This document shows positions 1 through 64,000 of a stretch of DNA of 64,000 nt, piece by piece. Location of the stretch: assembly GCF_964188315.1 (NCBI RefSeq), contig NC_135670.1, positions 11,656,001 through 11,720,000 of the forward strand, given 5' to 3'. This stretch comes from Podarcis muralis (Eukaryota). Each line of letters opens with the position of its first letter. Positions within the stretch are counted from its first letter, which is position 1. The notes under the pieces are model-generated. The model was given only the letters and a program-made list of their open reading frames with translations. It was not told the DNA's origin and did not search any database. Position numbers and translations under genes: made by a program.

Positions 1-301
1 GCTTGCAGAACTCATCTTTTTTTCTGGATGCAGAATTTGGAGGTATACTGTTCATGCATCCCTGCTTGCCTTTTGGGTGTTTTGGAACACAGCTCCTATC
101 AGCCCCAGCCAGCACCCGAGGTTGAGGAAGGCTGTTGTAGTCTTATATGTATTAGACATAAAGAAAATGTTCGTTCCCTAGCATGCGATTAGCAGCAGTG
201 ACAGGGTATGGATGTGGGAATAGGTTTTCTCTGGTCAGAGAGGGTGGCAGGAAGGTCAGATTTTGCCTTCCTCACTCTTCTTCCCTTCCCTTCTTTTCTA
301 G

Positions 302-3300
302 TCCAAGTTAGCCTCCATGTCCAACGATTTCAAGTCTGTTCTGGAGGTGCGGACAGAGGTAAGTTGCTTGTAAGCCACCAATCTCAAACTTTGCTAAAGT
401 GAGCTTCCGTTGTTTTAGCTGCTTCACACAACATAAGTAAGGCAGCTCTTGACTATTCACCCACCCCACCCCCACCCCTATAAACACAATTATAAAATGA
501 ATGCCTTATCAACCCTGATCAAAGGCAAAAGCAAATGGAGACTGCCTAAATTTGAACCTTTGTTATCTATATTGTTATCCCTCTTGTTTGGAGAAAAATG
601 GGCTAAAAAAAGTGGAAACAACAGTGTCAAGTTTCCATGAGAGGTGGTGAAAAGTCTGTGTAAATTGTACAACCTTATGGATCACCATCACTAGATGTAA
701 AGCAGGCTTGGGAAACCTTTGGGCCTCCAGATGTTGCTGAAGTACAACTCCCATCAGCCCCAGTGGCCATGGATGATGTAGTTCAAGCAACGTCTGGAGA
801 GCCAATGTTTCCCCACACCTGGAGGAGCTAGTGATATTATGCATTGCATTGATGTGTGGGCAATGGGATGATAGGGAAACTTTAACTTGTGCGCATTAAG
901 ACCCACCGGCCTGAGTGCCTTGATTGCTTGGCTTGCCCTGACCCTCCCAACTTCCTTCCCCAGAACCTTAAACAGCAGAAGACTCGGCGAGAACAGTTTT
1001 CCCGCCCCCCGGTCTCCGCCATTCCCCTCGCCGCAAGCAATCTAGGTGAGTCGTAGCAGGGAGTCCCCTGCTGCCAGAGGGAACTGGAAAGTGGTGCTGC
1101 AGGTACCCTATTGAAGGGGGGAAGGTGGGGTTGAAATGAGGTGGGGGAAGCAGTCTGACCTCGCTGGCTGATGTCCACAGGTGGCTCTGCTATGCTTCAG
1201 GACGAACGTCGGCACTCGGGGGACGTGGCTATTGACATGGACAGCCGGGCCAGCCAGCAGTTGCAACTCATCAATGAGCAGGTGCCTTGGCAGGGGGAGT
1301 GGGGGGGCCTGCAGACATTTGCACTAGAAATAAGGGATGTGGAGCAATGGGAGAGGCTAACTGGCTTTATTTCGGGTGTTGTCATTCTTTAGCTTCCCAT
1401 GGCTGAGCTATAGGATAAGAAACATCTGTCTACAAACAAAAGCACACATGAAGATTCATGTCCCTGCTGGAACTCCCTGTTTCTTCTGAGCAGCTTTGCC
1501 CTCTCTCCTTTGGCAGCCTTGCTCATTGTAGCCTATTGGCTTGGAGGGGAGCCTGTCAGAATTGAGCCGTCTGCTACTTGCATAGCCCTGCTTTGGGTTC
1601 TCACATCACACTAACGCAGGGATGGGGAGCCTGGTGCCTGCAAGGTGTTGTGGGACACCAATCCCCATCCTCCCCAGTCATTATGGCCAGTGGTAATGAG
1701 AGTTGTACTTCCAACACCTCCTGGAGAGCCTGACAGGTTTCCCACCCCTGTCCTAGACACACATCCCAACCAGCCAGGGATCAAATATTAAATGCACTTA
1801 CAGAGGCGTGAAGCAAGGATAGAGAGCCTGTGGCTCTCCAGATGTTGATTAACTTGAGTTCCCATTAGCCCCAGTCAGCATAGCCAGTGGTTAGGGATGA
1901 TGGGAGTTGTAGATGGGAGTTGTCACCAAAAACACCAGATCCACAGATCTGCCTGGTAACAGTGGTACAGAAAAGAGAGCAGGCAATCATAGAATTGTAG
2001 AGTTGGAAGGGACCCTAAGGATCATCTGTTCCAAACCCCTTGCCCACATCACCCGTTCCTCTTTTGTAGGATACGTACATCCAGAGCCGGGCAGACACCA
2101 TGCAGAACATCGAGTCTACTATCGTGGAGCTGGGCTCCATATTCCAGCAGTTGGCGCATATGGTTAAAGAACAAGAGGAGACCATCCAGAGGTAGTGGGC
2201 AGGGGAGAAAAGCTCTGTTCCTCTCGAGGCAGCCAGCGGATTGCAGCACAAGGGTTGTTTGGGAGGAGGCTTGTGGGGAAGACTTGTGGGAAGAGCCTGA
2301 CTGCTGGATCAGGCCAAAGGCCCACCAAGTCCAGCTTCCTGTTCCCGCCTTGGCAAGCAGGGCCTGAGCGCAGCAGCAACTCTCCTTGTGATTCTTAGCA
2401 ACTGGTACACAAGGGCAACCCCACCCCCAACAGACAGAGATGATCCTTAGCGGGGCGACTCACAGATGTTGGGTTCATCGCTTGACAACTGCAGCCAGCA
2501 ACCAGCTGCTGCAAATCAAAAGGGGTCTGATATGTGCAAAATGCACTGTACAGTGGTACCTCGCAAGACGAATGCCTTGCAAGACAAAAAACTCGCTAGA
2601 CGAAAGGGTTTTTGGTTTTTTGAGCTGCTTCGCAAGACTATTTTCCCTATGGGCTTGTTTCACAAGACGGAAACGTCTTGCAAGTTTCTTTCCTTTTTCT
2701 TAACACCGTTAATACAGTTGCGACTTGACTTCGAGGAGCAACTCATAGAACGCGGTGTGGTAGCCTTTTTTGAGGTTTTTGAAGACTTTGGTGATTTTTG
2801 AAGCTTTTCCAAAGCTTTCCCGACACCGTGCTTCGCAAGACGAAAAAAATCGCAAGACGACAAAACTCGCGGAATGAATTAATTTTGTCTTGCGAGGCAC
2901 CACTGTATGTTATTTCAGTAAGAATCCTGGGAGGCAACTTTGTGTTACTGTTTCCATAGGTCTCATTTCAGGTAGGTAGCCGTGTTGGTCTGCCGTAGTT
3001 GAAACAAAATAAATTCCTTCCAGTAGCACCTTAGAGACCAACTAAGTTTGTTATTGGTATGAGCTTTCGTGTACATGTGTGTGTATCTGAAGAAGTGTGC
3101 ATGCACATGAAAGCTCATGCCAATAACAAACTTAGTTGGTCTGTAAGGTGCTACTGGAAGGAATTTATTTTGTTTCCATAGGGTTGTTCCTCCACCCCTA
3201 GAGGCAAGAAGCAAACTGGCAGCTCCTCCTGAGGGCTTCACCTGCCCTTTTTTTTCTTCCTTTTTTGCCAATCCTGTAGAATTGACGCCAACGTGGAAGA

Positions 3301-3439
3301 TGCTCAGCTTAATGTTGAAGGCGCCCACACGGAGATCCTGAAATATTTCCAGTCCGTCACATCCAATCGGTGGCTGATGGTGAAAATCTTCCTCATCCTT
3401 ATTGTCTTCTTCATCATCTTCGTGGTGTTCCTGGCCTGA
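302..3439 (+). CDS. STX5: Syntaxin-5, last five coding exons (5' part is outside the window)
   Basis: GT-AG exons 302-358, 964-1045, 1181-1281, 2070-2191 and 3280-3439 splice in frame to SKLASMSNDFKSVLEVRTE|NLKQQKTRREQFSRPP...|...VAIDMDSRASQQLQLINEQ|DTYIQSRADTMQNIESTIVELGSIFQQLAHMVKEQEETIQR|IDANVED...NRWLMVKIFLILIVFFIIFVVFLA*. This is the SNARE motif plus C-terminal TM anchor of syntaxin-5. Confidence 0.97.
705..822. repeat. Short palindromic MITE family (CCTCCAGATGTT...ACAACTCCCATCA)
   Basis: Recurrent hairpin elements of about 120 bp, also at about 1620-1750, 8930-9050, 41760-41870, 57420-57540 and 58915-59045. Boundaries are approximate. Confidence 0.65.
2551..2905. mobile_element. Tc1/mariner-type MITE in an STX5 intron
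   Basis: TIRs CAGTGGTACCTCGCAAGAC / GTCTTGCGAGGCACCACTG, flanked by TA. Confidence 0.85.
3001..3176. repeat. Long inverted repeat, probably Penelope-derived, in the last STX5 intron
   Basis: 77-nt arms at 3001-3077 and 3100-3176 are reverse complements with 4 mismatches. The family assignment is from memory. Confidence 0.8.
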
Positions 3440-4550
3440 TGGTGGAGGCGGCTCAACCGCCCACCACCAGCTCCTCCTCCTCCTGCAAGAGCCGCGTTGG
3501 GACGCTGGACTCTTCTGTTCTCTTTGTAGCCGGCCTGGGGGCAGAGTCATCCCTGCTGCCCACCATGTGCCTGGTGCCGAAAGGGGGCCCATCCTCGCTC
3601 ATTTGTGACTCTCTCTTTTTTGGCTGCGGCTCTCGGCCTGGAGCGGGGGCCACCCCAATCGGAGTGCAATAGCATTTGGACTACGCTGTGAAGGGCTCTG
3701 CCCCAACAAACCCCCTTCTGCTCCCCAGATGGGATACAATCCAGTGCGGGGGCATGTCTGTATGTAGCGGGACCAGGATCTTGCATCTCTTCCCCTCCTC
3801 TGTTCTATATATTTGCCCTTCCCCTTTGGGACTAAACGAAAAACAACACACTAACAGAACCCCTCCCTTCCCCTTTTAAAACATTACTGATACCTTGGTG
3901 TGAGGTTTCAACTTCCCAGCACGGGCTCCCTCTCTCAATTTGTTGGGGAGGCAGCTGTATCTCTAAAGTTGCAAGGCTTGTCTTGTCTTTTCTGGAGGGC
4001 CGTGGGCCTGATAGGGGTTTCTCCCCACTCCCTGTTTTCCATATTTAAGTTTCTTCCTTGCTGCTGCCTAGGCATAGGGAGCTCCTGTGTGCAAGGAAGG
4101 TTCTCTGAGTCTCCCGTTTTAGACAGAGGCAGATCAAGGGGCAGCCTTCCTCGTTGCGTCTCCTGCTCAAGGGAGAGATTTCTCACTGTGGCTGATTTAC
4201 GCAGACCAAATATGTTTCCCCCTGTGGCTCCGATCCTCCTGGCTGATGGAAGTCAGCAGGGCTTGGGCAGAGACACCGACGCCTCTTTTAGTTGCCAGGC
4301 ACCCTATCTCTCCCTCTCTGAAAACAGATCTAACTCTCTAGTGCCTCCTCCATGCTGTCAAACAGTTCAGGCTCACCCCCACCCCCCAAAAAAAAAGAAG
4401 TGGAGAAAGTGTCCTTGCTACCCCAACCTTACTAATCATTATAAGCTAGTTGATACTGATATAACTGCTAAGCTCTAATCCTTCTCTTCCCCTGCCCTAA
4501 CCTCTTTTTCGTTAGTAGCCTATGCTAAGGCCATTTCAACCCACTGGCCT

Positions 4551-4750
4551 NNNNNNNNNNNNNNNNNNNNNNNNNNNNNNNNNNNNNNNNNNNNNNNNNN
4601 NNNNNNNNNNNNNNNNNNNNNNNNNNNNNNNNNNNNNNNNNNNNNNNNNNNNNNNNNNNNNNNNNNNNNNNNNNNNNNNNNNNNNNNNNNNNNNNNNNNN
4701 NNNNNNNNNNNNNNNNNNNNNNNNNNNNNNNNNNNNNNNNNNNNNNNNNN
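4551..4750. other. Assembly gap (200 N)
   Basis: N run. Confidence 1.
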
Positions 4751-6353
4751 CAACAACGGAGTCTTCTGCCCATTCTGTTGCTGGCACACTAGCCTGGATT
4801 GCGAACACTTTTATCTGCTTATGCCAGCCTGGGCCAAGCTGGTACACGCCAGCGTATTGTGGGCCACAGCTCCCATCTTCCCCCGTCAGCATGAGTGGCT
4901 GGGGCTGATGGCAGTCGTAGTCTCAAAAACCCCGCCGGAGCGCATCAGCTCGTCCACGGCTAGCTTAACACTTTGCCAAGATTAGCTCCCCAGTCTGTGT
5001 TGCAATTAAAATCTACATGAAGATACAGCATAAATGAGTGGGGTGCAATTTCTTCTGGGCCTTGGCCACTGGTCATACAGTCCATCTTCCCAGCTCTTCC
5101 TTCCAGAGGAATGTAGCAGAAAGAGCTGCGGCTGGAGGTTCTGGCTGAGATTTTTCCGGCCCCTAAGGAAGCTCTTTTGTGCAAGTCAGGCGAGTTGGTT
5201 AATTTAACTTGGTACTGATTCTGCATCCAACACTGGCTTGCTTGGCTCTCAGGCAGAGGTCTGTCCTAACAGAGGCATTAGAATCCAGCTCTCCCTTCCC
5301 AAACAAGTATAGTTAGCAGGTGTTCTTCCAGATTGAAAATGCCCAGAATAGTGCCTTTCTTTTATTGGTTGAATTTGCTTAGATTGAATTCGACCCACCC
5401 TCCAGATATTGGGCTGCCCTCTGCCCCAGCCAGTGAGGCCAAAGGTCAGGGATGATGGGAATTGTTGTCCATACAGCAACATCTGGAGGGCTGTTTGTTA
5501 CCCTTGAACTACCAGGTATGGCCAACTCCCAAGAGATTGTGATCTACTTTCAGAATTAAAAACTGGCAGTGATCTACCCACGTTTTTGGAGGGTTCTGAT
5601 CAAATTTGTTGAGCTTTTTTGGGGGGAGAGCTGCCAGGATCTACCAGTGATCTTCCACAGACATCCGGTCATCTACCAGTAGATCACGATCTACCTGTTA
5701 GATGTGCCTGAACTAGACAGTGTTGCTGCAGGCCAATCTACACAGGATCCTTGAGTTATATTGGTGGGCGGAAGCGGAGAGAGAAAGCATGACAGAACAT
5801 CAACAGCAGGCCGGAAAATATTGCAGCTTTGACTGGGAGCTCCAGGTGGGTGGAAATTAGGTCATGATTTTATGAGTCTCCAACTTAGACTATGTAAGGT
5901 AAGGCCTTGGAAACATCAATTTGCCATCCTGCTAGGAGAAGCTCTGTAATCCCTTCCTCACCCCAGGGTGTAGGGACCTAGATGCAGAGTCAGGGCTTGG
6001 CTTTGTGCCTGCAGTCACCACTGAGCGATGTGAAGTCATACCTTCTGAGCATGGGGCGAGTGCAATTCCTACAGGTACACCTCTAAATAACCACCCCATG
6101 CACAGCTCTTCCCTATCTAAGCGAAGGACAATCCTCTTGCTACAAGAGCAATTCTCACTTTAGAAACAAAGTACTGTGGTTTTCTTTTAAAGGCACAAAG
6201 ATAAGCTCAGCATGGGAAGGAGAGAACATTTTCAGTTTTGTCTTTAGGCAGCAGGTGGGCACTACGAGTTGCTCATAGTCCTGATTGATGGGTGGCTCTT
6301 GTAAAAGACTCAAGAGGATGTGTGTTGGATAAACCTCACCACAGATGAAAGTA

Positions 6354-6578
6354 CAGTGGTACTTCGGGTTACATACGCTTCAGGTTACAGACTCCGCTAA
6401 CCCAGAAATAGTACCTCGGGTTAAGAACTTTGCTTCAGGATAAGAACAGAATCGTGCTCCGGCGGTGCGGCGGCAGCAGGAGGCTCCATTAGCTAAAGTG
6501 GTGCTTCAGGTTAAGAACAGTTTCAGGTTAAGAACGAACCTCCGGAACGAATTAAGTACTTAACCCAAGGTACCACTG
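6354..6578. mobile_element. Tc1/mariner (Tigger-like) MITE, family with four copies in the window
   Basis: TIR CAGTGGTAC(C/T)TCGGGTT, TA target site, internal AACCTGAAG repeats. Confidence 0.85.
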
Positions 6579-6583
6579 TAATA

Positions 6584-6950
6584 GAGGGAAGCGGGCGGCG
6601 CTGTGGGTTAAACCACAGAGCCTAGGGCTTGCCGAACAGAAGGTCGGCGGTTTGAATCCCCGCGACGGGGTGAGCTCCCGTTGCTCTGTCCCTGCTCCTG
6701 CCAACCTAGCAGTTCAAAAGCACATCAAAGTGCAAGTAGAGAAATAGGTACCGCTCCGGTGGGAAGGTAAACGGCATTTCCGTGCGCTGCTCTGGTTCGC
6801 CAGAAGTGGCTTAGTCATGCTGGCCACATGACCCGGAAGCTGTCTGCAGATAAACGCCGGCTCCCTCGGCCAATAAAGTGAGATGAGCGCCGCAACGCCA
6901 GAGTCGGCCATGACTGGACCTAATGGTCAGGGGTCCCTTTACCTTACCTT
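6584..6950 (+). mobile_element. Sauria SINE
   Basis: GCGGCGCTGTGGGTTAAACC head, (ACCTT)n tail, 13-bp TSD TACCACTGTAATA (6571-83 / 6951-63). Confidence 0.9.
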
Positions 6951-7439
6951 TACCACTGTAATAAGAGTTACACTCCACTGCGATCTTTATTGGCCTGCTT
7001 TGTATAATGGTGGTTTTTCACTTAAAATCTACAATGCAAAAATATAGGGAACTTTTGGCATTCTAGATGCCACTGGATTACAAACTTCATAATCCCTGAG
7101 CATTGGCCATGCTGCCAGAGGCAGATTTACATTATTTTTATGCCTCTTTTACGTGTTTCCTTTTAACTCAGAGGCCCCCAAAGCAGCAAACGGAATATGA
7201 ATACAAAAGAAAATGCAATAAAAGTACAAAAAAAAAATCATCTGCTGTAGTAGGCAATATTGGAACTAAATTTAACTCTTAGGATCAGGCATATACTATA
7301 AATTAGACAATAGCTGCCACCAGCTACCCCACTTTGTGGCTCTTGCTGCAAGACTGAATCGCAGATAATCAATTTTCCATGACACATGATTTTAATGTTT
7401 GCCAACCTAACAGAGTACCTAATGTTAACTCAAACTCAC

Positions 7440-7843
7440 CATCTCTCCGCTTCAGTTTGTGCCATTCTTAGAGCTGTGGCAGATTTTGCCTATTGGTGTA
7501 CATCCTCAGACTCGGTTAAGATTTCTTGCTACGTCAAAAGTTGACCCTACAGCTCATCCATGCTGCCAGATTCACTGGCCTACGAAGCTGCCCTCTTCAT
7601 AATTTGTTTAAGGTCTGCTTGCAGTTTTTGCTGCTGTTCTTCAGAGACTTCAAGCTTACCCAGCAAATATTCATTATGAGCTTCAAATTCAGAAAATGTG
7701 TAGTGTAGATTGTATATCTCCCTTTTCTGGTTCTCTGGTCATGTAAGGCCATGAATACATTCGTTATCCATTGATGTAGAATTTAAAGGTTCGTTTTGCA
7801 AGCTGTCTGATTTGGATTTGGGCCAGCAGTAAGCTTCACTGAG
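7440..7843 (-). pseudogene. Possible decayed coiled-coil coding exon
   Basis: Acceptor CATTTAG| and donor TG|GTGAGT bound an E/Q/K/L-rich frame ([43 protein letters not shown]) with 5 in-frame stops. No homologue recognised. Confidence 0.35.
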
Positions 7844-7939
7844 CTAAATGGAGATTACGTCCATGAAAGTGTGTTTGGAAGTACAGTACAACCTTAGAAC
7901 AGTAATAATACTATAGGCTTCCTAGCAGCCAGTTCAGAG

Positions 7940-8177
7940 CATAGCTGTCAAGCGTCCCTTATTTGGCGGGACAGTCCCTTATCCCAGCGCCATGTCCCGC
8001 TGCTGTCTCTTATTGATGAGGCTTCGTTTGGCTGCTGGCTGGGCTTTCTGCCTTTGGCTCGGAGGGGCTCAGAAGCCAAACATACCTGTGCCCGGAAAAT
8101 CCCTTATTTTGGCTGCTGATCCCTTATTTTCGAGGCTGCTGGTCCCTTATTTTCAAATCTGTAAATTGACAGCTATG
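7940..8177. mobile_element. hAT-type MITE
   Basis: 12-bp TIR CATAGCTGTCAA / TTGACAGCTATG, 8-bp TSD GTTCAGAG / GTTCATAG and internal CCCTTATTT repeats. Confidence 0.8.
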
Positions 8178-9070
8178 GTTCATAGGCATCCATGATGGCT
8201 AGATTAACACACAGGCCTCCACTTCTAGTTCCTTAGATCTCTCACTTTGCTGGGATGGAAGTGAGAGATACACAGAAAACAGTGAAGAACCCAAGATTTG
8301 GGCAAAGGTACAAAATGCTTTGATAAGGGGCACTCCTTGAATTTCTGATTTGAACAGACCCTATTTATTTGGAGATCCAATATTTTAATGGTATCTGGGA
8401 TTAGGTAGCAGGAGCCTCCCTGTTCCCAAACAACAAAAAGTAGCAGCCAAGATTGAAATCCCTGCTCTTTCCTTTGTGCAAAAATGTATTATTTTTTGCA
8501 AAGCAGTGCATCTGCATGCAAGTCAGTGGAGCATGAGGCTTCTGTGTGCAACTTGAGTGTGGGATTTGGCTTGGGAAGGAGCCAGGGTGTGGGCATTTCA
8601 GTAAGCTGAACTTTTTTTGCAACTTTAGGAATTGTTTTGTGGGGAAATATGCAATACTCAAAGTGAATTACAGCAGGGGTTAGCATCATTCAAGCACGTG
8701 GGATTTCCTTTCTTTCTTTCTTTCTTTCTTTTTTTTTGCTAAAGCCCAAAGGTCCATCAGCAGAAACAAAGAGCATAAAAAGTACAAAAATTAGGCTGCT
8801 GATGTGGTCATGTTCCAGGATGGAGGCTTTAGACTGAACAAGTCCCACAGGCAAGGGGTGTGTTTGTGCAGATTCATTGTTCTTTTTAAAAGTCAGAAAC
8901 CCTTGTTGAGCTATATGCAAATTTATTTGTGTAGGAGTGGGGTACCTATGATTCTCCTGCTGTTGTTGGGACACCCAACCCTCAGGCTATATGGACAAAG
9001 TTGATGCAAGTTGTACTCCCAACATCATTTGTAGAGCCATAGGTTCCTCACTCCTGATACAAGCCATATA

Positions 9071-9277
9071 CAGTGATACCTCGAGTTACAAACTCCGCTA
9101 ACCAGGAAGAGTTACCTCGAGTTGAGAACTTTGCCCCAGGATGAGAACGGAAATTGTGTGCCGGCGGCACAGTGGCAGCAAGAGGCCCCATTAGCGAAAG
9201 CACACCTCTAGTTAATAAGTTTCAGGTTAAGAACGGACCTCCAGAATGAATTATGTTCATAACTAGAGGTACCACTG
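9071..9277. mobile_element. Tigger-like MITE, same family as 6354
   Basis: CAGTGATACCTCGAGTT...AGAGGTACCACTG with TA flanks. Confidence 0.8.
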
Positions 9278-10239
9278 TAAAGCCCTAAACTATCTGGGAC
9301 TCTTGATACCTACAAGAACACCTTTCTATATATTGAGTAGCCAATGCAGTGCTCCCACCCAGATGTTGGAACTCTCAGGTCAACACTCAGGTCCCATCAT
9401 CCTCAGCCACTGTGGCCAATAGGGATGATAGGATTTATTTTATTTTGTTTGTTTATTGGATTTATATACTGCCTTTCTACCAAGGCAGCCAAGGCGGTTT
9501 ACAATTTTAAAACAATAAAACAAATATAAAAAATGTTCAGGGGCATATGACAGGGTATTTCCTGTAGTGGTTTCTTGACTCTGGAGCTCCTTCCTTTGGG
9601 GAAATACAACCCCCACAGTGGGTACGGTAGTTTTAAGGAACAAGGAAAGTCCCACCACCACACCTTTTATTCACCATGTGTTTGGTGAAACTATTTTTTA
9701 TTCTTCTATTTTACTCTGCACATCATGGAACTCTATAGGTGATTTTATAGTTTATCCGTATATCCTTTTGATATATCATACACAGAGACATGCATGTCAT
9801 TTCTGTAAGCTGCCTTGGGCTCCATATTGAAGGAAATGTGAGCTGTAAGTCTTAACTAATAAATAATATAAATAAATAAATAATAAACCAAGCACCCAAG
9901 GCAGCAGATCCCAAGTTGCTTTCTGCTTCCTCCCGGACTACACTGCTGTTCGAAGATATTCTCTCCCTCCAGCCTACATTTTACATTGGCATGCCTTTTA
10001 CAAAACTCAACAAAACAACCACAGACGTTTCACAGGAGCGTCAAAGCGCAGGGGCCTCCCGTTTGTGTTTTATCTTTGCCCCAGCCCTGTTTGCTCGGTA
10101 GCTGCTGCCCAACCACAGCTGCGCGCCAAAAAAAAAATGACATTCCTCCATTCATCCCAACGACGAGCGCCGCTCCCTCTCTCCGCGATTGTAGGTGAAA
10201 GGGTGAACCGAAGGAGTCGTCTCCCTTCTCTTTTTAAAC

Positions 10240-10646
10240 GAGCCGGAAGTAGAACTCCGGATACGGAAAGCTCTAGGCGCAGCACCTCTATGGTCACAAA
10301 GCCGAGCGTTGAGGGCGCGCCTGACGTGCTCGCGTACTATAATCACCGGAGGGCGGGAGCGCGTCCGTTTCGGGCATGCGCAGTGCGGCGCGTGGGGCCC
10401 CCCTCAGTTGGATGAAAAATACTTCGTGAGGGAAAGAGCGGAGGGAGCATCTGGCTTGGCTTTCCAACCGACTCGAGAGCGGATTTATCATAACCGCCGT
10501 CATTCTTGCTGCTGCTGCTGCTGCTATTGTTTTTAATCTTTCGAGCGAGAGGCGAGGTGCTTGTACCTGTCCGAGTCCTTGCCTCTCTCTCGGCCTCATC
10601 CTGCGCTCGGGGAAGCGCCGACGCTCCCTCAGGGCCGCTTCCCTCG
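10240..10646 (+). promoter_or_regulatory. NXF1 CpG-island promoter and 5' UTR
   Basis: CpG-rich, with ETS/GABP CCGGAAGT (10243-10250), CRE half-site TGACGT (10322-10327), NRF1-type GCATGCGCA (10374-10382) and a short (CTG)n tract near 10507. Confidence 0.75.
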
Positions 10647-13600
10647 ATGGCCGACGGAGGAAAAGGAGGCTACAGCGGTGAGGAGAGGAACCGGGGGTGG
10701 GGGTCAGGCCAGGGGATATTGGGGTGGGTGGGGGGCTTCGCTGGCGTGAGGGGTGGGAACCGGGCCGAAGCCGAGAGGGTACTTTAAAGACACGGGTAGC
10801 CCAACGTGTTGCGCCTCCGGATCCTGTTGGACTCCGGGTCCCATCCGCCCCGGCCCGCGTCGCTAGCGAGGAGCCCGGCAGCGCTCTAGGGCACAGGAGC
10901 CAACTCCTAGGGGCCGAGGTCCCTTCGGCTCCCCCAATGAGATACTTGAAGGGTCCGCCTCCCGCTTCCCCCCTCCCCCGAAGTTGATGGGCAATGTCAT
11001 TCACACGGCGCGTGTGCGCCTCGTGATCGATTGTGTGGGGCACGGCTTACCTGTCCGTCCCCCCCCCTCCCAATATTTTATTCAAGTTGGCACCGCTGCT
11101 CTAGGGATTCAGGAACCTTTTTTTGGGGGTGACTATGTGGGCCACTGGCAGTCCTGTGGAAGGAGGGATGGAAGACCAGGAAGGGTGGGTCGGAGATGGG
11201 GTTTGTGGTCAGTGGGCCGGGATGGGAGGGGGGAGGAGCAGGAGGGTGGGGGCAATTAAGGTAGGGAATGCTCTAGGGCAGAAGGAGAGAGGAGGTGAAT
11301 ATTAGGGGGGGCGAGGGGGATATGGAAGAAGGTGTTATGGGGAACCTTAGGGGGGGGGAGAGGTTCCTTTTTGAAAAAATGCTAATGGAGCTTGAAGGCT
11401 TGAGAGTCAGCTCTTTTTTGTGTCTATAGTATTGTCAATGTGACACACACACACACACACATACATGTATCACTGACAGGGGTAGGAGAACCTGCTTTTG
11501 TACAAAAATGAAGCAGAGTGGCAGGGGCAGCTCCTTGGAGAGGGTTCCTTTCCAGGGATATCTAAGAAGAAGATTTGGATAGAGTTAAAGAGCACAGAGA
11601 GAGGAATCCCACTATTTCAGGTCCTTGGGGGAAGCTGAAGGGAGGCAATGGTGGTGGTGGATAGGGAATGGAGACTTGTTAAGAGGAAGTGAATGGGAAG
11701 GTGTGTCCTAGTTCATGATATTCTCTAGTTGTCTGTGGAGAACTCAGAAGCATGAGGGCACCTTGCTGAATTTTGTAGGGAGCACAGAGTGTAGAAGGCG
11801 GCAATTGATGGCCCAGGGGTAGTCAGTGTGGTGTTCTGCAGACATTGTTGGGAATGCAGCTCCCTTCAGTACCAGTCAGCATGGTCAGTGGTTCAGGGAT
11901 GAGGAGAACTGGAATCCAACAATGTCTGGAAGGTGTTGTGTTGGCTATCCCTGCTCTAGTTTGCTTTTTGAGACTTGCCTGCTGTGATTGTTTCTCTGAA
12001 TACTTTGCTTGACAGCCTTCTGACACTTCAGTTTTTTGTCCTTACATAGAACATGATGACCGTGTGGGTGGAGGTGGTGGCAACAGGGGCTTCCCAGGGA
12101 GGAGGCGAAAAGGTCGAGGCCCCTTCCGAGGAAAGATGTACAGTGAGATGAACCATCACCCGCGGAACTGGAGCAGCGCAGGCCCCAGTCCTCGTAGCCG
12201 ACTTGAAGAGGAGGATGGAGATGTTCTCATGAGTGACCCTCATGATGTGCTGCGATCCCGCTAGTAAGTAAAGTGTTCTCTTGGGTGGACATAAACATAC
12301 TTTAGTTTGTAGGCATGCTGCTGTTGCTCAGCCTCGGTTACCCCATCTGTCAAATGGGAACAGTGACTTATATCAGAAGACTGTAATAAGATAGGCATTA
12401 TGAGTTGTATCAGCTAAGTTCCACTCAGTGTAGGCCCAGTGAAATCAATGGATACTGCTAATTTAAGTCCATTGGTTTCAGTGGGTCTACTCTGAATGGA
12501 ACTTAGTTGGATACAACCCTAAGTGGGGGGGGGGGGGAAGAACCACCTTATGTGCAGAATGACACTTCACCTCCATTTTCCTGTAAGGTCTGAAACACTT
12601 TTGAATCCTGTACTGGTTATATAGTTTTCAGCAAAGAGAATATTCATTCCTTTTTCTTGGGAAGTACACTGGGACAGAAAAGTGTGATTCTCAAAAAGAA
12701 TAATGTTCCCTATTAAGGACACCTTTTTAAAAGTGGTTTGTTTTTTTTTGCTAGTGAACCATTTAAGTGTGTGAATTTCATAAGATCTCCAGTCAAGCCC
12801 ATAGAAAGGTTTTTGTAGAAAGTCTAGGAAAAACAAGGGGACCATTTCTTAGGGCATCACTTGGTTAAAGGCAGGATGTGAATAAGGTCAAGGAGCTGGT
12901 ATTAACGAAGATCAGAATGGTAAAGGCCTGTGACCTGCTCTGTTTTTCATGCTCTAGTTTACAGGCCCTCACACACCCTAGTTAAAAAAAAGCTTAGAAG
13001 GTGGAGCTCTTTGAAGGGATGTGAACCTTTCTTGCCTAACCAGGTACAGGTTCTCTGCTGTGGGGAGGGACTCTGTGCACATTTCCTGCACCTACAAAGA
13101 TGGAAAATGAGGTCATCTGAATCATTCCTCAGCATAGCACTTAACTGGCTGCAACCAGATGAAGAATCTGTGAAGTAAATAATAATAATAATCAGGGAAC
13201 CGATAATTGAATATATTCATCGTTTGTAAAAAGGGCTAGAATCATAAGTTACCTAGTTCATTGAGTAAAGTTAAGGTGCGGGTATAATTACCATTTAAAT
13301 GTCTGATTAGTTCTGTAACATTTTTTTTTGGGGGGGGGGAGCCAAATGCTTTTTATTACTGCTTTGTCCACAGAAACAAACCAGCGAAGTAGAAGAATTT
13401 GAGTGTTTGATCCAGACTTCTTTCTGGGCAAGGTTTCTCATATCTTAATTTGACACTCTGCTACACTCCATACTGAAATCTTGTTTTCTACTCCTCAGCA
13501 CTCCTTACGGTCGTCCAAACAGAGATCGGGAGCGGGGAGGTCTAAGCAATATAAGCCTCACAGTGAGACAGAATCTGAGTACCCTAGAACGGCTTGGCCC

Positions 13601-16600
13601 CAGAAGCAATGCCCCCAAGAAGAGCTGGTTCAAGGTTACAGTAAGTCACATGGAGGAGGGGAGGGTTTTGGAAGCGGAGCTTGAAGGACCCCTGGCTGTT
13701 GTTGGCAGAGGTGCTCTGTTCCTGTAGAGTTGCTGTTTTGACGGACTCTTGCTTATTCAGTTCCTAAGCAATGCTGCGTGTCATTGGCTAAACTGTTTAG
13801 ATTCTAAAGGGGAGGGTGGGGCTGGCAAAATGCCCTCCTAAGCAAAGAAGAACAGGCCAAGCAGGGGACTGAGAAAACAGCAGACCAGAGGCAATGAGGT
13901 CAAGGTAGGAGGTGAGGACTGAATATTGAATGTTCCAGAAGCATGAGGAGAAAGAAAAGGAGAAGTGGGCAGAAAAGAGCTGTAGAGGTGAGGTTAGCTC
14001 TCATGCACACTTTGATCTGAAACAATCAGTCCAATCTTTGTGTCAATTCATTGTTAATTGTTTAACAGAGCAGCTGGTTTACCTGAATAATTTCCAGACT
14101 TGAGTGTGCTGAAAACACAAGGAGCTACCGCTTTTTGAGTTAGGCATGAGAACATTATGTTATGCAGGCTAGAAAGGGAGCTTCCCAGTTTCAGTTCTGC
14201 TGGTAATCTGCAGGTCAGTCCTTCCCCACATGGTAACTTTGCAGTCCCATGTGGTTTGGGAGGGGAAATAGCTAAACCTCACAGGACTGGAGTTGAGAGA
14301 ATGCTGCCTTCTTTTATAACAGAAACAAGCAGCACTATGGTTTGACTTTGACAACCAAGCCTCTTAACACTGTGCATTTGGGGGTGGAGATTAAATGCAT
14401 TTATTACTCCATTTATTACTTTCTTGCCTTTATGCATATAACACCCAAGAAAGCTAACAGTGGGCTGTATCAAATGTTATTCCTGCTCAGAGTAGACACA
14501 TTGAAATGAACCAACATGACTAACTTAGGCCCATTCATTTCAGTAGGGTACAATAAATAGAACTTCAGTAGATTCCACCCAGTAATAATACTACAATAAC
14601 ACATTTTAAAACCAATAAGTAAATAGAGCAGATGAAACCTATCAAAGATACAAATTGAGGCCACAGACATAATAAGACTAGTCATGATTTTTTTAAAAAA
14701 AGAAAAGTCAGCTAGACGGGCCAAAAGGATAATTACATAAAAAAGATTGTGTGACTGTGAAATGACATTAGAGAAGGCCCTTAGGTCATGTCCTCGCATG
14801 TATGCCCAAACTGCAAACCCAAGTCTTCAGAAGAAGTGCAATTCCATCCAAGACAGCATGAATCCCCATTCCCTGATTTTAAACGAACCAAGTTCTTCAC
14901 CAGCATCCAGGCCATTAGCAACACTGCACACTGATTCTGAACTTGAACAGGTTTTGGGGGGATTTAGATGGAAATGAGAGAGTTAGTCTCATCAGCATGT
15001 TCATAGAATCATAGAGTTACAAGGGACCCCAAGGGTCATCTAGTCCAGCCCCCTGCAATGCAGGAATCTCAGCTAAAACATCCATGACAGATAGCCATCC
15101 AACCTCTGCTTAAAAACCTCCATGGAAGGAGGTGTTGGTGGCACAGAACCTCCAAACTGCAGAATACCTCCCCCAGTGGTTCCATGTAGATGTTTAATAG
15201 CATGGGAAATGAGATCGAACCCCAAGAGATGCAATTGACCATCAACAAGGGCATCAGACAGGATTCACATGGCACCATTTTTTGAAACTGTTGCCCTAAG
15301 AAGGACTAGAGCCACCACAAACTTGTGTCTCCCAAGTCCCATCACACCCAGATTGTTCAGGAGGTTGATGCCACTGTAAGCTGCAGAGAGGCTCAGGAGA
15401 ACAAACCAGGAGGGGTGAGCTCCCTCTTTTTGCCCAGAGACGTTTCCCAAGAATTGAAAGTTGGAAACTGGCCAGAAATTATCCAGTATGTGGGGGGTTA
15501 AGGAGGAGCCCCGCCTTTAAATATCTTGGCACTACCCTCTGTGCTTGGTGGAACAGCACTATCTTGTGACAAGGCATTTGCATCTCCTCACTGGCAGGTT
15601 TTATGAGCCAGGAGGAGCAGGGATTGAGCAGTCAGGTCTCACTTCTCCAACAGTCCACGTCCTTGAGTTGCACATATTGAAATGTATCCAGAGACTGTTT
15701 GTACTCACGGGTTTTGCCCTTGTGTACAGTTGATGCTAAATATAGCTATACCTAAGCTTAATGGGATTGGGAACTTCAGTGAAAGTCATCAACCATTGGA
15801 TCTAGACATCTTTTCAAATCTTTTCCTGAGCTGATTCTCCAGCTGCAGGCTTTTACATCTGATTTATTTCTCCCAACATGCCCAGTCTAGCCATTCAGTG
15901 TATATGCCTGGGTCAGCTGGTTTTGCTAGAGAGCCGATTTGAGGAGGTGTCAGAGGGTGATAGGCCAGAGCTAGGAATGGAGGAGAAATTTGTGCAGTCT
16001 GCATTTTAAAGCGAACATACCTCATTTGCTGATCCCAGACTTAGCTGTCAATAAGATGATGTATTTCTCCAAATTTTGCTCCACAGTTTTGGTTCAAACA
16101 TGTGAATCTTTTTGTGGGGGATTATGCATACAAAATTCATTTTTGTTAAGCAGGAAAAAGCATTGAAAGTAATAAACAGATATATTTTAGGGGAAGAATG
16201 TACACACTTTATACATAATCTACATATAACTTTTTGCGTTACCTTTATCCACACAAAAAAGTCAGGCATATGACTGACATGGAAACAGACGCAGAATGGA
16301 AATAGGCTGATTTGTGCATCTCTAGCCAAAGCCCTTCAGTCATCCACAATGGACTTCCAGTTCCATAGCATTTGCACTTTCCTAAACTGGAACTCAAAAT
16401 CTTGCTGCTCCCATTTCACCTATGCCTAGAAGCATCTCCCTTTGTTCTCTTTCCAGCTGAATTGTAGCATTTTTAATCCCATAGTTTACAAAATGCATGC
16501 CTCCTAGGTTTCACATTTCCAGATTAGCCAAAAGCTTTTCTTTCTTCCCCACTGATGCAGTGAAAAATGTCCCCAACCTACCAATTGGCAAATGGACTTG

Positions 16601-19600
16601 AGAGCTGGATATTATTACCACATCAAAGCTTTGGTATGGTTCTGCTTCTTGCCTTGATTGGCTTTTTTGCTTTTCTCCCCCTCAGATTCCCTATGGAAGG
16701 AAATATGAAAAGGCCTGGCTGATTAATGCCATTCAGAATTTGTGCAGCGTTCCCTTCACTCCTGTGGAGGTAAGAGAGGCATACACATGTTCCCTGGGCA
16801 AGAATTTTCCTTTCTGTTTTACAGAATTGGCAGTCTTGTGATTCCCAAATGGTGTGCTGCAATAGGAGCTGGGGTATTCCTTGAAACCGCCATGTCGGAT
16901 GCATCCAGCACCCATTGTCATTTGGATCAGGAGGCTGTATGTGGCATTGATTTGATCTTGCCCCCACCCCAGTTAGTAAATTGCCAATGGTATTCTGATA
17001 TAAGTTGCACCAGCAATACTCAGATTATAAGGTGCTGGGCAGGGGCTGCGTTTCCTTGGGTGTACCCAGTATTGATTCTACTCAGAAAAATTAGCTACTG
17101 TTTTTTAGAAATGCCAAGCAAGAATGTTTGGTTAGAACTGGGGAAAAGAGGAGTCAAGGAATGGAGCTTGTGTGAAGTTCCTCAACTTTCTCCCACAATT
17201 CAAGCTCTATACACTAGCATCCCATGCTGCAGCTGACGGGTACAGGGGAATCCCTGAGTCACCACCATTGCTTAGAATACCCAGTTGCTTCTATAGGCCT
17301 TAACCACCTGAGCAGGATGCCAGGAGGCATTAATTGTACTTCTCTGCATTTGAAGGGAGAGGTACTTCTCTCTTTCCCCCCCTCAGAACCAATCAATAAA
17401 ATGTTAGTCATTTTTGAGCATCTGAGTGAATTGTGCCTTCAATTTTAATCTAGGAAAAAACTTACTGTGTCCTAGATAATTCAGCAGTTTTGGAAATGCT
17501 GGTGCTAGTGAAATAAAAATATCATGAAGGAATGCGGAGACTAGGGGTGGCATGAGGCTGGCATTAGCAGAACGTGTTGGTGATGGGGAAGCTTAAAAGC
17601 TCCAAGCCCTGCACCTTCTGGTCACTCAAAGCTGTGCCCAGAGGCATTACAAGGCACCTTCCATGTTGTATAGTCTTTATTAATTATGAAGATCAGCTCC
17701 TTTTTTCTAATTAAAGAAGAATGAGCTCTGTCTCACACCAAGACCTTTCCCCCTCTTGCCGCAGCTACACTATGCCAATAATCGGGTAGTGTTCTATGTG
17801 GAAGATGCCTCTGCAGCCAACGCCCTCAAACAGGTGTCTCGAAAGATTGTTGCCCCAGATGGCTACAAGGTTGGTTTGTTCTTCCTCTGTGGGCCTGGGG
17901 CTAGTGGGGGGGGGGGATACATGAGGTTGGAGGGCGATTAGCTATGTCCAGACTAGTGAGGTTGCTTGGTCAGTTATAGCTCTGACCTGCCTCATGTGAT
18001 CGTCCTTTGCTGACACAGCTTAGATTCAAGCAGTGCTTGCAAAGGAAGAAAGGAAAGAATCAGGAGTCCACTCTTAATTATTTCCTTTGAAGTTGTGAGG
18101 TCAGGTAACTGAGAGATGGTCAACCTCGCCCATCGGCCAGAGTGGATCAAGGGGGAGTGGGGGAGCTTAGGATCCAGCCCACCTGCAAGATCTTGTTCCC
18201 CAGTCCTCTCTACATACATTAAGTAGCCTGGGCAGGGATTAACCTGCACCCATCCAATCTCTCAACTGGCATTTCTTTCAGGTTGTGATACTTTTAAACC
18301 CATGCAGTCCACCAACATCTGTCCAGCGTGAATTGAAACCAGAGGAGATTGAGCAGCTGAAGGTGAGTGGAATGTGCCAGAACTTTAGTACTATTTTCTT
18401 GCCTTCCACTTGCCAGTCTGCCCTGCATTCCCACAGGTGGTTTGTGTCTGGTGTTTTTCTCTTTGGGAACCTGACAATGATCCTTGATTTTAAACTGTCT
18501 CAAGAGGTTAGCGAGTTGGAATGGGAGATGCCATCTGTCTTTAGTGGGAAAACAAGTCCCTGTTCAGGTTGTGATTGTACAATCTCTTCCTAACCTTGGT
18601 TTGGTTTTTTTCTTTTGCTTGGGGTACTGAGAGTCTCTTCTTCCCCTCAAGCAGGCAGGAATAAGCCTGTCTGAGTCCTTATCTATCTAATGGAAATTTT
18701 CTCTCTCCTTCCAGCTTTGCATGAGTAAAAGATACGATGGTTCCCAGCAGGCCTTGGATCTAAAGAACCTTCACACAGATCCAGGTAGGTCACCGTACCC
18801 ACCTTTTCACTGTTGGGACTGCTGTTCTTCTACACACCTAGAACTCTGGTTCCAGCTTCAGGGGCAGAGGTGGGTTTCTGTTGCAGATTCCAGCTGGCAG
18901 TGAAGTGAGATTCATTCTACTTTTTAACTCCCCAGATCTGGTAGCCCAGAACATTGACATGGTGTTGAGTCGCCGAAGCTGCATGCTAGCTGTGCTGCGG
19001 ATCATCCAGGAGAACATTCCTGAGGTCATCCATTTCTCTCTCCCTTTCCCTCTCTTCAACCCAGCCTTTTTCTTGCCTTGGTGCCCTCGGGGATTGGTGA
19101 TTTCTCTGAAATTTCATGCTGAAAAGATTTCAGCTTGCCCTCAAATGAATATGGACCCTTGTAAGTAAGTGGTCCATAATTACAAACCATACACGAAACA
19201 TCATAGAAGGGGTGGCAATATTGGATTTGCGTTTTTTGTTTATTTGTTCTTGTATTTATCGTGTATTTTGTATCTTATCTTCTATTTTTATGTTGTGAAC
19301 TGTCCTGATCTACAGATGGAGGGCGGTATACGAATGTAAATAAAGAAATAAATCTTACTGTACTTTAATTTATTTTTTAATGAGGTTTTTTTTTAAAATA
19401 CAAAAACTGCCTTGAGGTCACTTGGTGGCAAAAAGCACATCTCTCACTCACACCTCACAAATCCCACCCCCATCTGTCCTTGCAGCTCCTTTCTCTGAAC
19501 TTGAGTGACAACAAGCTCTATCGGCTGGATGATATGGCTGAGCTGCCCCAGAAGGCTCCCAACCTGAAGATCCTCAATTTGTCTTCTAACCAGGTAGGGC

Positions 19601-22600
19601 TGGATGCTCACTAGCTCAGCCTGAATCTTCCATTGGGTAAAATCCTCACTCTCTTCACTATGCTCTCTTTCTTTCCCTCCTGGCTCCCTTCAGTTGAAGA
19701 CAGACCGTGACTTGGACAGGTTAAAAGACTTGAAGCTTGAGGAACTATGGCTGGATGGCAACCTGTTGTGTGATAGCTTCCGCGACCAGTCTACCTACAT
19801 CAGGTGAGCAGTAGCCCTGGAGCTGCCTAAGATGTCCTGGAAGGGCGCACCTCCACCTACCCAGAGGGCATTCAGGGCATGATTAAGATGTTTCTTGCCA
19901 AAAGGCGTATTTTGCCCTCCTAGGGGTGCCAGCTTGGTTATTTTGACCCCAGAGCACCATCTGCCTCGGCTGCAGCCAAATCTCTGAAGACGCTGCATCC
20001 CATTCCTGGATCCTGAGTTGTGATTCTTGTGATAATGGTTTTATTTCAGCCAGATTGGAGCACTGCCCAGCCCCGTCTCCTCCCCCACCCCATATTGATA
20101 TTACTACATTTATTAGCTGAAATTTGCTTTTGTGGATGATCTGCCATATCGCACCTCCCAGCCACCCCAGCCTTGCTTCTCTTCCTTGTGAAATCTTCCT
20201 TTCCCCCTCCCCCGCTTTTCTGTCTGCCTTCCACTCTCCGCTCTGCACACGCCACTTGCTTTTCTCTGCCCCCGGGGGCTCTAGGACCTCAGGATGCGCA
20301 GCCTTTTCCATCCTCTCAAGTTCCCCATGTGCACTGCCACCCTCCTTTGAGCCTGCCATGCTGAGCCACCTTGTTCGTGGCCTTGCCTGCTTCTATATTT
20401 ATATATTGTGGCTCCCCAATGCTGTACCTGGAAGTACCATATTGCACAGAGGCACGTGGAAGTCTTTCTTTTGGAGAATTGAAGCTAAGCTGCTAAATCC
20501 TGGGGTGCCCCTGGTGCGTTTGGCTCTCACAGATGGCTGGTTAGCCAGTGACGGGTAAGATTCCTTGCGGAAGGAACAACCTAAGACAGGCACAGCCGCA
20601 CGGTGGCCAAACGGAGCCCTTCCGCCCGCCTCCGGGGAAGTTGGCAAACACAAGGCACCAGAACCCTCCTTCACAGGCTTGTCGTCGGCAAGTAGCTTTT
20701 GGACAGCCTCTGCGCCATTTCTAATGGGGAGACTTTTGCTTCTTGATGATCTGGGAGTGACGATGGTGCTGACTCTGGATGGAGCAGCAGCAGCAGACTG
20801 AAGTGACAAGCTTCTTGCAAGGAAAACTCTTTCTCCCCCAGTTGTGCACTTGGAAGTCCTGTTTGTGTGGCCAAGGCATCTGTATCTCTGCAGGGTTGGG
20901 GCGTCCAGAAGGGGCAGTGTGGAGGATGGATGAGGCTGTGCATCAGTAGGGAGGAGTTTCCAGGCCTTTTTTTCTTTGTTTCCATCACTCTGGCGTCCCT
21001 CTGCTTCTCCCTCCCCCACCCGCATCTTCCATGGTCATTAATTAGATTTGGGCCTTGATGCAGGAACTCTCCCAAAGCTGTTTTAAGTTGGGTGCCAGGA
21101 AGTTGGCTCAGGCATCTCCATGACCAGTGGGAATTCTTGTCCATTTCCCTACTTCCCCTTCCCTGCCCCTGCCCTCTGGCCTCAGTGGAGCGCTCCTCCT
21201 ATAAATTGGGCCATGTGGGTGAGTACACACTCAGGTAAGTGCAGAGGGAGACTTTGAGTAGCATGGCTTTGGAGACTTCTGCCTCTCGCACCCGTGTGCA
21301 TGTGTAAAACTACCACGGGAAGAGTACCAGAGCATTTTACTTTAAAGGCTGTGTTCTGCTACCTACTAATTTTTTGAAGTTGGCTAACTGTCACTCACCC
21401 TTGTATGGTATCAAGTGACAGAACCATAATAGTGAAATTGATCAACTTTTCCCTTAAATTGTCTGACAATATTAAAGGAAAGCTGACTCAGCATTTTCTC
21501 CTAGGTGAGATTTGAGTCAGATTTTAATACGCAGGGTGGGAAATGTCAAATATAATCAGATGTCTCTTTAAACTGGATTGCAGTAGTTCTCTAATCCAGC
21601 ATAAGCAGTACGATCCTTTTAACCCCATTCGTGTTGCTTCTTCTGTGGCTAACGGAAGATGCAGAGCCTAATACGGTTCCACGTGCAGCTTTAGCAACCC
21701 GTCCCTGATTTTGTACACGTTCTACCTTTGTTTAAAATGCTTGTACGTGTAAATTTCTTAGGCTTCCCAAGAAACATACAGTTTGAGAGCCTTGGGCGGT
21801 GGGCTTTCGTTAAAAGATTCTGGTAATGCCGCCATTTTGTGGTGTTTCTCCACGCTCCTAAGAAGGCCCAGATGCGTGGAATGAAACTTGTGGGACATGT
21901 CTCCTAAGTTCTTCCAGTTGGGGAGCTGGTTGTTGCTCTGTAATTCAGAATCCAGGAAGTGAGGTGTGGTGAGGTGAGGGTTCTGAATCACCAGTGGGCA
22001 GCCTATATAATTCGGTGGGCATCTGTTTGGCCCAGGATAACAAATTGATAACACCTCCACCTCCTGACAGCAGTTGAGGCAACTTCTTTTTGCAAGACTT
22101 CCCACCTTGGTTTTAAAGGATGCTTTAGAGAATGATGGCCAGTGGCCAGGGTGGGTAGAGGCCACAACAGGATGTAGTTCAGGTAGCACTGGCTGTAGTA
22201 GGAAGATGGTGGTAGCAGAAGGTGGGGACCACCCAGGTAGGCCACGGGTGGGGGGAGGGCAGTGCTCTTGGGGCACAAAGCTCTTTCATTCACTCCTTTT
22301 CCCCTTTCTGACAGCGCCATCCGCGAACGGTTTCCAAAGCTGCTGAGGCTGGTGAGTGAATTGTTCAAATTCCAGGTGGATTCTGAACCAGCTTTTGTAT
22401 CTGACAGTACTGTTGCCTTACCCTTCTGCCTCTCCCATCACAGGACGGCCATGAACTCCCCCCTCCGATCGCTTTTGATCTTGAAGCACCTACCACGCTT
22501 CCCCCTACTAAGGTACAGAAATGCTCGGAAGGGGCAGGGGAGGGGGCCTGTGTTGCTGTTGCCCTGAGAAAGCTGGCGCCTTTCGAGCCCTTGCTTCAGT

Positions 22601-24650
22601 CCCATTGCTTGGTGTGGCCTGTGGCATAGGATGCCTTAGGGCTGGTGCTAAGAGGGTACTTGGCAGGGTTTTTTTGGTGTTTGGGAGGAATGGAGGGGAA
22701 CAGATTAACATCCGGCTTCTCTCTTTGACTCTCCTCACTCAGGGCAGCTATTTTTGCTCTGAAGACTTAAAAGTGTTGATCCTGCGATTTCTGCAACAGT
22801 AAGTAGACCTGCAAGGTCTTGTACGTTAAAGAAAAGCAGAGCCCCTGCCAACAAGTTTATAACCTGGGGGATTTGGCACACACAAAAAGGGGAGCTAGAG
22901 GGTAAAGATCTTCAGTTTTAAGTTGGTTCCTGGGAAGAGGGTAGTGGTAATGATGCTGGCTGGCATTTGAAAACCAGGGTTTGAAATTTCATTCCAGTGT
23001 TTAAAACTTGGCTAGCAAAAAGGATCGTTGACTACTGTAATTGAAAGAAGCAAAAGGCTTTATTGAGGCACAGTACCCAATACAATAGGGACGCGAGTGG
23101 CGCTATGGTCTAAACCACTGAGCCTAGAGCTTGCCGATCAGAAGGTCAGCAGTTCGAATCCCCGCGACAGGGCGAGCTCCCATTGCTCAGTTCCAGCTCC
23201 TGCCGACCTAGCAGTTCAAAAGAACGTCAAAGTGCAAGTAGATAAATAGGTACCGCTCTGGCGGGAAGGTAAACGCCGTTTCCGTGCACTGCTCTGGTTT
23301 TGCCAGAAACGGCTTAGTCATGCTGGCCACATGACCCGGAAAAACTCTGCGGACAAACGTCAGCTCCCTCGGCCAGTAAAGCGAGATGAGCGCCGCAACC
23401 CCAGAGTCACTCGCGACTGGACTTAAGTGTCAGGGGTCCTTTACCTTTACCCAGTACAATGGAAATAACATAATAGAAATAATAAAGCGGCTACAGCCTC
23501 CCTTCCATTCTGGCTGTTTCTTTAGCAATGTTTGTATTCTCCCACAGATATTACACTGTCTATGATTCTGGGGACCGGCAAGGGTTATTGGACGCCTACC
23601 ACGATGGAGCCTGCTGCTCCCTGAGCATCCCCTTCTCACTACACAACCATTCCAGGTAAGTTTACGCTTCTGACATTTGTTCCCTTGCCAACGGGAGAGG
23701 ACTGCACTTTGCCCTGCTACACTGTGCTTTGGTTTTGGTGTGACATGGTGTGAGACAGGCTGTGTGCACCCTGTCTAAAGTTTCTGTGCCAAGATGTGGG
23801 GCATTTTGCAACCTATACTAAGCAAACAAGAGTTGCTTGTATTAGTCACAAGGAGATTCAAAGAGCTGTGTGTGGATCTTGCACATGCCTCCCATTCAAG
23901 TATTTCACGCTTTGCAAGCATGAAATCTTTTTGTAAGATGCCATACATTTGGTTGCATTGTGTTGATTGGCAAGAAGATTTGGTGATAAATAAATCTAAC
24001 TAGACTGTTCAGAGGACAGCTTACTTTTTTCAAAATCCTCCTACCAAGAGAGAGACTAGGTTGAAAGTACATGGAGCTGCTTGCTTTACTTTGGAGCCAG
24101 CTGGGGATTTAACCCTTGGCACGCTGCCTCCAAACCCAACATTTTGCCCACTGCAGCCAAGTATACACCTCCTGCTATGTAAAGAAAGACCTGGGGAAAC
24201 GGGTAGGCATTTATGTTCCTGTTTTGTCTGCAGGAGCACTCTGGCTGAATACTTCAAGAACAGCAGGAATGTGAAGAAGCTTAAGGATCCCAGTAAGTAA
24301 TGACCAGTGGCGGGGGTGGGGTGGGTGTACAAGGCTACAGACTCTTTTATGGACAGTGTGTAATCAAAAGTGTTTCATGGGAGATGGGCCCTGCACAGTG
24401 ATTCTGCTGCGGAGGTTGGGACCCCAGTGCACAAAAGAGGGGAGCTGAATGGTGAAAGGATTTGGGACAACGCTCAAATCCACACTGAAGCCCTTCATTC
24501 GTAGCAGTCCAGTTGTGGAAGAGGATAACAGAAAAGCCCCTGATTAAAGTGAATAAACTGTATTGTTGGCTATTTTGGAACAAGAGCAGTGGTTTTTTTT
24601 TATTTTTTAGGGTTGGGGCAGATGCTCCTACATTAGTGGATTGTCCCCCA

Positions 24651-24692
<42 letters not shown>

Positions 24693-27600
24693 ATCTGCTG
24701 CTGGTTTCTCCACTTTGGGTTTACTTCAGTGAAGGTAGTAATTGACCTTCCCTCTGCTCTCTCTGCCCCCAGCCATGCGCTTCAGGCTCCTCAAGCACAC
24801 AAAGCTAAACGTCGTGGCCTTCCTTAGCGAGCTCCCGAAGACTCAGCATGACATCAACTCCTTTATTGTGGACGTCTGTGCCCAAACGGTGAGTCAGGGG
24901 AGAAGGAACTGGCCAAGCACTTACCGCCTTTCAAGGAGTAGGTGAGGTCAGTGGGCAGGCAACAAGAAAGATGAGGAATGGGTTGTTGGTTGGGCGGAGA
25001 TTTGACTTGCCCCTGGTAACCAGTGGGAGCTGAGAAAAATTGCTACCTCTATGCAGAAAGTCAAAATATGTGTTGTTCAGCTGGAAATCTTGGAATCTGG
25101 AACAAAGTATGATTACATCCCCTCCCCATAAATACATACCCCCCCCCCATTGCTGCTCACTTTTCGATAAAGGCAATTTACTTCCAGGAAAACCATCCAT
25201 AGATCTCTTTTTATGCTGCTACTGTTTCAGTCCTTTTAGCTTGTTTTCAGTTGGCATGATTATAATTGTTTCTATTGCTGTGTATTTATCTTGTAAGCGG
25301 CTGTGAGTATTTCATTACAGAAAGGCGGGGTATACATCTTGATGTTAAACGATGTATATAACATCTGTGTAGGTTGCTGCCACAATCTCTTTGGCCTTGA
25401 GACCCTTCTTTTCTCATTGCAGAACACGCTGCTGTCTTTCACCGTCAATGGGGTCTTCAAGGAAGGTGAGTGTGCTGTTAAAAGCCTGCTTTGTGACACA
25501 TCCTGAACAGTGGGAAAGCCAGAAGACTTGCAGCACCCAGTGCCCCTTCTTGAAAACTCTAACCTGCGCTTTCTTTCTAAATTCTACAGTGGATGGCAAG
25601 TGTCGCGACTCGGTGCGCGCCTTCACCCGTGTGTTCATCGTTGTGCCTGCTGGCAATAATGGGTAAGGGTTATGAGCTTCAGGGCATTGACAAATCCAGG
25701 GATTGCAAGACAGGTGTGTCTCTGAAAGGGGCAGGTATTGGGAGGATGTTGAAATATTTATAGGGGGATGAGAGACAGAGCCTTAGCAGTCATGTCTGTC
25801 AGGAGCTGGGAACGCCAAAGGTTTTTAAAAATAGCCCATGTGCTGGAGGCATTGGGGGATTGGACAGCTAATAGAGGAGCATAATTTCTAGGGGACAGCC
25901 TGGCGCTGGTTGGGGAAGGGCCCTAGCTCAGTGCTAAAGCATCTGCTTTGCATGCAGAAGGTCCTAGACTTAGTCCCAGTATCTCCAGGTAGGGCTGGGA
26001 AAAACTCTCACCTGAAACCCTGGAGAGCTGCTGTCAGTGCAGTAAAGCAAGTCAGTGCAGGCAATACTGAGCTAGACCCAACAGTCTGACTTGGTGTGAG
26101 GCAGCTTCCTGTGTCACAATTCTTGCAAAAGATGTGGGGCTAGCATTGATTTTGGCATTTTCAGAAAGCATGTTAATGTTTAGAAGCAGGGGGATGACAG
26201 ATTAGTCATGCCTTACTTAACAGTTACAGTGTTCCAAAATATATATTCTCAGTAAATTTTAAAGTGGTTCCTTGCAGCACAGTTTTAAAAGCCAGGCCAT
26301 CAAGACAGGTTGATTGCCACTTGTCGAATCTAGCGACAATTCCTTTTTGCTGTAGTTGACTTTCCACAAGAACAGTGGGAGCATGGTTCAAAGAAAACAT
26401 CATGCTGGTGTGTCCCATTTTTTTCTCTGACTTCAGGACCCATTTTACTGAACATTGGCTAGATGCACTTCTAATATTTGCCACACTTTTTACTACTGTT
26501 AGAATATGGTGACCTTCTCTCCTTGGTGAAGGCAGAAGCAAGTATAGTGTCTAGCTGTTGCTCCTTTATTTATGGGAGCATCCTGCAGTGCTTGGCAAGA
26601 GATGCAAGCAAGCAAGCAAGCAAGCTGTAGGAGGTTCTGTTGTATGCATTAGCAGATCCTAACCTCTGCTTGCCGTCAGAGGGGTGGCCAGGAATAGTCA
26701 GGTCTCAGACTGAAAGGGTAGAAGGTGAAAGCATTCTGGCTACTCTACCCTCAATATTTCCTCCTTATGTTGGGTGTAGACTTGCAGCCCCTCCATTAAC
26801 CACTCCTGGCTCTTTTCCCCTCCTCTGCAGGCTGTGCATTGTGAATGATCAGCTATTCATTCGTAAGGCCACCAACAAGGAAATCCGCAAAGCTTTCGTC
26901 ATGCCAGCGCCCACGCCCTCCTCCAGCCCGGTACCCACGCTCACGGCAGAGCAGCAGGAAATGCTGCAGAATTTCTCACTGCAGTCGGGCATGAATCTTG
27001 AGTGGTCTCAGAAGTGAGTCTGGAGTTGCTGGGGGCTGGCAGTTGGGAAAAAGGAGTGGGAGATGGTCTTGAGATCAGGGTGGGGGGCAGGGAGGAAAAA
27101 TGAGATTAGGTTAGGCTGCTGCCTCATTGCTTTATCATCTCCCCCTACCCTTGCCCAGGTGCCTCTTGGACAATGATTGGAACTACGCTCATGCAGCCCA
27201 GGTTTTTACCCAGCTCAAGGTGAGTGCCCTAGTGCCTTTCTAGAGTGAGACCACCAGAACCTGCTGCCAGGCTTAAGAACTGGAGACAGAAAGTGATGGC
27301 TGGGATGGATTTGCACTGCACTGCAGTTCTGTTACAGGGGAGAAGCCTGGGTGGCTTTTCCTTCATTCTCAGGGTCTGATGTGCCGTATTTGAGGGTCAT
27401 GTTTTCCCCCAGAGGAAGTTTGCAAGGAAAGCCATCCCCTATGTAATATGCCTTGATGTGTGTATTCAGAGTTATTTGAAGCGAGAGAATCCAGAAACCA
27501 TTGCTGTTGGTTTCTGCTCTTTTGCTTTTCACCCATAGTGCAGTAATGAGAAGCTGATATGTAGCAGACTTTGCCTTTGGACGGGTGACTGTCCTCAGAA

Positions 27601-27844
27601 TATTTTGTCCCCTTACTGGCCTCTTAACTGACCTTTGGAAGAGGAGTCAAGTCCGGATTTGGGAAAACTTTTTTATCACAACCCTGTGAGCCTGGGGAAA
27701 ACCCCTGGGTTCTGTTGACAGCTTCGTGTTTGTCTCAGTCTCCTTGTTAGAACCAGACATGGAGGAGAGGTGGTTGCTGTTAACTTCTTACTCTTCCTTT
27801 TCTAGGCTGAGGGGAAGATCCCAGAAGTGGCGTTCATCAACTGA
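10647..27844 (+). CDS. NXF1: Nuclear RNA export factor 1 (TAP), complete, about 625 aa
   Basis: Exons 10647-10677, 12050-12263, 13499-13640, 16686-16769, 17765-17869, 18282-18362, 18715-18784, 18936-19024, 19486-19593, 19694-19803, 22315-22351, 22444-22512, 22743-22798, 23548-23655, 24234-24292, 24773-24888, 25423-25465, 25590-25662, 26831-27013, 27159-27219, 27806-27844. All are GT-AG, sum to 1878 nt and stay open. They encode RRM ([12 protein letters not shown]), LRR ([11 protein letters not shown]), NTF2-like ([28 protein letters not shown]) and UBA ([13 protein letters not shown]...IPEVAFIN*) domains. AATAAA at 27914-27919. Confidence 0.98.
20517..20613 (+). promoter_or_regulatory. Constitutive transport element (CTE) RNA hairpin in NXF1 intron 10
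   Basis: AGCCAGTGACGGGTAAGA (20543-20560) and AACCTAAGACAGGCACAGCC (20578-20597) match the two strands of the type-D retrovirus CTE internal loop as recalled. Stems: TTCCTT/AAGGAA (20561-20576), GGCTG/CAGCC (20535-39/20593-97) and CGTTTGGC/GCCAAACG (20517-24/20606-13). Confidence 0.92.
21186..21234 (+). other. Candidate decoy/poison exon in NXF1 intron 10
   Basis: Long polypyrimidine tract then CAG acceptor (21183-21185). Two donors: GG|GTGAGT (21219) and CAG|GTAAGT (21235). In-frame TAA at 21202-21204. Confidence 0.6.
23087..23447 (+). mobile_element. Sauria SINE in NXF1 intron 13
   Basis: Same family as 6584-6950. TSD TACCCARTACAAT at 23074-86 / 23448-60. Confidence 0.9.
25912..26115 (+). 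mobile_element. tRNA-Ala-like squamate SINE
   Basis: TAGCTCAGTG...TTTGCATGCAGAAGGTCC head and CCTGGAGAGCTGCTG...GAGGCAGCTTCCT body. Related copies at about 45660-45800, 54085-54215, 56010-56180 (-), 61400-61540 (-) and 62205-62365. Confidence 0.7.
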
Positions 27845-28817
27845 GCGTTTGCCACCATTGCCCTTACCAAAGCCAGCCAAGCAGCGTTTTATCCTTTGGG
27901 TTCTTGTTTTGTAAATAAATGAAAGTTTCACTATGTAAATTAAAGAGACTCCTACCCTGTTGTGACTGTGAAGGCTGCACCTGTCCGTGTTGCCATTGGA
28001 CTGTGGGCAAAAGCAGTGAAAACAGGCCCTTGTGGAAGAGGCAGCACCTCCTGCCTGCAGCGGCAGATGGCGTGAAGAATTGCTGTGTACACTGATTTTC
28101 TAACAGACACTGACGACCGTGGAAATTTGGAGGAAAGGCACTTGGATCGTTTCTGGGTTCTCCCACCTCCCTTTTAATTTGAAAAGCTGATTTTTAGCAT
28201 CCCCCTCCGCTGCTACCGACTTGGGAGTTGAGTCTTGTATGTGCCTAGAGTAAGAAGTAGTCAGTAGTTCTCAACATGCAACAAGGGTTATATCCCTAGA
28301 GGGCAGGGGGAATGGTAAACCTCCAACCTGCAAAAGGAAGAGGCGGCAGCAGCACCCACCCCTGTGTCCTTTGAGGCACAATTGATCATCCTGATGGTGC
28401 CAGAGAGAGAGTGGGTTTCCTAGTTCTAGGTTGCTTTAGAGGACTTTAGGTATGTGAGACCCCGTATGGATGGATGGCCTCTGAAGCACAGCCCTTGCAG
28501 GACGTCGGATTTGCTGTCACTCACTGCTTAAATGAGAGGAAGCTTTGGGGTCTGCACACCTAGCAAGCTGTAGCTTCCGTGTTTCTTTTCTGCCTGTAGT
28601 TCTTGAAAACACTGTGTTTAGTAAAATTGTTATTAAAACCATGGTGCGCATTCATGTGATGGTGTTTTAAACTAGAGATAAGATCACTTCCTTTTACTAT
28701 GTGGATTCCCCCCCCCCCCCTGTTTTTGTCATGCACGACTTATACTTGTGGAAGTTCTGTCAAATGTACAAATTATGTAAATAAGCATACCTTCCCATCT
28801 TTCACAATCTTCTATTA

Positions 28818-29061
28818 CAGTGGTACCTCGGGTTAAGTACTTAATTCGTTCCAGAGGTCCGTTCTTAACGTGAACCTGTTCTTAACCTGAAGCACCACTT
28901 TAGCTAATGGGGCCTCCCGCTGCTGCCGCGCCGCCAGAGCATGATTTCTGTTCTCATCCTGAAGCAAAGTTCTTAACCTGAAGCACTATTTCTGGGTTAG
29001 CGAAGTCTGTAACCTCTGAAGCATATGTAACCTGAAGCATATGTAACCTGAGGTACCATTG
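28818..29061. mobile_element. Tigger-like MITE, same family as 6354
   Basis: CAGTGGTACCTCGGGTT...GAGGTACCATTG with TA flanks. Confidence 0.85.
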
Positions 29062-29904
29062 TACTTTAAAAAGAAGTGTGTAGGGAGGTTCTAATGCTTT
29101 GGCCTCCTGACCTGAGTTTATCCTGCTTTCTCTGAAAAGGAGAGCAAGGTTATGTTATCATTAATTTCTTCCCTGTGGAAGATGGCTCCTCTTGCAGCCC
29201 TGGAGATCTGCAAGATCCCCTGCTCCGTGTTACATACAGAGATGTCACTCAGTGACCCAGGAGTCTTGGACGAAGCTTTATTTTTTAAGACTGTGATGGA
29301 GAAGGGTGTTATCCAACCCTGAATTGTGCTTAGGTGACCAGAATTAGTTGGAAGGGGACTCACAACTCAAGTCCAAACCCTTTATCAGTGCAGGGAATCC
29401 ACTGCTACAACAATCCTGATAGATAGCTATCCACTTTTAGTCTAAATCCTTTTTAAATTTTATTTTTCATTTTTTAAACAAAATTTATATACAATTTTTT
29501 CTTAGTCTAAATCCTTTTGTAATTCGAACCTGTCAGTTTGGGTCCTACCCTCTGAGCAACAGAAAATAAATTGGCTCTGTGATTTATGCCAGGCGTAGTG
29601 AATGTAGACTTCCTTTTTACTCATCCTGGCCTCTACAATAGCTCTTCAGGTTTCATCAACTCTTAATCTGTCATCCAGGTTGGACAGACCTAATTTATTC
29701 AACCTTTCCTCTTAGAGTTTGGGTCTCTAGATCCCTCTCCATCTTTGTCACCTATCCTCTGTACACAACACATGTAGTCTCTTTTTAAAATGATTGTTGC
29801 AGCTCCTGGCGCTCCACAAACTGCACTCTTCACAATTTGACAATTCTCTAGGGGAAAGTATGTGCTTTCAAGGTATCGTGCACTTCCTCAGCCTTGCCAG
29901 TTTT

Positions 29905-30076
29905 GGTAACTGACCGGAAGCTAAGGCTGCCCTCCCCAAAGATGGCGCCCGAAACGAGCATCCGCCTATGACTGTAGAGAAGGGGAAGTGGGTTAAAAAG
30001 AAAAGGGAGGGGAGAAATACTACAATTCCCATGAGCCTCTTGGGCTGCAGCTGACCTTGGCAAAAGCGGTTCAAGA
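29905..30076 (+). promoter_or_regulatory. TMEM223 promoter
   Basis: ETS ACCGGAAG (29913-29920) and YY1-type AAGATGGCG (29939-29947) immediately upstream of a CpG-rich coding exon. Confidence 0.6.
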
Positions 30077-32457
30077 ATGTTGCACTGCACATGGCGAGCT
30101 GGGCTGCGGATCGGGGGGCTGGCAGGTGGGGGAGCTGGAAGCTGCGGGGTTTGGAGGCTCTGGGGCCTCACGGGTCCTGTGCGCTTTTGGAGCTGGGGCG
30201 CGCAAAGGGCTCCCGGCGCGGAGCTGCCTCGGCGATGGGGCGCCCGGGGCGTGCAGACCGCCTTCCCGTTGGATACTAATGTGCCCCGGGATGTCTTGCT
30301 TTTCCAGCACGATCGAGGCCGTTTTTTCCGTATTCTCGGGCTGTTCTGCGCCGGCCAGTTCGTGTTCTGGGCGTATCTGGCACACTTCGCTTTCCACGGC
30401 TTGCGGGATGTTAGGGCGAGCCGGCCAGAGCCGGATCCCCAGCATGGGGAGCGCCCTCTGCCAACTCTACCGGGAGGAGCCACGATACAGTTGAGCTCCA
30501 ACAAGTGGCGCTTCGGTTTCACTGCGTCTTGCCTGACCGTGGGTAAGGAAGGGCTGGATTGCGCTGCCCGCTCCTCCTCCGGGGTTACTTATTAGCATTG
30601 GTTGCTCTTCGTTCTTATAGAATTGTGGAATTGGAAAGGACCACGAGGGTCATCTATTCCAACCCCCTGCAATGCAGGAATCGTTTTGGCCAGCATGGGG
30701 CTTGAACTCATAACCTCGAGAAGTTTACAATATAAATTGCAATCTTACTTTCATGAAATTGTAGGTTTGCTTCTTGTTGGTGGCAGATAGTATGTGGGGC
30801 ACAGCAGGAAAATGTATCCAAACGTAATATTGTGGGTTGCAGATCCATGGGTTGTAGCCAACCAAGTTCTACCCCCAAATAGATCCATCGAAATTAATTT
30901 ATCTAAGTAAGGCCCCTATCTAGGGACGCGGGTGGCGCTGTGGGTAAAACCTCAGTGCCTAGGACTTGCTGATCGCATGGTCGGCGGTTCGAATCCCCGC
31001 GGCGGGGTGCGCTCCCGTCGTTCAGTCCCAGCGCCTGCCAACCTAGCAGTTCGAAAGCACCTTCGGGTGCAAGTAGATAAATAGGGACCGCTTTCTAGTG
31101 GGAAGGTAAACGGCGTTTCCGTGTGCGGCTCTGGCTCGCCAGAGCAGCGATGTCATGCTGGCCACGTGACCCGGAAGTGTCTGCGGACAGCGCTGGCTCC
31201 CGGCCTATAGAGTGAGATGAGCGCACAACCCTAGAGTCTGGCAAGACTGGCCCGTACGGGCAGGGGTACCTTTACCTTTACCTTTTTAAGGCCCCTATCT
31301 GCACTATACATTTAGAGCAGTATCATTACCACTTTAAACAGGAACTGTAGTTGTTAACAGTACTGAGAGTTGTTAGGAAACCTCCCCTGTCATTTCCCCC
31401 ACAGAACTACGATTCCCAGAGTTTCCTGGAAAGAAGGATTGATTGTTAAGCCACTCTGGAAAGTGTAACTCTGTGGTGGGGAATAGGGGTCTCCTAACAA
31501 CTGTCAGCACCACTAACAAATGGCAGGCCCTGGAATTCTTTGGAGGAAGCCATGACTGTTAAGGTGGCATAATATTGCTTTAAATATAAGGTGCAGATGA
31601 GGCCTCAGCCATGCTCCTTTGTTTCATGGGGTCTACTCTGAGTAGAATTAACACGGATACAACCCAATAAAAATAAGGCACTCCCTGCCCAACTCAGGCT
31701 TATAACCAGGACCAAGGATCAGATCCAACATCCATGACTGGGGCAGGCGTAGTCTGAAACATCCATTAAGGCACCAGGTTGACACAGGCACCCAAATGTA
31801 TCAAAGCAGGCGCAAGTCCAGTTTCTGTGGGAAATTGCACAGGGTGGCTGCTACCACAAAACAGGCCTTTCCTTGACATAGGTCTGTCACAGCTCAGCTG
31901 GCAGAAGCACCTGGGCCATGAAGGTCTTTGAAGGTCACAATCTCTTTGAATCGGGTCCAAAACCAGAGTAGGAGCATGTGCATTGGCGAAGCGCTAGTAC
32001 ATGATGATTAAATTTCCTAGTCAGAAACCCAGCAACTGAATTCTGAACCACCTGCCATTTCTGAACCATCTCCCAAGGCAGCCTTAGGATTTATCAGGCA
32101 TTGCAGTAGCCTGACCACTTGGTTATCTCAGCTCGACTTGACATCCTGCTCTGTTCCTTTGCAGGTTCTCTGATCTTGGCGGCAGGTTTTGTCTTTTCCC
32201 GACGCTCTGTGAGCCGGATCTTGCTGCACCGAGGTGGGCAGGAGGTGACCTTTACCACCTATTACCCCTTGGGCTGGACCTCGTCCTTCACGGTCCCTCT
32301 TCGCCATGTTTCCTGCATGTCCCATCGTACGGAGGTGCCGGCGATGATGCCACTCAAGGTTAAGGGGAGAGCCTTCTATTTCCTGTTGGACAAACAGGGA
32401 CGGATCACCAACACAAAGCTTTTTGACATCACTGTTGGCGCCTATCGCAAGCTGTGA
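30077..32457 (+). CDS. TMEM223: Transmembrane protein 223 (mitochondrial inner membrane), about 252 aa; start codon uncertain
   Basis: Exon 30077-30542 (...RDVLLFQHDRGRFFRILGLFCAGQFVFWA...CLTV G|gtaag) joins in phase 1 to exon 32165-32457 (GSLILAAGFVFSRRSV...VPLRHVSCMSHRTEVPAMMPLKVKGRAFYFLLDKQG...LFDITVGAYRKL*). It lies directly downstream of NXF1, as in mammals. Confidence 0.93.
30922..31286 (+). mobile_element. Sauria SINE (second subfamily) in the TMEM223 intron
   Basis: GGGACGCGGGTGGCGCTGTGGG head, (ACCTTT)n tail, 14-bp TSD TAAGGCCCCTATCT (30908-21 / 31287-300). Confidence 0.9.
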
Positions 32458-33624
32458 GGCACAGCACTGCTAGAGGGAAAAGGCGCAGGAGAGGGCCCGT
32501 CCTGCATCCTGGGCTGTTGTGCAGATGGAGAAAGATGGACTGGCCACATCCGGCCGACAGATCCCAGGCCTAGAAGCAGCTCTTAAATGGCTTCTTAGCC
32601 CTTCTGTGCTTTGAAAAAGACAATTGATGCATGATGTTTTGGGGTAAATGGAAGCTCATCTGGAGAGAGAGAGGGGGGGGGGGAATGAGAGAAAGAGAGA
32701 CTGAGATTGCACAGAGTTGCCCTGGATCCTGAGTTGATTAGCTTGTTTTTTAAAAATCTAGAAAGCACCAACCTGATTTTTGCAGGGTTTTTTCGTACCT
32801 CCCAACACACCCCAGCTGCATTCACAGTACATTTTTCTCTGTAATCTTTGGGATGACAGAGGGGGGTGGGAAATGTGTGCTTGTGTCTTGGTAGCAAGAA
32901 TTATGGTGGTTGTGATGGCTGCTTGTTTGATCTCCAGGAACTCATCCTGCCTTAACTGGAGATCATTGAATTTCTCCTTTGTAGAGTTGCCACCTTTATT
33001 TCTGGAGAGGCTCCTGTGCTTTTTAACAGGGAGAGCAAGGGAGGGGAACCGTTTTTCAGCTCAAGGGCCACATTTCCTTCTGGGCAGCCTTCTGAGGGCC
33101 ACCTGCCAGTGGGGGGGGGCAGAGGCAAAAGTGAAAGGAACAATGAATGTAAACCTGACTTTTGTTAGAGTAAAGTAGCTTCTACACACAGCAATCTGTA
33201 TCCTCCATCCATACAACCAGGAGGCATTATCAGAGTTCAAGGCCACATTCCAGCCAGGCAGACACCTTCATGATGGGAAATGGGGCTGGTGAGGTATGGC
33301 ATGGGGAGAGTTCTGAGGGCCAGACAGAGAGGCCTGGAGGGCCACACTTGGCCCTTGGGCCTGAGATTCCCTATCTCTGAGGAAATGTGATAGACACTGA
33401 ACAGTAAAGTTCATGTGCCCCCCATTCCCTGTCACTGCCTTCCCGTTCCATGATCATTTCACCTGCTGAATTTCTGTCTGCCCCCCCCTCCCCAAGTGTT
33501 GTGGGGAGAGGGGCCCAGCCAAAGTTGACAATTGTCTCCTGTCTTCTTCCATTTCGGTGTGGTCCCACCAGCCACTGCCAAGTCTTGTTTTCCCGCTTGA
33601 GCAGAAGCTTCCTTGGCCGCTCTG

Positions 33625-33752
33625 GTTGCCATGGAAACATGTTGGCCTTAGTGGCATCAAGATGGCTGCCGTGTGGAAAGGGGAGCTAGGCGGCGGTGAG
33701 ACTCCGGACATGCGGCTGGGAAGGAGAGAGCTAGAGAAGGAGGGGAGACGAG
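33625..33752 (+). promoter_or_regulatory. RFX X-box promoter and putative first exon of an unidentified transcript
   Basis: X-box GTTGCCATGGAAAC (33625-33638), CAAGATGGCTGCC (YY1/Kozak, ATG 33662) and donor GAG|GTAACT at 33753. Confidence 0.45.
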
Positions 33753-35829
33753 GTAACTGTCTGCCGCTTCCGAAAGTAGCTTTTGAAGCCCCTGCTAACC
33801 TTGTGTTTCTCATTCTCAGCCAGCCTCCCCTTCCGCTCCCCACCCAGTTCTTTTGCATTAATTTCTAAAAGCAACGACGATAGACTAAAGCCCCCCCCCC
33901 CCCGCTCTCAGAAGTGTGGCACTCTGTGCATGCTCAGGGGGAGGCAGTTGATTAAGCCCCTTGTTCAAGCCGTTTTATGGCTTGCGAAATAATAACCTTG
34001 TGGGCCTCTGTCCAATGGATTTCATGTTGGGTCCATTTTTAATCACCCGACCCTCTTTTTCCTCTCTTAACATATATAGGAAACCCAATTTGATAGTATT
34101 ATTAATTATAAGGATTTTTCTTGCCACTTCTCAAAAAAATCATAAAATAGTAGACAGGGGTCTTGTAGGTGCTCCCAGCAGCAAACAGCCCCCCCCCCCG
34201 TCTCTTTTTAGCTTCACAACATCCCTGTGAGGTAGGTTAGGTGGAGAGAGGAAGGGAGGGAGTAACCAGCCCAAGACCACCCAGTAAGCTTCATGACTAA
34301 GTGGAGGATTTGAACCTGGGTCGTCTGTCAAGCAATCTAACCTTGTTGGTTTAGCACAGGGGTGGGGAACCCTTTTTTCAGGCCCAGGGACGCATTCCCT
34401 TCTGTGCATCTTTCCAAGGCCCACATAGCAGTGGTGACTGGGGCCAGAGGCAAAAATGGCTGGAGCAATTAATGTAGATGTTAGCTTTGTACAACAGGCT
34501 CGCTTCTTCAGGCATGCTCCCATCTCTGTCCTCCATCCAGAGGTGCTCTGTCCTCCATCCAGTAGCTAGGGTGATCTTGCGCCCCTGGCAGAACCTTCCA
34601 GATTGCACCCCCAAGCCACAGACAAAGTAGCTCTTTCTGCCTCTCCTCCCCCTCCCACCCATTCAATTCACCCTCTATTTAAAACCATTTCTTATGAGGC
34701 AATAATCGATATTTATGGACATTTTTAGTCGGTTTTGCGCCCGCTCCATTGCCTGGTGCCCCTGGCAGGGCCCACCTCGCCACCCCCAGCTATGGCCCTG
34801 CCTCCTTCCAGACAAGTACAAGGTATCGCCAGAGTTCAGAGGCATATTTCAGCCAAGCAAAAACACTCAAGGGTGTTTGAAGCAGAGCTGGAGATGGGGT
34901 GTGGCGTGAAGAGAATTCCAAGGGCCAGATAGGGTTAGAGGGCCGCATTTGGCCTTCAAACCCGAGGATCCCAACCCCAGTTTAAACAGTATGCAAGTTA
35001 AGAACCATATGTTTTCTCTTTCTTCTCCCTGTCCTTTCCATTCTGGAAAATGGCAGCAACTCCCTCCCCCCTTCCTGCTACATCACATTCCCATTTTGGG
35101 TGGCTCAGTTGCCTTGAGAGAGCCTTTCGGACCCCCTCCTCTCCTTCCCCTACCCCACAAAATAAACCACCCTTTATTTTATTTTAAATTGTTCCGGGGT
35201 TTCAGTGCAGCCCCTCCCTAGGAAGCTGTGGAAGAATACTGCTGGATTAGCCTTAACACTAGGCCAAAGTCCCAAGTCTCTCTGACCTCGACCAAAGCAT
35301 TTTGCTGAAAGCGTTTAGGTCCAGTTGGAGTCAAGGTGATGCAAGTCGCTCAGATTAGGGAGAAGAAACATAAGAAGCTGCCTTATGCTGTCTCAAATCC
35401 TTGGTCCGTCTTGCTCAGTTCTGTCTACACTGACTGGCAGCGGCTCTCCAGAGCAGAGCATCTTTCCCAGCTTGACCTGGAGATGTCATTGTGCAAAGCA
35501 GATGCTCTACAAATGGAGCTAAATCCTCGCAAAGAGAAACCCAGTACACCAAGGAAAAGGGTTGTAAGCCTAGCTGCCTCCCTGATCTGCTAGGTTTTTT
35601 AATGTACTGGGAATATTGCTCTTAGGATAGGAGGGAGCATTTGGCAATGTGAGTTATGAATCTTGAACTCTGCCCCCACTCTGTTGTGCCTTATAATTTT
35701 AAGATGCCGGGGATTGAACCAGGGATCATCTTCTTGCAAAACCCCTGAGCTATGGAGGGAAGAGACTCCCAGGCAAGTTTGAGAGGTTGCAGCTTAGTGG
35801 CAGAGCCACTGTTTTGCATGCAGTAGGTG

Positions 35830-36290
35830 TTTAAAATAGAGAGGAGTTTTAAGATTATGCATGGTATAAAGAAAGTGGATTGGGAGAAGGTTTCTCTACC
35901 CCCAAACCTCATAATACCAGAACCAGGGGACGGACAACAAAAAGAAGTACTTTCTTCACACAGCATGTACTTGGGACTGTGAAGTTTGCTCCAACAAGAG
36001 GCACTGATGGCTAACCAACTGGGATGGCTTTAAAGGAGGATTAGACAAAGTCATGGAATATAAGGCTATCAGTGGACACTAAGCCTGATGGTGATATTCT
36101 CTCGCCACTGTTGGGGGCAGTGATGCGCCTCTGAATACCAGTTGCTGGGAATCACAAATGGGGAGAGTTGCTGTTGCATTTATGTGCTGCTGGTGGGCTT
36201 CCCATTGGGGCATCCCTTTGGCCACTGTGAGAACAGGATGCAGGACTAGATGGGTCTTTGGGAGGATCCAGCTGCCAGGCTCTTAACTAT
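35830..36290 (+). mobile_element. CR1 LINE 3' fragment
   Basis: TTTCTTCACACAGC...GGATGGCTTTAAAGGAGGATTAGACAAA...GGCTATCA is typical of a CR1 3' end. A minus-strand CR1 tail also lies at about 15003-15130. Confidence 0.65.
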
Positions 36291-48100: not shown

Positions 48101-51100
48101 CAAACTGGGAACCGTGGCTAGCATCTTCCAAACAAGCTATGATTTGTGTAAGCCAATGTTTCCCAGTTTGGATGTAACAGGAAACTATGGTTCCTGGCTT
48201 GAGTCCCTTGCTCACACAAAAGGAGGGGCAAAGTTCGTGCCAAGGAGCCACAGTGCGCGTGCATATTCTGGCTTGTAAAGTCAGGATTTGATCCTCCGAA
48301 CTTGGCTTGTTAAGTCTGTGGGCATAGTTGGGCTGTTAACTCTGCTGGCTGAGTCCTACATCATCTCTGGAGCTAGCATTGAGCAGGGGATCCACTCTCT
48401 TACTGCACTGGCAGCCCAACCTTTATTCCCCCTCCCCGCCAATAACACCTTTGCTGTCTTCCTGTCACTCCAGGTCTGAAGCAGCAAATGGATTATTTAA
48501 GTAAACTCAAAGTGAAAGGTTTGGTGATTGGACCTCTCCACGTCAATCCTGAAAACGACCAGGCTGGAACCAACCTCAAAGACATCGACAAAAGATATGG
48601 GACGCTGGATGAGTTCCGGGAAGTCCTGCAGGTGGCGAAGAAAAAAAGTAAGGGCCAAGCGTAACCACAATGGCTACTAGCTGTTGCTCTGCCCCTGAAT
48701 GCCAGTTTCTGGGAATTGCAAGGGAGGAGAGGTGCTGTTGTGCTCAAATCCTGCTTGGTGGCTTCCTTTTTAAGGAATCTGTTTGGCCACCGTGACAAGA
48801 GGATGCTGGGCTTTGGCCTGATCCATCAGCCAGGATCTTGCTATTATATCCCTGGCTGCAGTGCCAGCAAGAGGTCTCTGGAGAAGTTCTAGGAGTCACC
48901 TTTCTGACTTGTGATGTGCCTTGCCTCTCTCTTTCAGGCTTGAAGGTGGTTTTGGATCTGACCCCCAACTATCGTAGCCAGTCGCCTTGGTTCAGCCAGG
49001 AGTTCAGTCTTAACAAGGATTTGCAGGACAAAATGAAGGTGAGGGAGGAAAAGCACACAGTGGAGCATTGGGAAGATCTTAAGGTTGCCACCTTTTTTGG
49101 GTGGTGATGGGGAGGAATTTCTTTACACCTGTGCCTGGGTATCACAGGTGAGGAGAGTTGCTGCTTGCTTGCCCACCCCCCAGGTCTAAGGTTCTCCCCC
49201 ATCTGATTTATAGAATAATAATAATAATTAATAATTTATTATTCATATGCCACCCATCTGACTGGGTTGCCCCAGCCACTTTGGGCGGCTTCCAACAAAT
49301 GATATAAAACTGCAATAAAGCACCAAACATTAAACACCATAGAATTGTAGCGCTGGAAGGGACCCCAAGGGTCATCTAGTCCAACCCCTGCAATGCAGGA
49401 CTATGCAGGTGGCCCATACAGGGTTTGAACCTGCGACCTTGGCGTTATCTTTTTTTTTTTTTTAAATAAATTTTTATTAGTTTTTCATAAGTAAGAAAGA
49501 AACAAAGCAAAAACATAAACAAACACAAAATTGACTTCCCCGTACCACCCCTTTTCTGCATTCTTGTTTCAAGATTTTTCAGCAACCCTTTCGTAATAAA
49601 CTTGTTTATATTTCATAAATTTAACTTCCATAAGTTATTAATACAACTGTAGTTCTTTATCTCTTATTACCCTGAGCCCCTAATTTTCCAAATTACAACA
49701 GTTTTTAAGATAAACTTTGAATTTGTTCCAATCTTCATCCACCGCCTCTTTCCCCCGGTCTCGAATTCTGCCAGTCATCTCTGCCAGTCCCATATAGTCA
49801 ATCACCTTCGTCTGCCATTCTTCCAACGTGGGTAAATCTTGCGTCTTCCAATACTTTGCTAGAAGGATTCTTGCTGCTGTTGTGGCATACATAAAAAATG
49901 TCCTATCCTTCTTTGGCACCATTTGGCCCACCATGCCCAAGAGAAAGGCTTCTGGTTTTTTAATAAAGGTTCTCTTCAGAACTTTTTTAATTTCATTATA
50001 GATCATTTCCCAGAAAGCCTTAATCTTCGGGCAGGTCCACCAAAGGTGATAGAAGGTTCCCTCCGTTTCATTGCATTTCCAACACTTGTTGTTGGGCAGA
50101 TGATAGATCTTTGCTAACTTAGCCGGAGTCATGTACCACCTGTAGATCATTTTCATAATGTTTTCTCTTAAGGCATTACATGCCGTGAATTTAACACCAG
50201 TGGTCCATAACTGCTCCCAGTCAGCAAGCTCAATGTCATGCCCCATATCCTGTGCCCATTTAATCATACTAGATTTCACCATTTCATCTTGGGTATTCCA
50301 TTTCAACAGCAAGTTGTACATTCTTGACAAATTTTTAGTATTGGGTTCTAACAGTTCTGTTTCTAGTTTTGACTTCTCCACTTGGAAGCCTTTCTTTCTG
50401 TCCTGTTTAAATACTTCATTTATCTGTCGATAATGTAGCCAATCTCTCACCTTAAACTTCAGCTTCTCGAAACTCTGCAATTTTACTTTTTCACCATCTT
50501 GTTCTATGATTTCAGAATATTTAGGCCAATTAGAACCCATATTCAATTTTTTCACCTCTTTTGCCTCCATTGGTGACAGCCACCTAGGGGTTCTACTTTC
50601 AAACAGATCTTTATACCTTATCCAAACATTATACAAAGCTTTCCTCACCATATGGTTCTTAAAACCTTTGTGCACTTTTACCTTGTCATACCATATATAT
50701 GCATGCCAACCAAATCTGTTATCAAATCCTTCAAGATCCAAAATGTCTGTATTCTCGAGGAGCAGCCAGTCTTTCAACCAGCAAAACGCTGCTGATTCAT
50801 AGTAAAGTCTTAAGTCCGGCAGGGCAAAACCCCCTCTATCTTTTGCATCTGTTAATGTCTTAAATTTTATTCTTGGCTTTTTGCCCTGCCAAACAAACTT
50901 CGATATGTCTTTCTGGCGTTATCAGCACCACGCTCTGACCAACAGAGCTAACTAGTCTGAGTCTAAATACTTTAGATCGAATTTAAAAACTAAACAAACC
51001 TGTAATTGGTCACATATAGCCATTTCTCAAGCAACTTGGGGCAGTGCACATAGCATTACTGGCCTTGCAACAATCCCGTAAGGTAGGCTGAAACAGCAGC

Positions 51101-54100
51101 CTGCATGGTTGAGGGAGGGGTCTGAGCAATGGCCTCCTTAATGTGAATCAACACCCTTGTTCCTTATAGCAGGTGGGCGTATTTCCTTGTAACCTAAATA
51201 AAACTAAATTCACCAAAGGCTAATTAGCAGGGACCGAGAGGGAGGAATCAACCAACACAACATGATTTGGGATTTTTTTTTAGTCACCCTTGAGGACTAA
51301 CTGCTTGTCTGGTCCTGTTTTTTCCCTTTCCATCCCTCAGGAAGCAATTACATTCTGGCTGGAGGAAGGTGTCTCTGGGATCCAGATCGGGGGCGTGGAG
51401 CATTTAAATGTACGTGGTGAGCCCATCCCAACCAATCTCCATTGGTTCATCCTTCTCCCCACCCATTCCAGTTCAGGGCACGAGCGCTTAAGGGACAAAG
51501 TGAATTCCCTTGTGAGCTGGTATTAAAGAGCGGTGGCCTCCTCTTGTCAGATATATGGAGGTTGTTTTCTCTTACAGGGGGAGGGACTTTTGGGTTGTAC
51601 AGAGTGGAAGCTCAGTGGCAGGACATCTGCTTTGCATGCAGAAGGTCAGAGTAGATATAAGGCCACTTCCTGCATTCCTTCCTGTTTGGGATAGTGGTTG
51701 TGGGGTGGAGCTTGAAGTTCCTGCCCTCAGCGTGCATCTATCTCACTTGCCGATCATGTTATTTCCTCAGGACACCCAAATCCTGAGTGAGTGGAAGAAC
51801 CTGACAGAAGAATACAGTGTGGACGACCACACCAGGTAGGCACCCCCCTAAGATGCACAGCTTCCTATTCTGATCCCCTCCTCCTCCTTTAAGCTCCCAA
51901 GCTGTGCTACATAAACATAGTGACTTACATAAGAAAACAAAAATCAAGTTGATAAATCTGTGCCAAAGCAAACTATCCTTCTGCCATTTCCACCCCTTGC
52001 CCCCCATTTTCTCTTAACTTTTTAAAATTATGCTTTTTGCTAATAATGAGTGAAGACAGGAGTGCCAATTTGAATAAAATATTGGGGGGGCCTAATACTG
52101 ATCATGTGCATAATTGATCACGTGATGTGGTGCACGGACACCATTTGAATGGCAATCCCCATCAACTTTGAGGGGGCCTGGTCCCCTCAAATATTTTTCT
52201 GGGGGTGCCGAAGACCCCTCAGCTCCTAGGAGTTGGTTCCTATGAGTGAGGACTAAGATGCCGTACAGGGCCCCGGGAAAGCCCCAGTGGCTTCTGAGCT
52301 TTTACTGAAGACATGACAACCCCAGGCCTATTCGATCCATATTCCATTTAAAAAGCAAAAAGCAAAAAAACCCAGCTTCTAAACATGGTGTAGTTGTTGG
52401 ATTATGACTTGGAAGAAAAATCAAGGTTCAAATCCCCACTCAGCCATGAAGCTCACGGGGTGACCTGGGACCAGTCACTGTCTCTCAGCCTAACCTACCT
52501 CGCAAGGTTGTTGTGCAGACAAAATGGGGACGCCCAAGTATGCTGCCCTGAGCTCCTTGGAGGAAAGGTGGGATACAAGAAGCATCAAAATATACTTATG
52601 TAATAGAAATAAGAAAGCACAGTAAAATTAATTGTGCTGTTCTTGGCCCATGGCTTGTGTCAGCTTGATGTCACTCAGCTGCCTCGTTTGAGCCACCTCT
52701 CAGCAGTGGCTGGTGCCCATTGGCTGGTGGTGAGTAGCAGGAGGCGTAGCCAGAGCCAATCACAGGCACAGCCACCTAATTCTAGTTTGCCCTTCCTGCT
52801 GATTTCTACAAGGGCAACACTGAGACTGAGGAGGAGGAAGGTGAGAGGCAGGGCCACCCCCATCCCAGACTGGTTGTAGGCAGGAAAGGAGGCAGGTGGG
52901 GGTTGGCTGAGGGCAGACTGAGATCGATGGGGCAAGTGCTCCACTTGTCCTAATGAACCAGCCTCCACTGATCTCCATCTCTCTCTCTTCAGGGTGCTCA
53001 TTGCAGTGACACGCAGGCAGGATGCCGAGGGCATCTTCTCCCTCCTCAACGAGACCACAGGCGTGGATCTGCTGAGCAGCCCGTACCTCCTGGGGCTGGT
53101 GACAGGCAGCCAAGAAGACAGCACACGAGGGGAAGCAGCTGCCAAGATGATACGCCAGTACATCCAAGAAGCTGGAGACAAGTGGCCCAGTTGGAGTGTG
53201 AGTGGCAACTCTGTGGTTGCGTCTGCATACGTGTGTGTTTGTGGGTGAAAGAGAGCAAGGGGAGTGGTGGGCCGCCGTTTGTGGCCAGAAGCAGTCTTGT
53301 GCAGATGGTGAGGGCAGCTGGGTACACTTGCCGCAGCCCTCAAAGGGCTAAGCTGGCTTGGGGCCCCTGCCAGGGAGTGGCTGCTTTTTTGTTTGAGTTT
53401 ACAGTGTTATTATCACGAAACTCCCACCCCCAGGCCTCAGACAAGCTNNNNNNNNNNNNNNNNNNNNNNNNNNNNNNNNNNNNNNNNNNNNNNNNNNNNN
53501 NNNNNNNNNNNNNNNNNNNNNNNNNNNNNNNNNNNNNNNNNNNNNNNNNNNNNNNNNNNNNNNNNNNNNNNNNNNNNNNNNNNGGAAAGCCCAGTGGAAA
53601 AAAGAGTTCTTCAGTTGCCTGCCCTGCTTGCATTTGCCTCGCGGAATTTCAACCATCGGCCCTTCAGCCACGTATGGCTGAAATCGCGTGAGTTAAATGC
53701 AAGGGGACCACGGGTGAATTGAAGGTGAGCAGGCAGAGGAAGGAGGGACATTTGCAGGCATAGACCACACAGCTCTGCTGCTGCTGCTCCAATGGCCCCA
53801 TTCTAACCCAAGCTTGATTGGATGCTGACTGTCTGTCCTCTTCCTGCAGGTGGGAAGACCTGACATTGGCCACTTGGCCTCTCCGATGGGCGAGCCTCTC
53901 CTTCGCCTCTTCCACCTGCTGCTCTACACGCTGCCAGGGACGCCCTTCACGGACTACGGAGATGAGATCGGGCTGCGGGACCTGCCGGGACAGGTAAGGG
54001 TGCGACGTCAGGGTCTGGGTGCTTTGCTGATGGGTGGAGGGGCAGATAGGGTGGGGTAGAGTGTGTACATCACAGGCAGGTTCGGTTCTCTGCGTCTGGG

Positions 54101-57100
54101 TAGGGCTGGCAATTTCCCCCCACCTGAAACCCTGGAGAGCTGCCGCCAGTCATTGTAGATAATACTGAACTCAATGGACCCAACGGTTAGACTCTGTATA
54201 TAAGGCAACACCCTGTAGTTCTAAGTAAGATGTAAGCACTAGTCTGTGCAAGGAACCTGCATGTCCTTTGCTTCAGGCAGCAAGGTCTGTTTGGTCTGTT
54301 GTTGTTTTGCAAAGGGTGCGTGGGAGCAGGAAGGGTCAATGAGGCTGAGGAGATACAGCAGCGGAGGCAAGTTTTCGGTTCTTCTGTCTGGTGGTTTCAG
54401 GAAGCTAGATGGGCCAATGGTCTGATTCTATACAAGGCAGCCCAGTGGAAAGGCACCTGCCTCTTCATCAGCCATAGGCATGTAAATGTGGGCGCACTGT
54501 TTTTGAAGACTGGAGAGAAACCAGAGAAAGTTATTATTGTGGGGAGAGCATGGGGAGAATTGAAAGGTGCCAGGAGCTTCAATGCCCCCCCACAGACGTG
54601 CAGGAGAGGCATTCCTTGGCCCCTGCTGCTGGATAACCCAGTTCTTGCCAAAGGATTGTAGTTTTCACTTTATGAAAACAAAAATCTTGGCAGCACAACA
54701 AATGCCTTGCAAAGGGGCCTGCTGTTTCCGGAGTTCCCATGGCTCCATGCAGGAGGTGCACAAACAACAGCCAGCTGCTCTGTGGGCGGATGCTCAAGCA
54801 GCAATATCTATTTGTTGGACCATTTTAAGGCTTGCTCTGGGTGCTAGGAGCAGATCCTGAGTCTGTAACATGCTGGAGCTGCCAGGGCAGGGATGGGGAA
54901 CTGTGGTCCTTCAGATGTTGCTGAACACCCAGCTCTCATCAGCCTCAACCAGCAGGGCCGATGGTCAGGGAGAGTGTGAGTTACAGTCCAGCATGTGGAA
55001 GGCCACAGGGTTCACCTTCTGTTCTGGACACATGTCTCAGCCAATCAGGGATGACATATTAAATGCACTTACAGAAGGGTAAATCAGAGATAAGGGCCAT
55101 CAGCGCTGGTCAGCTTGGTTGATTGTCAGGGATTTTGGGAGTTGTAATCTGTGGAGCACAGATTCCCCCTCTCTGTTTTAGGGGATCAGATCTGGCCCAG
55201 TGGTATCCTCCCCACCACATAAGAAGAACCCCGCTGGATCATGCCAAAATCCCACCTGGTCTAGCATTCTCTTCTTAAGCAGCCCAACCGGATGCTCTTA
55301 TGGAAAGCTCTCAAGCAGTGCCTGAGCGCAGCTGTAATACTCTCCCCAGGCTTGATTCCCAGATACTGCCTTTCACAGTGGATAGAGAACATAGCCATCA
55401 TATTCCATCCCGCATCACATGCAGAAATGCAAACTTTTGTTTTTTTATAATGTGTCAAGCCTCCGGGGGCAGCATGGAATCTGGGCAAATTTAATGGACA
55501 AAAACGTTACTTATATTTGCATTGTGGTTTTTAGACTTGGAAATTCAGATTTCTTCCTGCAAAACACTGGTGGTGGTGGTGGTTTTTAAGGTGCTGCAAT
55601 GGGTCGTGTGTGATGGGTCTTGTTTTTTTTCTGACACCCCCCCCCCCCCCAAGTTGCAGCCATGCTAACAGTAGGTTCTTTTCTTCCTCCAGCCTGCAGC
55701 CTCCAGTGTCATTCGTATGCAGTGGGATAATTCAGCAAACTTTGGATTTTCGAAAGCAAATCAGCAGCAGGTTAACACAGCAGCCAGCAATGTCACTGTA
55801 CAGGTGAGTTGCAGGAGTGATGGGAGAAATGTGGGTGGCTCTTGCCAGTAATTTGTAAATTATATGAGGACACATGCCAGCATGTCACAAATAAATATAT
55901 CCCCAAAATTATCAGCTTAATGCCAACCAAAACTCCATCTAGCCTAGCATCCTGCTTCTAACTGGTCAGCCAGACGCTCCCATGAAGCTCACCAGCAGGG
56001 CATGAAGGCTCTTGTCATAGGAACATCAGAAAGACTGTCTTGTACTGAGTTTGGTCATTGGTTTATCTGGCTTTGTATTGCCCACACTGACTGGCAGCAG
56101 CTCTCCAGGTTTTGAGGCATGCGGCATTCCCAGCCTTCCTGCAGGGGCTGGGGATTGAACCTTGGGGCAAGGCAGTCTCCTTGGTTCCCATTCTTCTCCA
56201 GACAAAGTCCAGCCAGATAACTCAGGAGCCAAGCCCAGTGTGGTATAGACCGCTGGTGCCAGTTAGGTCATTTTTAGACTCTGGACTTAACGGTCCAGCA
56301 TGGAGGGCCTCTGGTGCTGATGTCTGCCCATGCCTTCACTTACCTCAAAACTGGGAAAATCTGGCCCTGCTGTGTTTGGGGCTCCTCCTTGCTCATTCTG
56401 CTGAATTGGGGCCCTGGACTTCTGCCTGAAAGGCCTCCCTTACAGTCACCATTGAGCGGGAGAGCTTTCCCTTGCTGCTTGCCCCCAGTGTCTGGTAGGC
56501 AGAAGTTTATGCTGCATACAAACCATACATTTAAAGCACATTCACCTTCCTCCCTGCAATAATCCTGGGAGCTGTAGTTTAACACACACAGAGCTACAAT
56601 TCCCAGCAGTGCCCCTAGCAAACTGCAGTTCCCAGGATTTCTGTGTGCTTGCGCTTTAAGTTTATGGTGTGTATGCAGCCTTAATCGCTAAGCAGTTTTT
56701 AGATTTTTAACGCCGGTAACGCGAGAAGTGGTTAAGGAATAACCACTCTCTCCTCTCTGTCTCTCTCCCCTCTCTCTCTCTTCCCCTACCCCTTCTGCAC
56801 AATCCCTGCAGTCACAGAACAGCGACCCGGCTTCGGTCTTGTCGTTCTTCAAGCAGCTGAGCGAGCTGCGGGGGAAGGAGCGCTCCCTCCTTCACGGCGA
56901 ATACACAGAGGCTGAAACCAGCAACCCGAGTGTCTTTGCCTACCTGCGGGTCTGGGACCAGAACAAGCGCTACCTAGTGGTCCTCAACTTTGCTCCCAGG
57001 GACCAGACCATCTCCATAGTGACGTCCCCTCCCCTCCCAGACCAAGTCACAGTGGAGCTCAGCACGCAGCCCACGGAGGAGAAGAAACAGCTGAGTGTAC

Positions 57101-57159
57101 GGGAACTCAAGCTGGCTCCCTCGGAAGGGCTCCTGCTCAGTTTCCCGTATGTGGCCTAG
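45116..57159 (+). CDS. SLC3A2: 4F2 cell-surface antigen heavy chain (CD98hc), about 556 aa
   Basis: Exons 45116-45569, 48474-48647, 48938-49038, 51341-51409, 51771-51835, 52993-53197, 53850-53993, 55693-55803, 56812-57159 (1671 nt, open). Motifs: DTELDMKDVELNEMETEKQPMN, KFTGLSKEELLKVAGTPTWVRTRWALL, TM helix, light-chain disulfide Cys (QAPRC), GH13-like ectodomain (VVLDLTPNY, LLYTLPGTPFTDYGDEIGL), C-terminal GLLLSFPYVA*. Confidence 0.96.
46634..46674. promoter_or_regulatory. Candidate stress-response enhancer in SLC3A2 intron 1 (AARE + CRE + ARE/MARE)
   Basis: GTTTCATCA (46634-42, reverse complement TGATGAAAC), TGACGTCA (46648-55) and GCTGACTCAGCA (46663-74), in a locally CpG-rich patch. Confidence 0.6.
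47125..47350 (+). mobile_element. CR1 LINE fragment (RT C-terminus)
   Basis: GCCAGACCACACCTGGAG...TGTGTCCAGTTCTGGGCACCACA...CAGAGGAGGGCAACCAAGATGATCAAGGG, typical of CR1 ORF2 (RPHLE-CVQFW). Confidence 0.8.
49338..50953 (-). mobile_element. tRNA-Ile-derived SINE with CR1-like tail, split by the L1 insertion
   Basis: Rejoined minus strand reads AGTTAGCTCTGTTGGTCAGAGCGTGGTGCTGATAACGCCAAGGTCGCAGGTTCAAACCCTGTATGGGCCA, followed by a tail ending ATTCTATG. Similar tails occur near 1988-2045 and 30620-30715. Confidence 0.75.
49450..50913 (-). mobile_element. 5'-truncated L1-type LINE (ORF2 C-terminus) in SLC3A2 intron 3
   Basis: About 410 open codons (50912 to 49680) including GGFALPDLRLYY and the CCHC knuckle CWKCNETEGTFYHLWWTC. 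AATAAA plus a 14-nt poly(A) tail. 10-bp TSD TGGCGTTATC at 49440-49449 and 50914-50923. Confidence 0.93.
53448..53583. other. Assembly gap (136 N) in SLC3A2 intron 6
   Basis: N run. Flanking exon phases are compatible, so no exon needs to be missing. Confidence 1.
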
Positions 57160-59639
57160 TTTGACTTGTGGCTCCCCCAACCTGACAGGGAGGAGCAAAA
57201 GAGCAGGGTCTGTGCAACTGTCTTTGGAAAGGAGCAGCCTCTGAATTCTTGAAAGGGCGCAGTTTTCACAGCATTCTGATCTTACTCTCTCCTGTATCAC
57301 CTGAATTTTTTTAACACCTGTCTCTTCTCTCCCTCTGCTCCCCTAATTCCTTCACTCCTTGTACATTCCTTGACCTGCCAGTATCTGGAAAAAAGAAACT
57401 TTTTATAGTAGGAGGGGGGAATAGGTGGACCCTCAGGATGTTGTTGAACTCCGACTCCCATGATCCTTAGCCAGGGTGGCCAGTTGTTGGGTAGGATGGG
57501 AGTTGTAGTTCAATAACATCTGGAGGGCTGTGGGGGTCCCTCACCCGTGGTGTAGAGCTTAATGTCCCCACCACCACCGGATACACTAACATGTCATGTG
57601 CGTGAACAGACTGTCCACAGCTCCAGTTTTGAATATCATTTCCACATGGTGTGTGTGCTTGTCATTTGGCTGGGCAACTTTCTTCCTTGAGAACTGACAA
57701 GTAAAGTTATATGTTTTTGTCCAAACTACATGCCCCAGCTCCTTCTAAGCCTCTGTACTTAACTTTGTGGAATGAATATTACTGCAGGCGCGAGCCTGTC
57801 CTGTTCGTGTGCCTGTCTTGTTTGCCAAAACTGTTGTGAACTGGTATGGAATGAGTTTAATAAATTTCTCTCTGCTGACTCTTGTGGTTTCTGTTCAGAA
57901 TGGTAGTGTTTATGCATGTGCACACAGCCTCTTTCAATTCCCCTGGTAAATCCCAACTCATTCAACAGCACAGTCGTCAGTGGCAGGGGTAGAAGTATGG
58001 CAACTGGCCTAGACTTACCCCCCTCAACAGCTTGGGACCAGGTTACTTAAGGGTACATGTGCTGTTCAGATGGGTCACCACTGAGAGTAACGCATGCTTA
58101 GATTGTACTGGAAACCAGCAATCTGGAATCAATTATCAGCCAAAATTAGACAGGCACCTAAGTGTCTTGATGGCTAGTTGCCAACTGAATGTTTTGGTTT
58201 AAGAAGTCTTTCCCTGAGGAGTGACCCAGCTCTTTATGAAATATAAATTTTATATCTTAAGATTTTTTTTAAAGTGTTTGTAGGAATGGTATTCATTTTT
58301 CGTTATGCTTTGATGGCCTCAGGCTGTGACACAGTTTTAGGTTTTCTTTTGCTTTTTCAAAACCCATATTTACAGCTGTAAACATAGGTTACGGTAGCTT
58401 TCAACCTTTTCTGACATGGGACCCATCTTTAACTGAAACAAGCAGGCAGGGATTTTTCTTTTCACCATAGATATATGGGGGTAATACAGTACTGCTGATG
58501 CTCATTTATTTTATTGCGACCCACCTGAGACCAGCTTGTGAGTTGGTAGTGGGCTCTGACTCAGCAATTAAAGAGTAATGAATAATAATGTGGATACTAG
58601 CAGGCTGGTGCTTGGGGGCCACAGACAATGCTGTGTAGAGGATTGGGGTTTTGGGTACACTACATAACTTACACTCTTTTCCACAAGAAGTGGGATGTGT
58701 ATGAATTATTCCTGAAAAAGAAACTATTGAATGCGTGTGAAGAGTTGTTAACATGTTGAGTTTGGGTATTTGTCTCTACAGTGCCTGCCTATGTACCCTT
58801 CACACATGATACTCAAATGTGCTTCTTGTTACTGCCAACTCATTTAATTTTGTGAGTTAGGTATTTAAAAATACAATCTGTGAAATTCCTTGGAATTTCA
58901 AAACCCTTCAAAAAGGATGGGGAGGACCTTTGCTGGGAGCCCTCCAGATGTTGGACTCCAACTCCCATGAGCCCCCAAGACTAATGGGGAAGCATGATGG
59001 GAGTTGTAGTTCAGCAGCACCTGGAGGGCTACAAGGCCCCCAGCCCTGCAGTAAACTGACAAAGGAGTACAGGACAGTTTAACATGACTTCTGGCTTGCA
59101 CTCAAAGACTTGAGGAATGAGGTTATCGCCCCTCTTTTATTGTCCATTTCTGGTTGCCCAGCCACTGCCACAGTGCCCTTTCTCTTGTCAGATCAAGATG
59201 AGCAGGTGACAGCAAAGGTTGCAAGGTTTTTAGCTGGGGCAATTAGAATAAGATCCAGTAGTTGACTATTGATTCAAAACCCTAAAATGCATTTTATATA
59301 ATCGACTTTTTATTTCTATTCTTTGTATATCGCCTTGCTGTTTTATTGCTATGGCCGATGGCTGACGCAAATAAAGATTGGTTCATTCATTCATATGCTC
59401 CCAGCAGTCCTAAATAGGAATTATCACACCCAGCCATCTCTTTTAAGTAAAGCTTCCCTTTTACTTGTGTGCCCCCCCCCCAGATTTCCACCTCCCCTTT
59501 AATCACCCTCTAAAAAATACCGCCGACACCATTCCTCTCCCCTCCCCAACTTCCTCTTCCCCGTAACCCACTTATTTACATTCCCGCCCCCTCCTCCTCC
59601 CCGGCTCACAACACGCCCTATTTCCTCGCGGCTTCCCCT

Positions 59640-60001
59640 TTAAGCTGCCTCCCCTGACGCAATGCAGGTGAGGCTAGGCCAATGGGACGTCGGGCGGCGG
59701 CGCACGTGACTGCGGAGGGGGCGGGCCCGGGGGTTATTTAAAGGGCCGCCTTTCCTATTGCTGCGGCCGCGGTTGCCGGGGGCTCGCCGGAGGGAGGGGA
59801 ATGCGCGTGCGCGCGGGGCCCGGGAAGTAACGTTCGGCGCTTGCCGTTAGAGCAGAGGAAGAAGAAGAGGAGGAAGAAGAGGGCGAGCGAGAGCGCTTGC
59901 GCGAGCGGGGCAACGGCGACGACTCAGCCCCGGGTGGAGGGAGACGGACGCCAGCCAGGAGCCGAGAGGTCGCAGCGCCGCTTCCCCTCCCCCACGTCAC
60001 C
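59640..60001 (+). promoter_or_regulatory. Calmodulin CpG-island promoter and 5' UTR
   Basis: TGACGCAAT (59655-63), CCAAT (59679-83), E-box CACGTGAC (59703-10), GC box near 59717, TATTTAAA (59735-42), then a GAA/GAG-rich UTR ending in CACCATG|GTGAG. Confidence 0.8.
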
Positions 60002-63000
60002 ATGGTGAGCGAGGGAGGGAGGGGGGCTTAAATGGGGAGGGGGCGAAGAGGGAGGTCATGTGAGGAGGGGGGTCTCGACCTGCCCCCCCCCCGCAGTGTG
60101 GCGTCTTAAGGGGGTCAGGCCCCTTTTCTCAATGGAGGGCTATATGGGGAGGGGACCCTCTCCAAAATGAAGATGTCTGTGTTGGGGAGGGGTCTTCCAC
60201 CATGGAGATCTTCCCATGGTCAGGTTCAAGATAAATAAGGTTTTTAGGATTCACATCCTATCCCCCAAATATGATGTGCGTGGAGTTGGGTTAATGGGGG
60301 GGGGGGGTGCTCCGATGTCTGATGGGGACGGAAGATGGGGGCCTTTGTGGCTTTTATCATATTACTGGGTCACAGGGAGGGGGGCTGGGACATCCCACCA
60401 ATGATGGCATATTATAGGGTGGAAGCTTATGAAGGTGAAGAAGTGGGAGGGGTTCAAAGTGTCTTTCCTCCTCCCACCCCCCATTTTTTATTTTTACCCA
60501 TGTTGGGGGTTTGAGGAGCTGGAAGTGGATGGGTTAATAGGAGATGGGTGTAGAGGAAGAAAAAGCTGTATATGGCCAGCTTTCCCCTCCCTCTGCAAAG
60601 GATGTGGGGGTGATGAAGTCTAAGGGGAATCTTTTAACTTCTCCCCAAAAGCGGGAGGAGTCAAGAGAGGAATCGCCTCAAAAACAGCTGCACCTGTGGA
60701 ACACCCTCCCCTTAAAAATGAAGGTGGAAGTCTTCTTGGAATGGGCTCATAAAAGTATGCAGCACTGGCAGAGAGAGATTTATAAAGGTTGGGGTGCTGA
60801 GAAGAGGATCCCTTAAATAAGGGGGGATTTGATAAAAGTGTGGATACTGGGATAGTTGGGGTTCCTCATATTCCCCCAAAAGTGGGGTGCTCAGCTAAGA
60901 GGCAGTTGATAAAAGATGGAGCATTGGGAAGAAAACTCCTGAAGAAGGAGGGTGATGTGATGAGAGAATATGAAAAAGGGGTTTGCCTGTCTTGAAATGG
61001 GAAGAACATAATTTGCAAAATTCAGAGCAGGTGGATAGGAAAGGGGGTGCCTTTAAAAGGAGATTCTGTTGTGTGACTAGAAAACCTCATTTTGAGGGCA
61101 CTTGAACTGCTGAGAAAGAGAAATGATAGTGGACACCTGATGGGGGAGAAAAGAGGCTTGTGCATGCAAGAGGGTGTGAGAATAAGAAGTGGAGGACACA
61201 CCCTTCAAGGAGTTACGTGCATGCTTGAGAGAATGACTGTGCTTAAGGCATCTCAAGTTTAAAAATGAGATAATGACAATATATAGACAAGGGTATATTT
61301 CAAAGTGAGGATGCATAGGAACATTGGACTTTATTGTGAGGAGTGGATAGTAAATCAGTGTTTTAAAAATGCAAAATAATGTGCTTTGTAGAGATCCAGA
61401 TCATTGGTCCATCTTGCTCAGTGGCTCTCTGGGTTTTCTGGCAGAAGTGCTCCCCAGCCCAGCCTGGAGATGCTGGGCCTTCAACCAGGGACCTTTTGCA
61501 TGCAAAGGAGGTGCTCTTCCACTGAGCTACAGCCCTTACCTAAAGCCTTGCACAGATTGAGAATGGAAATATAAAGGGAGCAGGGGTGAATCCCAAGACA
61601 GATGATGGGGTTGGGAGATACAGTATGAGCAGACAGGAGGGAGGATCTGTGTTTGTTCTCCCTCTTCCCTCATGTGGTTTCCATTAAATAAAGAATTAGT
61701 GGAAAGACAGTTGAGAAACTGGAAAGAGGCGCTTCCCTGAGAGAGGATTAAAAACTCCCCTTATGATTATAAAAGGAAAACATTGAAGGGTTTGGTGTGA
61801 TGTTGGTCACCTACCTTCTGATGAAGAGGGGAGGGGCACATGTTCCCAAGCTCTGTTGTGTCCTCCGAGTGTGAAAACGTAGATTGTAGCCTTCTAAGGG
61901 CAGAGATCTCCCTCTCTCCTGTTTTTGTGCTTATACTGCTTTGTAAACCACCATAAATGTTGGTTATAAATAGAAAAATGCTAACAATCTAAAATGGGTT
62001 ATTGACACAGGAACTTGGTGCATGTGATAAGGCTACATAAGGAAGGGTTAGGAGAACTTGAAGTAGGTGAGGTGGGAACCATAGGTGGCAGGAGCCCATC
62101 CAAGTTTGGAAGCAGTACAGGATGCGTGGAGAAGAGAGTCAGAGAGGAGCTGGTGGCCTCATGTTACCCTTCCTGAAGGCTGAAGTTGATGGACTGTACC
62201 TTGGGAAGAACACCTGCTTTGCATGCAGAAGGTCCCAGCTTCAATCTCCAGGAAGGGCAGGAGAGACCCCAAGCTGAAATCCTGATGAACTGCTGACAAT
62301 CAGTGTTGACAGTCCTGAGCTTGATGGACAAATGGTCCAAGTAAGCATAAGGCAGCTTCCTATATAAGGCAGGCCTGTGGGGAGTGTTCTGTTCTTAGTC
62401 AATAAGTCTACTTTGTTTGAGTTCAGATGTGAGTCTTTGGGAGAGAGCGGAGGCAACAACTGCACTGAGTTCAGAAGTCAATGAGTGTGTGTGTGTGTGC
62501 GTGAGAGAGAGAAAGAGAGAAAGAAAAATAAATGGGGTGCAGCTGTCATGGACCAGGAAGGTGAGACCTGCAAAACTTACTGATTTTCTCTCTCCTCCCT
62601 CACCATTCTCCATGGCCTTCCTGCAGGCTGATCAGCTGACAGAGGAGCAAATAGCAGGTGAGAAATTATCTTGCTCCTGGGGACAGGAACATTGGCAGCA
62701 TCTGTCAAAATCTAAAGGGTTTGATGGTACCAGTTGTGTGGCATAAATGTCAAGAGAGCCAGCAGTTGGTGCTGGACTTGGTCCTCCATCCAAACTCTAG
62801 CTTGGCCCTGAACGTCCTAGCTAAACTCACTGCCTCACAATCTCCCAGCCTTTGCTCCTTTCCTGTGTAAAAGAGGAGCATGTGTAATGTCCTTTCTCAA
62901 AAGTACTTCTCTGAATACTGCTTGACCTCTGCCCTACTGATTTAAACCCTTAAAGCCAGCTGAGTGTACCTTGAAGGGAGGGGAGGAGCATGCTGATGTC

Positions 63001-63878
63001 GCTGCGTCCTGAAAAAATGCTATTAAAACAGTACTGGGTGTTTGGGCCCAGGATCTTTTAAGGGCTGATGCATTAGGGCGGTTCTATCCCCCATTCTTCG
63101 GCTGATCACCGAAGAATTGATGCTTTTGAATTCTGATGCTGGAGAAGACTCTTGAGAGTCCCATGGACTGCAAGAAGATCAAACGCATCCATTCTTAAGG
63201 AAATCAGCCCGGAGTGCTCACTGGAAGGACAGATCCTGAAGCTGAGGCTCCAGTACTTTGGCCACCTCATGAGAAGAGAAGACTCCTTGGAGAAGACACT
63301 GAGGTTGGGAAAGATGGAGGGCACAAGGAGAAGGGGACGACAGAGGACGAGATGGTTGGATAGTGTTTTTGAGGTTACCAGCATGAGTTTGACCAAACTG
63401 CGGGAGGTAGTGGAAGACAGAGGTGCCTGGCATGCTCTGGTCCATGGGGTCACGAAGAGTCGGACACAACTAAACGACTAAACAACAACAATCCCCCAGC
63501 AAGACTTGGATAACCTGCATGGGAGAATATTTGCGTTCTTCCCCCAAACACAGCCTGGGTAGTCCTTCCCCTCTCCATACCTGCCAAGGTGATAACTGGG
63601 TTTAGGAGGAGGTTACAAATGTACTCAGCTAGCCCCTTTCCTTTCTGGTTTCCTTTCTGAGTTTGGGGGCTGGGACTTGGGTTGGAGGGGGTAATATCTG
63701 GCCCTGAGCTATCTCTCTTCCCTGCCTCTTTCAGAGTTCAAAGAGGCCTTCTCCCTCTTTGACAAGGATGGCGATGGCACCATCACCACCAAGGAGCTTG
63801 GCACCGTCATGCGCTCCCTGGGGCAGAACCCCACTGAGGCAGAATTGCAAGACATGATCAATGAGGTGGATGCTGATG
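60002..63878 (+). CDS. CALM: Calmodulin, first three coding exons (continues past the window end); paralogue not assigned
   Basis: ATG (60002-60004) | 62627-62657 | 63735-63878 gives [59 protein letters not shown](G), the canonical vertebrate CaM N-lobe, with the canonical 3/31/144-nt exon pattern. Confidence 0.97.
63111..63490 (+). mobile_element. BovB (RTE) LINE 3' end in calmodulin intron 2
   Basis: Translation [49 protein letters not shown], a GAGTCGGACACAACT 3' motif and a (CAA)n tail. Confidence 0.9.
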
Positions 63879-63924
63879 GTGAGCTGGGCACTCAAGACTC
63901 TGGGGACGGGTGGGAAATGGGGTA

Positions 63925-64000
63925 GTGCTGGAACAGGTATTGGATTGGAACTGGAACAGGTATTGGATTGGATTGGAACAGTGCTGGAACTGGAGGATTG
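63925..64000. repeat. GGAAC/GGATT-based minisatellite running off the window end
   Basis: Repeats of CTGGAACAGGTATTGGATTGGAA. Confidence 0.75.

What the first reader, a model, noticed from the sequence alone, without database searches (positions are those of the whole stretch)
20517..20613. Retrovirus-like CTE inside the reptile NXF1 intron 10: the exporter carries its own binding element
Seen: both strands of the CTE internal loop (GCCAGTGACGGGTAAGA and CAACCTAAGACAGGCACAGCC), a 6-bp apical stem (TTCCTT-GCGG-AAGGAA) and two closing stems (5 bp and 8 bp), about 710-810 nt into a 2511-nt intron (19804-22314). Established: NXF1 binds the MPMV/SRV CTE, and mammalian NXF1 exports its own intron-10-retained mRNA through a similar element. 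From memory, each strand differs from the viral CTE at about one position. Inference: this autoregulatory export loop is intact in squamates, and the extra outer stem may be a conserved extension.
Basis: partly seen in the sequence, partly recalled or inferred. Interest (0 to 1): 0.75.

Follow-up and report, generated by a model that had tools for sequence, protein, structure and literature searches.

The report
Lizard NXF1 intron export hairpin
A lizard's main mRNA-export gene carries, inside an intron that about half of its transcripts keep, the same small RNA hairpin that mammals, fish and monkey retroviruses use to export unspliced RNA, so this self-export device likely works in reptiles too, where an earlier survey had missed it.

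Summary
Observation confirmed to the base. The gene is lacertid NXF1 (21 exons, 625 aa; exon 2 is 99% identical to Zootoca NXF1). Intron 10 is 19804-22314, and the element at 20517-20613 is the cellular constitutive transport element (CTE). Each loop strand differs at one base from a type-D retrovirus record. The apical stem pairs 6 of 6 here and in two distant-animal copies despite different letters. New evidence: in three bulk RNA-seq samples (one study), intron 10 is read end to end on the sense strand at about half exon depth, while neighbouring introns are almost empty. Wang 2015 reported no CTE in birds or reptiles, so this fills a stated gap. Export, NXF1 binding and feedback are inferred, not shown. 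Differences from mammals: one loop base (G20548) is predicted to close part of the loop; the retained form stops at once (345 aa, no 18-residue tail). The outer stem is probably not a new extension. Reptile NXF1 keeps Arg249, whereas 18 of 18 covering bird rows have Gln. The scan had already noted this element in sea urchin and octopus DNA. New member of a known kind; interest 0.4.

The parts
10647..27844 (+). NXF1 gene, ATG to stop: 21 exons, 625 aa, all introns GT-AG
   Evidence: Gene model; joints of introns 5-12 seen in reads; Pfam Tap-RNA_bind, LRR_NXF1-5, NXF_NTF2, TAP_C; 607/625 identical to the Zootoca NXF1 record
19694..19803 (+). Exon 10 (110 nt), end of the LRR domain
   Evidence: the same 110 nt in distant-animal locus L020
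19804..22314 (+). Intron 10 (2511 nt), retained in roughly half of transcripts
   Evidence: 13 of 13 wholly intronic bins covered on the sense strand in each of 3 bulk runs; ratio to exon depth 0.51-0.53
19805..19807 (+). In-frame TGA that ends the retained form at 345 aa (last residue Arg, from the junction codon)
20517..20613 (+). CTE hairpin with its lower stems (97 nt)
20544..20591 (+). CTE core (48 nt): 3-bp closing stem, internal loop, 4-bp stem, apical stem
   Evidence: Pair probabilities 0.93-0.99 in 5 of 6 contexts; closing stem 0.53 in one 531-nt context; 34 of 48 positions invariant with L020 and L012
20547..20552 (+). 5' strand of the internal loop (AGUGAC); G20548 stands where L003, L004, L012 and L020 have A
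   Evidence: viral record L002 has the same G
20583..20588 (+). 3' strand of the internal loop (AAGACA), the motif reported to bind NXF1
   Evidence: present in every distinct core; part of it was fixed by the search pattern; PMC4330393 and PMC4174252 passages
20552..20561 (+). 5' splice-site-like sequence beside the loop; no read joint uses it
   Evidence: table 5; the same conserved unused site is described in PMC4338338
20561..20576 (+). Apical stem-loop, 6 bp
   Evidence: 18 of 18 cells paired in lizard, L020 and L012; 5 of 6 positions show a change on both sides
20534..20598 (+). Middle stem (20534-20539 with 20593-20598), partly shared with the viral lower stem
   Evidence: Pair probability 0.50-0.94; 22/26 identity of 20535-20560 to each of 3 viral records
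22315..22351 (+). Exon 11 (37 nt)

Best explanation
The stretch is the lizard copy of the NXF1 intron-10 constitutive transport element, sitting in an intron that about half of the transcripts keep, and it likely binds NXF1 directly so that the intron-keeping mRNA would be exported. Steps: (1) intron 10 is spliced poorly while its neighbours are removed (shown); (2) the RNA folds into a stem with a two-strand internal loop (predicted, backed by compensatory changes in the apical stem); (3) the RRM-LRR of NXF1 with NXT binds the loop (inferred from the human, zebrafish and viral work, and from conserved contact residues); (4) the mRNA leaves the nucleus and is either translated into a 345-aa NXF1 without the NTF2-like and UBA domains or removed by nonsense-mediated decay (inferred); (5) NXF1 level thereby sets the share of its own transcripts that give full-length protein (inferred, untested).
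For: Orthologous gene and intron. The spacing of the two loop strands (36 nt) equals the published mammalian spacing, nt 32-37 and 68-73. Strands 16/17 and 20/21 identical to viral record L003, which contains the SRV-1 CTE primer sequence printed in PMC4330393. Apical stem 18 of 18 cells paired across three animal copies; shuffle null 0.001-0.005 each. Against the L020 intron, the two best 20-nt matches of the whole lizard intron (18/20 each) are the two core strands, next best 16/20; against L012 the best (18/20) is the 3' strand. Selective retention: intron-10 mean depth 5.9, 11.2, 10.1 against exon depth 11.5, 21.0, 19.2; 14 of 15 cells zero in wholly intronic bins of introns 4, 5, 8 and 13. 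Spliced reads: 15 for intron 10 against 27 for intron 11, which shares the 37-nt exon. Of 18 published CTE-contact positions visible in my alignments to the human chain, 13 are identical; Arg249 is also kept. The zebrafish element and proteins work in human cells.
Against: No binding, export or protein data for the lizard. Reads are from unfractionated RNA, 3 samples of one study, about 12% of each run, low depth; the single-cell run (38 reads) is inconclusive. G20548 is predicted to pair with C20587 and close part of the loop (p about 0.96; the open loop costs 2.3 kcal/mol), whereas mammals show no change in the loop. Five contact positions differ from human (I190L, R233H, N248S, R276K, S305T). 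Folding z-score with flanks is ordinary. The stop at 19805 with downstream junctions makes the RNA a decay target, and single cellular CTEs are weak in reporters without added NXF1/NXT.
Confidence: 0.75

Rival explanations
1. The element binds NXF1 but acts mainly inside the nucleus: the intron is detained, the hairpin and its embedded splice-site-like sequence slow splicing or hold the RNA, and whatever is exported is decayed, so no short protein matters.
For: High steady-state retention despite an immediate premature stop. The lizard and L020 retained forms have no intron-coded tail at all, so the mammalian 18-residue tail is not shared. A conserved unused 5' splice-site-like sequence overlaps the element.
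Against: In mammals the retained mRNA is exported, on polysomes and translated (PMC5170612 passages); the zebrafish element promotes export 7.5-fold in a reporter.
Confidence: 0.15
2. The lizard element is a weakened or decaying copy: the loop change closes the binding site, and the intron is retained for other reasons such as a weak donor.
For: Predicted two extra pairs inside the loop, absent from all A-bearing copies; five contact changes in the protein; another NXF-family gene was reported by the scan to keep the intron with a decayed element (e1-7855955, untested).
Against: One base differs in the 17-nt 5' strand and none in the 15 nt 20577-20591 from the distant-animal copy L020; the same G stands in simian retrovirus record L002; no difference in the 48-nt core in a related species or other individuals as far as listed; the apical stem stays fully paired.
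Confidence: 0.08
3. The match is a fragment of an inserted retrovirus or a chance look-alike.
For: Near identity to type-D viral strands; a reversed control pattern also matched once in the genome; proviral-type tandem copies exist in other animals.
Against: Single copy in the genome, single loop, same intron as in mammals, fish and L020, which is 30-49% identical in protein; spacing equal to the mammalian element.
Confidence: 0.02

Closest known systems
Cellular CTE in intron 10 of NXF1 (human, mouse, 36 mammals, zebrafish, coelacanth; Wang, Rekosh, Hammarskjold 2015, PMC4338338, parts 1-5 of 7 read, figures not seen; Li et al. 2006 not read)
   Same: Same gene, same intron of a 21-exon gene, nearer the 5' end, one loop, same 36-nt strand spacing, embedded unused 5' splice-site-like sequence, intron retained in RNA.
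   Different: Host group that the paper's BLAST searches reported as lacking it; one loop base differs from the viral and distant-animal form; the retained frame stops at once (345 aa) instead of adding a tail. The human letters could not be compared: they are in figures that are not held.
CTE of type-D simian retroviruses (MPMV, SRV; records L002-L004; PMC4330390 abstract and passages, PMC4330393 passages)
   Same: Loop strands 16-17/17 and up to 20/21 identical; 22/26 over the longer 5' arm; AAGACA motif; middle stem partly shared.
   Different: The viral element has two loops in two-fold symmetry; the lizard has one. Apical stem and outer stem are unrelated in sequence.
Short NXF1 (sNxf1, 356 aa) of mammals (PMC5170612, passages)
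   Same: Truncation at intron 10 keeps RRM and LRR and drops the NTF2-like and UBA domains.
   Different: The mammalian form has 18 intron-coded residues; the lizard form would have one junction residue. No protein evidence here.

Membership tests
NXF1 intron-10 CTE | Lies in intron 10 of an NXF1 orthologue | tested here: met
   one NXF exon-10 match in the genome; flanked by a SNARE gene and a TMEM223-family gene (human gene order recalled)
NXF1 intron-10 CTE | AAGACA loop strand facing a second 6-nt strand, 36 nt apart | tested here: met
   20547-20552 and 20583-20588 against nt 32-37 and 68-73
NXF1 intron-10 CTE | Loop sequence unchanged | tested here: inconclusive
   G20548 differs from L003, L004, L012, L020 but equals L002; human letters not available as text
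NXF1 intron-10 CTE | Stem-loop-stem core fold | tested here: met
   Predicted, with two extra pairs inside the loop; compensatory apical stem; not probed experimentally
NXF1 intron-10 CTE | Intron retained in otherwise spliced RNA | tested here: met
   full-length sense coverage, neighbouring introns near zero; short reads, 3 samples of one study
NXF1 intron-10 CTE | Premature stop giving a short RRM-LRR product | tested here: met
   TGA 19805-19807, 345 aa on paper; protein not observed
NXF1 intron-10 CTE | Direct NXF1-NXT binding | not testable with these tools
   Only contact-residue conservation was examined
NXF1 intron-10 CTE | Promotes export of intron-containing RNA | not testable with these tools
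   No fractionated RNA or reporter data
Type-D retroviral CTE | Two loops in two-fold symmetry | tested here: not met
   One pattern match in the genome and one 5' strand in the window at up to 3 mismatches; L002 and L003 have two
Rfam RNA family | Match to a curated model | tested here: not met
   No match over the element at E up to 5 in 15000-27000

The most novel reading that the evidence does not exclude
The NXF1-CTE circuit is an ancient animal device that reptiles kept and birds alone dismantled: bird NXF1 swapped Arg249 for Gln and lost the element, while lizards keep both, with a tail-less short product that is the ancestral form and a loop base that tunes binding. That would make reptiles against birds a natural knockout for what the circuit is for.
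Probability: 0.35. Interest if true: 0.6.

Novelty: new member of a known kind. Interest (0 to 1): 0.4.

Why it matters
It corrects a stated negative (no CTE in birds or reptiles, PMC4338338) and adds RNA evidence that the intron is kept in a reptile. The lizard and a distant animal both stop at the first intron codon, so the mammalian 18-residue tail is unlikely to be the conserved point of the device; the RNA element and the truncation are. The Arg/Gln split at 249 between reptiles and birds gives a direct test of co-loss of an RNA element and its binding residue. The mechanism itself is known, so the surprise for a specialist is modest.

Tried and rejected
Folding energy as evidence: rejected; z is -0.25 with flanks and +1.15 at 231 nt, and in a scan of 101 windows of 97 nt along the intron none of the ten best lay on the element. 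Rfam: nothing on the element. Conservation from close relatives: a contig of a related species has 10 substitutions and 4 indels in 641 nt, one of them in the 97-nt element (20602, unpaired), about 2 expected; not significant. Two of the four runs laid nothing, and hid 33 of 73 difference rows. The run search listed no holder on record as RNA; only the added raw-read runs were used for expression. The dip in depth near the element was not interpreted, since human-like reads are dropped. The pair-count tool was not usable on alignment A1, whose gaps misregister the apical stem, so pairs were counted by script. 'mid' pair values used wrong coordinates and were redone. Literature: ten searches found no report of a reptile NXF1 CTE; the single 'lizard' hit was an author's name. 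Not held: Teplova 2011, Ernst 1997, Zolotukhin 2001, Pasquinelli 1997, Coburn 2001, so the effect of the loop base and of Gln249 could not be read. Comparative nxf1-intron papers by Mamon and Golubkova are recalled, were not found and may already list reptiles. The supplements of PMC4338338 were listed, not read. Scan look-ups by sequence, by relatives and by reptile words were blank.

Full report
Gene and organism. Exons picked by splice signals give a 21-exon, 625-aa open frame with GT-AG introns throughout. Single exons match human NXF1 chains in the PDB and the four NXF Pfam domains. Exon 2 is 99% identical to the Zootoca vivipara NXF1 record, and the next hits are other squamates; the whole protein is 607/625 identical to it. 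The animal is thus a lacertid lizard. Exon 10 has one match in the genome. A SNARE gene lies upstream and a TMEM223-family gene downstream, as I recall for human NXF1. Intron 10 is 19804-22314, between exons of 110 and 37 nt.

The element. The two-motif pattern matches once in 1.52 Gb, here; its reversed control also matched once, so position and longer identity carry the argument. The same pattern found 3 viral records and 17 metagenome stretches. L003 contains the SRV-1 CTE primer sequence printed in PMC4330393, which ties it to the type-D CTE. Against L003 the lizard strands are 16/17 and 20/21 identical, and 20535-20560 is 22/26 identical to each of the three viral records. PMC4338338 places the mammalian loop at nt 32-37 and 68-73 of a 94-nt block; the lizard loop strands have the same 36-nt spacing, which maps the block to 20516-20609 if there are no indels.

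Structure. The predicted fold is stable to context: core pairs have probability 0.93-0.99 in five of six contexts, and the lower stems fall to about 0.5 in one. Energy alone is no evidence (z -0.25 with flanks). Covariation is better. L020 is an NXF1 gene of an unidentified distant animal: exons of 105, 78, 70, 89, 108, 110 nt against 105, 81, 70, 89, 108, 110 here, protein pieces 30-49% identical, and the core 908 nt into the orthologous intron. L012 has the same core on a contig without exons, so its gene is unknown. In all three the apical 6 bp pair (18 of 18 cells), five positions with changes on both sides; shuffling the insert gives 0.001-0.005 each. L020 and L012 also fold long lower stems of unrelated sequence. 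The other 15 metagenome stretches look like proviral repeats and were not used for this count.

One real difference. G20548 replaces the A of L003, L004, L012 and L020 and is predicted to pair with C20587, leaving a 3x3 loop; opening it costs 2.3 kcal/mol. Mammals show no loop changes. Viral record L002 has the same G, so it occurs in a natural viral element. The mutational papers were not held, so its effect is open.

Expression. In three stranded bulk RNA-seq runs of the same species label (one study, about 12% of each run read; 188, 342 and 318 reads laid), all 13 wholly intronic bins of intron 10 are covered on the sense strand, mean depth 5.9, 11.2 and 10.1, against 11.5, 21.0 and 19.2 at eight exonic sites. 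Five wholly intronic bins of introns 4, 5, 8 and 13 give zero in 14 of 15 cells and 0.4 in one. Coverage runs to the 3' splice site, which argues against intronic polyadenylation. Spliced reads number 8, 3, 4 for intron 10 and 10, 7, 10 for intron 11. Both measures point to roughly 45-50% retention. No joint uses the splice-site-like sequence in the element. A single-cell run had 38 reads and is inconclusive. Whether the retained RNA is nuclear or cytoplasmic cannot be told.

Product and protein side. The retained frame reads one junction codon and stops at 19805-19807 (345 aa); L020 does the same; mammals add 18 residues. PMC4330390 lists 20 CTE-contact residues; 18 were visible in alignments to the human chain, 13 identical and 5 changed (I190L, R233H, N248S, R276K, S305T); several of these positions also vary among other vertebrates. 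At position 249, 25 of 26 non-avian reptile rows have Arg (1 gap), while 18 of 21 named bird rows have Gln and the other 3 are fragments that do not properly cover it. I recall that quail NXF1 fails to support the viral CTE because of this Gln (Coburn 2001); the paper was not held. Rows are related, so this is one event, not many.

Prior knowledge. PMC4338338 (parts 1-5 of 7 read; figures not held; supplements listed only) reports the element in 36 mammals, zebrafish and coelacanth, shows function for zebrafish, and states that BLAST found none in birds or reptiles. Passages only were read of PMC5170612, PMC4330390, PMC4330393, PMC7551171, PMC4174252, PMC3621094, PMC8758631, PMC9143442, PMC8151460, PMC4488659 and bioRxiv 2020.02.10.941435; none showed a reptile CTE. 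Ten searches found no such report, but the library lacks most subscription papers, and recalled comparative work by Mamon and Golubkova may cover it. The scan's own notes record the element in sea urchin and octopus (unchecked, consistent with L020).

Verdict. A real, orthologous NXF1 intron-10 CTE with shown intron retention and inferred export. New member of a known kind; interest 0.4.

Noticed in passing
L020:1-3974 (metagenome contig): NXF1 gene of an unidentified distant animal, probably not a vertebrate (30-49% protein identity), with the CTE core in the orthologous intron, a long lower stem and an immediate stop in the retained frame.
   Followed up: partly
L012:568-618 (minus strand): A clean single CTE core in an AT-rich contig with no NXF1 exon on it; host and gene unknown.
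   Followed up: partly
L005-L011, L013-L019, L021: Three families of repeated, provirus-like stretches with tandem CTE-like halves; described only.
   Followed up: no
Protein P0029: An unnamed 349-aa bird-like NXF1 (Gln249) that runs from the start through exon 10 and then ends in eight unrelated residues, as a spliced transcript keeping intron 10 would; suggests birds may still retain the intron.
   Followed up: no
Proteins P0016, P0019 (turtles), snakes: Turtles have Lys128 and Gln279, and snakes have His or Tyr at 307, at listed CTE-contact positions; their introns were not available.
   Followed up: no
window 21604-21724 and 22204-22300: 97-nt windows in intron 10 that fold better than shuffles (z -3.3 and -2.7, best of 101 windows, 30 shuffles each); may be chance.
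   Followed up: no
window 17764 (loose ends, run X23): Four reads join exon 5 to sequence that is not exon 4; possibly an alternative upstream exon.
   Followed up: no
window 6585-6945, 23086-23455, 30921-31282, 39699-40050, 47675-47762: Five copies of a 370-nt repeat, 74-86% alike; resembles the Sauria SINE as recalled.
   Followed up: partly
window 3233-3439 and about 30230-32457: Last exon of a SNARE gene (STX5-like) upstream and a two-exon TMEM223-family gene downstream of NXF1.
   Followed up: partly

Follow-up and report, generated by a model that had tools for sequence, protein, structure and literature searches.

The window, i.e., the whole stretch of 64,000 nucleotides of Podarcis muralis DNA that was analysed, carries on its + strand the gene encoding NXF1, the main mRNA export receptor, for which the protein search was done with exon 19 alone and then with database proteins. 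The RNA that retains intron 10 of this gene is the classic cellular transcript depending on the constitutive transport element CTE, and the presence of the CTE within NXF1 intron 10 was described before, intron 10 of amphibians, coelacanth and teleosts being known to carry one as well (PMC4338338). RNA junctions 19593>19694, 19803>22315 and 22351>22444 confirm the exon borders in the lizard. The features of the region are the following:

19694-19803, + strand: NXF1 exon 10 with a phase-2 end (...TAC ATC AG) and the strong donor CAG|GTGAGC (junctions, translation; donor score 11.0)
19804-22314, + strand: NXF1 intron 10 with a length of 2511 nt and strong retention in lizard RNA (RNA depth)
20517-20613, + strand: CTE, the NXF1-binding export element (strongest conserved block of the 12-species alignment)
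21037-21135, + strand: upstream conserved flank (squamate blocks 21037-21070 and 21087-21111)
21136-21182, + strand: C/T-rich tract (34/40 pyrimidines; a comparable tract precedes the donors in 12/12 species)
21183-21185, + strand: CAG acceptor proposed by the sequence-only reading (found in two lacertids only in the alignments)
21186-21234, + strand: hypothetical cassette of 33 nt (to 21218) or 49 nt with an in-frame TAA at 21202-21204 (no use seen)
21216-21224, + strand: U1 site 1, TGG|GTGAGT (CGG in other individuals and in Zootoca), candidate orthologue of the mouse NXF1-enChr core CAGGUGAGU
21232-21240, + strand: U1 site 2, CAG|GTAAGT, perfect consensus (fits the mouse 'weak U1 site' at positions 53-59)
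22315-22351, + strand: NXF1 exon 11 (junctions 19803>22315 and 22351>22444)

Direct reading of the window confirmed all components listed by the sequence-only reading, i.e., the pyrimidine tract, the CAG acceptor, the donors at 21219 and 21235 and the in-frame TAA. The two pseudo-5′ splice sites lie next to each other behind a C/T-rich tract, approximately 600 nt downstream of the CTE. The GT of donor 1 is located at 21219 (TGG|GTGAGT) and the GT of donor 2, 16 nt further on, at 21235 (CAG|GTAAGT), and the latter site, CAGGTAAGT, matches the 5′ end of U1 snRNA in 9/9 positions. Upstream of the acceptor 34 of 40 nucleotides of the tract are pyrimidines, and the two variants that the RNA runs carry within it, 21146 T>C and 21155 C>T, preserve the pyrimidines. 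The AG of the acceptor occupies 21184-21185 and a hypothetical exon would therefore begin at 21186; as exon 10 ends in phase 2, its inclusion would read AG + T GGA GCG CTC CTC CTA TAA, placing the stop at 21202-21204. Position 21216, i.e., position −3 of donor 1, is T in the window and C in all four RNA runs, and C is also present at the equivalent position in Zootoca and Varanus.

With an approximate 5′ splice-site weight matrix, the scores of which are rough, the donors at 21219 and 21235 reach 8.6 and 12.7 bits and those of NXF1 exons 10 and 11 reach 11.0 and 10.6, and 21219/21235 is the only donor pair on both strands of the whole 64 kb with scores of at least 8.6 within 30 nt. A stringent filter for an acceptor plus a donor yielded six matches on the + strand of the window, comprising NXF1 exons 10 and 20, the tandem-donor element and three matches without an assigned identity (302-359, 964-1046 and 62627-62658). 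In 2000 dinucleotide-preserving shuffles of intron 10, evaluated by criteria chosen after the element had been seen, the frequency was 1.4% for a pseudo-exon of this kind, 0.5% for a two-donor pseudo-exon and 1.5% for a tandem donor pair. Splice-site look-alikes are abundant in vertebrate introns, and a functionless pseudo-exon formed by chance might be considered on these grounds; the shuffle frequencies of about 1% argue against it, and the preservation of both motifs and of their spacing in 12 amniotes, described below, already refutes it, leaving this explanation with a negligible probability.

Intron 10 is strongly retained in lizard RNA, i.e., to approximately 38% in X1, 72% in X14, 43% in X22 and 79% in X23. 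In the stranded raw reads the depth over intron 10 is about equal to that over the exons, and introns 9 and 11 of NXF1 were seen only spliced. The retained intron was assembled as one unbranched contig in two RNA assemblies; the contig covering 19774-22341 showed a word depth of 30.8 in X1 and 35.1 in X14, and the spliced 57-mer had a word depth of 49.8 and 13.4, respectively. Every stranded read derives from + strand RNA, and an antisense transcript was thereby rejected.

The sequence-only reading had furthermore proposed that the element may route transcripts to nonsense-mediated decay (NMD). None of the junctions expected for this, 19803>21186, 21218>22315 and 21234>22315, was seen in two raw stranded RNA runs of low depth with NMD intact, and neither joints nor loose ends were detected in these runs at 21186, 21218 or 21234. 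The depth was low to modest, with about 12% of each raw run used; joints were reported from 3 reads with at least 2 start positions per run, and the canonical junction of exons 10 and 11 was covered by 11 reads in total, so that rare use of the sites may have escaped detection.

To assess the conservation, intron 10 was compared in 12 amniotes, i.e., Podarcis muralis, a second lacertid (Zootoca), Varanus, Anolis, a gecko, a boa, a turtle, an alligator, a kiwi, echidna, alpaca and the marsupial Dromiciops. The intron varies in length from 1.4 to 4.7 kb across amniotes. The CTE is 88-97% identical to the window in the 11 other species in blastn alignments, and the echidna CTE is 92-94% identical to that of alpaca or Dromiciops; an Rfam scan of 19000-23000 with E values up to 1 gave zero matches, also for the CTE. 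Outside the CTE intron 10 is otherwise unalignable across the 12 species, and at a threshold of 0.8 the tandem-donor element is the sole further block of more than two alignment columns. Here, GGTGAGTA and AGGTAAG are unchanged in 12/12 amniotes, and the same holds for the U1-complementary motif of the CAGGUGAGU type, GGTGAGT, located at 21218-21224 in the lizard, where T/CGG instead of CAG stands before the GT. The two donors are 16 nt apart in squamates and 15 nt apart in the other species, and in all 12 species the pair lies between the CTE and exon 11, 380-970 nt 3′ of the CTE. A chain of pairwise blastn similarities joins squamates, turtle, archosaurs, monotreme and therians at the element, and this chain together with the conserved position indicates that the element is probably orthologous to the mammalian one.

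The acceptor behaves differently. The AG in the column of 21185 is missing in Varanus, Anolis, the gecko and all non-squamates, and the cassette of 33 or 49 nt beginning behind it, as put forward by the sequence-only reading, is not upheld. Since this AG is restricted to lacertids, what is conserved is the tandem 5′ splice-site motif together with the C/T tract rather than a cassette exon. Donor 1 has the form YAG|GTGAGT behind a pyrimidine tract in turtle, alligator, kiwi, echidna, alpaca, Dromiciops and boa; four of five squamate families have lost this AG with both donors remaining invariant, which argues for selection acting on the 5′ splice-site motifs and not on a 3′ splice site. Moreover, RNAalifold on the 12-species core yielded −0.42 kcal/mol with neither covariation nor conserved secondary structure, single-sequence folding of the element gave z = +0.39, and a small hairpin confined to squamates (GAGU/ACUC) was not significant. 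The lack of conserved structure and the match to the 5′ splice-site consensus suggest that the constraint acts on the primary sequence. A coding exon of an unannotated isoform was rejected by the in-frame stop, the spacing of 15 versus 16 nt and the absence of three-base periodicity. Further upstream, a box around ATGACCAGTGGGAAT (21120-21134) can be made out in the alignments with turtle and kiwi and more loosely with mammals, and it might represent the branch-point region.

These data allow to judge a productive poison cassette or a recursive-splice microexon. Exon 10 would join the CAG at 21185 in lacertids and the YAG abutting GTGAGT in other amniotes, in the latter case creating a 15-nt exon, and inclusion would result in an immediate stop, NMD and less NXF1. 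The lizard cassette does carry the in-frame TAA at 21202-21204, and the YAG|GTGAGT behind a tract in boa and non-squamates has the form of a recursive splice site, at which AG|G TGA would stop translation at once. It also resembles recursive splice sites with RS-exons, as the motif reads (Y)n...YAG|GTGAGT in boa and the non-squamates and a second donor follows 15 nt downstream; in the lizard, by contrast, the AG is missing (TGG|GT, CGG in other individuals), and recursive junctions were not seen. Recursive splicing is usually found in very long introns, whereas intron 10 is short, with 2.5 kb in the lizard. The zero junction reads and the unbranched contig speak against this explanation at modest depth and with NMD intact, as does the loss of the donor-1 AG in four of five squamate families while the donors are invariant; this AG, moreover, simply belongs to the 5′ splice-site consensus. 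The literature search found nothing that connects NXF1 with recursive splicing or poison exons, and the mouse element described below acts in a reporter without splicing (bioRxiv 10.1101/310433). Taken together, a productive exon of either type is quite improbable.

For mouse NXF1 intron 10, Yin et al. described a U1 recognition motif, CAGGUGAGU, with a weaker second U1 site, forming the element NXF1-enChr that keeps the intron-retaining transcript, NXF1-IR RNA, on chromatin (bioRxiv 10.1101/310433). It is a strong chromatin-enrichment element of 162 nt near the 3′ end of the intron, in which the first U1 site is at positions 37-45 and the weak one at positions 53-59, and 19 of 23 loss-of-retention mutations fall within a 7-nt motif of CAGGUGAGU; the motif and its neighbouring sequence were called highly conserved (bioRxiv 10.1101/310433). 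U1 RAP-RNA was approximately 70-fold enriched at the element, and retention required SNRNP70, SNRPA and SNRPC but neither U2AF1/2 nor SF3A2 in the reporter, in which the element elicited no splicing and the motif lowered rather than raised expression (bioRxiv 10.1101/310433). The sequence-only reading knew of no description for this intron, which is superseded by this publication of the mouse counterpart. In the literature searched for NXF1 with decoy, poison or cryptic exons or with recursive splicing nothing was found on the tandem-donor element, the preprint on U1-mediated chromatin retention (bioRxiv 10.1101/310433) being the sole description found; it uses neither decoy exon nor poison exon as a name, and an effect on intron retention was outside its tests.

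The lizard element is located in the same gene and intron, 3′ of the CTE and toward exon 11, and consists of the same core GGUGAGU followed at the same offset by a second U1-type site; splicing at the sites was seen neither in the mouse reporter nor, at limited power, in the lizard. The match to a U1 snRNP-binding element in mouse thus suggests a known kind of element and not a new poison exon. There are also differences. Of the two mouse sites the first is strong and the second 'weak', whereas in the lizard site 1 is T/CGG|GTGAGT and site 2 a perfect CAG|GTAAGT; as lizard site 1 lacks the A at position −2 (TGG/CGG versus CAG), its pairing with U1 would be poorer than that of the site in mouse. 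The donor spacing is 16 nt compared to 15 nt in NXF1-enChr, and the distance to exon 11 is approximately 1080 nt compared to approximately 300 nt. The proposed identity with NXF1-enChr relies on the motif as published, the offset at which the second site follows, the location within the intron and the sequences of echidna, alpaca and Dromiciops, with the mouse element entering through its published description.

On these grounds, the element is probably orthologous to the U1-recognition element NXF1-enChr of mouse and would retain the intron-10-containing NXF1 RNA. U1 snRNP would base-pair with one or both sites with splicing there being absent or very rare, and the intron-retaining transcript would be held on chromatin or within the nucleus by the bound U1. 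Such retention would be the counter-force to the CTE, by which the NXF1 protein exports the same RNA. Intron 10 would then carry both the signal for holding and the signal for export, and the level of NXF1 could decide on the fate of its own intron-retaining RNA. We infer by analogy that the lizard element acts as the mouse one does, and U1 retention and the CTE may together form a feedback loop. Along these lines, consensus 5′ splice-site motifs in mature RNAs lead to nuclear retention via U1-70K and ZFC3H1, and an intact consensus motif in a polyadenylated RNA results in nuclear retention and decay (PMC9074902). The lizard element resembles this pathway in its intact consensus, site 2 being exact, whereas that study used reporters and transcripts with intronic polyadenylation and neither NXF1 intron 10 nor antagonism with a CTE (PMC9074902).

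Pseudo-5′ splice sites which lie within or next to an intron are shared with two further systems, the mechanism of which may be comparable. In the NRS of Rous sarcoma virus and in IVS3 of the P element, pseudo-5′ splice sites bind U1 without being spliced and keep the RNA unspliced. The NRS additionally uses a U11 site and a half that binds SR proteins. The CTE was first found in a retrovirus, and the NRS is retroviral as well.

The U1 bound at these sites might also serve other purposes, i.e., suppress premature polyadenylation (telescripting) or stabilise the unspliced RNA, as in HIV env RNA. Suppression of polyadenylation was named as a possible extra role of decoy 5′ splice sites by Parra et al. 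(PMC6097662), and Wang et al. proposed a role like the latter for a 5′ splice-site-like motif inside the CTE. However, intron 10 of turtle, alligator, kiwi, echidna, alpaca, Dromiciops and Varanus contains zero AATAAA or ATTAAA hexamers, those in the remaining squamates are unconserved, and molecule ends did not pile up in the reads over lizard intron 10. Stabilisation is at odds with the mouse reporter, the expression of which was lowered by the motif (bioRxiv 10.1101/310433). Both functions are very unlikely to account for the element, slightly more so than a productive exon.

A decoy exon as defined by Parra, Conboy and colleagues deserves more weight, although it is still an unlikely primary function. 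U2AF bound to the tract and U1 bound to the donors would build a complex resembling exon definition, and its unproductive pairing with the donor of exon 10 and the acceptor of exon 11 would set the retention of intron 10. The upstream pyrimidine tract and the branch-point-like box would be superfluous in a pure U1 tether and hint at 3′ splice-site factors or a decoy-exon-like assembly; both are conserved, and for mouse, binding of U2AFs and SR proteins outside the core U1 motif was reported around enChr elements in general (bioRxiv 10.1101/310433). Several competing 5′ splice sites and high conservation are features of decoy exons (PMC6097662, PMC7373989). Those of SF3B1 intron 4, OGT, ARGLU1, DDX39B and SNRNP70 are short, stop-containing pseudo-cassettes, a make-up which the sequence of the two lacertids resembles, in strongly retained introns of more than 1 kb in genes for RNA metabolism (PMC6097662, PMC7373989), and lizard intron 10 with its 2511 nt and a retention of about 38-79% fits this description. 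Moreover, squamate intron 10 is strongly retained despite the strong exon 10 donor, which is GTGAGC in squamates and GTCAGT in the other amniotes. The lizard element differs from the known decoy exons in that no junction reads to or from it were found, at low depth and with NMD intact, and in its unconserved 3′ splice site, other species having a different AG or only the AG of the donor consensus; the retained NXF1 RNA also bears the CTE, an export element which the decoy-exon examples are without. Furthermore, retention in the mouse reporter is independent of U2AF1/2 and SF3A2 (bioRxiv 10.1101/310433), and the literature search found no experiment tying the element to how much of the intron is retained. 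It is nevertheless plausible that the element acts as a decoy that sets intron retention; such a role is compatible with the U1 retention element and could be its splicing side. From the interpretation offered by the sequence-only reading, a genuine, selected tandem 5′ splice-site element in a CTE-bearing retained intron stands, whereas the cassette, the NMD routing and the novelty found no support; the element is best read as acting in splicing or retention in concert with the CTE.

Li et al. pointed out that some mechanism must keep the NXF1 intron-10 RNA nuclear unless the CTE is present (PMC5170612), and the U1 motif in mouse supplies the nuclear-hold mechanism they called for. What is new here is that both U1 sites, their spacing and their place relative to the CTE are kept in squamates, turtle, archosaurs and three mammalian groups. 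This arrangement of the U1 sites and the CTE across 12 amniotes suggests that the two elements likely work as one unit. The comparison does not reveal a new kind of system; it makes the decoy hypothesis directly testable. As a more speculative and rather doubtful extension, the tandem U1 sites and the tract might be a true splicing decoy that determines the unspliced share of intron 10 and, with the CTE, forms a more than 300-million-year-old sensor of retention versus export, by which the NXF1 protein would control what happens to its own RNA. This sensor would have been rewired in squamates by the change of the exon 10 donor from GTCAGT to GTGAGC, the loss of the AG at site 1, the shift in spacing from 15 to 16 nt and the shortening of the retained-intron reading frame to one extra residue. 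Squamates represent a natural variant of this arrangement, combining a strong donor of the intron with a changed first site and a very high level of retention.

The NXF1 orthologue lies on the + strand, and its nearest database protein by tblastn is the Zootoca vivipara NXF1 cluster, with 90-100% identity in single segments and 83.8% averaged across all segments, which overrun exon ends. The features around intron 10 are as follows.

Features of NXF1 around intron 10; exons and intron from translation and RNA junction reads
19694-19803, + strand, NXF1 exon 10
19804-22314, + strand, NXF1 intron 10, 2511 nt
about 20517-20613, + strand, constitutive transport element (CTE), within intron 10
22315-22351, + strand, NXF1 exon 11

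The sequence-only reading had described a decoy or poison exon with tandem donors in intron 10, and its components were confirmed: an AG at 21184-85 behind a tract with 34/40 pyrimidines, donors TGG/GTGAGT at 21219 and CAG/GTAAGT at 21235, and a stop-containing frame after exon 10, AG/T GGA GCG CTC CTC CTA TAA. With an approximate donor weight matrix, the tandem donors reach 8.6 and 12.7 bits compared with 11.0 and 10.6 for the adjoining real donors, and they form the sole donor pair at most 30 nt apart on either strand of the window. A stringent acceptor-plus-donor filter gave six matches on the + strand, three of which were identified, namely NXF1 exon 10, exon 20 and the element itself. Among dinucleotide-preserving intron shuffles, 1.4% contained a comparable pseudo-exon and 1.5% a tandem pair of donors, under criteria set after the element had been seen. 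That the element is a chance pseudo-exon is exceedingly improbable and ranks below the U1 tether and the decoy discussed below.

A literature search on NXF1 with decoy, poison or cryptic exons or recursive splicing found nothing on the element, and Wang et al. treat only the 5' splice-site-like motif inside the CTE. However, the supposition that it was undescribed for this intron did not hold, since its mouse counterpart was characterised in a screen for chromatin-retention signals across NXF1 intron 10, which yielded two strong elements toward the intron 3' end (Yin et al., bioRxiv 10.1101/310433). In the 162-nt NXF1-enChr, 19/23 loss-of-retention mutations fall in one 7-nt motif, which with its two preceding bases reads CAGGUGAGU; mutation of G at +3 to A increased retention, and positions 53-59 form a second, weak U1 site (bioRxiv 10.1101/310433). 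It was shown that U1 is about 70-fold enriched at the element by RAP-RNA, and that a GFP reporter elicits no splicing, holds about 40% of its RNA on chromatin and depends on SNRNP70, SNRPA and SNRPC and not on U2AF1/2 (bioRxiv 10.1101/310433). The motif and neighbouring sequence were called highly conserved; an effect on intron retention was not tested and the decoy idea not used (bioRxiv 10.1101/310433). In echidna, alpaca and Dromiciops, AGGUAAG fits positions 53-59 if the first site is 37-45. Because motif, second-site offset and intron position all agree with these mammalian introns, the lizard element is read as the orthologue of NXF1-enChr.

Orthologues were listed by searching exon 19 alone and then with a database NXF1 protein as query, and NXF1 genes of 11 amniotes (human not in the set) were compared with the window. 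The key result is the donor scan of each intron 10: without exception, a pair of strong donors separated by 15-16 nt lies between CTE and exon 11.

Tandem donors outside squamates
turtle: TAG/GTGAGT and CAG/GTAAGT
alligator and kiwi: CAG/GTGAGT and CAG/GTAAGT
echidna: CAG/GTGAGT and CAG/GTAAGA
alpaca: CAG/GTGAGT and AAG/GTAAGG
Dromiciops: CAG/GTGAGT and AAG/GTAAGA

Both donors are thus kept in all 12 species, with GGTGAGTA and AGGTAAG invariant in 12/12 (alignment A2). Apart from exon borders, the CTE and 21217-21237 are the only blocks of more than two columns in the whole-intron alignment at a threshold of 0.8. The 110-nt element is 94% (Zootoca), 84% (Varanus), 78% (Candoia), 76% (Eublepharis) and 70% (Anolis sagrei) identical to the window by blastn, equal to the adjoining coding exons; a larger domain, 21037-21247, is common to squamates, and a chain of pairwise similarity connects all clades. 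No conserved secondary structure of the element was found, and its folding energy is not unusual. Some 290 nt before the tandem donors, at 20925-20945, a third and weaker motif is conserved; it reads GGATGGATGAGGCTGTGC in squamates and GAAGAGGCTCTGC in turtle, alligator and kiwi, and its match is looser in mammals.

The proposed acceptor fared differently, its column lacking AG in Varanus, Anolis, gecko and all non-squamates. An AG directly before GTGAGT, present in non-squamates and boa, could in principle act as a 3' splice site, which would resemble a recursive site, with an exon of 15 nt in which TGA is met at once; the same AG is also plain 5' splice-site consensus. Four of five squamate families lost this AG yet kept both donors, so the 5' splice-site motifs are what selection acts on. 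The reading as a productive poison exon or recursive microexon ranks below tether and decoy, as distinctly unlikely.

RNA was examined over 19300-22700 in the raw stranded runs X22 and X23 (labelled as the window's species; about 12% of each) and in the contig sets X1 and X14 (X14 from a second organism, B), both of which contain spliced NXF1. Joints, listed only with at least three reads from at least two start positions after human-DNA-like reads were dropped, were found only at exons 9-10, 10-11 (8 and 3 reads) and 11-12. In these two raw runs and two assemblies, from samples with NMD intact, no joint or end occurred at 21186, 21218 or 21234, the borders of the proposed exon, at a modest depth of 11 canonical exon 10-11 junction reads that limits sensitivity to rare joints. 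Intron 10 itself is covered at about exon depth and assembles as a single unbranched contig, 19774-22341 (word depth 30.8 and 35.1; spliced 57-mer 49.8 and 13.4). From these depths, retention is about 38% (X1), 72% (X14), 43% (X22) and 79% (X23), and it is specific rather than pre-mRNA or DNA carry-over, because introns 9 and 11 were seen exclusively spliced. Position 21216 (donor 1, -3) is C in all four RNA sets, and two variants in the pyrimidine tract both preserve pyrimidines.

X22 and X23 are about 2% divergent from the window through numerous fixed substitutions and small indels, similar to the organism B run (X1 only about 0.3%), which points to deep structure among populations or subspecies, or else to loosely assigned species labels. 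Poly-C length varies at 21012-21021. Overlapping GTGAGG-type donor-like motifs cluster at 21955-21980 (best GAG/GTGAGG, 10.3 bits; conserved in Zootoca), where most X23 reads and the organism B contig carry a 5-nt deletion at 21968.

The intron 10 donor (19804-19809) is strong in all six squamates (CAG/GTGAGC, GTAAGC or GTGAGG; about 11 bits), whereas turtle, alligator, kiwi, echidna, alpaca and Dromiciops have GTCAGT after CAG, GAG or TAG (at most 8.7 bits). The strong donor coincides with AG loss at U1 site 1 in 4/5 squamate families (the exception is boa, with CAG) and, in all six squamates, with a spacer longer by 1 nt. In all squamates the retained-intron frame (19802-19809) adds one residue (R) and then meets TGA. 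Alpaca and Dromiciops have in common a tail of 18 residues (RSV...PPGD.HPLGG), as long as that reported for mammalian short Nxf1, and tails reach 27 residues in turtle and 50 to about 180 in alligator, kiwi and echidna. The CTE of the window is 88-92% identical to that of monitor, anole, gecko, boa, turtle, alligator, kiwi and echidna, and echidna is 92-94% identical to alpaca or Dromiciops; the published survey covers mammals, zebrafish and coelacanth only. CGG/GTAAGA within the CTE occurs in 11/12 species and is absent in boa at a score of at least 8. The length of NXF1 is about 5.5 kb in kiwi and 6-11 kb in alligator, turtle and alpaca, rising to 17-22 kb in most squamates and to 40 kb in Anolis sagrei, and TMEM70-like and syntaxin-5-like genes closely flank NXF1 in kiwi (locus L008, 1-415 and 6725-7551), echidna (L009, 36422-36814) and alpaca (L010, 12116-12691).

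Taken together, we consider it reasonably probable that U1 binds the tandem pseudo-5' splice sites but no splicing ensues, that bound U1 would keep NXF1 RNA that retains the intron nuclear or chromatin-bound, and that this holding would act against CTE-mediated export of the same RNA; for the lizard we infer the steps shown in mouse. Such a U1 tether agrees with the retention generally found for RNAs that carry an intact consensus 5'SS motif (PMC9074902) and fits the open question of what retains intron-10-retaining NXF1 RNA (Li et al., PMC5170612). A Conboy-type decoy that additionally sets the level of intron 10 retention would be a compatible extension and is possible, if rather doubtful: the pyrimidine tract is conserved, a branch-point-like box is present and retention is high in squamates despite the strong exon 10 donor, but junction reads are missing, the acceptor is unconserved and the mouse reporter is U2AF-independent. 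Telescripting or RNA stabilisation, ranked below both, is slightly less likely even than the microexon, as intron 10 has no conserved poly(A) hexamers.

The original observation is right and the element clearly functional; it belongs to a known kind and had already been characterised in mouse. New are the finding that both sites are invariant across the amniotes compared, the changes specific to squamates and the retention data from lizards.

Follow-up and report, generated by a model that had tools for sequence, protein, structure and literature searches.

We report a canonical calmodulin (CALM) gene beside SLC3A2 in the lizard Podarcis muralis, and we favor the hypothesis that it is the fourth ohnologue left by the two vertebrate genome duplications (2R), namely the CALM of the 11q12-13-like block. 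Calmodulin serves in textbooks as the example of one identical protein made from several genes, and mammals have always been described with three. The human protein is produced from genes on chromosomes 14, 2, and 19 (PMC9839377). We did not find a fourth canonical CALM gene, or a linkage of SLC3A2 and CALM, described in the literature. The original prediction for a 64,000-nucleotide stretch of contig NC_135670.1 (hereafter the window) held that an intron-containing calmodulin with a CpG promoter and an unchanged N-lobe lies 2.8 kb downstream of the SLC3A2 stop codon. These points are borne out: on the + strand of the window, the gene starts 2.84 kb past that stop codon, has canonical exons 1–3 that encode residues 1–59 unchanged, and begins in a CpG island at 59600–59999.

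The canonical CALM layout consists of an exon 1 that ends at the ATG, followed by exons of 31, 144, 107, 136, and 29 coding nucleotides with fixed intron phases, and exons 1–3 of the lizard gene follow this plan. Exon 1 (59770..60004) holds the 5′ UTR and the ATG only (60002–60004), with the donor GTGAGC directly after it; its 5′ end would fall at 59770, where we placed it about 30 nt after a TATA-like box. Intron 1 (60005..62626) spans 2.6 kb and contains, near 61400–61530 and 62180–62300, repeats that we take from a reading of their sequence to be tRNA-SINE-like. Exon 2 (62627..62657) comprises 31 nt, enough for 10 residues plus the first base of Glu, between the acceptor ...CCTGCAG and the donor GTGAGA. 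Intron 2 (62658..63734) presumably includes the 3′ end of a BovB-like LINE at about 63100–63495, judged by its resemblance to the BovB 3′ tail. Exon 3 (63735..63878; 144 nt; acceptor ...CTTTCAG, donor GTGAGC) encodes EF-hand 1 together with the first part of EF-hand 2, and the beginning of intron 3 (63879..64000) runs to the end of the window, past which lie exons 4–6 with residues 60–149 and the C-lobe. Every splice site conforms to AG/GT, and the introns interrupt the gene at the canonical CALM positions. Spliced together, exons 1–3 translate into 59 residues, all of which are canonical calmodulin. The part encoded by exon 3 is identical to solved calmodulin structures at 47/47 positions (residues 13–59) and matches Pfam EF-hand_1, EF-hand_6, and EF-hand_7; as predicted from these residues, its EF-hand Ca2+-binding loops are intact.

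The CpG island (59600..59999, + strand) covers the promoter and the 5′ UTR, with a GC content of 0.69, 48 CpGs, and a CpG observed/expected ratio of 0.89–1.17, in comparison with 0–0.6 in its flanks. Within it lies a core promoter (59629..59746, + strand) that is conserved among lizard, python, and turtle. This promoter contains the block GGCTTCCCCTTTAAGC, a CRE-like element, TGACGCAAT (59655–59663), a CCAAT motif (59679–59683), an E-box CACGTG (59703–59708), a GC box (59717–59725), and a TATA-like box, TATTTAAA (59735–59742). By blastn it is 75–77% identical to L001:26086-26202 in python and L002:16719-16815 in turtle, and the motifs are invariant or nearly so in the three-way alignment, save for the GC box, which is deleted in turtle. 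The core promoter has been kept across about 280 My. The CpG island, the conservation of the promoter in three species, and the purifying selection described below indirectly suggest that the gene may be transcribed and translated.

The neighborhood was also as foreseen, in that STX5, NXF1, TMEM223, and SLC3A2 all lie upstream of CALM on the same + strand. A terminal exon at 3233..3436 encodes a SNARE motif and membrane anchor (Pfam SNARE, E 5e-18), and we take it to be the last exon of STX5 from its C-terminal sequence. NXF1 (12013..27014, or about 12.0–28 kb, its last exon being unmapped) is represented by RNA-binding, LRR, NTF2-like, and TAP-C exons that match Pfam Tap-RNA_bind, LRR_NXF1-5, NXF_NTF2, and TAP_C, with exon translations in agreement. 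The two coding exons of TMEM223 (30035..32454) match Pfam PF06979 (E 1e-16 and 1e-31). For SLC3A2 (45116–57159), the first coding exon (45116..45572) matches Pfam SLC3A2_N (E 2e-35) and is 82–84% identical to SLC3A2 of scincoid lizards, and the last coding exon with the stop codon (56812..57159) matches human 4F2hc at E 5e-26 versus only 2e-5 for rBAT; a poly(A) signal, AATAAA, was read at 57859–57864. A search of the whole window against Rfam returned no match, and thus no snoRNA host gene adjoins SLC3A2 in the lizard.

Complete CALM genes occupy the matching slot after SLC3A2, on the same strand, in Python bivittatus (L001) and the green turtle Chelonia mydas (L002). Their coding exons of 31, 144, 107, 136, and 29 nt follow the CALM plan throughout, all junctions are AG/GT, and both orthologues encode the full canonical 149-residue calmodulin. 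Public annotations of these genes are truncated or mis-started, giving 113 residues in python and 153 in turtle. The orthologues resemble the lizard gene in exon sizes and core promoter but differ from it in intron lengths and repeat content; the upstream neighbor is TMEM223 in lizard and python, whereas in turtle a FAM161-like gene is the sole gene called within 10 kb upstream. Exon 3 of the lizard shares 94% DNA identity with that of python and 89% with that of turtle. Python and turtle differ at 61/429 coding positions with no amino-acid change, and the lizard differs from python at 10/171 positions and from turtle at 20/171, all synonymously; by this measure the gene is under purifying selection. 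Because 41% of third positions differ between python and turtle, the gene must already have existed when these two lineages separated. The shared slot, the promoter, and the restriction of differences to synonymous sites together indicate a functional gene that is assembled correctly, did not arise by retrocopying, and predates squamates. The earlier claim that it was kept in squamates was accordingly too narrow, as the turtle has it too.

In turtle, CALM lies between SLC3A2 and a downstream gene with two kinase domains, to which it is tail-to-tail at a distance of about 3.6 kb. The turtle kinase is homologous to a 762-residue kinase that adjoins SLC3A2 in alligator; among solved structures, RPS6KA5/MSK1 comes closest to the alligator kinase (E 2e-16 vs 1e-12 for RSK1–3). 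From these matches we read both kinases as RPS6KA4, that is, as MSK2-like members of the MSK type.

The human map places this neighborhood in a wider context. A four-fold paralogon extends over human 2p, 14q, 19q, and 11q, as seen in EML1–4, the FOS family, RTN1–4, LTBP1–4, and MAP4K1/2/3/5. CALM2 (2p21) and CALM3 (19q13.32) both lie in blocks paralogous to 11q12-13, and CALM1 lies at 14q32.11 near RPS6KA5, with RPS6KA4 at 11q13.1. Judged by SLC3A2, TMEM223, NXF1, STX5, and the turtle MSK2-like kinase, the reptile gene sits in a block paralogous to the regions of CALM1, CALM2, and CALM3. Given that human CALM1 is near RPS6KA5, the paralogue of RPS6KA4, the position of the reptile gene favors a fourth 2R ohnologue. 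Furthermore, the turtle gene is tail-to-tail with its MSK kinase, as is CALM1 with RPS6KA5, although at human CALM1 the distance is about 450 kb, with TTC7B between. The SLC3A1/SLC3A2 pair counts for little as evidence of the paralogon, since it may be older than 2R. We consider it fairly likely that the gnathostome ancestor had four CALM genes for the same protein, one per 2R block, and that the 11q12-13-type copy, by MSK2 and SLC3A2, survived in lepidosaurs and turtles, was lost independently in mammals, and was cleanly excised in crocodilians. We infer both the 2R date and the distinctness of the gene from CALM1–3. The SLC3A2-linked CALM is a functional gene of the ubiquitous type, with a TATA/CCAAT/CRE/E-box promoter within a CpG island and the six-exon CALM layout, and its product is the same 149-residue Ca2+ sensor as that of CALM1–3. 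Its most likely origin is as the fourth product of the two duplications, in which case its removal from the SLC3A2 slot would probably extend to birds.

The gene was seen only in lepidosaurs (lizard and snake) and in one turtle, and no copy was found outside sauropsids; a 2R origin thus needs several independent losses or separations. In alligator, 1.7 kb separates SLC3A2 from the MSK-type kinase, and this interval holds no calmodulin. Searches covered the 10-kb flanks of SLC3A2, and within these no CALM exons were found in alligator, budgerigar, the spadefoot toad Spea bombifrons, or the electric ray Narcine bancroftii; in Lithobates pipiens no gene at all was called within this distance, and a sturgeon contig that stops 2.8 kb after SLC3A2 is uninformative on CALM. 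Gene order at SLC3A2 is rearranged in some of these genomes, with COX8 in the ray and SART1, TRMT112, and BANF1 in the bird. The original prediction of a missing fourth copy is partly supported. The turtle MSK2-like neighbor fits the paralogon, and of the lineages suggested for comparison, the green turtle has a CALM by SLC3A2, whereas over 10-kb flanks none was found in alligator, the frog Spea, or the ray Narcine. A further bird, Anhinga, has a compact, GC-rich CALM (GC3 0.93) on an unplaced contig that carries a CCDC81-like fragment and neither SLC3A2 nor the kinase. Its exon 3 is 88% identical to that of the lizard, and despite this GC3 it differs from the turtle gene at 40% of third positions, close to the python–turtle value of 41%, which hints that it may be orthologous to the SLC3A2-linked gene.

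We regard it as improbable that the gene is instead the sauropsid orthologue of a member of CALM1–3, most plausibly CALM3, that was translocated beside SLC3A2, in which case sauropsids would still have three CALM genes. Protein data cannot separate the paralogues because all CALM genes encode one identical protein, and the bird gene of unplaced paralogy would be in keeping with such a move. However, the SLC3A2-linked gene sits, by an MSK2-like kinase, in the one block of the paralogon that is reported to lack a CALM in human, and human CALM3 itself appears not to have moved, surrounded as it is by PRKD2, STRN4, and DACT3, which have paralogues on 2p and 14q. We are equally doubtful of a segmental, DNA-level duplicate of a CALM gene that entered the interval from SLC3A2 to MSK2, introns and promoter included, on the sauropsid stem lineage and was subsequently lost by deletion in archosaurs. 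Such an event is the most parsimonious for the sampled taxa, given that lizard, snake, and turtle have the gene and that alligator, budgerigar, frog, and ray lack it at this site, yet a later insertion would need to land by chance in exactly the predicted fourth block, the python–turtle divergence places the origin of the gene no later than the separation of those lineages, and the taxa without it were checked over 10 kb only, in genomes with rearranged gene order at SLC3A2 in the ray and the bird. It is very improbable that the gene is an artefact of assembly, a retrocopy, or a pseudogene in decay: although the window shows exons 1–3 only, the stretch from SLC3A2 to CALM has no assembly gap (53584–64000), the canonical introns reject a retrocopy and the order and promoter shared with python and green turtle reject a mis-assembly, and the orthologues have complete reading frames with 61/61 differences synonymous.

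If the gene is indeed the fourth 2R ohnologue, the canonical CALM predicted for the fourth paralogous block would be in place and the 2R set complete. Loss of a CALM copy would then have been tolerated more than once, in mammals and in crocodilians, and reptiles carrying all four genes would offer a natural experiment on the dosage of calmodulin and on the retention of several genes for one protein. Studies of expression or dosage in reptiles should in that case count four loci, and mammalian orthology by itself would be an unsafe guide to the names of reptile CALM genes. In comparison with human CALM1, residues 1–59 are identical and the ATG-only exon 1, the 31- and 144-nt exons, and the GC-rich promoter are common to both, but the chromosomal block (SLC3A2/NXF1/STX5/TMEM223) differs; human CALM2 and CALM3 are likewise similar in protein and gene architecture and differ in their neighbors. 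Chicken CCM1 ("calmodulin, striated muscle") is an intronless calmodulin-like retrogene with amino-acid changes; it too is an extra calmodulin-type gene of sauropsids, whereas the SLC3A2-linked CALM has canonical introns and an unchanged protein. The name "Calm4" in published papers refers to a calmodulin-like gene of the mouse.

The calmodulin (CALM) gene 3' of SLC3A2 was noted to contain introns and to have a CpG promoter, and both features were borne out. Exon 1 ends with the ATG (60002-60004, forward strand), directly followed by a GTGAGC donor, and exons 2 (31 nt, 62627-62657) and 3 (144 nt, 63735-63878), on the same strand, have polypyrimidine-AG acceptors and GTGAG donors, as found both by reading the sequence and by a script check. 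The gene is seen as exons 1-3 only, with the window ending in intron 3 and exons 4-6 lying beyond. When spliced, these exons give a 59-residue translation, and exon 3 matches EF-hand families in Pfam and agrees at 47/47 positions with residues 13-59 in calmodulin chains of known structure. A CpG island covers the 400 bp 5' of the ATG (GC 0.69; CpG observed/expected 0.9-1.2, versus 0-0.6 in the flanks). Judged by its sequence, this calmodulin gene is functional and its promoter is of the housekeeping type; its product would be an ordinary Ca2+ sensor. Intron 2 also contains a putative BovB-like LINE tail (63100-63495), and putative tRNA-SINE-like repeats lie in the SLC3A2-CALM spacer and intron 1 (57420-57550, 58900-59040, and 61400-61530).

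The linkage noted is likewise confirmed, as all of the named neighbors map upstream on the forward strand: a SNARE of the syntaxin-5 type, seen as its last exon (STX5; 3233-3436, Pfam), NXF1 (about 12-28 kb, Pfam and exon translations), TMEM223 (30.1-32.45 kb, Pfam), and SLC3A2, from its first coding exon (45116-45572, SLC3A2_N) to its last (56812-57159), which matches human 4F2hc with an E value of 5e-26 and rBAT with only 2e-5. SLC3A2 exon 1 is 82-84% identical to those of the skink Lerista and the cordylid Hemicordylus, by which the source animal was judged to be a scincoid-like lizard. TMEM223 is directly 5' of SLC3A2 on the same strand, as it is in python. In human, the STX5-NXF1-TMEM223 block has the opposite orientation to SLC3A2, unlike in the window, and WDR74/SNHG1 adjoin SLC3A2; Rfam gave zero matches over the window, hence zero snoRNAs. 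An AT-rich SLC3A2 intron contains a minus-strand ORF of 365 residues (49680-50777) that has no Pfam match and may be repeat-derived.

Using SLC3A2 as an anchor, we collected its orthologues and took their loci with 10-kb flanks. In Python bivittatus, TMEM223, SLC3A2, and CALM follow one another on the same strand, and in Chelonia mydas CALM starts 1.5 kb past SLC3A2 and is followed by a large gene with two kinase domains on the opposite strand. In both species the CALM exons measure 31, 144, 107, 136, and 29 nt, every junction is AG/GT, and the complete canonical 149-residue protein is encoded; in each assembly, exon 1 falls inside an N gap. The public gene models at this slot, which run to 113 residues (python) and 153 residues (turtle), are both imperfect. 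Python and turtle differ at 61/429 coding positions with 0 amino-acid changes, and the lizard differs from python at 10/171 and from turtle at 20/171 positions, all synonymous. The core promoter (59629-59746) is 75-77% identical to those of python and turtle, and the alignment of the three retains the CRE-like TGACGCAAT (59655-59663), CCAAT, CACGTG, and the TATA-like TATTTAAAG (59735-59742); lizard and python also share a GC box. At the sequence level, this pattern shows the three genes to be orthologues under long-term purifying selection. Since python and turtle share the arrangement, the promoter, and synonymous-only differences, the SLC3A2-CALM join is correctly assembled; the mis-assembly that could have undone the original prediction is ruled out by this synteny and by the lack of any N run from 53584 to the window end (script check). 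The slot is at least as old as the lepidosaur-turtle ancestor, and therefore the gene is not peculiar to squamates: its predicted retention there is seen in python, but the restriction to squamates falls, since Chelonia mydas carries it too. Turtle SLC3A2 also has a FAM161-family gene about 10 kb on its 5' side (L002:1-134), which may be a further extra member of the 2p/14q/19q/11q paralogon; human FAM161A is on 2p15 and FAM161B on 14q24.

The proposed search for CALM beside SLC3A2 in other vertebrates thus succeeded in turtle and failed, within 10-kb flanks, in alligator, Spea bombifrons, and the ray Narcine, where COX8 lies downstream. CALM was also not found, over the same flanks, at the budgerigar locus (SART1, SLC3A2, TRMT112, BANF1, MUS81). 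The sturgeon comparison covers the 2.8 kb between SLC3A2 and the contig end, and that for Lithobates pipiens covers the annotation, where the 10-kb flanks of SLC3A2 have no called gene. The latter species has two distinct SLC3A2 genes (P0010 and P0251) on one 240-Mb chromosome. In Alligator mississippiensis, SLC3A2 again has SART1 upstream, as in budgerigar, and 1.7 kb on is the 3' end of a kinase on the opposite strand. This kinase has 762 residues and two kinase domains, is by tblastx the same gene as that past turtle CALM, and has RPS6KA5/MSK1 as its closest solved relative (E 2e-16; RSK1-3, 1e-12); by family and location it is predicted to be MSK2 (RPS6KA4). Because the kinases are the same gene, the alligator slot is like that of turtle (SLC3A2, CALM, and then MSK2 in the opposite orientation) minus CALM. 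The alligator interval (L008:25434-27124) has no trace of a CALM exon where turtle holds a 3-kb CALM, which looks like clean excision in the crocodilian line.

We favor, with some reserve, the hypothesis that this gene is the fourth copy from the two vertebrate genome duplications (2R), and its position is the strongest argument. 11q is the sole member of the human 2p/14q/19q/11q paralogon that is not known to carry CALM, and MSK2 is not known to have a paralogue other than MSK1. MSK1 lies near CALM1 at 14q32.11, tail-to-tail, and turtle CALM is directly beside MSK2 in the same orientation. The position favors this part of the prediction, although the SLC3A1/SLC3A2 pair offered with it may predate 2R and carries little weight, and a 2R origin needs several later losses or separations because CALM is seen here only in lepidosaurs and a turtle. 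A relocated orthologue of CALM1, 2, or 3 we consider unlikely, and a segmental CALM duplicate arising in the sauropsid stem, which that distribution would suit, seems no less doubtful, as either would require a chance insertion into this block. An artefact or pseudogene is highly improbable given the same slot in python and turtle, the full 149-residue ORF in those two species, and the synonymous-only differences.

According to a review, humans have three calmodulin genes, on chromosomes 14, 2, and 19 (PMC9839377). Full-text literature searches returned no account of a fourth canonical CALM, nor of one linked to SLC3A2. The SLC3A2-linked CALM is an addition to a very well known family, and as a probable ohnologue absent from mammals it would belong to a common class.

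The bird Anhinga rufa has a compact, GC-rich CALM (L007:1293-2357; exons 3-6 in 1.07 kb, GC3 0.93) with three introns seen, of 72, 88, and 489 nt; its unplaced 10-kb contig holds no informative neighbors, only a CCDC81-like fragment (6894-7211, minus strand). Polypterus senegalus and Erpetoichthys calabaricus encode a 149-residue "calmodulin-like" protein (P0383/P0337) that keeps the CALM termini and carries about 25 substitutions; by its sequence it may represent an additional, rapidly evolving CALM copy in bichirs.
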